DNA of 64,000 bases from Laetmonice hystrix. Its lineage: Eukaryota. Below the pieces are notes generated by a model that made no database searches, was not told the origin of the DNA, and saw only the letters and a list, made by a program, of their open reading frames with translations. This document shows positions 1 through 64,000 of this stretch, piece by piece. Numbering within the stretch: position 1 is the first letter of the stretch; every line of letters begins with the position of its first letter. The position numbers and the translations under genes were made by a program. The DNA is taken from NCBI GenBank assembly GCA_965235115.1, contig OZ249437.1, positions 32,612,001 through 32,676,000 of the forward strand, written 5' to 3'.

Positions 1-3000
1 GTCTATTACAGGGCCCGCCTCTCAGTGTCGCCAACTCGTTAAACAACTCCCTGGAAGGTTTTTTTCGGATGTTGTGGCAAGCAAACATAATACTAGATCA
101 TCCCAAAGCCAAACACTAGTCATCACCAAATCCCAGTGCAAGAAACCACACCCGACGTCCTGCGAGAGAGATCTTATCGGCGTCATGATTTCAACTGTTT
201 CCAGGTCACCAGCTAAATTTAAGTCCAGGAAACGGACGTTTGGTGCGTTCAAATTTTACATAGAAATATTCCACACTTGGGCGGCGTAGGAGGTTTTTTT
301 TGTAGCCGCAGTTTGAGCCTACTTGAGACCCAACACTGCAGTCATCTCATTTTTATGATTAATTTATATCGTGATTCACGTGGGGCTGCACAAGATATAA
401 TAACATCTACTGGTGTAAGAGTAGGGAATAAAAAGGACAGGAATATGCCGGGTGCTGGTGACAAGTGCCCATCATGTTGACGGATATTATGTCACACAGC
501 TACCATTACTCCCCCTCTTGGTGTTTTTTTACAACGAGCGTCCATCAATGTCAACAGCGATAAAACAACATTTATGTTAATCATCAGATCTCTGTGAAAT
601 ATAAATGTGTCAGTGTCGCTCTAATTTCATTCGCCTACATCACACATCTAAGTGCTTAATATCCATTTCAGATCTCGATTCTTCAGGATTTGAAAGCTGC
701 GAGAATGCGATCGAAATAATGTTTTTAACTTAGAAGGTATGGACGGAACAGCGGTTATATTTTTGAGCGAGACCATCTCATAAATTTCACACAAAGGGAC
801 ACCTGTTTTAATGCTGGAATAGAATTGACCATCCTTGTATGTATTTTAGATAAGAAGTATGGAATTATGAAATAATAGTCGTCTTCTAAATGAAAGTAAA
901 CGATATTTCTAAAGGAAAGCCTTTCTCATTCACAGATTCAATTTCTATAGAAATCAAACTTATTTTTAGAGAACACAGCCATTCCCAAATGTGCCTATGT
1001 AAATTCCAGAAATTGATATTTTTCTTTGGCGATTTCAAAAAAGATTGATAGTTTTTTTTTCTGTCTGATAATAGAAGCTTTCAAGTCAGTCCTTTCAGGT
1101 CAGGAAAAAGATTTCATCATGTCAGTGTGTGATGGATATTTTTATCTTCTGATAGATTGGCCAGATGTTTATAATCTAAGCTTGTCTGTATTACCAAATG
1201 ATACTGCTGTCAAATGTTTGTACTACAGGGGATTTAGTTAGAATCAACGACCATGAATATTTATGGAGAATCGACACGAGTTTTTAAGTTTGGTTTTCAG
1301 TCTTGGACAGGAAGCACGACAAAGCTGGAGAAACTCAACAAAGAAGTCTGGCAGAGAGGCGACAAGCGTTGCCCGATCCATTTATTTGCTGATGTCATGT
1401 TAGAGGATAGAGACTGAAATTGTTTTGAATTGCCTAGGAAGGATAAATGGACGGCAATAAAATATGAACGCATCTTTTTACATTTTCAAGACAGCTGCTC
1501 AGCCCAGACAGACATTGGAGGGTGACACGAGACCTCTCCCGGGCAGGAATCAAATTGTTTGGGGCGAAAGAAAACCTAGTAATATTCCACCATACCGCCT
1601 TTATTAGTCTTTGATTTATCTTCGACTTGCAAATCAGTAATGAAGTTTCAAATACACTTTAGAAATTAATTTTGCTATTTTTATAGGAGATATCCATTCT
1701 ACATGGTGTCATGGGGCACAGGAGACTGCATATCGTATATTAACTTGGGTACGGTGAGAACCATGAAATACTTTTGTTTTAAATTGCCAATCAAGCATGT
1801 TGTATATTTCATGCCAGCTTCTCAAGAGGATTAGATATTAATTTCATCTGTCTTTAAGCATGACTAATGTTACCTTAAGGCCCGGTAAATTTTATAAGCA
1901 CGCCCTCATTTACCATTTAATGTTGTGCCACACATGGAGTGATCCGGGAAAGAATTGCGGAGAACTCGAAAAGAAACCTTTATGGAGAGACACTATGAGG
2001 GGCGTCAGTGTATAGAGGCTAAATACAACGTACAAGTCAAATTCACCCCGTTAAAATTTCAGAAGGCACAGTGATTTTTAGTGAGGATAGGTAATTGTGT
2101 AGTTTTTTTTATAGGTTTCTCTCATGGTTACCGTTAATTATGATAGGGTACCGCGGCGGTGCCTTGCCATTCACGTTTAGATCGGTCGTTCATCTTCCGC
2201 CAGAAGTCGTGCTCCAGGCAGTGACGTCCGTTCTTGTCTCACATATTATCACAAGACGTCAGGGATTTTAAGACGTAATTATTGGTACGTCCGTGACGTC
2301 ATTCCCAGGTGAAGACGTCAGCCATTTTTTTCTGCAATTTTGAACGTTAAACAGCAAATCTAACCTTGAATTAAAAGAGGCTGAGGCATTTACTAGTTTC
2401 GATATGAATGAAGTGAGGTCGTCCAAAGAGGAGGAACCCCCCTTCCAACTAAAGTCTTGCGGCTCCCAATGAGCACTTAGGAATGATTCGTTACGATGTG
2501 CTGAACGGCCGTCTAATAAAACCGTCGACTGTTCCGTTCATCTTATGAAACCGTCGGCCGTTTTGGCTTGACTTCTGTCAATTCTCCGTCAGCCACACGG
2601 ACCCAAGGTGACCTTGTCGACCAGAAGATTATGTAGCGCTGACCTTTGTTAAGTGACTTTTAGATAATTTTACGCCAAGTCTAGATCGGCGATTTTATGA
2701 ACTAGCGATGATTCATGCATGTAGTTGTACGAATGTGACGTCTAGTTTGTGAGATAAATGGCTTAAATGTGATTGGAATCAAGATTTCCTAATGCCATCC
2801 TTTCCTTTTACTTGGTAGAGGGCAGAGGAAGGCGAGGCAGGCAGTATTTGAATAGAAATGCCATTTGCCAATGTGTAGTATAATTTAGTCGTTTGAGAGA
2901 AACATATTGTTACATTGCCTAGAATATCATACAGTCCTGACTAGAATTGATTTTCATCTCAGGACAAATGCAGAGAGCTTTAGAAAAATATTGAGTCAAA

Positions 3001-6000
3001 GGACATGTAATCAATGTGAGGTTAGTTCTATTGATAAATCGTTCCGTCGCGATAAATGGAATGAGACGTGCCTCAAATCATACTGTAATTATTGAGCCGT
3101 ATTTGCTGCAGAGAAAACATTGCTTGAATAGGCATGCAGCTGGAGATTGGCTTAACTGCCTAATAAATTTAAGGTTTTAACTTTCAAAATATTGTTGTGT
3201 AAGAAAAGAAGTAGCAGCCTGCAACTTTGTGTTTTCTGAAAGTAATTTCCATCAGTAGGAAGACGTTTTTTTCTAGCTTATTAGAAACGAAGGGTATTGG
3301 AGGACTGCGTTCCTTTATATTTCCAGATGGTGTTTTTCCTCTCCCTGGCTCATCTTTAAACGTTGACGTTGATTTTCAGATATTGATGTGGAATGTTAAA
3401 GACCCAGTTTCACAATAAATAGCCGTCGGACGATGGCCATGTCAGTAATGCGGTGGCAGATTTAAAATGGCGGACCGCTGATGAATTTTGAAATGGTATC
3501 TCGAACATCACTGCTGCATTTGTAGATTTGAATAAGGACACCCGGGATTTGAAGTGGAAGATTTGTTGGCCCAAGTATTCCCGTCATATCAGCATTTGAT
3601 TGACAAGATCAGAGGTCGTGTTTAAGTCGTTGTCGACCTGGAATGCTGCATTCACATGCTAATAACGGACATCTGAAGGAGGTATTAACTGGTCGTCTTG
3701 GCAACCAACCACCATCGTGTGTTGTGCTCCTCCTATGTTGTGTATCCGTTGTAACGCGGTAGTCTTTCGGCCACTCGGCTTTTAGAGAGAGGTGTTGAAG
3801 ACTCTGAGAAATGAAAGAGGCATGGAACTGCAACTAACCGTCCTACCCCCCCCCCCCCCCCCCATCAACTCCCCCCCCCCCCCAACCAGGGCACGGGAAT
3901 CGGGACCCAGGACCCCACACTGAATGCACACTGATTACGTAACATCAGTACAATCCTCCATCATTTACTGGTGCATTAAGTTATTATAAATGAGCGCACC
4001 GCCTCGAGTTCACGCTTGATTTATGTCTACTTACATCAGAACAAGAAAAAGTTCAGGCGGGTCACTTCCCGCTTTTTGTCTCCCCCTCAGGCATGACCCA
4101 CAACGCTTTCATCCTGGCTCGGCTTGACCCAGTTTTTAACTAGGGAAAGCGGCTTTTCGTTTTGACCCCTCATCAGGCCCTGATTAGCTACAGGGAAGAA
4201 CCGTAGCTTGTTGAATGAGTGCCATTTAAGATGATCATGAAAAACTACAAATTCATTATGCTTTATGGAAGAAGACGCACACGTTTGACATCACCAAAGG
4301 CCATCGTCCTCCCTTCTATGAAAAACGATTTCCAATAAACATCTCAGTTGTGGAATATAGAGGATGGCGTTCTTTATTATTAGAGTCTGTGTCGGCGTTA
4401 AGAAACGGACCAGGCACAGAAGTGGAAAGTGCTGTTGTTGTTTTTACTTGAACTTAATAAATTGGGTAAAGAATGATGGGTCCCACTGTTGTCAAGTAAG
4501 GAGCTTGGGCAATTCGAACTCAGCAATAATTTAGCCTAGCTAGAACCGCTCTGCTTGATAGTTGGTAGCGAAGGGTCCGTAAAAATGTTGAGTTGTATTC
4601 TTGAATAAGATGTTCCAGGTATCAGTATACGTCTTACAGTACGTGTTAGAGACGGATGTAATCTGTACATCATAACTTTCTTACCAGAAAGAAAAAGTTC
4701 TTTTGATCAGTACGGCAAAGTGTAAAGTTCTAGCTGTGTACACGTATAGATCTGGAGGTTTTTCAGATCTCCAGCCAGGAGGTTGACAGGTATGAAGAAG
4801 TGGTATTTCGGTTATGGCATGCATAAGTAGTGTGTATATTTGACGATTGAACACGTCACAGTGGTGTTTGTATCGTGGCCTCGATGATGGGTGTGTTTCA
4901 TAAACCGTTAGTCGTCACTGTCGGACGTTGACGACATTGGCAGGACTGTAGTCGCCCGATCTGTAGTAAATTAGATTTCATACAAATTGTTGCCCACAGA
5001 AGTGTTGTTAGTTAGTAAACCTACGATTTTGTCACACGATACCTGTTACGTCCTAGGTTCTGTCGTGAAAAGTATAGTTGTTCATGTAGGCTAATCAAAG
5101 GAGCGGTACACTTCCGGTTCTGGTTGTTGCTGAATTTGATGCAGCTTCACACTCGGCTAAAGTTCCTACAGTTACGCGACGTTTTTTTACATCCCATTTT
5201 TTAATGAAACCGCAGGAAACACATCGGTAGGCTAGTAGTTCCGATCGTGTTTACAATTTCATTAAAAAAGACTGTTTCTATGGGAACTATCCCAGAAATG
5301 GATGTTTTACTCAATTTCCAAGGGTAAGGCACTCAAATTCATAAATTTTCTTCCAGAACAACAGTATTTTTGGCTTTGTCATTTCAGTTTTTAGAGGCTT
5401 TTCTGAGATCCACTGCAGCCCTATTAAAATAAACCCACTCTTTGAAAAGTCATGTGTCCTTAACAGTTAATCCTTTGTACATAAAGTTGTTGTTGATTCC
5501 AAAAAATGACGGGTCGAGTGCTTTCTTTTCAAGATATACCACATGCATCCAATGGGAACCTTGGAATTGGTCATTCTGCACGATTTTTGACCAGATGGAC
5601 TGTTCGACAAGATAAAGGGCACAGCCTGTTGTCCTTGGTCTGAGCCTTTAAAACATATACTGTCTGAAAACGGACAAGAACATCTTCTGAGGGCCCATTA
5701 TAACGGAATAAAGAAAAGAAACTCACAAAGACAGCGTATACAATTCTGATAAAAACGAGGGTCGTCAAGTGCATGGTTCATAGAAAGGGAAATCACGAGG
5801 TCGACGTCTTTTTAGTTCAAATCTGGTGTATGTATACTTATTGTCACTATCTGAGCATCAAAGAGAACGTCATCACAGGAGCAGTGCTAATCAGGGGCCA
5901 TGTGGGTATTGTATAGTGTGTGGTGTAGCAGGTAGCTATTGTAAGGCTTGGTTGATTCTTTTTTTGTTTCCACTCTAGACAAGGAAGGAATTAAAAGGTG

Positions 6001-7469
6001 TTGACTGTAAGTCTTGAATCGCTTATTTCAGGCTTCGTATAACCACATCGTTTTTCGGTGGTTTGTATTTTTAGAGCAACGCGAAAACAAAAAGCCAAGT
6101 GATGATGGAAGAAGTCTACCGACAGTGAGTTCGGGTATGAAAACCCACAGCTACGCCATGTGGGGGGGGGGGGGGGGGCATAATTTAGTTATAGCTTGAA
6201 AGCATGAAGGACATGTGAAATGTTAATATTTTCTGTTCCTTCTAAAGAGCTGGGGTTGGTAGTCTAAAAGCCTGGCCACATAGGATGCGTGAACAGGGCT
6301 GGCCACACTGGATGCGTCTCCGATCCGATCAGGCGTACGGCACGTCAAGAGTCGGATGCGCCAATCTCCGCAAAGTCCAAGTTCGTTCAGCACACGTCCG
6401 CCGCATGCGATTTTTGTGGTGTTGCCGTTGCTGAACTACTTAATAGGAGAATCACCGGGAATGCAGGAGGAAATCCCTATGTTTGGGATGTGTTTCCCTG
6501 CCAGCAATGCTGACCAATGTATGTTTTTCTTCCAATTCCTGCCTCTGCTTATTTGGGCCTATCTGATGAACCCACATTCTTCGTTGCTTTCGCTTTCTCA
6601 AGTGTAGAAGAGGCAGGAGTTCAATATCATCGTCGGAACAACTCGAATTTTTAGTCGATATTTCGCCCCCTCCCCAGAATTATAACTCTAGGCCTATTCC
6701 CCGCCTAAAATATAACACCTATTCTCATTGGAAGAGAGAGAAAAATTGGGTCGAGCCGTAGGGTGAGATTGCATCCTGTCTAGCCAGGCATGAGTCTTTG
6801 ACGTATGGGGAAAAATGGTGTCGTGACGGAGACGTGGCGAACACGTATCCTGTGTGGCCGGGCCTTTATAAAATAGCACAGTGTACACACGGTTACACGC
6901 ATCTTTATGTAAGTGTGTGTGTCGCAAAGATGTTCATTTACATCGGGAGTGCCAGTATTCCTTACTACTTCTGAAATAGTAATTGGAAATGAGGCCTGTT
7001 CATAAGAGATTAATTATATTTTTATTAGAACAGGAAGGAGCCAGTCTATAAAAGTTTGAAAGCATCCGTATCAAAATGTAATGTGCACAGATCGCATGCC
7101 AAAGCAATATTAAACGTGGTGCAAGCTTTATTATATTGAGTTCATATTATAAAATTTGGCTTTGCATTGTACACATAGTTATAACTATGTGTATAGTATA
7201 AATACCGCAGTTGATTTCAGTAATATTGTGACTGTACGAGGAAAGAAAATGGTATTGCTAAACGCTCAGTGTTAGTGTCCTAGTTTCACCCTTCATAAAA
7301 ATGTGTAATGTCTGTTATGAAAACTAAATATACATAAATTTGCGCCTTTACCTTGAAGCAACCAACCTCAAGATAAGGTTGATAGAAAGATGCCACTTGT
7401 AAATTTATTGATTTAGTGGCAATCAGTTCGTTTAAATATCTCAATGTTTATGTACATGTTTATGTACAT

Positions 7470-8342
7470 GTCCCCGTGTACAGTAAATAAACTGGAGACT
7501 GATGGACAATGTGTAGAGGTAGTGAAGGTGAGGGGAGGGCTGTGAATGGTTTGTCCTGTCCCCGTGTACAGTAAATAAACTGGAGACTGATGGACAATGT
7601 GTAGAGGAGGGGGTGAAGGTGAGGGGAGGGTTGTGAATGGTTTGTCCTGTCCCCGTGTACAGTAAATAAACTGGAGACTGATGCACAATGTGTAGATGAA
7701 GGGAAGGTGAGGGGAGGGTTGTGAATGGTTTGTCCTGTCCCCGTGTACAGTAAATAAACTGGAGACTGATGCACAATGTGTAGATGAAGGGAAGGTGAGG
7801 GGAGGGTTGTGAATGGTTTGTTCTGTCCCCATGTACAGTAAATAAACTGGAGACTGATGGACAATGTGTAGATGAGGTAGTGAAGGTGAGGGGAGGGTTG
7901 TGAATGGTTTGTCCTGTCCCCGTGTACAGTAAATAAACTGGAGACTGATGGACAATGTGTAGAGGTGGTGAAGGTGAGGGGAGGGCTGTGAATGGTTTGT
8001 TCTCTCCCCGTGTACAGTAAATAAACTGGAGACTGATGGACAATGTGTAGATGAGGTAGTGAAGGTGAGGGGAGGGTTGTGAATGGTTTGTCCTGTCCCC
8101 GTGTACGGTAAATAAACTGGAGACTGATGCACAATGTGTAGATGAAGGGAAGGTGAGGGGAGGGTTGTGAATGGTTTGTTCTGTCCCCATGTACAGTAAA
8201 TAAACTGGAGACTGATGCACAATGTGTAGATGAAGGGAAGGTGAGGGGAGGGTTGTGAATGGTTTGTTCTGTCCCCATGTACAGTAAATAAACTGGAGAC
8301 TGATGGACAATGTGTAGATGAAGGGAAGGTGAGGGGAGGGTT
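7470..8342. repeat. Minisatellite, unit about 88-91 bp, about 10 copies
   Basis: Repeated TCCCCGTGTACAGTAAATAAACTGGAGACTGATG(G/C)ACAATGTGTAGA...GAAGGTGAGGGGAGGGTTGTGAATGGTTTGTCCTG; successive units start at 7471, 7559 and 7650. Confidence 0.97.
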
Positions 8343-9666
8343 GCCGAGTCAGGGGACGTGACCTCAGAGTTGATGGACGCGGCTACACCTAGGCCGAACG
8401 TAGATCTATAACATGTCAGGATGAATAACCTCTGAGTATAACACCCAACGGGAGACCTCGGTAAGGAGGGGACGAATGTCTTTATAAATGATTTAGGTAG
8501 GGAAAAAAGGAACCGGGTAAAGGCGGTGGCTGAAGAAAATCGATATTCGTAACGTTTCAAATAAACTTTGACTAAACCTATCTAAAGTCACTGAAGTCAC
8601 TCGGAAAAAAATCCAAATATTGGTGAACAAAGGGTTAACGTGGAATGACTGTTTTAGAACTGAAGGGCTGTTTCTAGGCTGTGTCTACAGACAGTTTCGT
8701 ATATCAGGTGGCAAGGAAAAGCTTGATGAAATAAGCACCTTAAGACATGTACTGTCAAGAACGTGTGTGTGAAGTGTTTTCCCGCATGTAAAAGTGTTGT
8801 TGATCAAAGGTGAGTGTGATTTACTGTCAGTTTTGCTGACGTCATTGGTAGTCAATCAAGCATTCAACAACTCAACACACCAAAAATATCATCCAAGTGT
8901 TTTTTGTTTCCGACATTTCAATAATACTGTTTGAGAAGACTTGAGAAGTCTTGGAAGATGTTCTCCCGGGTGGGGAGTGGGGTCGTTCACAGACAGCGGT
9001 TGGCGTATATTACCCCAGGGTGATTTATCACGTTTGTCTTTTTCCCCGTTTATTTTGTGTGTGTATATTCTAATGAGATTGAAGAGCACATGGCAGTTTT
9101 CCTTGCTGATCACATTGGAATGGAATCTTTCATTAGTGAGTTGTTCAGCTCCCACAAAACGGATTGGTCCGAGGGCCGTTTGTGATAGGGAAGGCCTCCG
9201 AGATGTTTCATCACGAACAGGTCGGCCTGGCAGGCTGGGCCATCTTAATCAACCTCGAGTGTAAAACACAAAACAGCTTTTTATCAAGCGGCAAACTCAA
9301 GATGTCTGAAGTCGGTATATCTTCTCAGTTTCTGCTGACATGATAAAATAGCAAGCTGTCGGGACGTCCGCCGCGTTATGGAGTATTTTTTGGAATGCCA
9401 TTTAGAGAAAAAGATGCTTGTCGGTATGGGCATTTTTTAGGTCTTGATGATTGGCGTTTCAGAGACTCTATCAAAGTAATGTTACAGAGGCCTAGGGGCT
9501 GAGGGTTGAACATAATGGCGATTTTTACTGAGACCACTGCATGAAGGCAGCTGGAGCCAAGGTCAAGAAGGGGAGCCATGGGAAGTGGTGATACTTCCTT
9601 GACACAAATCAACAATCTGACTTAGGGCCTTACAAATCATGGTGGCCGGGCCAGCAATTCCTGATA

Positions 9667-10582
9667 CCCTAGTCACACTAGAGGCGGAATGAGCCAGAAT
9701 GCTGTCGGAATGAAAATTCTTGGTATATTCCTGGATATTCGAAGTGCATTCTAAAAGTTCTGACTGCATTCTGAGTGCATTCCAAATATTCGGGCCCATT
9801 CTTGTGGCCGGCCCGAATGTTTTGCTCATGCTCAAAACTTTCGAGGTGCATTCGAAGGGGAAAAATATCGAACGGCATTCGAAGTGTATTCTAAATGCAC
9901 TCTGACTGTATTCTAAATATTCTTACGGCATTCCAACAGCATTCGAAACATTCTGATCGCATTCGAGGGAGAATCGAAACGGCAAGCCACTTCAAATCCT
10001 GCCAGAATGTCCCGAATGCGCCTCGAATGAGCCGGAATGCACCTCGAATGCATCTCGATTGCTGCCGGAATCTATACTCTCATGACATTCGTGTTACATT
10101 CTATGTACATTCGAAGTGCATTCTAAGTGTTCGAGCTGCATTCTGTTTGAATTTTTGGACGTTCGAACCATATTCGGCGGCCATTCCGGGAGCGTTCTGA
10201 CTGCATTTGAGGTGAATTCGTACAGCATTCGAGGCACCTTCCAACCAGACATCGGGCGGTATTTGGGCACCAATCGAACCGCACTCGTACGGCATTCGAG
10301 GTGCATTCTAAATATTCTGACTGCATTCTAACAATATTCTAAATATTCCTACTGTGTTCCAACTACATTCGAGCTGCATTCGAGCTAATACACCCGGAAT
10401 GTACAAGAATCATTCTAGGCGGGTTCGAAGTGCATTCTAAGTATTCGAACGCCATTCTTACAAAGCTGTAAGAATTTTGGTCAACTTGAAATTCCCTCCC
10501 GAATGTGGCGCGAATTTTGAGAATTCTTCATTCCGGCTGGTTCTGCTTGATTCCTGCTGATTCCGAATAAGTGTGACGGGGG
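9667..10582. mobile_element. Non-autonomous TIR DNA transposon (MITE) with an interior built of CATTCGA/GCATTC-type short repeats
   Basis: Left end TACCCTAGTCACACTAGAGGCGGAAT; the right end reverse-complements to TACCCCCGTCACACTTATTCGGAAT. The flanks parse as either a TA duplication (CCC termini) or a TGA 3-bp duplication (TACCC termini). No coding capacity. Confidence 0.75.
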
Positions 10583-13374
10583 TATGAGCAGGCAGAAGCA
10601 CGTATTGCAGCAAGGCAACAGTCCCAGTCTCATGCAGGGCCCAGAGCCAACGTGACGTTTCCATTGACCGCCCCGATCACAGTTTCTGGCTTTAAAGACA
10701 TTAGAGTTAAAGTTTTGCCTCTTTGACAATCCATTTCTCCTCGATCATCAGAAGACCCGAGTTTCAAACAGATTCACCTGCGTGAACTTCCCTCACCCCG
10801 GGACCGACCGTACCTTTGGATTGTAAGTGGTCCCTTCTCGATCAGCTCGTCCCGGGACAAACCCCAGTATGTCCGGCCCCATTTCCGGGATTGTCTGCGC
10901 AAGCACCTCTCCCATTTATCTCATGATTAATGTGGCTCCCCTCAGCCTTGGAGCACGGCCCTAGGGAGAGATTAAGAGTTACAAGACAAGGATCTTGTAG
11001 GCGAAGGAGACCGTAGCTTTCACAGGCAGTCAGGAGACGGAACGTTGGAATTCCCATCGATGATATAAAATTCTTACTAGATCTTAGCTATACGATTATA
11101 GAATAGAATTTTCAGACGAAAACCTCAGCTGCATGAATAAACTTCGCACTTGCAGTATATTTCATCGCTCTTGTAAACCCTACTATACAGGGTGAGTACA
11201 AAAACATGTACTCAAAAATAGGGTGATGAATCAAGATCAAGCTCAGATCCGTCGGGTGTACAATGGTCAGATGGGAGTCGGGAGTTGGGCACAGTCGTGA
11301 CAGTTTGCAGCGGGCTTTATACTACCTTAAAACCTAACCCCAGTGCACCACCTCTTTTCGTATGAGTAATTGTATGATATAACTTGTAATAATAAGGAAT
11401 AGTAGAGTTCTTCAACCATTGTGATAGAACAGTCCTGCCTTGGGCGTCACTATAAAAGTGTATAGGCCTACCTACACACTGCATCAAGAGTTACGTATAG
11501 CGGGTTTTATCAAACAGATTGCATGTTCATCTCTGGGGTGTTAAATAAAACTACCTTTAATTGCCTTAAAATTGTGGTAATGGGAGAGGATCGGCTAAAA
11601 GTCGTCGACTTTTGACATTTGTATTTTCGACTTAACTTTCTCCTAAGATTGACTATAATATAGTCGTTATCTTTGAAACTCATTTCTTCTGAGCGGTGTG
11701 CCAAAACTTTGAGCTCAGTCAGGTTCATAGGCTTTGTGACGTATGAAGAGAACGACGCTTGTAATATTAAAAAATACTTCTGTGTTGCTCCACTGTGCAG
11801 CAGGGTGGAATGTATATTTATAAACGCTTAAAGGTTGGACAAGTTTAAGAAACACATCGCCGTGTCGAGAGTGTGTGCGACAAAAGGGGAAGATGTTGAA
11901 GTTTAGATGTGGGTGAAATGAATGTCTGCAAGCACACATTTTATAGTCGTTTGAGCCACAAAGTGTCGGAATGTACCACAATGTTTTACATATTACAGAG
12001 ATCGGCAGATCAGCATTCATTGTCGTATGGTAATTGTTGTGGTCTGGTAATTGTCGCTGTGCCAGTCATCAAACGGTACGCTTCTATCTGTTTCATGTCC
12101 GCGGACACCAAGGATTGCAATGGTAGTTTAGGTAGTTATGAAATTCTTTCAGGCGATTTTCACCCATACAAACTGCACGTGACCACGAGTCCGATTTATA
12201 AATGTAATTAAATTTTAAAAAGGTTACATTTTCATGAAGAATCGGAGGAACCACATTGTGTTTCACGATAAGTTTCATGTAATATAATATTAGGATCACG
12301 AGTTTCTTTCCCCAAAGCGCCGGGACTGAATCTCTGGGTTCTTTTTTATTGTTTTAGCTTGAGTGAATATATTGAAAGTCTGGAGTTTACGGCTCATGAC
12401 GGGCCGTGTAATGTATGGTCAGGAAAGTGCCCGTGGATGATAAATTTCTCCAATGATTTAATCGAATTTATCAAGATAATTGAGAATCATTAACATTTGG
12501 AGTGGCCCAGGAGAGATGCGGTATTGGTAGATGCTGAGATGGCTTCCCAGGCTGCCAACCCGCAGACATAGCCGTATGCCTGTACTGTACTGTAGGTAAA
12601 ACTTCAAGCAGATTGCTGTCCCGTAAATTGTAGGATCTAACGTCTTGAAAACTAAAAACTTGAAAGTGTGAGGATATCGTGGATAACTATATGTTTGGAA
12701 TCAGAAAGAAAGATATTCTGATAGTCCTAAACACCATTTCAGCGGGAATTTTAATAGGCTAATCCAGGCCATTGTTCTCGAGACGTCCATACGATTTCTG
12801 ATTTAAAGGTGGAAATGGCGTACCTCAATAAGTTGGGTTTCCACATTCCGATCATGCACTCTATTTCTTAGTTCTACGTCAGCCCCTTTCAAACTCCTTC
12901 TCATGAGACCGGATGAGGGAGCTGAGTGGTGTATTAAAAAGTATTGACATGTGATAGACATGCATAATAAATTATGTGACAGTCGCATCAGTTAGGTCCG
13001 GGCCCCCTAAACTTTTAATAATTTATTTACATGGCAACTTGAGGGAGAGTGTTGAGGCGCTAGATAGGTGAGTAGATATGTATAGGCCTAATATATGCAT
13101 GGAGGGCGGAAGGGAAGGATGACATTTATCTCTATTTACCTTCCCACTCCCTTTATTAGAAATGAGCACGGTACAATTACTGATTGGGCCAAGATTACTG
13201 CCACGATAGACTATCATGGTAGACACGAACACAAGAACAGGTAATGTCTCGGCCACCTGCCAATCGTTCGTTGTTTTAGCCCACGGTCGATGCGGATAAA
13301 CATGTCAGAGGTACAGAGACAGCAGGAAGTGAGACAAATAACAAGCGACCACGCAGGCGTGAAACTTGAGCTCG

Positions 13375-14466
13375 AGTTCCGCTCCTGGCTGGTTCCCTGC
13401 CTCATTGTGTCTTGACCCACCTAGATACTCCTATGATACTCCCCACAGTTCCGCTCCTGGCTGGTTCCCTGCCTCATTGTGTCTTCACCCACCTAGATAC
13501 TCCTATGATACTCCACACAGTTCCGCTCCTGGCTGGTTCCCTGCCTCATTGTGTCTTGACCCACCTAGATACTCCTATGATACTCCCCACAGTTCCGCTC
13601 CTGGCTGGTTCCCTGCCTCATTGTGTCTTCACCCACCTAGATACTCCTATGATACTCCCCACAGTTCCGCTCCTGGCTGGTTCCCTGCCTCATTGTGTCT
13701 TGACCCACCTAGATACTCCTATGATACTCCCCACAGTTCCGCTCCTGCCTGGTTCCCTGCCTCATTGTGTCTTGACCCACCTAGATTACTCCTATGATAC
13801 TCCCCACAGTTCCGCTCCTGGCTGGTTCCCTGCCTCATTGTGTCTTCACCCACCTAGATACTCCTATGATACTCCCCACAGTTCCGCTCCTGGCTGGTTC
13901 CCTGCCTCATTGTGTCTTGACTCACCTAGATACTCCTATGATACTCCCCACAGTTCCGCTCCTGGCTGGTTCCCTGCCTCATTATGTCTTCACCCACCTA
14001 GATACTCCTATGATACTCCCCACAGTTCCGCTCCTGGCTGGTTCCCTGCCTCATTGTGTCTTCACCCACCTAGATACTCCTGTGATACTCCCCGCAGTTC
14101 CGCTCCTGGCTGGTTCCCTGTCTCATTGTATCTTCACCCACCTAGATACTCCTATGATACTCCACACAGTTCCGCTCCTGGCTGGTTCCCTGTCTCATTG
14201 TATCTTCACCCACCTAGATACTCCTATGATACTCCACGCAGTTCCGCTCCTGGCTGGTTCCCTGCCTCATTGTGTCTTGACCCACCTAGATACTCCTATG
14301 ATACTCCACACAGTTCCGCTCCTGGCTGGTTCCCTGTCTCATTGTATCTTCACCCACCTAGATACTCCTATGATACTCCACACAGTTCCGCTCCTGGCTG
14401 GTTCCCTGTCTCATTGTATCTTCACCCACCTAGATACTCCTATGGTACTCCCCACAGTTCCGCTCT
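13375..14466. repeat. Minisatellite, 72-bp unit, about 15 copies
   Basis: Unit AGTTCCGCTCCTGGCTGGTTCCCTGCCTCATTGTGTCTT(G/C)ACCCACCTAGATACTCCTATGATACTCCCCAC; units start at 13375 and 13447; the ORF track shows a 24-aa periodicity. Confidence 0.97.
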
Positions 14467-17400
14467 AGAGAAAAACGACCCCCCCCCGACCCAGGCTGGT
14501 TACGCCCCTGGCAGGGATATAGCTTGCTGTACAGAGCGGTAGGGGAGGGGGCAAGGGGGTACGGGTGGATCTGAACAAGGTGAGCTTTTGGACAATGAGG
14601 TGCCCTTTTATATATTGCTAGAGAAATGTTAATGGCACGTGACCCTAAGAATATCGAAGTGCCCCCAAGTAATTTCTCATTGTGTTCGGCCCAGGATTAT
14701 AGGCGGCGGTAAAGGCATTTAGGTCCAGGTGAATACATCAGAACCATCTGCTGAGAACTGCGATTAGCCTGATATAAATATAGTGGTGATGGTGAATTAT
14801 TAGCAGGAGTTCAAAGCCCATAATCACTAATCACTAAATCAGTAGTTTTGGTTTACGGAGTAGAATCCATGGGGAGGGGTGGAAGAGTGGGCGATTTGCG
14901 GGACAGTCTTATACCAGAGTCTGTTAATTGGTGCGGTCCATAGCATGCCTCCGTCACTGCAGCGGCACTGTCGGCCACCGGTAGGTAATTCTTAATGCCA
15001 TTTTTTGGGAGGTAGGGATAATCCTTCACGGAGGTCTGTGATATACTGGTGCTGCTTCAGTCCACCGATGCTCGTTTGATTGCTTTTATGGCTGTCACTA
15101 CAACACGCTAATCAAGATGGATGCCGGGGCCTTCATACACCAGAGACCTCTAGCGGTTAGCATTGTCCCTCGGTGACTATACGCGATGTCTGACTGAACG
15201 CCACGCAAGTTGTTCAGACTTTAATGACAGTCATTATCCTGTTTATCCGAACATCGCAGAGAGACATCAGACGGCAAGACTCCAGGACATGTCAGGACTC
15301 GTGTCGTCTGCAAACATACGCCCCAATTATATCCTACTTTGTGTATAGACCAGACTGATACTAACACGAGTGATCCTCACTCTGTCACATGGTACCGGTG
15401 TTTACCACTAGACATTAGCTGAATCGCTGGCACCTTCTGTGTATACAAAAAAAAGCATAATATTGGCGAGGGCTAATTCAGTTTGCTAAGACTGATCAGG
15501 TGAAGCAAGTTGACTTTACATTAAGTCATACTCCAGGCTACGTTTGGCCTCGTTAACACCCGTCGTATATTAAATGCTGTCAGGTAACTGTTGTATTATG
15601 GACAAAACGACAGGACATTAGGGACGATACGCTGTCCAAAATAGGCCTCCTCTGATAAATGAAATAATCGGGAAGACATCTTCATTCGTGTTGTCACAGG
15701 AGAGACTTGTCGCATAGATTGAACTTTTTGAATGAAAGCTTTTGGGTAAACATTTTCCTGGACTATCACTACTGAGTTCAATGAAAACATTGCATCGCGG
15801 ATTTTAGTGACATCGTATTGAGCTCCTAGGTTAGTAGAAGTTAGCAGCAATTCCTTTGTATATTAAAAGTTTATCAGTAACTGTATTTGTTAATGCAGCA
15901 AAACGCCTACCTTCTTCTGGATATTCAGTGTAATAATCAAATCAAGTAGCGACTTTAAAGTATAATTAGGAGAGTTGTCATTCGTACTTCCTAATATTAT
16001 ACATGTATGTTATGTCGTATCTTCAACCGTTTTTTATATCTAGGCCATTGAAAAGATGCGTGACCTTGGTTGACCTTCCAAGGTGATTCAAGGTCATGGG
16101 CAATGGCGCTAAACGAAAGTTCCTATCTGTCAATACTTTTAACTGTGGCGTTATCTTTCGCCGCTTTCATAATATGAGCCAAAACAGTGTCATTGTGGGG
16201 GTCAAAACACAAATATGACCGCCATGTCGCCATTTTGGATCTGAATTGAAAATACAGTGCAATGCATATTGGCCGTTATGATGCCTCCTCCCTGCACTAG
16301 GTTTGAAAGAGACCGTGATTGTTTTGGCTGAGTTTGGCTCAAAATGGGTTTATTATATGGGCCATTTTCAGCAAAGTGTGCACATTATAAGTAAAAAGTG
16401 TCCATGCCTTTTTTGGTCAACTGCAGCATCATAACATAATTTTTGGGGGAGAAATTAATAAAAAATGACTTTTCCACTAAAAAGAAAATTGTTTTATAGT
16501 TCCTTGCTATACCAAACACAAATGCCAGATATTAACATGGCAAAAATGTCCATACCGTTACCTGGCAAAAGTGGAACCTCCATTACAAAACCTTTGCAAT
16601 GTCGCAATTGGCTTTATTGGTGGAACTATAATCTCTGTTTCCATAATAACAATTACTTAAGCCTTCACGAAAAGGAATATTTATTACTCTCTTGCGATTA
16701 TTGCATAATTTTGCTGCCATGGATACTTTGGCCGGAGTTTTGAAAGACCCATGTCTTTACCGTTACCATAAACAACAAGCTACAAGATAACTTCACCCAA
16801 ACTCAACAGATGGTACTGCTACAATACACAGAACAAGACCAGGATATAAGGAAGCCATATTGTCTTCAAAGTCAAACTTATGTTTTAAACTGTTGTAAGA
16901 ATCTGTCAGGTAAGTTTACGTAATCTATTATGTCTCATTAATTAATCGTCTTTACCGTTACCATCAATAAATGTATGAAAACTCATAGAATCTTTGTAAC
17001 AAACATTTATCAATTAAACAGGTTTTATTGTCCTTATCTGAACAGAAATTTAGGGGGCACATGGCAAAAAGTCATTTTGTAGAATTCAAAAGGTGTCTTT
17101 ACTGTTACTGAAATTTGTCTTTACCATTACCATTCACAGGTAACGGCAGAGACAAGATGGTAACGGTGAAGACATAATTAATATAATCCAGATTTTTTTT
17201 TAACATTGCTGGACTCTGGATCAGTGTATGATCTTGGAAAACACTGGCGGACTGATAAAGGCACATTAACAAAAATTTTCAAGGTCAAAGGGCAAATTGA
17301 TTCAGAACTTTAGAATTTAGGTCTTTTCCATGTGCTAAAAATGTTAAATTCTCGGGAGTAGACCAACAGGATTGTTAGAAAGTAATTCTGACTAATTTTC

Positions 17401-17830
17401 TAGGCTATGAAAAAGTTTGATTCCACTTATTTGGAGGTTTATCATTATCAAATGCTAAATGATAATTTTTAAAAGTTAGTATTCCCATCTCCAGGTGTAA
17501 ACAACTTATTCATCGTCATTGTATTTCTGAAATTATAAGAAATGTATATTAATATGTTGTAAAAAAAAATTATAACAAAATATAAAATATCACATGGTGT
17601 AAATTTTAAATTTCCTATCTTTTCCAGATTAAAGTTATCCAGGATGCCCTCGTGCCGGTGGTTCAAAACCTAAATCAAAAGCAGAAATGATGAGGGTCAT
17701 GCAGGCGATATTATGCCTGGTATGCTCCTTCTATTAATTTTTAATCATTCAGGGAGTCCTGTTATGATTATTCCTTTTACCTATTTGTGTTTAAATAAAA
17801 AAGTTTTTATAATATTCATGAAGTTAGTAG

Positions 17831-17903
17831 TTTTACCTCGGACAACACTGACGTGTTTCCGGAAATATCCGAGAAGGAGAGCGCGTGCGCGGGGAGACGG
17901 CAG
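17831..17903 (+). repeat. DIRS left inverted terminal repeat
   Basis: TTTTACCTCGGACAACAC...GAGAAGGAGAGCGCGTGCGCGGGGAGACGGCAG. The last 33 nt are exactly inverted at 23038-23070, and 17831-17874 is exactly complementary to 22786-22829. Confidence 0.93.
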
Positions 17904-18546
17904 TTTCGTGTGTAGTGTTTGCCGGGGGCGGACGTGTTTGAACTGCACTCGCGCTGGTTTTTGAATGCGTTACAGGTGAGTGTTCCTTGGTTGAAGTTTT
18001 ACTCCTTTTGGAGTTAAGCCATTAAGGCATACGGGTTTATTAACCAGACGTGGTCTGGTTTATTGTTTTAAACCCTAAGAATTTGTCGTGACGAGGCTTC
18101 CCGCTGGCGTTGTCTCAGATAGGTCACGGAACGTTGGCGCTGCCTTCGTTCACATGTAAGCCTGTAAGGCATTTTGTCACGGAACGTTGGCGCTGCCTTC
18201 GTTCATTTGTAAGCCTTTACGGCATTTTGATGAGTTTTATAGACGGACGTGGTCCGGGATAAACTATTAACTCAATAAATCTTTTTTGCCGTGACGAGAA
18301 CACCCGCTGGGTGTCTCAGGTTTAGTCACAGTGTCTTGACAAGGAGTTGGTCAATTTCAATACGACCGTGTCGTGTGCCATACCGGTCAAACCGACCCAG
18401 GTGTGAATTGGTTCGGTGGTTCGTCACGGTCGGTTGGGTTTGTCAACACTCTGTATTGATTAATACGAATGGTATTTTTAACTTGGTTTTGAGTTGGCTT
18501 GGTTATAGGCCGAGTATTTATTTCCTTTCTTTTCTTCCGGACAGAT

Positions 18547-19839
18547 ATGCCCGAGAAAGAGGGAAGAAAGGTTGCAGACACTGCTGTAGAAGGGTCTACA
18601 AAGGAGAAAAAGCAGGCGAAGACAAGAAATAAGAAAAATGAAGAATTGGAGCAAGGACCAACTACGTCCGCTTCAGCCTCCCTAAGTACTGCAGAGGAGC
18701 CGCAGACTGTGACCCAGGCACAGCCAATACAAATGGAAGAAACTCAGCCATCTGAGTTTTTTCACGCTCCGTACCCGTTTCAGTACGGGTTACCTTTTGC
18801 GCCGCCGCCTATGCCTATGCCGACGCTTTTCCCGGAGTGGGATACCTGGAGTGGGTATGAGTCGGAAGATACAGCAGGCGGGATGGGGCCTGACCTTCAC
18901 AGTTCCTACTCATCAGATGATAGGCCACGTGCAGAATCCTCTCCAGCTCCAACTCGGGAAGTACCTATACAGCTTGCGAAAGGGAAATTGGCGATGCTAA
19001 TTGAACAGAATAAAGAAAAAGTAGGAGAAGCCTCCAGAAAGGGCGAACCAGTTCACCCCAGCTTAGCGGAAATTGTGGAAAACTGTTTTATTTCACCCGG
19101 AGGGACAGAATTAGAGGATATTGCATCAAAGTATCCTCCACCAGAGAACATTCCTCATTTAACTATACCACAGGTGGAAATGGAAATTTATACTGGGATG
19201 AATCCACAGGCAAGATCCACCGATTCTACTATAAAAAAGCTTCAGGCGGGAGTTGCTGCAGCCTTGTCAGCATTAACACCGATAGCAGCTTTAATGATTG
19301 ACAGGGGACAATCAGACACAGGACTGGATAATCTAGCTGATAATGCACTAGATGCCATTAAGGCGTTAGCCTTGGTAAGCAATGGCCTGAAGTCGAAACG
19401 GAAAGAGAACATTAGATCGGGCATGCAAGGTGTCTATGCTAAAGCGTTGAGCAAATTCTCAGGGGAGTCGCCGGAGTGGCTTTTTGGAGGAAATATCGAG
19501 GAAGCGGCCAAACATTGTGAGGCGGCACAGAAATTGTCTGGTAAGATGATGAAGCAGTCGGCAGGAAAGGTAAGACTTCCTGCTCAGGTAGGGTCCGGGA
19601 GAGGCCGGACACGCGGTATGGTGACATACCCAACCTATCGGGTAGCGCCGTACCAAAGGTCATTTGGGTACCAGCACATGAGGCCAGCCTATCCATATGG
19701 CATGCACTATGCATATCGACAGCCAGGACAACAGTATGACCCCAGGGCGAGGTCAAGGCAGCGGCAGCCACCTACTGCGGCAGTAGGCGCTCCCCCGGCT
19801 CCACGTCCGGATTTTCAGCGGAAGGGGACCCGGAATTAG
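18547..19839 (+). CDS. gag: DIRS ORF1 (gag-like)
   Basis: Long ORF; the first ATG is at 18547 (the track starts at TTG 18499). Core HPSLAEIV...YPPPENIPHLTIPQV...KKLQ...KRKENIR...LFGGNIEE resembles DIRS ORF1, with an Arg/Gly/Tyr/Pro-rich C terminus; it lies upstream of RT. Confidence 0.85.
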   Translation: MPEKEGRKVADTAVEGSTKEKKQAKTRNKKNEELEQGPTTSASASLSTAEEPQTVTQAQPIQMEETQPSEFFHAPYPFQYGLPFAPPPMPMPTLFPEWDTWSGYESEDTAGGMGPDLHSSYSSDDRPRAESSPAPTREVPIQLAKGKLAMLIEQNKEKVGEASRKGEPVHPSLAEIVENCFISPGGTELEDIASKYPPPENIPHLTIPQVEMEIYTGMNPQARSTDSTIKKLQAGVAAALSALTPIAALMIDRGQSDTGLDNLADNALDAIKALALVSNGLKSKRKENIRSGMQGVYAKALSKFSGESPEWLFGGNIEEAAKHCEAAQKLSGKMMKQSAGKVRLPAQVGSGRGRTRGMVTYPTYRVAPYQRSFGYQHMRPAYPYGMHYAYRQPGQQYDPRARSRQRQPPTAAVGAPPAPRPDFQRKGTRN

Positions 19840-19844
19840 AGCAA

Positions 19845-21750
19845 GTGGGTACCTCTGTTGACGCTTTGCCTGATCTTGAGTTTAAGGCAGGAAACATTGC
19901 TAGATGTGTGCGTGAGTGGCTGAAACTGTCGAGGGACCCCTGGATTCTTTCTATGGTACAGGGAGTACGTATTCCCTTTATGGAAGGGGAGCCTGTACAG
20001 GAAAGGGAACCGCACCCATTTAGAATATGTGAAGCAGAACGTCACTGTCTGAGGATAGAACTTAACAAGTTGGTTAAAAAAGGTGTCATCAGACCAGCAC
20101 AGCCACTGGATGGGCAATTTATTTCGAATATTTTTCTACGACCCAAGCCAGTGGGCCATAGACTGATTTTGGATTTGACTAACTTAAATAAGTTTGTCCA
20201 ATATGAACATTTTAAGATGACCTCATTACAGACTGCTTTGGACTTAATTAGACCAGGGGCCTGGCTCGGTTCAGTAGATTTATCAGACGCGTATTACACT
20301 GTGAATATACGTGAAGAACATAGGAAGTTTTTAAGGTTCAGGTTTGAAAATGTTATTTATGAATATGTAGGTATGCCAAATGGTCTAGCCTGTGCCCCGA
20401 GGATTTTTACGAAAATTCTGAGCCCAGCATTTGCACATTTGAGGGAGGCAGGTAACGAGGCTTTCCCCTATATTGATGATTCTTTCGTTATTGCAGATTC
20501 TTTTCAGGAATGTCGGGATTCCATAAACTCATTGTGTAATTTATTTCAAACTTTGGGTTTTTTTTGTGCATCCTGACAAGTCAGTATTGACCCCAACGCA
20601 GAAGTTGACCTTTCTGGGGTTCAGTTTGGACACATCCTCGATGACGGTTAGTCTTACACAAGATAAAAAGGACAAATTTTGCAGAGCATCATTACAAGTC
20701 CTACAAAGCAAACGTGTGGTTATACGCGAGGTAGCTGGACTTATTGGTTTGATGGTAGCGTATTCCTCGGGAGTACAGTACGGAGCTGCACATATAAAAT
20801 TTTTAGAGATTGACAAAAATATGGCCCTCCGAGAGGCGAAGGGGAATTTTGATCATACCATGGTGCTCACAGACAGGGCAAAGGAAGACATTAGGTGGTG
20901 GCTATCTGCACTACCAGCTGCAGTTAAAAGTATAAGACCCCCTAAAATCACCATGGAGGTCAGCACTGATGCCTCGATGCTGGGATGGGGGGCTCACACG
21001 GACTCAGTGGAGACTGGGGGCCGGTGGTCAGCTGACGAAAGTCGGCAACACATTAACGTTTTAGAGTTACTAGCAATATTGTATGGACTGAAGAGTTTGT
21101 GTCATGAAACGAGGGTACACGTGAAGGTGTTAACAGATAATACCACAGCGGTAGCGTATGTAGACAATATGGGCGGTGTAAGGTCGCCTCAGTGCAATTG
21201 GGTAGCCCGGGAGATTTGGAACTGGGCAGAGCAGGCACACAATTGGATTACGATTGCGTTCATACCTGGTATTAATAATCAGATCGCAGATTTACATTCC
21301 CGAAAATTTATGGACGAAACGGAATGGGAAATCGGTAAACAGATATTTGATAGAATATGTAAGGCCTTTGGAAAGCCAGATGTAGACTTGTTTGCGTCAA
21401 GGTTGAATAAAAAACTAGATAAATTTGTATCATGGAGACCAGATCCCGAAGCATGGAAAACAGATGCGTTCACGTTAGACTGGTCAGAAGGTTTTATGTA
21501 TATTTTTCCGCCTTTCAGTCTAGTAGGCCGGGTCGCCAGCAAGATGTTGGCGGACGGAACACGAGGAATCCTGATCACTCCGTGGTGGCCGACGCAGCCG
21601 TGGTTTGCAACAGTCCAGAAGGCGGCGTCACGACGACTGTACTTCAGAAGCAGGCCACACAATCTAATACCAAACGGGGAGCCACGAAACAAAGAAAAGT
21701 TACACAGCTGCCCCTTGGTGGCATACCTTTTTTGGGAAAAAAGTTGTTAA
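19845..21750 (+). CDS. pol: DIRS ORF2: reverse transcriptase - RNase H - DNA adenine methyltransferase-like domain; split by one frameshift at the T8 run 20558-20565
   Basis: RT motifs HRLILDL, SVDLSDAYY, GMPNGLACAPRIFTK and YIDD; RNase H motifs STDASMLGWG, HINVLELLAI, TDNTTA and NQIADLHSR; MT motifs VDLFASRLN and YIFPPF. Removing one T restores LGFFVHPDKS and joins the 19845-20576 and 20566-21750 ORFs. The frame is open from 19740. Confidence 0.93.
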
Positions 21751-22703
21751 AAGCTGGTTTTGATAAGAAAACAGTTGAACTCATTATGGCATCATGGAGA
21801 AACTCCACCAAGAAACTTTACACAACTTATTTAAAGAAATGGGCTACCTACTGTTGCCAATATAAAGTCACTTTGTTGGAGCCAACCTTACCCCAAGTGT
21901 GTGCTTTTCTTAGAGGTTTAGCAGACAGGGGCCTGGGTTATGGGGCCCTGAATGCTGCCAGATCGGCTTTAGCGGTTGTATTACCGGATATGGACGGCTA
22001 TGGTATTGGGAAACACCCGTTGGTGTGTAGGCTAATTAAAGGGGTTTATGAAAGGAACCCGCCAAAACCTCGTTATTCTTCTTTTTGGGATGTCAAAAAG
22101 GTTTTTAAGTTGTTCAAGCAATGGGGTCGCAATGAGGATTTATCCTTAAAATATCTATCCTTAAAACTTGCAGTTTTGCTGTTACTGGTGACCTCACAGA
22201 GGGGCCAAACCGTTGTAAATTTAAATATAGATGGACTCGTTAAATCAAAGCATAAGGTAGTGTTTAAGATGAAATGTTTACTGAAACATAACAGATTAGG
22301 GGATAGGTTGGACTCAATTATCCTCCAATCGTTTGACAAGTGTCCCACAGTCTGTGTGGTTAGAACACTGAGACAGTATTTGGAAAAAACGAGAGGATTC
22401 AGGAAAGGGGAGAGTCAATTGTTATTAAGTTATCGAGCGCCACATAGGGCTATATCGAGAGACAGTTTAGCGAGGTGGACGCTAGCTGTGCTTAGCATGG
22501 CGGGAATTGATATTTCGGTGTATAAATCCCACTCTACTAGAGGGGCGTCAGCGTCTGCGGCCCATAGATTGGGAGCTTCGATAGGACAGATTTTGAAACA
22601 GGCTAGATGGCGAAATGTACGGTCATTCGCCCTGTTTTATAATAAGGATATTGATGAAGACCAAGAGGTTGCGAAGAGATTGTTAAATGAAGCACTGACA
22701 TAA
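21432..22703 (+). CDS. DIRS ORF3: tyrosine recombinase
   Basis: N-terminal integrase SAM-like segment (ASWRNSTKKLYTTYLKKW), TSQRGQ (catalytic R), LKHNR, HSTRGAS (HxxR), ARW and FALFY (catalytic Y). It overlaps the 3' end of ORF2 in another frame, as is typical for DIRS. Confidence 0.95.
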   Translation: METRSRSMENRCVHVRLVRRFYVYFSAFQSSRPGRQQDVGGRNTRNPDHSVVADAAVVCNSPEGGVTTTVLQKQATQSNTKRGATKQRKVTQLPLGGIPFLGKKLLKAGFDKKTVELIMASWRNSTKKLYTTYLKKWATYCCQYKVTLLEPTLPQVCAFLRGLADRGLGYGALNAARSALAVVLPDMDGYGIGKHPLVCRLIKGVYERNPPKPRYSSFWDVKKVFKLFKQWGRNEDLSLKYLSLKLAVLLLLVTSQRGQTVVNLNIDGLVKSKHKVVFKMKCLLKHNRLGDRLDSIILQSFDKCPTVCVVRTLRQYLEKTRGFRKGESQLLLSYRAPHRAISRDSLARWTLAVLSMAGIDISVYKSHSTRGASASAAHRLGASIGQILKQARWRNVRSFALFYNKDIDEDQEVAKRLLNEALT

Positions 22704-22785
22704 TAAAGTGTGTTCTGTATGCAGTAATACATTTGTCTTGTTGTCATGCCCGTAAGCGAGTTAAGACGCAAAGAAGCTCTAAAAG

Positions 22786-22920
22786 TCTCGGATATTTCCG
22801 GAAACACGTCAGTGTTGTCCGAGGTAAAATATTAAAATTATACGAGACTTACCTTGGTACAAGTTGAAGTAGAATTATAATTTTACCGAGGACAACACGT
22901 AGTGTTGTAGGGAATATCTG
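22786..22920 (+). repeat. DIRS internal complementary region (ICR)
   Basis: 22786-22829 is the exact reverse complement of the left end 17831-17874; 22830-22920 is the exact reverse complement of the right end 23070-23160. The two halves are contiguous and reproduce the circle junction. Confidence 0.96.
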
Positions 22921-23037
22921 CCCTTTCCCACCCACCCCAGGTCTCAAAGGGTTGATACTGGGGACTTGGACACTTACACAAGGTCAGTCTCGTACAGTTA
23001 GGGGGATTCTTTGCTTCAACTCGCACTTAGTTCAAGT

Positions 23038-23170
23038 CTGCCGTCTCCCCGCGCACGCGCTCTCCTTCTCAGATATTCCCTACAACACTACGTGTTGTCC
23101 TCGGTAAAATTATAATTCTACTTCAACTTGTACCAAGGTAAGTCTCGTATAATTTTAATATTAATATTTT
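23038..23170 (+). repeat. DIRS right inverted terminal repeat plus right-end extension
   Basis: CTGCCGTCTCCCCGCGCACGCGCTCTCCTTCTC...GTGTTGTCCTCGGTAAAA (inverted relative to the left end), followed by an extension complementary to the ICR and ending AATTTTAATATTAATATTTT. Confidence 0.92.
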
Positions 23171-25268
23171 ATCCAGGTGATGAGAGTAACGGTAAAGACA
23201 TGTCTTTACCGTTACTCAGTAACAGTAAAGACATCTCTTTACCGTTACTGGTTACAGTACATGTTAAGTTTCTTACTGTTTCAATGCAAAGCCTTGGCAT
23301 CAATCAACTTGACACAGTATTATATTACCTCTAACAGGTCAGAATAACCTCATAGTTGTTTCATTTGACCTCCCTTCTAGGCCTACTAAAGTTTGTTAAC
23401 TTTTCATGGTAACGGTAAAGACACACCCGTCTTTCCTGTTACTATGGTAACGGTAAAGACATCCGTGTAAAACTTAATTTTCAATCTTTATGAAAAATTT
23501 GCAGTTTCCAGTGTTGCAGCTCCGTAGAATCTTATATATCATTGAAAGGAGAGGGATTCACCTGTCTTTGGCCAAAAACAAAATAAGTTTTATTTTTTAA
23601 TTGTCTTTACCGTTACTGGCACGTTTCTGTGAAAATGGCCCATATGCGCATTCTATCTGCCAGTGACAATCAGGGGGTACCATACGGTGGTCCGTATGGA
23701 ACGCTCGTTCCATACGGACTGATTTGATTGAACACGTTAGGGGGTGATGTGACGTTAACTCTGTGATGGACCGTTCGGTGTCGTGCCGTATTCATGCGCC
23801 AGTCATCTCGTTCCATGCTTTACCACAGTGAAGGTCCCCTCAACCCGTCACGTGTTTTTACATAACCAGGGACACGCATTTATTAGTACACCATGTACTT
23901 GAGTAACTAGTATCCGATAAACGTTTTTAAAACTGATAAGGTTCCTAATTAATTTAAGATTTTGTGACAGCCGACCTCTGCAAACAGAAATGTTACAATG
24001 GTCGACGTAGGCTAAATGCCCACCTGAGCGTTAGGTCAGAAAAAGTGATAGTGAGCTCACATTTTACGTCTTTCCTTGCAAACTGGTCATTTTCTCATGA
24101 AATATCTTAGTATGAAAGGAGTGAGAACCAATTACAAATACGACATCTTGTGTAACTTTTTTATATTTTCACAAGGTCTAGAACCAGTTTCTTTTTAATC
24201 CGGAAAGTGCATTTCTTGAATACCCTGCGCCTAGGGGAATCCTGGAGTCATGCGAATATTGCTCATCCGTTCGCTGAAGGCTAGGTAGACTGATACCAAA
24301 ATAAACATGGATCATAAGACGCCTAAACGGCTACCATTATTTCTCTAACCTCCCCTGACTGAAATTTTAAAGTAGGTCTCGACATACAAGCGCATGACAT
24401 TAGAATTTTGAGCTGATTCACTTTTCGGTATTCACATTTGACTTTTCACATTTGCCATAAGATAATTTTAACATTTGGATTGTACGGTTGTTCTTATTTA
24501 CACATGACCTTGATTTTCACATATGACATTCATTTTTGTCACATATAGCGGATGTTTCACATATGGCGGAATTTTCATATTGAAGGATGCTACAGGCGAA
24601 CACTCAGACAGGTGGAGGTGGGAGTCTGTGACGACTTGGCAAAACTCAATTTGTAAGCCTTGTCTGTGAGACGTACAGCATTTTACGAATTCAGCGCTAG
24701 GATTCTAAGTTTGTCTGGCCGCTTTGACTAATCATTCGTTTAGTAAGGTAACAAGGAGTTCAAGGAACTCCGTGATCTGTCTAGGAAAGAATACTAAGTA
24801 TGGAGGTATAAGGATAGGAAAGCCAGCGTCAGGTAGACGAAATGAAATCTCGAATATTTCCATTTGTTTGCCAGCGCTGCAATAGACAACTTCGACGCGC
24901 CGCACCTGCCCCTCTTGGAACATTGCTTCATCTGCATAAACTAATTGGCATTCAGACAGACTCGGCTAATGAGTAGTGTGACCCTCTGACCCATCCTTGA
25001 CTTTTGTTACTAAAATACGATCATTGCATAGTGTGCCGTGAGACTAGATGAAATCAGTAGCGTTGTTCCCTCAGGCATACTTTAAAACACGGCACAGGAA
25101 AACAGAAAGAGGATTTTTTTTTTTTTTTTATACATTTTTTTATTTTTTTCTACATTGATATACAATATGTACAATATACAATGCACATACACAAGTACAC
25201 ATACATGACATGCAGAGACAACAGAGTTATAAAACAAAAGGTATTATACGGCAGCTGGTGTACAAAAA

Positions 25269-28200
25269 TTAAATATTAATATTAATATGTTCTAGTGCAG
25301 TCCAAAGGGTTCCCCATTTGTCTATAAACCTATGTATTTTGTTCATGTTAATCGTTATTTCCATTTCAACTTCTAATTCGTACCTCAGTTTCTTTAAAAA
25401 AGCTGGAAGTGTCGGCGCCTGTTCCCTTAACTTTGATTGGTAAATATAATATTTTCCTAATAGCACTACTCCATTCCACGCTGTCACATGTGGACTGTAG
25501 AGCAGGTTTCCGAAAATGACATGCATTTCCGAAATTTCCATTCTGTCATCTATAATATTATTGAACCAGTGTTTCACCTGTTCCCAAAAAGCGTTAACTC
25601 TCTCACATCTATATAGCATATGGGCAATTGTCTCTTTCTCCCCGTCACAAAAGGTGCACAAGTCACTGTCCTTCAGACCCATTTTAAATAGAACTGGATT
25701 TAATACTACCGCATTGTGGAGTACTTTGTATTGAAATTCTGTTATCTTTTTGTTTTTCCATAAAGTGCCGTATAAGGTATAAATCTTCTTCCAAGTTTCG
25801 TCCTTTATATGATACTCTACATTGTATTTCTTCTTTCCCGCTGATTCCCGACATAACTTCTTTTGTATTAACATTCTGTATATTATTTTTGTTGACGTAG
25901 TCTCCAAAACATACGATACTTTCTTATCCCCAATTTTCCCGCTTAACACCAAACCATTTAATGCACTGTCTACAGGTGTTTCGGGGCTTGCAGGTGTTGC
26001 CTTCTGTTTTAAAACTGCGCTTACTAAGCCTCTCCATAACATATAGTATTTTTTTTCAACACCTCTATTACGCCACACTTCAAAGGGGATAGTCTTACCA
26101 TCTTTAAACAAATCTTCAGGGTACCAGATGCCACCTTGAAACATGCTTCTATTAAAAACTGGGTTTTTGTTTATTGGTATGGCGTTGTTATTCCATATAA
26201 ATTTTCTGTTAAACTGGGACACTTTAAACCAGTTTCTCATTATTTCTTGGTGAAAGGGTGGTAGATGTTTTAGACTTCTCATGTCAAGGTTGCTATGTAC
26301 TAAGATTTGTATACCCCCATGCGCAGTGAAAAAATGATTGAATGCTACTTTCCAATGATGCTCCATACCGAAGAAATACCGTTGCAAACATCTGATTCTG
26401 GTGGTTTCAATGCGGGTTTCTAGATCTAACATCTTTTGACCTCCTTCTTCATATTCACCAAACAGAACCTCTCTTCTAATTTTTCCCCTTTTTTTCCCTT
26501 TCCATATAAAATTCCAGATAATATCATTTACTGACTCAATTATATGTTTCGGCACAGTCAGAACAGACATTATATATTCGAATTTAGACAGTCCTAGACT
26601 TTTGCTTACTAGTATTCTGCCATTTAATGTTAAATCTCTCATTTTCCACATATTCAGGGTACTTTTCAAAGAAAGCACCTTTGATTCATAATTCGCCTTC
26701 GCCATATACTGTCTATCGTGACTAACATGAACTCCTAAAATTTTGATGGATGCACTCCACTTCACTCCCAAGGGCTTGTCTATGTTGTTTTGTGCACTTC
26801 CAAGCCACATTGCTTCCGTCTTGTCCATATTGATTTTTAAGCCAGAACACTTTTGAAACTCTTTCACTAGTTGTAAGAATACCTTGGCTGATAATATATC
26901 TCCAAAAAGACCACTAGTATCATCCGCATATAGCGCTAACTTCATTTCGGTATCCCCTAGAATTATTCCTCTAATTTCCTTTTCTTCCCTGACCACATGT
27001 GCTAGCACTTCTATAGCTAAAATGAATAGGTATGGGGACAGAGGGTCCCCTTGTCGTACGCCCCTTTGTAGCTTAAAGTACCCTGAGGTGTAACCATTAT
27101 TGATAGTGCATGCTGAAATCTCAGTGTAAAAGGTCTTGACCCATTTTATGACACCTAGGCCAAAATTGAAATTTTCCATCGTTTTTAACATAAAATTCCA
27201 ATTTAATGAATCAAAAGCCTTTTCGAAATCGATACCGAGCAATACTCCAGGAATTTCTTCTGTGTCCATATATTCCATTACATCTAAAATTTGGCGTATA
27301 TTGTCTCCAATATATCGTCCGTCTACATAGCCCGTTTGATTATGGTGTATAATTTCGGGTAAAACCTTTTTTATTCTGTATGCTATGACTTTTGTCATTA
27401 TCTTATAGTCTGTATTTAAAAGGGAGATGGGGCGCCAGTTTTTCAGCATAAGCCTATCCTTTCCTTTGTCAATCAGGGTAATAACTGCTTGTCTTTGTGA
27501 TACCGTCAAAAGTTGCTTCTCATAACCGTTGTTATAACATGGTATTAATATTTGTTTAATGTCATCCCAAAAGTATTTATAAAATTCTATTGTAAGACCA
27601 TCATTGCCTGGTGATTTGTTATTTTTAAAAGTTCTCATGACGGTTTTGCATTCTTCTTCTGTTATCTTTCCTTCACAGCTGTCTTTTTGTTTTTCCGAGA
27701 GCTTTGGCAAGAATTTGGGGTTGAAGAATTTGTCATTTGTAATTTCTACATGACTGTTGTCATTCTCGCTGTACAGTTTCTCGTAAAAGCGTTTTTCTTC
27801 TGATAAAATCTGTTTTGGATCTGTTGTTAATTCACCTGTTGCCATCTTCAATTTTCTTATATGTTTTTTAATGAAATTTCTTTTTTCTAAGCTCATGAAA
27901 TACTTCGTGCTTTTTTCTCCATGCTCATGCCATCTTGCTTTAGCTCTCAGAATTGTACCTCTTGCTTTTAACATACTGATATTTTCTATCTCCTTCTTTG
28001 CTTCTTCATATTCTAATAGATTGCCCTCAGCTAAGTTTTCTTCAAGTTCTCTCACTTTTGCCAATAATTCATCCTCTCTATCCTTTTGTCTCTGCGTGCG
28101 TTTTTTTGAGTACAATATCGTTTCTTGTCGTATCTTATATTTAATAAATTCCCATGCCTGAGTAATGTCTTCTACCTCTTTCAAATCCTGTCTCCATAAG

Positions 28201-29024
28201 CAGAGCTTTTGTTTCATCATGTTTGTATACGCTGGATCGGATATTAAACTGGAATTGAATTTCCAGTATCCTTTTCCTCTGGGTTGTTCCTCCGTCTGGT
28301 CTAAAGTTAAAGTTATCGCTGAGTGATCGGTGTATTTTGCCGGCGTTATATCTACCGAATTAACATTATCATATACATTTCTTGACAGTAGAAAGAAATC
28401 TAACCTGCACTGTATCAAAGGCGATTTTTGTCTCCAGGTGTACCTTCTTGTATCTGGATTCTTTAATCTCCAGACATCGTCAACTTCATATTGTTCTTTA
28501 ATATCATTTATTTCTTTTATAACCCGTTCTTTGAGATTTATGTTACCACCGCTTTTGTCTATTTGTTGTTGTATAATATTAAAGTCCCCTCCCATTATTA
28601 TCTTTGACTCCGGTCCAACATCCATTTTTTCCAACAGGTTTCTTATGCTTTGAAAAAATTGGATTTGCTGTGGTTCCTGGTTAGGAGCATAAATATTCAG
28701 GATAGTAAATTCTTCATCGTTTATCTTCACTTTTAAAAGTACATATCTTCCATTAACATCTATATCCTCGCTCTGTATCATAAGATCTAAACCTTTTCTG
28801 ATCAAAATCATAGTGCCTCTACTGTGATTGGTTCCATGACTAGTTTTCATGACACCCTCCCACTCATTTCTCCATATGTGTTCTAATTCCTGAGTACTAA
28901 AAGTTTCCTGAAGCAATGCAATGTCCGCTTTTTCCTTTTCGAGCCAAGTAAAAACTGCACTTCGAACTTTCTTGTCATTCAAACCTTTAACGTTAACTGA
29001 TAGGAACTTAATATTTTTATCCAT
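25269..29024 (-). CDS. LINE ORF2: APE endonuclease - reverse transcriptase - C-terminal CCHC (L1/Tx1 clade)
   Basis: APE motifs SVNVKGL, LLQETF, NIYAPN, GGDFN, RLDFFL and TDHSA; RT motifs KSPGNDG, WRPISLLNTDYK, IDFEKAFD, GVRQGDPLSP and YADD; C-terminal CTFC...ETIAHMLYRC. The ORF is uninterrupted. The first ATG is at 29024 (MDKNIKF); the track starts at GTG 29042. Confidence 0.98.
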   Translation of the reverse strand: MDKNIKFLSVNVKGLNDKKVRSAVFTWLEKEKADIALLQETFSTQELEHIWRNEWEGVMKTSHGTNHSRGTMILIRKGLDLMIQSEDIDVNGRYVLLKVKINDEEFTILNIYAPNQEPQQIQFFQSIRNLLEKMDVGPESKIIMGGDFNIIQQQIDKSGGNINLKERVIKEINDIKEQYEVDDVWRLKNPDTRRYTWRQKSPLIQCRLDFFLLSRNVYDNVNSVDITPAKYTDHSAITLTLDQTEEQPRGKGYWKFNSSLISDPAYTNMMKQKLCLWRQDLKEVEDITQAWEFIKYKIRQETILYSKKRTQRQKDREDELLAKVRELEENLAEGNLLEYEEAKKEIENISMLKARGTILRAKARWHEHGEKSTKYFMSLEKRNFIKKHIRKLKMATGELTTDPKQILSEEKRFYEKLYSENDNSHVEITNDKFFNPKFLPKLSEKQKDSCEGKITEEECKTVMRTFKNNKSPGNDGLTIEFYKYFWDDIKQILIPCYNNGYEKQLLTVSQRQAVITLIDKGKDRLMLKNWRPISLLNTDYKIMTKVIAYRIKKVLPEIIHHNQTGYVDGRYIGDNIRQILDVMEYMDTEEIPGVLLGIDFEKAFDSLNWNFMLKTMENFNFGLGVIKWVKTFYTEISACTINNGYTSGYFKLQRGVRQGDPLSPYLFILAIEVLAHVVREEKEIRGIILGDTEMKLALYADDTSGLFGDILSAKVFLQLVKEFQKCSGLKINMDKTEAMWLGSAQNNIDKPLGVKWSASIKILGVHVSHDRQYMAKANYESKVLSLKSTLNMWKMRDLTLNGRILVSKSLGLSKFEYIMSVLTVPKHIIESVNDIIWNFIWKGKKRGKIRREVLFGEYEEGGQKMLDLETRIETTRIRCLQRYFFGMEHHWKVAFNHFFTAHGGIQILVHSNLDMRSLKHLPPFHQEIMRNWFKVSQFNRKFIWNNNAIPINKNPVFNRSMFQGGIWYPEDLFKDGKTIPFEVWRNRGVEKKYYMLWRGLVSAVLKQKATPASPETPVDSALNGLVLSGKIGDKKVSYVLETTSTKIIYRMLIQKKLCRESAGKKKYNVEYHIKDETWKKIYTLYGTLWKNKKITEFQYKVLHNAVVLNPVLFKMGLKDSDLCTFCDGEKETIAHMLYRCERVNAFWEQVKHWFNNIIDDRMEISEMHVIFGNLLYSPHVTAWNGVVLLGKYYIYQSKLREQAPTLPAFLKKLRYELEVEMEITINMNKIHRFIDKWGTLWTALEHININI

Positions 29025-29369
29025 TTCCCTTTTCGTATACACTCATTATCAAATTCTTCTCTCCTACTACCGTATTAATAGAGACTGGTGTTTCATGCCA
29101 TTTACATAACAGAGTACAAAACATAAACACACGATTTACACAAACTATCACAAAGCACGTCTGCTGGGCGACCAACAAATACACCTCCGATAGACACATA
29201 AAACACATAGTGGAGGGCTTGCTTTAGCAATTGACAAGGAAGGTATGCCCTCACCGGCCACGTAGGCCTAACATGGAGAAACCCCTAGTATTGTTATAAT
29301 ACACCTTTTCTGAACTGGCGTCATAAAAGAAGCAAAAGAAAAAGGGGCCGGGAAAAGGATAATCAATGG

Positions 29370-30230
29370 TAATGCCAGGAGCCGGGTGGTCAGGCAAGTG
29401 TGACCGATGACAGCGGCCTGAGACCGGCCAGGTCAGTGAAACATAAACAACCCGAGATCGGCAGTCAGGTAAAGCTCCATCTACTGGAACTCTTAAGGAT
29501 ATACACTCGGGTACCTCAGTTAGTATAAAACAATCTAGCATAATATATCAAGCCCATTTCTTCGAAAATATCTGGAATGAGCATATTTTTTTCCTACATT
29601 TGAGATTTAGATATCGAAAGTTCGAGACGGGCGGATGTCTGCGTAACAGTCATGAACTGCACTCGTATAAAGTGAGAGGGTTGTTTTATCAAGAGCTTCA
29701 GTTGAGGTAATGTCAGAAGCCGCGTGGTCAGGAAGGTGTGACCCACATTTCTCACACTAGTAGACTGCTGCATAACAGCGACCTGAGACCGGTCAGGTCA
29801 ATGAAACATAAACAACCCGAGATCGCCAGTCAGGTAAAGCTCCATCTACTGGAACTCTTAAGGGTATACACTCAGGTAACTCAGTTAGTATAAAACAATC
29901 TAGCACAATTAATGTAACAAGCACATTTCCTCAAAAATATCTGGAATGAGCATGCACCACTCCTACATTTGAGATTTAGATATCGAAAGTTCAAGACGGG
30001 CGGATGTCTGCGTAGCAGTCATGAACTGCACTCGTATAAAAGTTAGAGGGTTGTTTTATCAAGAGCTTCAGTTGAGGTAATGTCAGAAGCCGGGTGGTCA
30101 GGAAGGTGTGACCCACATTTCTCACACTAGTAGACTGCTGCATAACAGCGACCTGAGACCGGTCAGGTCAATGAAACATTGACCCCAGAACTTGTCTATA
30201 AACAAACCGAGATCGGCAGTCAGGTAAAGC
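29370..30230. repeat. Tandem repeat (about 360-370 bp unit, about 2.4 copies) in the inter-ORF spacer of the LINE
   Basis: GCCG(G/C)GTGGTCAGG...CCTGAGACCGG(C/T)CAGGTCA...GAGATCGGCAGTCAGGTAAAGC recurs at about 29381, 29719 and 30089, with a shared CTACATTTGAGATTTAGATATCGAAAG block. Confidence 0.92.
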
Positions 30231-30360
30231 GAGTGTGGCGGTTTCACGAAGTTGTATAGTAGGCCTATATTATATTAAACTTTCGTGTGCCAGGAACAGA
30301 AGAGTATCACCTAACTGATAACCAAATTATTCTTTCTTTCTTTATAGGTCTGAAGATAGT

Positions 30361-31701
30361 TTAGGAGAGGTCATCCCGGATTCGCATCAGGAGTTTCCCC
30401 AGGAGGTTGTTCCCCCAGTTTTCCCGGCCCTCCATGATTTTGCTGTCCCTAAGGCTACGACCGATACCCCAGAACTTGTCATTGGGCGATGCCTCCAGAA
30501 GGATATTCGAGCGAGTTGCGAGAAGGAACTCTCGGATAGCTTGATTCTGCTCGAATTTCGCACGAAGGCCTGGGTAGACAAGATCCTCGGCAGATTTTAT
30601 CCACTCCGTACGATTAAAGTTTTTGATCTTGTAGCCAACCGCTTTGATAGCACCTGGTGATGTGAGCTCCATGACATGATCAGCAGAGATCTGATCATTG
30701 AATTTTAGAGCTTTTTGGCGTTGTAGCCATTGTTCCCCGTTAGCGTAGCGGATTCCCTCCATGACAAATTCAGAGTTGTGAAAGTTACTGAGTGGGGAGG
30801 CCGAGGAGAAGAAGAAGGTGTGGTTGTCGATTATTTTCGATGCTAGATTCTGAGGTTTGAGAGAATCCGGGAGGGTGTGAAGGTTTTTCACGGTGTATGT
30901 CTGGGAGTTGATAACCAGTTTGGCTGCCACCAGTTTGGTGCGTAGGCCTTGATCAATAGCAGCACGTCGAACGGGTAAGAGTTGACGGATGTTGCTTTCA
31001 ACTTCGAGGGGGAAGTGTTCCTTTATAATAACAGGGGAGTTGTTTTGTTTCAGCATGGTTCGACGAGCCCAGATACTGTCCCGATCAAGGCGGCTTACAA
31101 AGGAGACAATGGTAGGCCGGGGTTTCCCGGCGGGACCAGAGAGACGATGAAAGTTATTGAAATATATCTTGCAGAAGTCAACACCAAGCGAGCCGAAGAT
31201 ATCCGTCAGTTTCAGCCTCAAATGGTCTTGAGTTTCGGCTTTCTGATCAGGAATGTTGAGAAGTATTAGATTGTTCTTCTTGCTGTACGCTTCGGCGGTC
31301 AGAAGCTTGTCGTGCAGCTTTGTGTTTTCCTCTCGGAGTGAGTGCACTTGGTTTTGGAGGGCAGCAATGGTTTGTTTGGATTCTTCGGACACGGCCAAGG
31401 CATGGTTTACGCCGTCTTCCAATGCAGTGTAAGAACCTGCGAGATCTTTGAGGTCTCCTGCCATGCCGATTAGGAGCCCCCACATTTTAACCGCCCACGG
31501 AGGGGTGTTCGAGTCGAGGTCAGTGATTTTGGCTATTTTATAGTCAATGTCCGTGGACACCTCGTCCTCGGCAGTTTTATACGCAATGTCCTTGGACGCC
31601 ATTGTGACTGGGCGAAAAGGGGGCAGTTTCTTGTATGCAGGCGAGGTCTCAGGACTGCTACCAGAAACGAAACGTTTTTTACCTTTTGACGGGGTAAACA
31701 T
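30361..31701 (-). CDS. LINE ORF1p (coiled coil - RRM - CTD, L1/Transposase_22-like) fused to a C-terminal NADAR (YbiA-like) domain
   Basis: aa ~83-139 form a heptad-rich coiled coil. aa ~140-272 carry L1-type ORF1 RRM/CTD motifs (YSKKNNLILLNIP, FHRL...KPRPTIVSF, IKEHFP, KLVINSQTY). aa ~294-446 carry NADAR motifs FF...PLSNFH, GEQWLQRQKA, GLRAKFEQN, LEASPNDKFWGIG and GNNLLGKLLMRIR. Confidence 0.92.
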   Translation of the reverse strand: MFTPSKGKKRFVSGSSPETSPAYKKLPPFRPVTMASKDIAYKTAEDEVSTDIDYKIAKITDLDSNTPPWAVKMWGLLIGMAGDLKDLAGSYTALEDGVNHALAVSEESKQTIAALQNQVHSLREENTKLHDKLLTAEAYSKKNNLILLNIPDQKAETQDHLRLKLTDIFGSLGVDFCKIYFNNFHRLSGPAGKPRPTIVSFVSRLDRDSIWARRTMLKQNNSPVIIKEHFPLEVESNIRQLLPVRRAAIDQGLRTKLVAAKLVINSQTYTVKNLHTLPDSLKPQNLASKIIDNHTFFFSSASPLSNFHNSEFVMEGIRYANGEQWLQRQKALKFNDQISADHVMELTSPGAIKAVGYKIKNFNRTEWIKSAEDLVYPGLRAKFEQNQAIREFLLATRSNILLEASPNDKFWGIGRSLRDSKIMEGRENWGNNLLGKLLMRIRDDLS

Positions 31702-32431
31702 GGAGAAAAGGCGGTTGTAGAGGTCTATGGTGCCTGTGGAGTTTGTAGAACGACCAGTATCAGGAATTTTCTTCGAGGTTTTGGGTTAAATCCAGTTTTT
31801 GGCGAGGACGAGGAAAAGGCTGAACTAGTCTGCGGTCGCCATCTTGAATATCTCCTGTTGGATGGATGTTGTTTGATAGATAAGACAGACCCACAGTCTG
31901 GGTCATGGAATGAGTGTATTGAAAGGCTTGGATTTTATGTCGCCTCCGTGCTGTAGAAACATGAATAATTTGTTCAAAGGATTGACGTCCCCTTTTAGTA
32001 TACAGAAGGATCGACGCTCTCGAAAATGGATGAGTAAAAATATCAAAATATTCCTATTAATAAAAAAATCGCACGCATGGTGGACATTTGCATTTCGTAA
32101 AGCAGAAGTTCTTAATGGGAAGGGTTGCTTGTTCCTGCTAGGTTGCTGCATTTCTCATTTTATTAATTACACTTTTTGTTCTCCGTGAATTCTTGGATAA
32201 CCATTTGAACGGTCTAAAGGCTGTCAGACTGGAAGATTTCTAGAAAAACATTAGCAGATAATGAAGGTTTGACGTTTTGTCTGATGACTAGTTGCTGGGT
32301 TGGCATAGGTCTGGAGAATAATGAAAACTGAAAGCAAATGGAAATGGAAGACTTCTTGTAGTCTCTCTCTCTGTTACTTAAATGGATTGCAAATGGGGGA
32401 ACATGCCTCTGCAAATGTAATGGATCTTTAA

Positions 32432-32705
32432 TAGGGGCGCATCCAGTGGGGTTCGACGGTTTTCCGGAAACCAGTTAAAGGTTTAGCCCCCCCCCCCCAG
32501 CAACAAGAAGGATGTCTTTACACAATTATTCTATAAAATATACATTTTCCAGGTGTTATAATTATACAGTCTGAATTTCGGTAATTTTCTCGTTTTTTCT
32601 TTCTGGAGAACATGTCTCGGGCCCGGACACCCCCCCCCCCCCCCCACCCCCCACCCCACCCCTATATTGGAAATCGGTCAAGAAACAGTTCTAGATCCGC
32701 CCCTG
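32432..32705. mobile_element. Short MITE-like element with (C/T)AGGGGCG(G/C)ATC(C/T)AG termini
   Basis: Left TAGGGGCGCATCCAG; the right end reverse-complements to CAGGGGCGGATCTAG; poly-C tracts inside. No clean TSD. Confidence 0.5.
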
Positions 32706-35700
32706 CTTAAGACCATACATTGTTCCTTCTCCAGGAGTATCCCCCCCCCCCAAGAAAAACAAGTATTATTTTTCTCAATAAGTTAACATTTCCCCAGTAC
32801 GTTTGCTCCCTCAGGAAAAAAGGGGCCGTGTGAGAAACCTGATCTACTGACCAGGCGTCGATTGGCTGATTGGTAGCATAGGTATAACGCCGCCTGGTGG
32901 CGAATAAATCAGGGACGTATCACCAGGTGGCGCTACGGCAGCGTCCGAGCAGCGGAGTGCCGAGAGGGTTAATGGTAGGTAATAGCTAGAGGTCAAATGT
33001 CACTGGGAGAAGTGGCTGGTGGCAGGAGGGCAGTGTCGGCTAGAGTAACAATTAGTAAAAACAACATCGCTCTCACCCTCGTTGGAGAGAAGACATTGTC
33101 GGCCAGCAGAACAGAGTAGAACTGTATTTCGAGGCGCCTCTCTGGAGGCTTTTTACCCGAGCCGATGTCTACGAGTCTTTAGTTGTTTATGAAAGGCAAT
33201 TCCGTATTTTTCTATATCACAATTTATCGATTTAGGAAACCACATAATGTGCCGCTCTGTATACTGCATGTTGGGCATGATTTTCTAGATCATGAGTCGA
33301 CGTGATTATTTAATGTACCGCTTGTTTTCACCACACCGACACACGAACCTGTTCAACACCGACCTTAAAAGTACACAACACGTAACTTCATAATAGTTCC
33401 AGGGAATCCCATGCTAACTTCCCGTATCTCTCCACCATATTTGAACATACGCTGGCTTTACAAATATGCCTCCGAGGAAACGGGCTTTTAAGCGACGAAA
33501 TTCGATGTATCCAATAGAATCAACTAAAAAAACTCCTCACGCTTGAATCAATAGGAGTTCGACCCCCCCCCCCCCCCCCTGGGGATTGATCTTTTTCTAC
33601 CATTATTTTGCCTAGAATGAATTCGTCTATGGATTAGGGGTATTTTCTTTCGGATTTAGGGTTAGTTATGGGTTTGGGTTAGGGTTAGTGTTTAGAGTTT
33701 TAAGAATGTCTGCCCTGCGGCCAAGCTCTAAAAAAAACTGAAAAGGATAGCGGAAGTAGATCATTCTGCGCGCACATAAGGGAATTCCCCTTGTTTACCA
33801 GTTATCAAAAAATGGCGAAGCGGTTCGAAGATAGAGCATTAGATCGCAACGGAAACGGCTGAGCGTTCTCACATTACATGTGGTTGGTTTCACTTCAATT
33901 TATTTGAGTTTTGGATGTGATAATAAGCTTTTTACTGGTTTTTAAAACGGTGGAGCTTTAACGTTATTTGCGATTGTTAAAGGTGGTTCAGGTGAACATC
34001 AGGGGTGAACAACCAGACGTAGGAGCTGGCGCAGGTAAAGGACAAGGCCAGGATGGTTAGTTTTGCTGATCTGAAGAACAAAGGGGCAGTTCTACTCAGG
34101 CCCAATATTACACGTTCCTATCCTCAAAGTATATAATCTTATTATCGAGGAAGCGTATGTGGTTTCGTTGGGGTGGGTGGGGGGCTGGTTCTAACTCTGT
34201 CTGAGGGTAATTCGATATGCCTGTCGATATGTCTGAGTCCAAAATCTTGGCCTACTTTAGAAAGTAGATTGCCCCCACCTGCATGGACCCCCTGCGACTT
34301 ACCTGAGCTCGTTTATAAACTGACGTGGTCGTCCTCCCTGCCTTCCTGTCGACGTGTGACAAATTGTGTCAGCCTCGACGTGTTTACACGTGACGCCAAA
34401 TATAGCCAGAGTCATCCTTTAATTGTCCGAACTGCCTTCCATGCATCATTGTCAGCCCCGGAAATTAGTTGTACTGTTTACAAATTATTCACTTTCAGTG
34501 AGACAATGGCGTGTGGTAATCATAGCATCCTTTCCCTCTCCTGTCAGTGTCCTCCATGGGGGTTCTTCCTGCAACGATAGTTTATGGAGACGCTAAGGGT
34601 TGAACCATGTATAAAGGACACATATTTTAAGACTTACGGATGCTTCGCCTGTGTGACTTTGACATAAACAGAGAAGTAGCAGCTGATATGCTCCTTCTTT
34701 GTACCAAATTTGAAAGAAATCGGTATTGTTTTGTTCGAGTAATTGCTCGAAATGTGTTTACTACCAAGAGGCCATTTTAATTGATATCAACAATCTGTTT
34801 CACATGCATCATCGTCAGACCGTCCCTGATTATTGTGTAAGGTTTCATACAATTTGACCCATACACTTCTTGTTTTTTTACGACGTGAAATGCTGGCTCC
34901 AGCCCTCGGTATTATAACAACGGACCCGGGACTTTCGATTGGAGCTCAAGTCAGTCTGGGGAGGACCTTCCATCATTGACAATCCGTCTGTGCAGTTCAC
35001 ATGATGAGAAGATTAACAGGGGGAAAACAACAAAAAGCAAAACAACAACCCACCCCAGCCCCAAAATAATTAATTTACTATGAATTTCTCACCACATTTG
35101 TTAAAATAGCGTTATTCTCCAATGAACTCAAGCTGGAGACTTCTGGTTGGTCTGAACGACCGAGTGAAAACTGTGGAAGAAAAGGCTATAGTTACTATTA
35201 AGCATCTATTGGAAGTCATATGCTCTTTCCTTTCGCACCATTGTCATTGATGATGACGATATACTTCGACCATTCCTGACCTTAATTCGGTACTTTACCG
35301 AATATTACCTATACATGGGGTCATTGGTCACGATATTGAGAACGAACTGGTAAAGTTTCGAATTGAAAACATTGAGAGAGTTTTGGCCAATTTTCTGTCG
35401 CAATCTTGATGATATCCGCGCAGTGCCATTATGTAGAACACTGCTGCCCTGTTGTTCCTTCGTTCCGTTTTATACGACGTTTTCTGACCCCGGTGACGTC
35501 ACAGACTTTCCGGTTCCGATTAAAGAACGCCACCTGATTGGTTAAGCGGTGGGGGTGTGGCAGGGGGGAAGATTCAATGGCGACATCCATGAAGTAGTGA
35601 GATTCTACATAAAAACCAGGCATTATGGCGAATATCTCAGCTATTCAAGGTTGTTTTCTTTTTGGTGCGAATTGTTAGTTTATATCGCTGTTTACCACAG

Positions 35701-38473
35701 TGCCAGGGTGTATTAGGGACAAAGTACCGGTTTTGGAGGTCAATCGGGGGCATGCATTTTTTCTGTGGCTTGTACTTTCAAAACTATTACCCAATAACAT
35801 GATAACTTCTCTTTGTGATGGATAGAAAATCATTATGTAGCTTTAGTTGATTTGTTTCTAAACTTGAGGAACCTTCTAATACATAGCGACAATCATATCA
35901 TGTGTCCATAATGGAATGGGCCTTGTTGGGGGCTGTAAGCTACACCAGCTTGTTTTTTTATCATTTTGCTATCGTTTTGCCTCAAGAGAATCTTTCAGGA
36001 ATGAAACAAGAGGAATTTGTATGAAAAGTACTCAGTGTGTAATGTAACATTGTATAGTAGTACCCTTGTCCATACAGATGACGGCAGCTGAGTCTGGCTG
36101 AAGATAATGGGCCTGGAAAGGTCACACCAGGTGCCTGTTGACGTAATGTTAATCAGAGATAGCCGAGTTGCCACGGCCAACATACACGTGAAACTTATCA
36201 TTAACAAGGAAGCATGTACTCTAACTTTTACCGACTTTTCCTCGTGACATTTCCGCTGTCACAAGGTGAGTGATTACTGAACAGAGAAGGATTGTGTGGC
36301 AGATCTATATGTGATATATTTTCCCAATTGTTTCCGTGTATAAGAGTTGTGTGTTGAGTTGATATTATGTGGAAGCGGTTTTACGCGTCCCCTATTAATA
36401 CACCCGGGACGCTCTATATGTGGACAATCAATTTGGAATTGTACTCCCACGTGTGGTAATATTAATATACTGGGAGATTTAACGTAGATAAGACAATGTG
36501 ATCCTCTGACAGTGTGTACAAACGACAATGGTGTACGCCGGTTTATTTTGTGATCATTTATTCAGATCCAATACGGAGACCGTATTCTGTTGACACCGTT
36601 TTGTCGCTGTTATGGACCATATCGTTCAGGGATCCCATTCATTCGCTATTTATTTCAGAAATAGTCATTTCTGAGATCGAATTTCAGAGGTAGGAAGGGG
36701 GGAGGGGAGGTTGCAGATTCACTTTCAGCTATTTTTGTTATTGGTTGGATGGAATCGCTGATCTATAAGGTATCATTGTGTAGTAGAGTGTTTCTGCAGT
36801 GCCCAGATTCCAGTAGTACCGAGGAGATAACAAACAGGTAGCCAGTAAGATGTTCTCAATTTTGATATATTCAAGGGTTCAGCTAGCTCAACGGTTGGCA
36901 CGATAGAATTGGGGGAAACTCTTAGGGCGGGCAGGTTATGTCAGACTGAACTTGATTAATTTAAATCCAGTGATCTCATCTAATCGTGTTTTGTCAGATT
37001 AGGCAATAGTCAACCTGTTGAATATTAAGTGTTGAATATTTAGAACAACTTGGAGAAAAAGTAGTTGACTTTTATTACGTTATTTTCACTACCTTTTTTG
37101 GCAAATAAATATGAATAAGTGAATCAGCGGGGAGCCATTCGGCAATGAGGAATGATAATTTACTCTTTGTGTTCAGTGAATGTGATATCGCCCAGGGAGT
37201 GAAGTACAGCTATTCGAAATCCGTAAATTAGAATACATCAGTTAGTGGTGCTCTTTTATTTCCAATGGATTAACTAGATTATAAAATAAATTTAATTTTC
37301 GAAACTGCGAAGTTTTATTTGCATGCCGGCCAGGAAATTGTCCTAACAAGCAGCTCTACAAATTTGATAATTCTAGTATTTAATTGTAGTGAAAAAGAAA
37401 CAAGTAGAATACGTACTCTCGGAACTATGGCATACCACTCTTACTGCCTGCAATCCCCATTCTTCCTAAGTTGTATAGTGAAATAGATTAAATGAGTTCG
37501 ATTATCTCATGTAATTCGACCCGAAAACTAGCGCTGACAGTGGTGTATGACTTTATAAAAGTCTCGGTTTTTGCGCAGAGACTTCAGGCTTGTCTGACTA
37601 AAGCTGGGTTCACGAAAGAACCTAGTCAATGGATGTAATTGGGCCTACACACCTGTCAAGATAAGAGCAATCATAGCCAATAAATCTATTGATCTTAAAG
37701 CTTTGTGACGTCGTTACCATGACATCAACAGCTGGCAATGTCTGACCGCCTGTTCTGTTGGTCAGTCTTCAGCCTGACGATAGTTGCAGGTGTTTGGGGG
37801 TTCCGTGGTCAGGGCAGCTGTCAGGATACAGACAACAGAAGGCCTACACCACACCGCATGGGATAAGAGGAGGTGGCAGGCTCAAATAACGACCGCGGTA
37901 ATCTCGCCAGTATCAGCGGGACTTTGAATGGCATTTACCACAGGAAGCGGTCACCACCCTAGTCACTGTAGTGAAACGTATCTGTAGCGATGTTCAGTGT
38001 AATTCAGAGGATGCGTCAATATGATCGTCATGTTGGTTATTTATGGGCGGCGGATGGGAGACGTAACGGGAAACCAGGCCGAGCAGTCAGTGCCGGTCGG
38101 TTGGCTCGTCGCTGACGCCGCTAGATGGCGCACCGCTCGTGATGATCCCATCTCAAGTTACGACTGTTACCGAACGTGTTTGCCGGTCAGGAGGTCGAAA
38201 CTTGCAACATGAAGCGCTTCAAGCCGCAAAAGATGTTAAAGATTTAAGCCTTTTATTCACTTCCTTTCAGATGCTTATCATCAGTGTTTTTCTAGAGTCT
38301 TAAAGGAAGGGAAGACGGAATCTTTTCTCTCCTAGTTTGATGGGAAGATTAGTTTAAACAAAGAGAGAGAGGCATTGCTGTGTGGTCATAATAACGTATT
38401 AAGTGGTCATGATTATATCATAAGCTGAACCATGACGGTTGTATATCGAATGATGGAGGATATAGCTCGTCAA

Positions 38474-38640
38474 GAAGAAGAAAAAGAAGAAGAAAGAGAA
38501 GAAGAAGAAGAAGAAGAAGAAGAAGAAGAAGAAGAAGAAGAAGAAGAAGAAGAAGAAAAGAAGAAGAAGGGAAAGAAGAAGCCTAAGCGTGGTAAGAAAA
38601 AAAAGGAGGAGGAGGAGGGGAAGAAGGAGGAGGAGAACGA
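38474..38640. repeat. (GAA)n microsatellite and adjacent purine-rich tract
   Basis: Long run of GAA trinucleotides followed by GAG/AAG repeats. Confidence 0.95.
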
Positions 38641-40124
38641 GAAGTAGGAGAGGGAGAAGACCTGAATGAGCCTAGGCGTAGTAAGGTTGAGTGACAGTGG
38701 TATCAGGTTACGGTCATTACCCGTGTGTTACCAACACACTGCCTACGGGCCCTCATTAGTAACGTCATCTCCTTACGACGCGGCCGTCTTCCACGTATCA
38801 CGTTCTGCATTGATTTCACTACTTCATCGCCAGCCTTAAAGTCCTCAGTTTGATCATTGCTGCCGTCAGATGTGAACGCTTGGATCACTGACGGCAGAGA
38901 GGTCGAGGGGTCTGTAATCTGTACACTATTGACGGCAGAGGGGTCGAGGAGTCTGTAATCTGTATAATCACGACCCCATCTTCAAGTCGGTGGTACAGGT
39001 GGGCCGATTAGAGATCAAGGATTTACCGGAAGTCATGCTACAGGTACAAGTGAAACATTCACAACCCCTTGTAGTTCCTGAATTCACACTCTCAGGGCTA
39101 GTCGTAAAATATTCAAGATTTTAAGTTCACTTATGGCCCATGAAGATACTTACATGAGTGGCTAAAAGGAGAGGTCTTGCCCAAAGTTAAGCTGGTTGGA
39201 AACTTTAATGGAAATGATTACTGCAAGAGCCTCCAAAACACTGAAAATTCAACATTTTAGGTTGTAAAATGATGTCATTGTGTGGCTGCAGTGGCGCCAC
39301 TTTCAAGATGCGTTAAACACACACACTAATTCCCCTGTTAGCTAACATTTTGCGGCAGCATGTCACATTTAGTGTTAGTGGTTTCCGGCCTGAGTTAATG
39401 GCTGTCGCCGACAATCTCCATCGTTCCTGTCCTAAACAGCGTGGTAATCGTCATTTCATTACTGCCTGCAGAATCTGTCTCTCTGGCTGCCGTTTCATTC
39501 TGAATGCTCCAATATCCTATACATCGTTATCATTTCATTGCATGAATGCAAAGGATGGAATTTGCATAATGCTGTTAATTCTTTACGTTATTAGATATTT
39601 CATGCATGGTAGGCACTCCAGCCTTTTATATGCCTCGTCGGTGTTAAATAGGATTAAGTCGGGGGAGAAATGGCAAATAAAACCCATGATGAGAAATGGC
39701 GTTTTTCCTTCACAGAGAAATGAGGTTGGGTTTGGCGTTCAACTCAATCCGGCTTGAGATGTAGCTTCGAATATGACACGGGTACCGGTATGGTGGAGCG
39801 TTACGTGTTCTGTCGGAGATCGGACCCAGAATGAGCGGAGATAACCGCTAACTGTCAGGGGTCAGCAATGATAACACTTACAGGCAACCAGTGATGACGT
39901 CATCAGGAAGGAGCTTATATGTAAAGTTGGTTAAATTTAACCTGGGCATCTGTTGGAGAACAGCCCGATTGTGGGAGTTAACGAAAAGAAGGAAATTGAA
40001 CATTAAGTACTTTACATGCGAATTTATGTGCTCGCACCCTAAAAAGAGGGAAAAGTAAAACGAAGAAGATGGGGGGGGGCTGTAACCCGATCTACCTGTC
40101 TATTCTTGCACAACGTATAAAGGA

Positions 40125-40244
40125 GGTCTAAGAACATACTTATGTCTAACTTTCACTCAAATCTACTCAGCTAAGGCATAATATACAAGAGTTGAGTCGA
40201 TTTGAGTGAAATTTAGACTTAAGTATGTCCGAGAAACCGGGCCC
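40125..40244. mobile_element. Hairpin MITE remnant (Harbinger-like right end ...GAGAAACCGGGCCC)
   Basis: Arms 40134-40169 and 40193-40228 are near-perfect inverted repeats; the left terminus is decayed. Confidence 0.6.
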
Positions 40245-40249
40245 TAGAC

Positions 40250-40340
40250 TTAGCGCATGCGCGTTAGCTTTGTTTTCGACGGAAACGGCTCCGAGAACGG
40301 TTATGGCGGCCGCCGCTTCCCCGGGCTGTAGACTTGTGTA
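40250..40340 (+). promoter_or_regulatory. CpG-rich patch with NRF1-type (GCGCATGCGC) and YY1-type (ATGGCGGC) motifs; possible promoter
   Basis: GCGCATGCGC at 40253-40262 and ATGGCGGCCGCC at 40303 in a locally GC-rich stretch. No downstream gene was identified. Confidence 0.35.
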
Positions 40341-41156
40341 GTGAGCAGGCGAAGGGACAGGGGCTTGGTGACCAGCCTGCCTACCTTAGCTTGCTCGAAT
40401 GGACCGGCGGATGCTATGTGTTTGGTCGAATAGATTTAAACTCTGGATGTCACAAATGTGTTCATGTAAGTACTTATTGACCACCCTGGGACATATTCAA
40501 GATAAATTCATGTCTGAATTCGCCAATTTGGTACATCCAAATGAGCCCCTTTATTGCCTGCCTCATTTGGATGTGCATTCGGTTAACACTGGTCAAACCT
40601 AGGCTCCGTGTTTGAAAGTTTGCATACACTTATATACTGTTTGCCTTCATTACAACCTTGAAAAGGACGGAAAATTGTATTGTGAGGGCACACGTGATTG
40701 TGTGGTGTCAGTTACACCAAGCTCATTCGCCGTTGACACAGTGTCAGGAAATACTTATAAAGTGAAAAAATCGATCATCTTCCCAGGTACAAGTATATTG
40801 TCCTACACAATAGGATAAAAAAAATCTGTTGATCAACCACAAGATCAAAATGAGACGTATTGTGGCGGGAGCCACAACCGATCCTACTGACCTGCATAAA
40901 GGCATGATACAGATTACCAGTGTTCAATTATAATCGGTGGATGTTTTGTACCACTAAAGGTGAAGGTCGGGTGTGGATTACTTGGCTCGATGTTACTTGA
41001 GATGTCCTTTATTATATTTTATTTAGACTTTTAGTTAACTTCCGAAGTTCTGATTTTCTAAAGTGAAGGTATTATTAAAGGTAACCTGCTGGGAACTGGG
41101 GTACGCGAAATATAGTCCAAAGGTACAAGTATTTACTACTAGGCACGGATAACCAG

Positions 41157-41293
41157 GGGACCGTTTCACTATACACTCGTATTTTACGAGCTCGTGTTTT
41201 CTATAGATCATAATAGCAAAATGTACGAGTTTTTTCTTGTTTACGAGCTTTAGGGCCGTATACGAGCTCGTACAGTCTTAGTGAAACGAGCCC
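41157..41293. mobile_element. MITE with CAG target duplication (PIF/Harbinger-like)
   Basis: CAG|GGGACCGTTTCACTA ... TAGTGAAACGAGCCC|CAG. Confidence 0.75.
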
Positions 41294-42414
41294 CAGGTCA
41301 CCTACCTATTGTGACCTAATGTTGATCATTTAACGAACTCAACCCAGCTATTCCCAAAATGAATCCACACACTAAGTTTTGTTCCAATCCATCCATTGTT
41401 AGTTGAGATATCCGAGGAAACCAAGGTGTCGCCGACGTCCAAGTTGACCTACTTATGGTGACCTACCATCGCTAATTATCAAACATGGCAGAGAAATTTC
41501 CTATAGGAACATGTTCATGAAGTGATATTCGAAAAAAAGTTTGACTCCAGGAAGTCACGTGACGTCATATGACATCATATGACGTCACGAGTCATATGCA
41601 AATTACAGTTTGGCACCCTCCATATACACACCAAGTTTCATCACGATATAAACCTTGGCGCCAAATTTACTCGGAAGTCTGTAGGTCGAGTTATAATATT
41701 CACGGACTCATATTGCCAATATTATTCGTTTTTTATTATTCTATAGTAGAACTTCGTGCAACTAATTTCGAAATTTTGTGGGTTTTTTTCAAATCCTGCC
41801 CTGAGTATTGTGGCAATGTGGAAGATTAGTTCGTGTTTAATATCCCTAACGTGTGGGCATGATTTGTGTACTCATAATTCTGACCGCCCACTGAAGGCTA
41901 CCAACCCATTTCCCCCGACAAGGGAAATGGGATTCTGAAATTATATGAATAAGAGAAATGGGATGTTGTTCTTGTGTCCGTTCATCTTCTCTATTTTTAT
42001 AATTAGTATTGTCATAGTTAGATAATGGCCGTTTCCGAGTCAGTTTTCATGGTATCAGGATGAAACTTGCAGGGCAGGTTGGTCATGACTACCTCTTCAT
42101 ATCAAGCAGTACGTCCTAGGCCGTCATGCCTTCGAGTTATGACGTCTTATACGTCAAAAAGCACTTCACATTGTCAACTGTCAAGACCAAACAAGCACAA
42201 ATAGGGCAACTATCTCTTAGATACTAGGCAAAGGATGGTTCCTAAAAATTAATACTTTTTTACCAAAATTTCGCTGATGACCTTTGACCTTAAGGACTGG
42301 GTCTCAGGGATGATAAGCCAAACTTATGAAAATGTTCTCCTATGACGTCACTGTTTCGCGTCATGACGTCATCCACCTTTTCTAGATAGGATCTTGGTAC
42401 CAACATAGCTGTGA

Positions 42415-42490
42415 GTCTCTATAGCTGAGTAGGTAATATATCCGACTAATGGGCTGGAGATCATAGGTTCAAATCCCATTAAGGGCAGGT
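42415..42490 (+). mobile_element. tRNA-derived SINE head (decayed)
   Basis: A-box-like TAGCTGAGTAGG (42422) and B-box GGTTCAAATCC (42466) at tRNA-like spacing. I could not fold a complete cloverleaf, so it is not called as a tRNA gene. Confidence 0.5.
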
Positions 42491-45400
42491 ATTTTTATCT
42501 GATAATACCGAGAGTAAATGTCAAAATGCAACCCATATTTTGAAGTACGATGTCTCTATTGAGCGATATTTTTTTTAATGTGATGGTCTGTCATGTGACC
42601 TAAAAACGTAGCTGTATGGCCATTTTACCAGAGGTTGGTCGTATCGCTGTAATTGTAATAAAACTTGGTGTATTCAAAGAGGCTGGGGACTGAAGCAAAA
42701 AGGTTCCATTGGGACGTCACCGTTTTGGCTGATGACGTCATTTACCATCTGAAAGGAATCTGAATGTGACGTCATTGTATTGTTCTATGGTGTCATATAC
42801 CGGTCATGCAAAATATAAAGTTTAAGGATCAAAAACCGCATTTCAAAAGGCATCGTAGAATACTATACCCCTTGAAAGTGAACACGTAAATATTTCTTTT
42901 AAACCTTCACCTTTGAGCATTTATCAGCACTCTTTCGTAAACATAGAGCGATATGCAATCAACTCCAGGGCATATCGGAGGTAGGCCTACATGATGTACT
43001 TTTTGAAAACGACCGTAGTTTTTGTCAGATTTATTGAGGACGGTCAGTTAGGGCCACGGCCGTAAATCCACTCACTAACTTAACTCGATACCACCATACC
43101 AATACACTTGCCGCCCCCACCCCACCCGCAGGTCGTTCTGTCGGCGAGGTATTTTTCTCATTGATTGCTAACATCCAAAGGAATGCTTTGTATGGCTTCT
43201 ATATGGCAATAGATACGCTTGGCGCTCAGCTGCGGTCTGATTGATGACTTTGATGTGGCTACAAGTAACACAGGTTATGTGGGAGATCAAATACTACGGT
43301 CACAAACGGATCAACAACTGTCGGTACAATTTCTTGACATTCAACTCTCATCGAAAAGAAATCATTGACATCGATTCAAAAGATGCCACTTTTCATCTTA
43401 GAGTTTGCATTGACTGAAGAACGTTTGTGGTTCCGAGGTTCAGAGGTCATAACGTATCGACTTTTTACCAAAGACCGCTGCTCTTTAATCTGCAGTAATA
43501 GTTCACTTCGTTTAGAAAGCAGCTAATAGTTACCAAGGGAACGGAAATTCGATTGGTCAATTTTGAAATCACAAGTTTCTTTAAGAAAAGAGTTGCTCCA
43601 TGAAGTTTCTTTCAAGTAGAATTTAATCTTACCACTTGCTCAAATTGATAGCGTATTCGTGCAGTATAAGAAAATAAATTTTTTTTATCGAAGCCAAATT
43701 TGTTACGTTGCCAGGGGAACTTATGCCATAGAGGAATATAAATTTTAGATATCTCTCAATTTACTTCCGAGGTAAACAAATAACTTGCAAATATCGGTTC
43801 TAGCTTTACATCTTGATATGAATGCGTCAAGATTATACGTGGAAGAAATGACACCGTTTGAGAGAAAAGGGACATTAGTATAAAAAGTAATCAAACATGG
43901 CACTAAGCCCCTGTCAGATTACTGTACTTCACAAACCAGGGTTGGAGATAGTGTATAACAGAACACTAGGAACAGGAACTTAGTAAAGCTAGGGATCCAA
44001 GCGTGTAACGTAAATACCCAGTACACCACTTCGTATACACCACCCACTGAGGTACGTAATGGTTGAAACCATTCAGACTCTACGGTGCACACAGTTCCTC
44101 TCTGTTGACTCTCTCCTGAACTATGTTTCGCTCATTGCAGACTGAGAACAGTAAAACATAAAGTACAAGTTGAAGAAGCTGCATACTGTATCTAAGGAAC
44201 AGACTGTGTTTGAGGAATTCCATGTGTTATTACAGTGCTGCCAAAAAATGTGGGATCCCCCCCCCCACCCAAGCTTTTTACGAAGCTTTAAACTCTATAT
44301 AATACCTAGTATAATATTTTAATTGAAGTTAAATTAATTGTGGGTGCTCAGACTGTATAGTATAAGATATTGCATGCATTGGCAAGCTACTTCATACTTC
44401 GACATATTGTAAGATTCTACAACGGAAGTTTTGCTCCGGAGGCAAGGGGTGCAAACGTTAAATCATTTTAATATTCTGACATTTATTATGACAAATTTCT
44501 TAGTCAAAATTCCGCCGTAGCCACCACCACCCCCCCCCCCCCCAAAAAAGAAAATGATATGGAGGCTGTTAGCAAGTTGGGACACCTCCATCACAATGTG
44601 CAATATGACCCTCATTGGTAGTTATACTACAATCGTACGTGTCGGAAATATGAGGATTTTTTAATGTGGGGCAAAATTCTGGAAATGTGAGACCACTGGA
44701 GCACGCTGAACTTGTCTTAAACTAGTTCCTAAGCCTGTATAGGCCTATAGAGCATCTGGTCATGTCGGTCGGTTCGTTGTTATTGTTCACTTGTAAATTT
44801 ACCCGATGGCAGAGGCGGCCGAACAGGTACTATATTTGAGAGCCCACAGGCAATCTAGGAATAGGGCATATACCCCTCCAAATAAATAGGGGGGGGGGGT
44901 CCCCCAGGGACTCCACTTCCGCCACCTTTGTACATAAAAAATTCTGATCATAATAACAAATATTAGTAAGCTGAGTCACGGAGGAGGGGAAGGCATCTCG
45001 ACCCGTACGATTGTAGTATCACTACCAAATGAGGGTCATATTGCGCATTGTGTTGGACGTGTTCCAACTTACTAACAGCCTCCCCATCAATGTTCTACCT
45101 TTGACAGATTGACAGTCGGAAGATAAGAGTAAAAATCCATATGTAAGTTCGTGAATCGAGCTGGTCACTATGTCGGACTTGTGTCTGCTCCTCCCCGTGT
45201 CTCGGCCGCTCACTTCACGGCCGGACGCCATGCCGCGCCACTGTCGTTTTCTATTATATGGAGACTGACAATGCGGCAGACCCGCAATGTAGATCTTGTC
45301 CCACCCCTAGCTCAGTGACATGTCATAGTTAGCCAAAGTCGGCATGACATGTATAGGTGTTCCTTCCCACAGCCAAGCTACAGTAAAGCGTAGAAACATC

Positions 45401-46384
45401 CCCCAAGTTGCCACATTCATTGCCAAGTGCGTGACAACCGTTATCAGATGTCCTAATAAAAATTAAATGTATTAATTTTCTTGTCGTGTTTTTAATGTTT
45501 CGGACAGAGAGAGGATGTGCTAATTTAAAGTGTTCGGGATAGGCCTGTAAGTATAAGTGGCCCTTTTTTTAATAATACCTCGACATAGTCATAATGTACA
45601 GAGTAATTTATTTGAATGACATCTTTAATGTCTATGAGGAGGCTTGTCATATCTGTTTCAGCAATTACCTGCAGGGATACGTTCCCGAAATTGATAGTTC
45701 TATGTTGGATTGAATTAAGATTAAAATATTTACACCGAACATTTCAATTCAAACTAGTGCCTCAGCAAATGGAGCCCTTTTTGTTTCTGGAGACTGGTGT
45801 CTGTGATGTAGGCCCAAGATACTCCGAGAGAAAAGTTTAAATTCGAGTGATATTAAAACTTTCCACTCTTTATGCCAGTTTTACGGTGCTATCCGTCCAT
45901 GAATAGTACGTTGCGTGCCTCGAATGCTTTCCTTCCTCTAGGGATAGTATCCAGTACCCGTATCTTCGTGCTTTCATTGTGAAAATAATAAAATGTGTCG
46001 GTGATAAAATTCTAACTATCGTACCTTGCATACATATAGGCGATATATATAATCACCTTGAACGCCCTGCCTTGATCAGTATTCGTGTCAGCCCATCATC
46101 AGCGGCAACAGTCCCCCAGCAAATAGTAAATTGTCACCACGCCCATATTTAATCAGGTTGACAGTGGTCCGGGTCAGAGAAAATTATGGATTTCTGATGT
46201 TTTGGAACCTGAGATAATTCTGAGATTGGGAGGGATCTTGTTTTAGTTTGATCATATATGCCAAACACCTACCCCAGTTCACTGTGTGAACTTTCAATTT
46301 CGGTATATGGAAAGTCAGTAGCCCCCCCCCCAATAATGTAAGGGATGTTGGGATATTTTCGCGGACGGATTTCGACATGACTTT

Positions 46385-47182
46385 AGAGCAGCGTGTAATG
46401 TGAAGTTGTTAGAGCAGCGTGTAATGTGAAGTTGTTAGAGCAGCATGTAATGTAAAGATTTTGGAGCAGCGTGTATTGTAAAGATGCTAGAGCAGCGTGT
46501 ATTGTAAAGATGTTGGAGGAGCGTGTAATGTGAAGTTGTTGGAGGAGCGTGTAATGTGAAGATGTTGGAGCAGCGTGTAATGTGAAGATGTTGGAGCAGC
46601 GTGTAATGTGAAGATGTTGGAGCAGCGTGTAATGTAAAGATGTTGGAGCAGCGTGTAATTTGAAGATGTTGGAGCAGCGTGTAATGTGAAGATGTTGGAG
46701 CAGCGTGTAATGTGAAGATGTTGGAGCAGCGTGTAATGTGAAGATGTTGGAGCAGCGTGTAATGTGAAGATGTTGGAGCAGCGTGTAATGTGAAGTTGTT
46801 GGAGCAGCGTGTAATGTGAAGTTGTTGGAGCAGCGTGTAATGTGAAGATGTTGGAGCAGCGTGTATTGTGAAGTTGTTGGAGCAGCGTGTAATGTGAAGA
46901 TGTTGGAGCAGCGTGTATTGTGAAGATGTTGGAGCAGCGTGTATTGTGAAGATGTTGGAGCAGCGTGTAATGTGAAGATGTTGGAGCAGCGTGTAATGTG
47001 AAGTTGTTCGAGCAGCGTGTAATGTAAAGATGTTGGAGCAGCGTGTAATGTGAAGTTGTTGGAGCAGCGTGCAATGTGAAGTTGTTGGAGCAGCGTGTAA
47101 TTTGAAGTTGTTGGAGCAGCGTGCAATGTGAAGTTGTTGGAGCAGCGTGAAGTTTTGGAGCAGCGTGTAATGTGAAGATGTT
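46385..47182. repeat. Minisatellite, 26-bp unit, about 30 copies
   Basis: Unit GGAGCAGCGTGTAATGTGAAG(A/T)TGTT repeated head to tail. Confidence 0.97.
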
Positions 47183-47780
47183 ATGTGAACCGTGTGAGCC
47201 CCCGTGCCCTATCCAATATATCATTACTCCACATGATGACCTACGCTCAACAATATCCTGCGGAGACACTTTGATTATCTTGCCATATTTTAGACCACTA
47301 TGTGTGTCATACACATGCTTGTTCTTGGTACGTGTTTCTATAAGCAGAATGTCGATTTGATGACGTATTCCAGTCGACAGGACACCCACACCTCAATTAT
47401 ACACAGCCTCCTGATCTGCTTGACAACAGCTCAGTGTTGGTCATAAATATTTGTAAGCGTGCGCCTCATCAGGTGTGTGTATATGCAGAGGGGTTGGCTC
47501 ATCAGGTGGCCGGCTGGATGGTAGGGGCGACTGTCCTCTCTCGGGCTGCCATTAACCCAGACACCGCATCTATTATAGATGATAACCTTTCGTCCCACAC
47601 GGACAAGGAGGCTCATCTGAGCGCGTTATGGCGTCAACCTCGCACAGTGTCCAGGTCGAGTGGTCGTGACGTTATGGGATGCGAACGGGCTTTCTCTAAA
47701 AGCCATTACAACATGTCATTTTAGATGTACAGTCAAAAATTCGTCTGATATCAAATGATAATGTACGGTACAAATAATAT

Positions 47781-48511
47781 CTTGTTTAAAGTATTGTTGA
47801 ACACCCCACAATATAACCTTGTTTGAAGTATTGTTGAACTCCCACAATAATACCTTGTTTAAAGTATTGTTGAACCCCCACAATAATACCTTGTTTAAAG
47901 TATTATTGAACCCCCACAATGATACATTGTTTAAAGTACATGTATTATTGAACCGCCACAATAATACCTTGTTTGAAGTATTGTTGAACCCCCACAATAA
48001 TACCTTGTTTGAAGTATTGTTGAACCCCCACAATAATACATTGTTTAAAGTACATGTATTATTGAACCCCCACAATAGTAATACCTTGTTTGAAGTATTG
48101 TTGGACCCCCACAATAATACCTTGTTTAAATTATTATTGAACCCCCATAATAATACCTTGCTTAAAGTATTATTGAACCCCCACAATAATACCTTGTTTA
48201 AATTATTATTGAACCCCCACAATAATACCTTGTTTAAATTATTATTGAACCCCCACAATAATACCTTGTTTAAAGTATTATTGAACCCCCACAATAATAC
48301 ATTGTTTAAAGTATTATTGAACCCCCACAATAATACCTTGTTTAAAGTATTATTGAACCCCCATAATAATACCTTGTTTAAAGTAGTATTGAACCCCCAC
48401 AATAATACCTTGTTTAAAGTATTATTGAACCCCCCACAATAATACCTTGTTTAAAGTAGTATTGAACCCCCACAATAATACATTGATTAAAGTATTATTG
48501 AACCCCCACAA
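47781..48511. repeat. Minisatellite, 36-bp unit, about 20 copies
   Basis: Unit AACCCCCACAATAATACCTTGTTTAAAGTATTATTG; 12-aa periodicity in the ORF track. Confidence 0.97.
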
Positions 48512-48826
48512 AGTGGCTCCATTGATTCGATCCTGGCCAGTATGCACGAATTTGCTGATCATAACCATGTAGATTTCTGGGTTTAATTTTTGTTAGATAT
48601 CCATGGAGTCTTTCAGGAACACGAGCCGCGAGAAGCGTTAAATATAAATGAAACCTTCTTAAACTACATTTATAGTAAGTGATGTGTCTGCTTTTACTTT
48701 TAGTATCTTATTGAAAGATATGGAAATCCCATTACTGTAAAAGTGGGTTGCAGTACGTAGACAATTACTCAGGGAGATGAGAAGAAGTACAGACCTCGGC
48801 TACAAGGAATTGACTGAAGATTTTAA

Positions 48827-49702
48827 AGGAGAAGACCAGTCAAAAATCACATTTGGACAGCTGCAAGACCTCTATATATACTCACCTTTCGGAGTAGTGG
48901 TTGGAAATAAATGTCCCCCTATTCCAAGAAGTCATATATTGAACATGACAACCGTGTCAAAATCACTGCCTTCAGCAGCGCAGCCATTTGTTGCTATTGG
49001 GCTGACCGGAAGTGACGTTCCAGGGCTAATCTTTTGCATGCCAGGGCTAGGCTATACTAGGCTAAAGACAGCCGAGGCGGGTGGCAAATCGACGGGGGTC
49101 AGTCCCAGGGCCACAGTCACAGTCACAGTCACAACTAAAGCAGCAGCAGCAGGTCTGTGCTGACACTAGCTGCCATTGCTCGCGGTCGTAGTCAGAGTGG
49201 CGCCGGGCCTCTCAGGGGCCAAGCTCCCGTCAACATTCACACGCATGCACGAATCCAAGTGGGACGAATGCAGGCGGCCGAAACCCACGGCTGTCCAGAT
49301 CCGTGTCCACCCTGATATGTCCCCTGACATCGGTAGGCTTTTCCTAGCCATTCCTCATCACTATCGATAGTTTTCGTCTATGTTCTAACAAATTTTGCTT
49401 ATAAGCTGTCAACGTTCGCTGCCTTCCAACTCGATCAACGCAACAGGTGTGTCAGCTTTCAGTTCCTCCCAAACTGGAGAGCAGTCGTGCTGCGCATGCT
49501 CGCCTAGTACGAGCATGCGTACTTTGAGAATAGCCCAAGGAATGGCGGCCTTCACCAGCTGAGCAGGTTGTAAGAAGCCTCCGGCACTAAAGTGCCTATA
49601 TCTTTACCATCTAAGCACCAATTGTGTTCAAATATTTTTAACTTGCTTAGAATATCACGGCATGTGTGCCTGGCCTATACAGACTGGCGGTGGTCTTTTC
49701 TT
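48827..49702 (+). mobile_element. Non-autonomous Kolobok-like DNA transposon, copy A
   Basis: TTAA|AGGAGAAGACCAG ... CTGGCGGTGGTCTTTTCTT|TTAA. A TTAA duplication with purine-purine termini fits Kolobok. Homologous along its length to 57363-58210 in the opposite orientation. Confidence 0.8.
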
Positions 49703-50479
49703 TTAAGAGAACTTTTCTCTTAAAGGGGCATTTGGTAAAACAAACAAAAGTCAAGGATCAACCTTTTTCATTGATTGCAGTATGAGGACCGATGCATAAA
49801 AGGTTCCAATCAATGAACCCACTATAACCAAAGGTACGAAGTTGCTTATTTTCTTCTATACGCGGGCATCTAAAGTGGATAAGTGTAATGTCTACGACAA
49901 TGACCCCATCATCGTGTTGGGAATGCTGGTTTGTAAGTTTGCTCCCATATAGCAGTGTAGAAGGGGGTTAAACTCTAGGCGCCGCCACAGTTGTACGACA
50001 ATATATACACCGACTGTTGTTACCCATCGCTCATTATGTCAGTCGGATGATCAATCCGATAGATTATGCCACACACATCCTTCTGATCCCGTGCCATTTA
50101 GTTGGTAATCTCGGCTCGTCTCATCGATCGGTCTCTCTATATCTGTACCTGTCGTGGAGGGGGGTGGGGGACATATGCTACTCCCAGCCCTCCTCCTACC
50201 GGCCCACCCTCGTCCATCACCCGACTCACTCCTGCCAGTCCTTCCCGTCGTTTTAACCGTTGACCTCTCTCTTTTATCTCCATGATTACCAACTGTCTCC
50301 GAGGTAACAAACAAAATTCAACCAATCGATTACCCCACCTGAAGTATGTTAATTCTGTTACTATTACCGTGGTCGCTATACCCAAAACATCAGCCGTTCA
50401 GGTAAAATATGTTAGGGGGGGTGTAAAATTATCAAAATATTTTGACGTGGTATTTTACGCTTGGACAGGCTGGGAAATA

Positions 50480-50620
50480 TGGACGCGGTTAATTTGACTT
50501 GTGGAGGAAACCGGAGTACGCGGGGATAACCGCGGACCTGACAGCAAGTGACTGACCGGCTTTCTCGCATGAAGGCAAGAAAGTGGATTCGAAACCAGTG
50601 CTGAGAGCCACTTGGTTACC
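50480..50620 (-). mobile_element. SINE fragment with Meta-domain-like core
   Basis: The minus strand reads GGTAACCAAGTGG...GGTTTCGAATCC (pol III boxes), then CATGCGAGAAAG...GTCAGTCACTTGC...GGTTATCCCCGCGTACTCCGGTTTCCTCCAC, resembling the conserved central domain of MetaSINE/V-SINE-type elements as I recall it. Confidence 0.6.
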
Positions 50621-50643
50621 ATTGGGTTCTTCTCCAGGCTTCC

Positions 50644-50710
50644 GGTGGGTGGGTGGGTGGGTGGGTGGGTGGGTGGGTGGGTGGGTGGGTGGGTGGGTGG
50701 GTGGGTGGTG
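50644..50710. repeat. (GGGT)n microsatellite
   Basis: Uninterrupted GGGT run. Confidence 0.95.
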
Positions 50711-53349
50711 GAAGGAGGGGTTATAAAGGTGACTAGAAGTCCGCCATATTGACACAACTCTCAGGTAGGTTCTCGGAATGTACAACGACTCTGTTCTCTG
50801 ATTGGCCAGGGCTGTTGTTCCCCTGTTCTCTGAGTGGTTAGAAGTTACCATCAACAACCTGATGGGCTAAAAGTCTCCAACAGGTGCCTTGTCAAAGAGT
50901 GGATATATATACAGTTGAGTCGATGATTTAAGACAGCTAATGGAGTTGTCATTATAGGAGTATATGGATCCGTCAAGATTGATTACAGATGACGTATTGC
51001 CTATCCGCCTCCTGACTGAAGGTTAGCCGTATCTCAGTCAGACGGTCACGTTTTCCCCCTGTAGGCCTACCGTATCGAGTGATAACCCAGTGTAGCTATG
51101 CGGGGACGTCATGTCATGAATCCTCATTATGGTAGCATTCGTCATTCTGCCGGTTAGCTCTTGTATCACCCTTACTGCCTTTTGAGGTGATTATTCGTAT
51201 CATATACAAGCAATTATGGTCCGTAATTGCAGCAAATCGCAGTATTACAAGACGCATATTAAGTTGATTGAGCTAAACCTCGCATTTATTATACCTTCAG
51301 TGCCGACACTTGCCCGGAGGTATATGTAATAATTCGCTAGGGTCATGGTTTCATGTCATATGGTTTTGTAGAGTGATATTAGGTTCCACGATATACGATG
51401 TTATTTCGAGTAAGAGGTTGTATGTCTCATGCCATACTAGCATATGATATGTTACTGGCAATAGTACATCAGAATTAGATCTACCTTCCATGTGCGTTGC
51501 CATAGCAAAGGTCAACTCTGAAAGGGCAGGCAGGGAGAACTCCACACTGTACAGAATAATATTACCATGTTGCCATTTCGATTCAACATATGGCAGTGAG
51601 AAAAAAAGGCAATATACGAGTGTATAATGAATTACATCATATAATGATAAGACATAAGTCAGGAATCAAGGAAGTTAGTTATTGTCATTAGGCACATGCT
51701 GTAGAGCTAAACCTGAAATTAAACCGTCCAAAAACAAGGCAATTATTACAGCATAATTACTCTGAGCAACTTGGTAATTTCGAGGATTTTTGGGTATCTG
51801 CCTCACACTACACGATTTTCTACTGACACAAGTTTATGTCAGACACGATAAGACAGAACACATTTGAGAGTTTGGCCGTCACGATTATACACGACACGAA
51901 TCTGTCTTTTCATATCGTATCTTGAGTGACCTTGGAAAGTCACTCAAGGTCATATGCGTATTTTCAAAGGCCTGTATCTTCAACATAGTTAAAGATGCAT
52001 GAAACGTTACATAATGATCGGGGACAGTCTGAGGATGGCACATGTCAAACTTATTTTGATATCATTTGATATCAATGGCCGCTTGGTGGTCATCTTGGAT
52101 ATAATAAACACATTAATCTTGGAGTAATAACATAGCCAAATTGTCTGGCTTTCTTTCAAACCTGGTGAAAAGGGAAGTCATTATGAGAGGAAACTGTCGT
52201 GCCATTTTATTTTGTGTTCAGGTTTTAAATATAGCCATATACTGTCTAAAAATTAAGATTAGGACGTCATTATTAAGTCTCATTTTTCACTCTTTTCATT
52301 TATGAGTGACCTTGTGTGGTCAATCAATTCAAAGTCAGGGACATTTTCGTCGATTAATATATCGACAAAACTTTTGAACACGGATGAAGTGAAGTATCAC
52401 GGATGGTTGTACATGGACTGTATCTCAAAAATACAAAGTACGCAGTGACTCTGACGGGGTTTTGTTTCTAAATGTTTAGCCCTATATTTGGACACACCCG
52501 CAGCTGTAGCCCACACAAAGATCTTGAGGGAAATCGATGTAGCCGGTCCCTTACAAGGTATGCCGTATTATCAGGGTATATAACACCGTCTCTACCATCG
52601 CTAAGTGTTATACTGGTTTCCTCTTGTAATTAATAAAATAATTCGCGCACAGATATTAACACACACATATTATTACCTATTATTACCTACACAGCCACAC
52701 TTGGACGAATTTGAAGTCTTTAGTTGTCTCCCGGAGTCAAGAATGTGTGTGATCCCGTAGTGATGTCAATGACCATTGGTTACAAACGTGTGTACACTGC
52801 CGAGCTATCACCCGGGGGCCATCAGGTGACCTTATTGTCGGTAGGCCACGTCTCAGTTTGCTGATGTATTTATATTTCACTCGTCGCAATAAATGTCATA
52901 CGAAAGGCAGTCCTCGTCGCTTTTAGTCTTAGAATATTAAGCACATTATTTTCTTTTTCCCCCGCTGCTCTAGGGGACATTTTGGGCGGAAATTCATGGT
53001 CTGACGTTCTAACGTGCATCGTTGTATATAGAGCACCAAAGTGAAAAACATGCCCTGATCGAGACAGCCCGCTCTATGCAGCCCCACGGGACCATGGGAG
53101 AGAGAGAGAAAAAGGAGATATTATTTCGATCCTGTACGAAATCCTGAATGTTTCCCAGATAAATAATATATTTCAGGGGAGCAAAATGAAATAGTCCCGA
53201 AGAATAAAAACTATTTTTTCCACTCATCCTCACTTAGAGGCTCCGCCCCCCTCGTCAGCCCCCACACATTGCCAGAATGGGGGACAGGAGTTATTTTCCC
53301 GGCCGACCCATTAAATCAGACTACTAAGTAACGTACTACTCTCTACCTG

Positions 53350-54420
53350 TTCAGCCGACGTTGTGCATGTACAGTGCATACGTCTGGAGTAATAGTTGCT
53401 GCCAAGGAAACTGCACCTAACGGCAGGCTGCTCCCATCAGAGCAATAACCATAAGTCTCCGACTCAGGGGATCTCCAGGGCTATACTTCTCTTTGACCCA
53501 CAGCTTACAAAGTGTGCCGCCCCTCCAGGGTCTGGTTGAATGGACGGCAGAAAACATTGTCTTCTAGGATCCTTGAGAGGATCAACCCATGGAGGCCTCC
53601 ATGGAGGACTGGAAGATATTCCCTTTGAGAGCGGGCTCCGGCATTGAGTATAGAATATTGAAGATATAGGTGTCATATCTTAGATCAGTTCTTGGCGGGC
53701 ATTATCGTATGAACTTTATGGTGTTCTTGCTGCAGGCCGCACGCATGGCGGAATCAGTGGAGGCAACAATTGGAACTACCGCGTTCCTATATCAGGATGC
53801 AATTTGCTTTACACCACCTTTACAGGCTGATAATGTCAACCTTTAGTCCACGGACCCGGGGTCAAGACCCCTCCGATGATTGCCCTGCAATGCCTACCCC
53901 CCCCCCTCCCACCCCGCCGAACTATGAATAGTTTCGACCCTCGCAGCCCCAGAGACAAGCTGGCAGTATCTCGAAAATTCTCAACTTGAGGAAAGCTTAC
54001 TTATTTGTAAACTTACAGGCTTATGATTGGCTGGTCTACAACCCAATCAGAAGCCTGTAAGTTTACTTAAGTAAGATTTACTCAAGTTGAGAATTTTCGA
54101 GATGCTGGGCCCAGTGTGAGCAGGGGCCCTCTATGTCTAGGCAGTGGTTTACTCAAATACCCCGTGAGAAGTAGCTATTTTCCAAAGACATTCTGGCTTA
54201 TAGATAGGAAAGATATAACTGTGGGGGCAGTAATATATAAGTGGCAATCAAGCGGGAATCCTGTCATTATACAAGAGGCTGTTGGTGTAATGATAGTCTT
54301 ACCTGTTGCTATCCTCCATTTGACCACATCCGTATACTGACTCCTTCTGTTGTATGGCCACTTCTTACCTTATTTTATCATCCTTGTTTGGAAAAGTAGT
54401 CCCGAAACCATCAACAAGTG
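53350..54420 (-). pseudogene. Fossil LINE ORF2 fragment (RT plus RNase H; I-group-like), interrupted by a MITE
   Basis: Minus-strand peptides appear in the expected order despite stops and frameshifts: WFRDYF (near 54400), GKTIITPTASCIM (PQGS-ISP-like), DCHLY (YADD region, near 54240), SPPWRPPWVD and YCSDGSS...GAV (RNase H first motif, near 53440). Confidence 0.45.
53961..54111. mobile_element. Hairpin MITE (Harbinger-like, right end GCTGGGCC followed by CAG)
   Basis: Arms CAGTATCTCGAAAATTCTCAACTTGAG (53964-53990) and CTCAAGTTGAGAATTTTCGAGATGCTG (54081-54107), with further internal complementarity (GTAAACTTACAGGCTT/AAGCCTGTAAGTTTAC). Confidence 0.8.
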
Positions 54421-54811
54421 AAAGGTGATATTATATTATTTTAGGAAGCGATACATCAGTGTTGACATTAAATACCTGAGAGGTTCTTGTCAAGGCGAGG
54501 CCTAACTTTAGTTAAAACACAAGTACAGCTGTAGCATGCTATAAGCAGGTTTTTGTCAGTCCATTTTGACACCTGATCTGACATATCATTCCGAGCAATA
54601 ACGCTGAGTGGATATCTTGTGTCCCGGAGGGAGCGAGTACTGAGGATATTACTATAAAACTACCTTGCGACACGTTGGGCCCAATCCGCAAAATAGGTAG
54701 CAAAGAAAAAGCATAGAAAGTATTGAGATAGTTTGACGTTTCCGAACTCAGATTTGTGAATTTGATGGAGATTATATAATACTATGCACTTTTTTTGTGA
54801 CGAGAGTCCCG

Positions 54812-56116
54812 ACCAGGGTGGGAGGGAGGACGGTGTATTTGTGACGGTAGTCCAGGCCAGGGTGGGGGACGGTGTATTTGTGACTGTAGTCCAGGCCAGG
54901 GTGGGAGGGAGGACGGTGTATTTGTGACAGTAGTCCTGGCCAGGGTGGGAGTGAGGACGGTGTATTTGTGACGGTAGTCCAGGCCAGGGTGGGGGACGGT
55001 GTATTTGTGACGGTAGTCCAGGCCAGGGTGGGAGGGAGGACGGTGTATTTGTGACGGTAGTCCAGGCCAGGGTGGGAGGGAGGACGGTGTATTTGTGACG
55101 GTAGTCCAGGCCAGGGTGGGAGGGAGGACGGTGTATTTGTGACAGTAGTCCAGGCCAGGGTGGGAGGGAGGACGGTGTATTTGTGACGGTAGTCCAGGCC
55201 AGGGTGGGAGTGAGGACGGTGTATTTGTGACAGTAGTCCAGGCCAGGGTGGGAGGGAGGACGGTGTATTTGTGACGGTAGTCCAGGCCAGGGTGGAGGAC
55301 GGTGTATTTGTGACGGTAGTCCAGGCCAGGGTGGGAGGGAGGACGGTGTATTTGTGACGGTAGTCCAGGCCAGGGTGGGAGGGAGGACGGTGTATTTGTA
55401 ACGGTAGTCCTGGCCAGGGTGGGAGGGAGGACGGTGTATTTGTGACGGTAGTCCAGGCCAGGGTGGGAGGGAGGACGGTGTATTTGTGACGGTAGTCCAG
55501 GCCAGGGTGGGAGGGAGGACGGTGTATTTGTGACTGTAGTCCAGGCCAGGGTGGGAGGGAGGACGGTGTATTTGTGACAGTAGTCCAGGCCAGGGTGGGA
55601 GGGAGGACGGTGTATTTGTGACGGTAGTCCAGGCCAGGGTGGGAGGGAGGACGGTGTATTTGTGACTGTAGTCCAGGCCAGGGTGGGAGGGAGGACGGTG
55701 TATTTGTGACAGTAGTCCAGGCCAGGGTGGGAGGGAGGACGGTGTATTTGTGACAGTAGTCCAGGCCAGGGTGGGAGGGAGGACGGTGTATTTGTGACGG
55801 TAGTCCAGGCCAGGGTGGGAGGGAGGACGGTGTATTTGTGACGGTAGTCCAGGCCAGGGTGGGAGGGAGGACGGTGTATTTGTGACGGTAGTCCAGGCCA
55901 GGGTGGGAGGGAGGACGGTGTATTTGTGACGGTTGTCCAGGCCAGGGTGGGAGGGAGGACGGTGTATTTGTGACGGTAGTCCAGGCCAGGCCAGGGTGGG
56001 AGGGAGGACGGTGTATTTGTGACAGTAGTCCAGGCCAGGGTGGGAGGGAGGACGGTGTATTTGTGACGGTAGTCCAGGCCAGGGTGGGAGTGAGGACGGT
56101 GTATTTGTGACAGTAG
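54812..56116. repeat. G-rich minisatellite, 44-bp unit, about 30 copies
   Basis: Unit CCAGGCCAGGGTGGGAGGGAGGACGGTGTATTTGTGACGGTAGT. Confidence 0.97.
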
Positions 56117-57362
56117 TAGTCCCAAGATGCAGTCCGAGCTCCAGTATAGACTCGACCCGGAGTAGGTCATTGTCCCTGACCTGGACGATGATTTCGTTTG
56201 TCGCACATGAAGATGAATGTCTTCCTGACATTGTGAAGCTGACAGACACGAGGCTGCCTCGGTGGACCTCCTACACCCGTGTCATAAGTCAATTTAAGGT
56301 AAGTAGGTCTGGCACGGCCTGCTGTGGGTTCCGACAGCAAACAGAATAATGATAAGGAACTTCAATCATCGCCACCTCGCAGTAATACGAACTGCCGTTA
56401 AAAACTCGCCGCCCGGAACAAGACGTGTTTAGACATTTTCGAAATGTGACTTTGACGAAGTGCGATTTTTTTTATATCCCTGGAAACTGGCGTGCGCATA
56501 ATGAGGGTATGGTGGATATGAGAGGAAGTACGGAGATAGAGACAATTAGCCAGGAATTCCGGGCCATCACGGATCGGTGGTGTTGGCAAGGGGGGATGGG
56601 GGTGCGAGTCGAGGCGGGTATAGCTCTGGTAGGGGGTGCCTGTGATTAGATTTAGGGCTACTCAGGAAGAAGAGGCTTCTGTCGCCAACTGATCTTCTCA
56701 GCTGGCCCTTGGACGTGGTGGCGGGCATTGGGATGAAACCCAACTCTTATCATGTTTGCCTGGAGAAGGGGAATGTGTCAGTGCTAATACCTCGAACAAC
56801 GTCTAATGTGTTCGTCCCTTAGAAATCTGCCATGAGGGTTGTTGACACACAGGCGAGTGATCCGCCTCCCTTCTCTATACAAGGCATCTACCGCAAAGAA
56901 AAAACTTAGCTCAACTAAAGCAGACTGGTCTGGCGAGATATTACCTTCTATTAGTAAATCCTTTTTAAGTAAACATAAGAGTTTGCTTTTGAATCATTCA
57001 ATATGGACTGTTAATAAGCCCCCTGTTCGCCAATATAAAAAAGTGTATATTGAAGTAAGCAAGTTTCATTAAGTCAAGTAAACCAGTAGATTGAGTTGTG
57101 TAGAGGGAAAGGTCGGCTCTCGATATCAGAAGTTGTTGAATCTGCAAAAAACATTATTAGGTGCAGAGGCACAGTGGCCTCCCCCTCAATGAGGTCTGAT
57201 ATAGCCTAGTCAAGGCTCATTGACACGACCTTCAGTGGCTTAGATTGCGGTAACTTAGCAGGTATACCAGCTGCTCCCTAATTTGGAAACACGTATACTT
57301 TCGCCAGTTTTTGTTGGCGCAAACAGACCAGGGCCCAGCTCCTTCAGAAGGCTTAAGCTTAA

Positions 57363-58210
57363 AAGAAACGTCCACCGCCAGTGTGTACAGGCAAGGCACA
57401 CAGGCCGTGATATTCTAAGCAATTTAAAAAAGATTTGAACACAATTGGTGCTCAAATAGTTAAGATATAAGCACTTTAGTGCCGGAGCCTGCTTAGAACC
57501 TGTTCTGCTGGTGATGGCGGCCATAGATGTCTGCTCCTTGGGCTAATTTCACATTGCGCATGCTCCAACCACTGCTCTCCAGTTTGGGAGGAACGAAAAA
57601 CTGACGCACCTGTTGCGTTGAGCGAACGTTGACAGCTTATTTATATAAGCAAAATTTGTTGGAACATAGACGAAAACCATCGATCATAGTGATGAGGAAT
57701 GGCTAGAAATTAAGCCTACCGATGTCAGGGGATATATCAGGGTGGACACGGATCTGGGCAAGCGCCAGCGGTGGGTTTCGGCCGCCTGCATTCGTGATGT
57801 TGACGGCACCCGCAGGGCCACTGGGCCGGGCCCTGACCGTGGCTTCGACCGCGGGCGGGTGCTGGCAGTGTCAGACTCCTGTGGTCAGTTCAGCACAGAC
57901 CTATTTTAGTTGTGACTGTGACTGTGGGACTGACCCCCGTTGATTTTGCCGACCCGCCTCGGCTGCCTTTACTTTAGTCTAGTCTAGCCTAGCCCCGGCA
58001 TGCAATAGATTAGCCCCGGAACGTCACTTCCGGCCAGCCCAATAGCAACAAATGGCTGCGCCGCTGAAGCCAGTGATTTTGACACGGTTGTCATGTTCAA
58101 CATGACTTCTTGGAATGGGGTGACATTTATTTCCAACCACTACTCTGAAAGGTGAGTGCATATAGAGGCCTTGCAGCTGTCCAAATGTGATTTCTGACTG
58201 GACTTCTCCT
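57363..58210 (-). mobile_element. Non-autonomous Kolobok-like DNA transposon, copy B
   Basis: TTAA|AAGAAACGTCCACCGCCAG ... CTGGACTTCTCCT|TTAA; inverted homolog of 48827-49702. Confidence 0.8.
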
Positions 58211-61200
58211 TTAAGATTGAGCATATGCCTAGCACTTTACATGATAACCTAACACATGTAACTGGAACATGGTGACTTAAATGACACTTATCTTCTGTGG
58301 GCCAGTATTCAAACATTTACTGGCGAACCTTTTTGTGATACAGCCCTGCAGTTTGAGGTGTACGTGGTGGTGACCAGCCTTAGCACTGCCCCTGAATTAT
58401 TCAAACTCAAGGGGTGGACTTGTTGCGCTAGGGTTTTGTTGTTTGACCATGCCCACCATACAGTTGTCATTGTTGAGTGGTTCAGAACCATCAGACCTTA
58501 ATGCTTTGCTTAGCAGAAAAAAAAATCACTGCTGTGGGTAGTAGGTTGTTTTGATTTGGACAGAGAGTCAGAGAGATTCGCTATGCACGGCGAGAAGAGA
58601 GCCGTCATTTTCTGGACGTGCTGGAGATGGGAAATGCCGCCGCCGCTGAACAAGGGGCAAGTCCCGGCCGCAAGGTGTCAGGGCCGGGCGGTCACACGGG
58701 CGGTCACCACAGTGCACTGATTGAATCAGCAATGAGATATGAAAAGCATATGTCCCAATGATGGAGCGGGAGAGGATTGGTTGGAGCTGGAGGAGGAGGG
58801 AGGGGTGGCATGCACTGATGGAAGCAGGGCTGATTACAAGGCACTGGCCTTGGACGGTCTGTGTCATTGTCACTTTTTACGGTTCACATTCGGACGGGCT
58901 AGGTACACCTCGGCTGCTGCGTGGGTGGGGGGTGGGGGTGGGGGTGGGGGGTGGGAGAGTCGGTGGGGGGTGGGGGTGGGGGGTGGGAGAGTCGGTGGGC
59001 GGCCTGATACAAGCCAACCATGCACCCACACCAAATAATACAACCGCACTAGCCGTATCCCACCCTACGTACCTCCAGCGGCGCACTGCGCGCCAAAAGT
59101 AAATGATTACTTACTATATTTAGTCTGATTTCAATAGGTTGTCACTGACTATCGGGCGAATATACTTAATACTTTATTGGTATCTCAAAGACAGTCATAC
59201 CATGTTCTCGGAACATGTTCTCGGTAAAAGTAACAGTTCTGATCTATTTGTTAACGTATACTTAGTGTTCTTTATACCAAATATATACGGGTGCGTTTCT
59301 ATACAGCCCAAAAGACTCTTTGAGACCCTCGCTGAACCCAAAGAGTCTTTGCGGCGACGTGGTGCTTCTATAACACTCTATTCTTTACCACCCCGAAAAG
59401 ACGTCTTTTGAAAGACTCTTTGCGCAAAGACATCTTTCCTTGCAGAAACGCACATTGCTGGCAAAGGTTTTCTGTAAAAGTGATGGTTCGTCTTTCCACG
59501 TAGGTATAAAGAAAAAACTGTGTTCTCGATGGAGCAGCCCCACATGTATACAATAGATAAGATACCATATTAGTGTCACAGTTGGATTAGCATTTATGAC
59601 CTTGGTGATAAGTCCTCAGTCCTCTGTATCCAGGCTCCGATAAGCCTGTTGTTCCCATATATCGTAGTTAATCCGTTTGTTGTGGTATTCCTGGCGGCTT
59701 GTACAGTGGGGGCATACGGAAACTCCACTTGTATTAAAGTTAGGCGAAGTACTGGAAGCCTTTTTGGTCAGTGGAGAAAGGCACGTATCCTTTCTTGTTT
59801 CCAGGTCCATTTGCCACAAAAACATTTTGTTATCAGGCAATTTGTTTTCGGCCTCTACATTTTTACTGGTTTCAGATCTATGGGGTCTTCCAATGGCTTT
59901 TGTTTTTGTGGATTCTCGGCGTTACTGCACTATCTGTCTTTTCATCAAGATGCGTTTTGTGGGGGTTTATACACTCTGGAACATATTAGCTCTCAAGTAG
60001 AGTGGACGTACTGATATAAAATACGATTTGCGGCTCTCCTTCCTTCCTACTCGGCGCTAGGACCTGTTAGGACTTCTACCTGTGTTGTTCTGACATCAGA
60101 ATTGGCCATTGATTTACACCCGTGGAAATCTGAACACCTAGTGGCCCCAGCTACCGATGGAAACTGCACATTTAGGGTTCTCTCTTGTTTCACAGTACAA
60201 TGGCCACTGGCTATCAAAATATCGTTACCAAGGATCCATAATGATCATGGTCTAGAGATACTGGTTATGTGCCTAATACTAATATTTTATATTAGTATGG
60301 CCCATACTGGAAAAGGAAAGCATGAAAAAGAATGCAGAATAACAACAAAATACCGAAATTCTTATTTTTCCCCTCGAGGCATTTCCACTTCTTTCTTATT
60401 GCTTTGATTTCTTCAATGAAGCCATTATTTTCATTTTTTTTCTTTTTTTCCCCCGATTTCAAATCATTCTTCGTGGTCTGCAAGCTGTGTCGATTAAAGA
60501 GGCTTTTTGAATGCTTTTTGAATGTAAAGAATTCAGTTATTTCTAAAACTTATACTGAAATTGACGCCGTGATCTCACATACGAGTTATTAAGAAACGTC
60601 AAACATTTTCGAGACATTTCTGTTGTAAAACGGTCGATTGCTCAGGTTAATTTTCCTGTTTTACCACATAAATGGTGAAAAGGGACTTTAATTTGCCGGC
60701 ACTATTCCCTGAGGCATTCGATATAGCCTGCACGTTTTATACATTGATTTAAATTGGATGAAAATGTTTTCTCGGCATAGAAAAGTCCGATTTTATAGTA
60801 TTGCTGTACACGTGAGGCAGGAGATCTTTCTGAAATTGATTCAGGACGGGATATTTCAGAACATTAGAGTATCATGTGTGTAAAGATTGACTTTGAATCT
60901 CTGGCCCGTATGTCGTGATATTCATTCAAGGATATAAATAGGACGTATCTGATACAAATTTGTATCCTCAAATTTTGCCGTTATGCATGGATTTATCAGC
61001 AAATTGAGGTAGGCACCACTTATACTTGTGGCTCATGTTCTATGATTCAAGACGTATTTGTGAAATATCTTTGTTATATTAATTGACGTTTGTGTATTAT
61101 TCATCACTGAGGACCATTGTAGATGGTGATTTGTTGTCTGTGTATCTGAGAGGTGATGACACCACACAGACAGGCAGGCGGTTAGCTCAGGGGGTGGAGG

Positions 61201-61346
61201 GGGCAAGGAGACAGCTGTACAAACCTACCAACGTCTCCAGTGTTTATACCGCTACCTTTGTTGTAGGTTCAGCTTTAGCCATTATCCATTCAATAACAGA
61301 CGTTCTCCAATCTACAACACGGCTGCATGTATAGCTTATATAACTT

Positions 61347-62820
61347 CAGGGATGAAAGTTTTCAGGAAATTTCCTGAAATCAGGAAATTTGAAAAAATCC
61401 CCCCCCCCCCAAGAAATAACACCCAAAAAAGGAAATAGGCCTAGATCTATAGGCAAAAGAGGTAGGCCTAAGCCAAGGCTAAGTATTGCCCTGGACTGTG
61501 TGGTGGGCAATTAATATCAAATGAAACAATATCCCCTTCCACGACGTTTTTTAACACCATGCAGCTCAATATATCTCTACCTGCCAAAGTTTGTTTATAG
61601 ATGGGGATATTAGAGTGTCTCAAACCCGTTCAGTGTCACGGGTGCCACCGTGCATAGGCCGGTCTGCCGGGGGTGCTGGTCCCTGTAGCTGTGGTGACAT
61701 CGCTCACATCGACTGGCCCGCGTGGGCTGACTTCTACCGGCACGCGGTGGCGTCTGTCCCGTCTGGCAGGCACGGCCCCGTGTCGCTGTGGTGAGAGCGA
61801 CTCACCTCAGGTAATGACTTCAGGCAAAATTGATGGTCAGGCAGCTGCGAAGCCCGTTGATTCAGGCTTGCCATTATGCCATATCCATGCGCGAGTTTTG
61901 CCTGAGCGCTCACTTAGTGATAGCAACGAGACTATAGACAGACCGGTCTGTCTAGTCCCGGCGATAGTGATTAGGCTGACGAACTACGCACCATCACAAT
62001 GTCACTCCTCACAGGAAACTGGGTCAATTTAGTTCTATGAATCTGCCTAGTATATATGTCAGTAAGTTCTCATAATGTGTTCTTGCATATAAATTTGAGG
62101 ATAGTGGCATTACGTAAGTGGTTTTCACTGAAGTTTTGGGGTTGTCAGGACTTTTCATTACATTTGTCGATCAGTGCAGGTGTCCTGATAAGACCGGAAG
62201 TGACAATTTTCACAACAACATGAGTGGCACATGGACACACGGGCTGAACCACTCGACTCAGCGAAGCCTGTGTTGCTTGGCTGAGAGCCGCTGAGGGTCG
62301 TGACTGCTGAGGGTCAAGACTGATGGACAGCCTGTGTGGTCAGTCTAACATATGGAAGCTGTTTGACAACGTAATCGGTTGCATTTTGGACGCTAAAAGC
62401 CGACTGGATTCCAATGTTGGAGAGAGACGGCAGAGCGCCGGCAGAGCCAGGCAGAGGTTGACATGCACTGACTGTGACTGAGTGACAGGCAAGCAACAGC
62501 CTTGAACAGGGGCATGGACTGATGAGTGATGGAGTCTATCCAGCAAATTTGCAGGGGTGGGGGGTTGGGGGTGGGGTGGGGGGGGGGTGGGGGTTGGGGG
62601 GGGGGGTGGCGACTAAATACTGAGGGCTAGGCCCTATAATATATAATAGCTAGGAGGCCTTATCGGATCATGATTGTCTGCTGTTCCTGACTTTTTTTAA
62701 GGGGGGGGGGGTAAGCCTTGGATGTGCGCATGAACAAATATTAATTATGGACATTGGCCCCCGCCGCTCCCCCCCGGTCAGGATTTCAGGAAATTTTACA
62801 GCTGGCCACTTTCATCCCTG
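61347..62820. mobile_element. Non-autonomous hAT DNA transposon (1.47 kb)
   Basis: Termini CAGGGATGAAAGT ... ACTTTCATCCCTG; 8-bp flanks TATAACTT / TATAACCT (7 of 8 identical); subterminal CAGGAAATTT motifs at both ends. Confidence 0.85.
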
Positions 62821-64000
62821 TATAACCTAGGACGTTTAAAAACGGTTGTAGGATGTGAACGTCGAATAGTTTGTACATAGACTTCGTGTTGCGGTGAACC
62901 GTGTTTGTTTTCAGTGTAAGGTAATATTATATTATTGTGTCTGGCATTGAACATCAGGGTCGGAGATATATTGTGACATTGCATGTAGAGAGTTAGATTA
63001 TGTCTGTATAGTTGCCAGCTGATGCTCGCGCTGGTAGAGGTTGGCATGTCGAGGCAGAGGATTAAGGCTGGATCCCACATATTCGGCTGGTGTCGCCTGA
63101 CTCTCCCGACCGACCGATGGTCAACTGATCCTCATTAACCGATCACCCCTGGGCGTCATCTCACCAGGTGTGTTTCCTATACATGGATCACAAAATACTG
63201 AGTGTCCTCCAAAAGATGTCCACGCCAAACCAGGCAACCTAAGAATCTATGTGGGGAATCTTCTTACATGAAAAACAGTCTTTATTTCATGAAAATCAGT
63301 CAAGACATTTTTAGTGCGGCAAAGTCACACCCTAGTTCATTAGCCAGATCTCATTATCTGACAGCTAGAACTGGCCACTGTGAAAAGAGACACATAAATT
63401 ACTTGTACATGGATAGGCAGTTCTATATGAAGTTTCAGTTGGCACTATTTTCATTTAGCTCAGGTGAAAGGTCATTCCAGGTCACGTATTGCTTTCAATG
63501 ACCTGTATTCTTGACCAAAACAGTTGAATATACATGTAATGACATAATTATTATTATGGTGCCAATTTTCAGGCGGAAATAATTTCAGTTCTATTTGCCA
63601 CTGTCAAGTGTAGGCTCTGTGCCCTGTGTTCTTTCACCGGTCCACTGACCATGCTAACCATGCTTCCTGTTGTTATTACCTAATCCTGACAGTGGAATAT
63701 TGGACTTGGATTATTGGATAAGTGGGATTATCCAGTATAATCTATGTAGGTCATTTGTGACTCGTGTATCAGTGATGTTCTCACATTAATCCTTATCCAG
63801 TTTAGGGCTGTGACCCGGACGGGGTTAATTAAAGGTTGGTAGCAGATGTAGGGCTACGTTCTCAATAAAACACGACGACATACGATCTGTACCTCGGGGG
63901 AAAGACGTCATATGACAAAATGTCACATGTCACGTCTCATGCCTGATTAAATTAACCCTGGTTATTAAAATATGGGTGACACCGCTAGCCCGTTGACATG

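Follow-up and report, generated by a model that had tools for sequence, protein, structure and literature searches.

The window analysed here, 64,000 nucleotides of the Laetmonice hystrix genome, contains on its minus strand a complete L1-superfamily LINE that has been active recently (25114–31849), and the first open reading frame of this element encodes an L1-type ORF1 protein running directly into a NADAR domain. We are practically certain of this ORF1-NADAR architecture, and the domain is probably an active enzyme maintained by selection. The ORF1 proteins of LINEs are mostly regarded as RNA chaperones with no enzymatic function, apart chiefly from the esterase found in CR1/L2 elements, and NADARs have been known since 2023 as a family able to strip ADP-ribose off the bases of DNA and RNA. 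The element described here would add a second enzyme built into ORF1p, over a large, old and still active clade of LINEs. The fusion itself is not new, as it has been mentioned in passing for oyster LINEs; the suspicion in an earlier note on this DNA that NADAR was undescribed as an ORF1 module was, in this narrow sense, wrong, since a 2025 paper names it, uncharacterised, in oyster Tx1 LINEs (PMC12477816).

The element and its copies

The LINE is 6,736 bp long and is made up of a 5' UTR, ORF1-NADAR, a spacer, ORF2, a 3' UTR and poly(A). At least seven collinear copies with identities of 97.7–99.9% were found, on chromosomes C18 (two), C13, C12, C11, C5 and C2, and all of them have in common the 5' end (ATTCAAGATGGCGACC...) and the poly(A) 3' end. 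Direct repeats resembling target-site duplications lie beside several copies and, because the copies sit in unrelated flanks, the family is not site-specific. The 5' UTR (148 bp, 31702–31849, minus strand) extends from the common 5' end up to the ATG of ORF1, while the 3' UTR and poly(A) tail (25114–25268, minus strand) finish in an A-rich end common to the copies, after which come unrelated flanks. The inter-ORF spacer of 1.3 kb (29025–30360, minus strand) is present in all copies and includes a 370-bp tandem repeat in 2.1 copies (29410–30179, Tandem Repeats Finder); both C18 copies have an additional insertion of ca. 1.9 kb within it. All element comparisons are between natural copies. The public sequencing runs found for the source sample are all of DNA, with none of RNA among them.

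ORF2 (25269–29024, minus strand) codes for 1,251 aa from its ATG, with APE (ca. 28323–29003), RT (ca. 26724–27461) and zf-RVT (ca. 25584–25769) regions that match the Pfam models Exo_endo_phos (E 4e-17), RVT_1 (2e-37) and zf-RVT (2e-7, the C-terminal zinc knuckle). Residues 3–875 match human L1 ORF2p (8UW3, E 6e-106), and the protein is 100% identical and free of stops in seven genome copies. The N-terminal APE, the RT, the C-terminal Cys-His knuckle, the poly(A) and the target-site duplications are those of the L1 superfamily (L1/Tx1), in which we place the element; the Tx1 label is the one under which its oyster counterparts have been filed and comes from the published statement on them (PMC12477816). 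The GC content jumps from 0.36 in the ORF2 region to 0.49 in the ORF1 region, and we considered whether two unrelated elements might lie side by side. This was ruled out: the copies are collinear, and the same contrast recurs in every family compared and in an element from another organism.

The ORF1 protein

ORF1 (30361–31701, minus strand) is an open frame of 446 aa plus stop, encoding the ORF1p-NADAR fusion; it is intact at this length in five other genome copies (98–99% identical) and open from residue 5 in the C5 copy. The protein begins with a low-complexity, disordered region (aa 1–59, 31525–31701; pLDDT <50 at aa 1–50) that has only 21% identity between families, where it aligns poorly. 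It continues with a coiled coil, a predicted trimerisation helix that forms a single helix in the model (aa 68–141, 31279–31500), an RRM with a beta-alpha-beta-beta-alpha-beta fold in the model that matches the human L1 RRM (aa 142–230, 31012–31278; 2W7A, 2YKP), and a CTD in which a helix (232–250) is followed by strands and over which the matches to the human L1 trimer and to the RRM-CTD structure 2LDY extend (aa 231–298, 30808–31011), all on the minus strand. In the AlphaFold2 model (mean pLDDT 86) the boundaries fall at 68–141 for the helix, 144–228 for the RRM, 232–297 for the CTD and 300–446 for NADAR.

Coiled coil, single RRM and CTD follow each other in the order of L1-type (type II) ORF1p. 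When searched against the PDB with Foldseek, the model matches the human L1 ORF1p trimer (2YKP/2YKO) with an E value of ~1e-7 and a TM score by target of 0.65–0.67 over 184–214 columns, and a profile of the ORF1 core retrieves human L1 ORF1p by sequence (E 1.2e-12). The 446-aa ORF1 has no match to the Pfam family Transposase_22, and among 19 relatives searched with Transposase_22-type models the sole match was a weak one to Tnp_22_trimer (E 0.005, one protein). The L1-type assignment made in the earlier note is thus upheld by structure and profile, on which it has to rest because no single sequence reaches Transposase_22.

The coiled coil is predicted to trimerise, as the earlier note had assumed of the whole ORF1p. 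A three-copy model gave an ipSAE of 0.72 (0.01 for the best control) and heptad-spaced contacts over residues 69–143, with a contact agreement between runs of at least 93% and a partner pLDDT of 82. Of 30 proteins solved as pairs, 21 attained the pass mark used for such models, and of the 23 solved as single chains none did, but this prediction may echo the model's memory of the solved L1 ORF1p trimer. The RRM and CTD together are basic (pI 10.1, net charge +10) and should bind nucleic acid.

The NADAR domain

The last third of the protein (aa 299–446, 30364–30807, minus strand) is a NADAR domain belonging to the type that carries a last-strand Glu. It matches PF08719 (NADAR / DUF1768) with an E value of 2e-39 and 135.9 bits (cut-off 35.1) over aa 300–445, that is, positions 9–162 of the 163 in the model, and TIGR02464 with an E value of 2e-40 and 138.4 bits (cut-off 73.7). 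All 19 aligned ORF1 relatives also match PF08719. The in-frame domain that had been proposed in the earlier note at ca. 30364–30822 is therefore confirmed with slightly narrower limits, and its five listed motifs are all present in the 446-aa translation: LSNF (304–307), EQWLQRQKA (323–331), KFEQN (382–386), EASPNDKFWGIG (403–414) and GNNLLGKLLM (431–440). With a pLDDT >93 in the AlphaFold2 model, the domain superimposes on the NADAR structure 8BAU (Foldseek E 2.5e-11, TM by target 0.79, rmsd 2.0) and, in the comparison with YbiA that the earlier note had called for, on 2B3W (E 1e-8, TM 0.73).

In the alignments to 8BAU and YbiA, residues E323, K330, E403, D408 and W411 (codons 30733–30735, 30712–30714, 30493–30495, 30478–30480 and 30469–30471, minus strand) fall on YbiA E48, K55, E125, D130 and W133. 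The acidic catalytic residues E323, E403 and D408 are accordingly retained, as had been stated, and the domain has equivalents of E88, K95 and D171 of the E. coli C7 NADAR and of E48, D130 and W133 of YbiA, residues for which roles in NADAR catalysis have been described (PMC11543638, PMC11125620, PMC9303266). [quoted passage not shown] It does not have the features of a DarTG1 antitoxin, as its neighbours are the LINE spacer and ORF2 and its last-strand residue is Glu, and the match to the Pfam family Phage_30_3 is weak (E 2e-4, below cut-off). The label of riboflavin-intermediate N-glycosidase attached to TIGR02464 was not transferred, because that family is defined in addition by fusion or linkage to ribA/ribD and its fusion partner here is the ORF1p of a LINE.

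Distribution and conservation

The fusion is widespread both in this genome and outside it. There are 741 NADAR candidates in the genome; the 150 that were scored all exceed the Pfam cut-off, and they lie mostly within open frames of 420–480 aa. Divergent families carry their own ORF1-NADAR 0.5–1.9 kb upstream of an L1-like ORF2, and the element from another organism has an identical layout (ORF1-NADAR followed by L1-like ORF2). NADAR is present in 145 of the 160 public proteins that are most closely related to the ORF1 core; the fusion is found in >100 public protein clusters, and the commonest phyla for the look-alike Atlas clusters are “Annelida” and “Mollusca”. Besides the families compared here, the genome contains twenty further ones and two NADAR frames of 1649 and 1660 aa.

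In a comparison of nine families the identity within NADAR (35.9%) is on a par with that of the RRM (35.3%) and of the CTD (35.6%). In an alignment of 112 proteins E323 is kept in all, K330 in 107, E403 in 108, D408 in 93 and W411 in 101, D408 being replaced in the remaining 19 (ca. 17%), mostly by Asn; this copy and most families have the catalytic set complete. The variants of the domain within the family comprise 9 synonymous and 8 non-synonymous changes and are thus biased towards synonymous change (rate ratio 0.25, binomial p 0.006). Pairwise identities of the ORF1 core and of NADAR are weakly correlated (Spearman 0.29) because most pairs are near saturation. A discordance between ORF1 and ORF2 was also seen. 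The nearest stand-alone NADARs that we found are 32–37% identical and form a clade apart from nearly all LINE NADARs; P0014, the most divergent ORF1-NADAR, is the only LINE NADAR inside that clade. With such distances, and with the separate clade (save for P0014), a recent capture of the domain from bacteria was ruled out. Throughout a LINE clade that is both large and old, NADAR belongs to ORF1p as an integral component under constraint, rather than being an isolated acquisition.

Possible function of the domain

NADARs, including those of the YbiA type and a sponge representative, hydrolyse ADP-ribosylated guanine and cytosine on DNA and RNA; they are the sole family known to reverse guanine ADP-ribosylation on RNA, and a NADAR endowed with a nucleic-acid-binding extension has a stronger activity than E. 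coli YbiA (PMC11543638, PMC11125620, PMC12945103, PMC11833690). An ADP-ribose-erasing function for the domain studied here is consistent with this published biochemistry and plausible. The best overall explanation that we can offer, to which we give a little under an even chance, is that of a recently active LINE in which a NADAR tethered to ORF1p strips ADP-ribose from bases. The NADAR of ORF1p would act as an N-glycosidic hydrolase and, tethered as it is to an RNA-coating protein, would therefore be enriched at the RNP of the element itself. At this site it would remove ADP-ribose, most likely from guanine or cytosine of the LINE RNA, of the nascent cDNA or of single-stranded target DNA, since adducts left in place would stop translation, reverse transcription or second-strand synthesis. 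The RRM and CTD would lend the nucleic-acid affinity that bare YbiA-type NADARs are missing. That the substrate is base-ADP-ribosylated nucleic acid is, taken by itself, a tentative proposal with somewhat less than an even chance, and two points speak against the overall explanation: the domain also scores as riboflavin-type TIGR02464, and D408 is replaced in part of the family as given above.

The origin of such adducts is more speculative. It is rather unlikely, but worth stating, that a host transferase puts them in place as a defence against LINEs. Guanine DNA ADP-ribosyltransferases of the CARP-1 type are known chiefly from bivalves, plus other invertebrates. In its general form the idea, which we also consider doubtful, would be that invertebrate hosts curb LINEs by ADP-ribosylating bases in LINE RNA, cDNA or target DNA (for example with enzymes of the CARP-1/pierisin type) and that a whole clade within L1/Tx1 answers with a NADAR on ORF1p. 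If true, this would be a eukaryotic counterpart, at the level of retroelements, of the conflict between DarT1 and phage NADARs. Three Pfam models for R-S-E-type ADP-ribosyltransferases (PF03496, PF01375, PF01129) gave no match in the element's own genome, but the control genomes were equally silent.

There are other ways to account for the domain. NADAR might be a regular part of RNA processing during the life cycle of the LINE, instead of a counter-defence, acting on an NAD- or ADP-ribose-derived structure of the element's own RNA or RNP. The nematode SNA-3 NADAR domains, needed for SL1 trans-splicing, are a precedent, fusions of giant-virus mRNA capping enzymes with NADAR are found among the Atlas fold matches, a handling of RNA intermediates has been proposed (PMC12477816), and the near-universal retention of the domain in the clade fits an essential built-in step. 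However, the NADARs tested are inactive on ADP-ribose linked to 5'- or 3'-phosphates of RNA and DNA (PMC11833690), no such step is known in any LINE, and L1 elements of other lineages do without NADAR, so that we regard this as unlikely. Small molecules are a further candidate substrate: by N-glycosidic cleavage of ADP-ribose-derived immune signals or NAD metabolites, or by a damage-control activity on riboflavin intermediates like that of YbiA, the domain might shift the state of the cell towards the element. The TIGR02464 score (138 bits, over the cut-off of 73.7) agrees with this, as does the fact that the first activity proven for YbiA was on riboflavin intermediates, and viral combinations of NADAR, Macro and SLOG domains have been predicted to process diffusible ADP-ribose derivatives (PMC9503650). 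Yet there is little point in tethering the enzyme to a trimer that coats RNA if its substrate diffuses freely, the ribA/ribD context is absent and E. coli YbiA also hydrolyses guanine ADP-ribose; this possibility seems to us decidedly unlikely.

The domain might alternatively be mainly a structural or ADP-ribose-binding module with little catalysis, which would for example anchor the RNP on ADP-ribosylated chromatin or DNA breaks. The replacements among the 112 family members (D408 in 19, W411 in 11 and K330 in 5) could be read in this way, but the catalytic Glu is invariant in all 112 and the full set is intact here and in most families, a pattern typical of retained catalysis that makes a binding role improbable. 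As for the fusion not being genuine (an ORF open by chance, an assembly error, or an exon of a host NADAR gene beside an unrelated LINE fragment), the difference in GC between the ORF1 and ORF2 regions is the feature that would suggest it. The whole 6.7-kb unit is, however, repeated on six chromosomes at 98–100% identity, the GC contrast is found in every family including the element of another organism, and so many public protein clusters contain the fusion that we give this explanation hardly any credence.

If NADAR does act on nucleic acids of the element by stripping ADP-ribose from their bases, it would follow that base ADP-ribosylation exists on endogenous animal nucleic acids and that it bears on retrotransposition, be it through host defence or through collateral damage by the host's own genotoxic transferases. 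The system is readily testable: the protein is small and looks soluble, it is clear which residues are catalytic, and assays have been published. Moreover, ORF1-NADAR accounts for hundreds of invertebrate proteins that are annotated merely as “NADAR domain-containing”.

Comparison with known systems

The earlier note had also mentioned macrodomains in non-LTR elements, for which our literature search found no supporting paper. The closest known systems are several Tx1 LINE families of Crassostrea gigas deposited in Repbase, whose ORF1 contains NADAR domains of the YbiA family (PMC12477816, Genome Biol 2025). The architecture is alike, an invertebrate L1-superfamily LINE with NADAR in ORF1, but they belong to a different genome and are likened here to the present element by their published description, not by sequence. 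That paper devotes two sentences to the oyster ORF1-NADAR, which leave aside the ORF1 core and its catalytic neighbour's residues as well as selection and distribution. Human LINE-1 ORF1p (2YKP/2YKO, 2W7A, 2LDY) shares with ours the coiled coil, RRM and CTD, the trimer being predicted in our case; it is ca. 17% identical and, unlike the protein described here, ends after the CTD without an enzymatic domain.

With regard to the enzyme, removal of ADP-ribose from guanine, and by some of them from cytosine, in DNA or RNA has been proven for the NADARs of Phytophthora nicotianae (8BAU) and Amphimedon queenslandica and for E. coli YbiA (2B3W). The catalytic Glu, Lys, Glu, Asp and Trp of 8BAU and 2B3W, which match the fold at TM scores of 0.79 and 0.73, are also found in the ORF1 NADAR, but the proven hydrolases are stand-alone proteins, 27–29% identical to it. 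The DarG1 antitoxins and gp30.3 of phage T4, which neutralises the DarTG1 defence, follow the same logic, a NADAR erasing guanine ADP-ribosylation from its own side's nucleic acid; they differ in having Asp or His in the last strand where E403 stands here, and the present system is eukaryotic and has no adjacent DarT. A trimeric ORF1p that carries an accessory hydrolase has its precedent in LINEs of the CR1/L2 type (e.g., ZfL2-1; PMC3905857), but theirs is an SGNH esterase with a proposed role in lipids or membranes, in another LINE clade. Finally, ADP-ribose-processing domains have been acquired likewise by a lineage of Gypsy LTR-retrotransposons in Ectocarpus, with a NADAR at the N-terminus of Pol that is closest to bacterial NADARs (PMC12477816), and by positive-strand RNA viruses with Macro and NADAR domains (PMC9503650, PMC7232374). 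In these cases the domain sits on Pol or on a replicase polyprotein and not on ORF1p, and its acquisition was independent.

Structure and sequence of ORF1

The minus strand at 30361-31701 holds an uninterrupted ORF of 446 aa, the last 150 residues of which form a NADAR domain. Pfam PF08719 matches over model positions 9-162 of 163 (E 2e-39, 135.9 bits, curated cut-off 35.1 bits), NCBIfam TIGR02464 matches at E 2e-40, and phmmer found two solved NADARs, 8BAU of Phytophthora nicotianae (E 5e-12) and YbiA of E. coli (2B3W, E 3e-10). The same two structures are the top Foldseek hits of the ORF1 model in the PDB (TM by target 0.79 and 0.73). The domain claimed in the earlier note is thus borne out, and all five of the motifs listed there are present.

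The first 300 residues have no confident Pfam family match, so that calling the protein an L1-type ORF1 required other evidence. An AlphaFold2 model (mean pLDDT 86), for which 19 relatives were aligned, has a disordered N-terminus, a single long helix (68-141), an RRM (144-228) and a small domain of a helix and strands (232-297), after which comes the NADAR. Following the NADARs, the Foldseek search returned twelve human LINE-1 ORF1p chains, with E ca. 1e-7 and TM 0.65-0.67 over 184-214 columns for the trimer structures 2YKP and 2YKO. A profile of the RRM-CTD core reached human L1 ORF1p from sequence alone (E 1.2e-12), so the L1-type core that had been proposed also holds. The RRM-CTD is basic (pI 10.1, net charge +10). 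When three copies were modelled together, their coiled coils were predicted to run in parallel as a trimer, touching at heptad spacing (ipSAE 0.72, best control 0.01; contacts agreeing to at least 93%; pLDDT 82). Of the proteins solved as pairs 21 of 30 reached the pass mark, and of those solved as single chains 0 of 23; this predicted trimer may reflect the model's memory of the solved L1 trimer.

The LINE carrying the ORF

ORF1 belongs to a complete LINE of 6,736 bp (25114-31849, minus strand), consisting of a 148-bp 5' UTR, ORF1, a 1.3-kb spacer that contains a 370-bp tandem repeat (29410-30179, 2.1 copies), an ORF2 of 1,251 aa (25269-29024, minus strand) with APE, RT and a C-terminal zinc knuckle, and a short 3' UTR with poly(A). 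ORF2 matches human L1 ORF2p (E 6e-106, residues 3-875), and the element is accordingly assigned to the L1 superfamily. The entire element is found on six chromosomes at 97.7-99.9% identity. The copies all have their 5' end in common, a poly(A) tail and unrelated flanks, and several are flanked by direct repeats of ca. 13-16 bp. Counting the window's copy, six have the intact 446-aa ORF1 (a copy on chromosome C5 is open from residue 5) and seven a stop-free ORF2, reported as 100% identical in protein. The family is young and, because copies retain both ORFs intact, it looks still able to move.

The jump in GC content between ORF1 (0.49) and ORF2 (0.36) raised the suspicion of a chimera, which we rejected because the contrast was found in every family examined, including that of another organism. 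Throughout the ORF1-NADAR families (the window's, loci L016-L028 and the external element L038) ORF1 has a GC of 0.42-0.49 vs. 0.33-0.36 in its own ORF2. Two copies on chromosome C18 (L031 and L032) carry an extra insertion of ca. 1.9 kb in the spacer (about 4933-6878 in the numbering of these loci), the first 488 bp of which equal window 23155-23641 at 98.8%, indicating a separate repeat that in the window also lies just outside the LINE. These copies (G000:C18:19810300-19829580) are separated by 9,277 bp and have identical flanks at both their 5' and their 3' ends, and hence represent a tandem segmental duplication including the LINE rather than two separate insertions. A second retroelement lies on the plus strand at 18499-22703, with consecutive ORFs matching RVT_1 (E 1e-13), the RNase H-like RVT_3 and, below the cut-off, a Dam-like N6-adenine methyltransferase (PF05869, E 2.6e-5), a combination that typifies DIRS-like elements.

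Spread and origin of the fusion

Searched in six frames with the NADAR model, the genome yielded 741 candidates, of which 150 were scored. Every one of these exceeds the cut-off, nearly all are stop-free, and most sit in open frames of 420-480 aa. With the ORF1 protein as query, dozens of families appeared at 27-37% identity, covering residues ca. 108-445 (core plus NADAR), and 0.5-1.9 kb downstream of them lie ORF2s sharing 61-69% identity with that of the window. Outside this genome, contigs of two NCBI assemblies and of a TARA ocean metagenome carry an ORF1-NADAR of 45% identity with an APE-RT ORF2 of 1,266 aa after it. A profile of the ORF1 core lacking the NADAR columns, searched against 1.84 billion cluster representatives, gave 30,931 matches at E<=1e-3, of which 721 reached E<=1e-30. 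Among the 160 nearest relatives 145 carry a NADAR, nearly complete in 126, and those without it are short, probably truncated sequences. Look-alike clusters in the Atlas (415-489 aa) are 100% NADAR-bearing and eukaryotic, with records mostly from Annelida; the records of ORF1-like fold neighbours are mostly from Mollusca. The ORF1-NADAR fusion is a clade trait.

Kinship is discordant between the two ORFs. Identity with the external element L038 amounts to 45% for ORF1 but only 34% for ORF2, and the families within the genome show the opposite pattern (27-37% and 61-69%). Such sequence comparisons suggest that ORF1 modules were exchanged between LINE lineages, or that rates have been very unequal. 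There are also NADAR matches in much longer open frames, of 1,660 aa (G000:C1:23020367-23020792, plus strand) and 1,649 aa (G000:C8:28856722-28857147, minus strand), and others in frames of 532-573 aa; these may be different fusion architectures, e.g., of NADAR with ORF2 or another protein. A Mollusca-dominated ESM Atlas cluster of 425-aa proteins, 78% of whose members have PF01205 (Impact_N), has a weak match to the model at residues 55-381 (TM 0.49 by query and 0.51 by hit). If the core is truly common to both, which is uncertain, another accessory module could occupy the position of the NADAR. Some AlphaFold DB gene models, "Enolase 4" (871 aa) and "Neuroligin-4" (1,029 aa) among them, have the ORF1-NADAR fold at internal positions and probably arose where gene prediction joined a LINE ORF1 to a host gene.

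In a NADAR tree, the twelve nearest stand-alone NADARs found (32-37% identity) form one clade (SH-aLRT 99) apart from those of LINEs, except that one LINE NADAR, from P0014, whose ORF1-NADAR is the most divergent, falls inside it. This topology fits a single old acquisition, with room for a second.

Conservation and selection

In a comparison of nine families with overall identities of 25-47%, the NADAR is as conserved (35.9% identity) as the RRM (35.3%) and the CTD (35.6%), vs. 17.5% for the coiled coil. Alignments to YbiA and 8BAU equate E323, K330, E403, D408 and W411 of ORF1 with YbiA E48, K55, E125, D130 and W133. These catalytic positions correspond to residues defined by mutagenesis both in the E. 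coli C7 NADAR, where E88, K95 and D171 are needed (PMC11543638), and in YbiA (PMC9303266). The last-strand residue is Glu in YbiA and general NADARs, Asp in DarG1 and His in phage types (PMC11125620); in ORF1 it is the glutamate E403. Among 112 full-length family members, E323 and S305 are kept in all, E403 in 108, K330 in 107, W411 in 101 and D408 in 93 (Asn in 12). A dN/dS-type check across copies, as envisaged in the earlier note, gave a concordant picture: the eight copies of the window's family have 9 synonymous and 8 non-synonymous NADAR variants, a rate ratio of 0.25 (binomial p 0.006 for the synonymous excess, with small counts), similar to the 0.27 of the RRM-CTD. Small as the counts are, this bias agrees with the deep conservation of the domain.

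What the domain might do

Four points have been published on NADAR activity (PMC11125620, PMC11543638, PMC12945103, PMC11833690). All four subfamilies, YbiA of E. coli and a NADAR from a sponge included, hydrolyse G-N2 ADP-ribose in DNA and RNA; two of them, NADAR and YbiA, also take ADP-ribose off cytosine; no other hydrolase family is known to undo G-ADPr on RNA, and NADARs leave ADP-ribose at phosphate ends untouched; and YbiA is weaker than a NADAR with its own nucleic-acid-binding extension. ORF1p would bind its own RNA in cis and coat it, and many NADAR active sites would thereby be gathered on the LINE RNP, while fusion to the RRM-CTD would provide the nucleic-acid affinity that YbiA is short of. 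Because of these published activities and this supply of affinity, we favour, tentatively and with somewhat less than even confidence, a role in erasing base ADP-ribosylation from LINE RNA, cDNA or target DNA. That the adducts come from a dedicated, putative host defence is more speculative than erasure itself, and we consider it rather unlikely; CARP-1-type guanine DNA transferases have been reported chiefly in bivalves, and in other invertebrates too (PMC12945103). Profiles of three ADP-ribosyltransferase families (PF03496, PF01375 and PF01129) had no match in this genome, and none in the control genomes either.

The domain might instead be a built-in RNA-processing step of the LINE, for which nematode SNA-3 offers a parallel and at which giant-virus fusions of capping enzyme and NADAR hint, although we would give this only about one chance in five. 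Action on a small-molecule substrate seems to us somewhat less probable still, and a mainly non-catalytic, binding role the least probable. A constrained and predicted enzymatic module of ORF1p is of biological interest, and the hypothesis is directly testable by existing assays.

Comparison with previous reports

The feature is real, and ordinary insofar as it is a LINE. The earlier note took NADAR, subject to a literature check, to be uncharacterised as an ORF1 module, which proved incorrect in a narrow sense: a paper on Ectocarpus transposons, in which Repbase was queried with Gypsy NADAR domains, mentions it for several Crassostrea gigas Tx1 LINE families (PMC12477816, 2025). This is the sole prior mention found. 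NADAR is not among the ORF1 domains listed in a large survey of L1/Tx1 elements (2016), retrotransposons go unmentioned in a 2022 survey of viral NAD/ADP-ribose systems (PMC9503650), and in the biochemical literature animal NADARs figure as stand-alone proteins whose role is unknown (PMC11125620). The architecture itself is thus no novelty, having been noted before and not characterised; what is new here is its documented extent, its L1-type core, the conservation of its catalytic residues and the link to recent work on nucleic-acid de-ADP-ribosylation.
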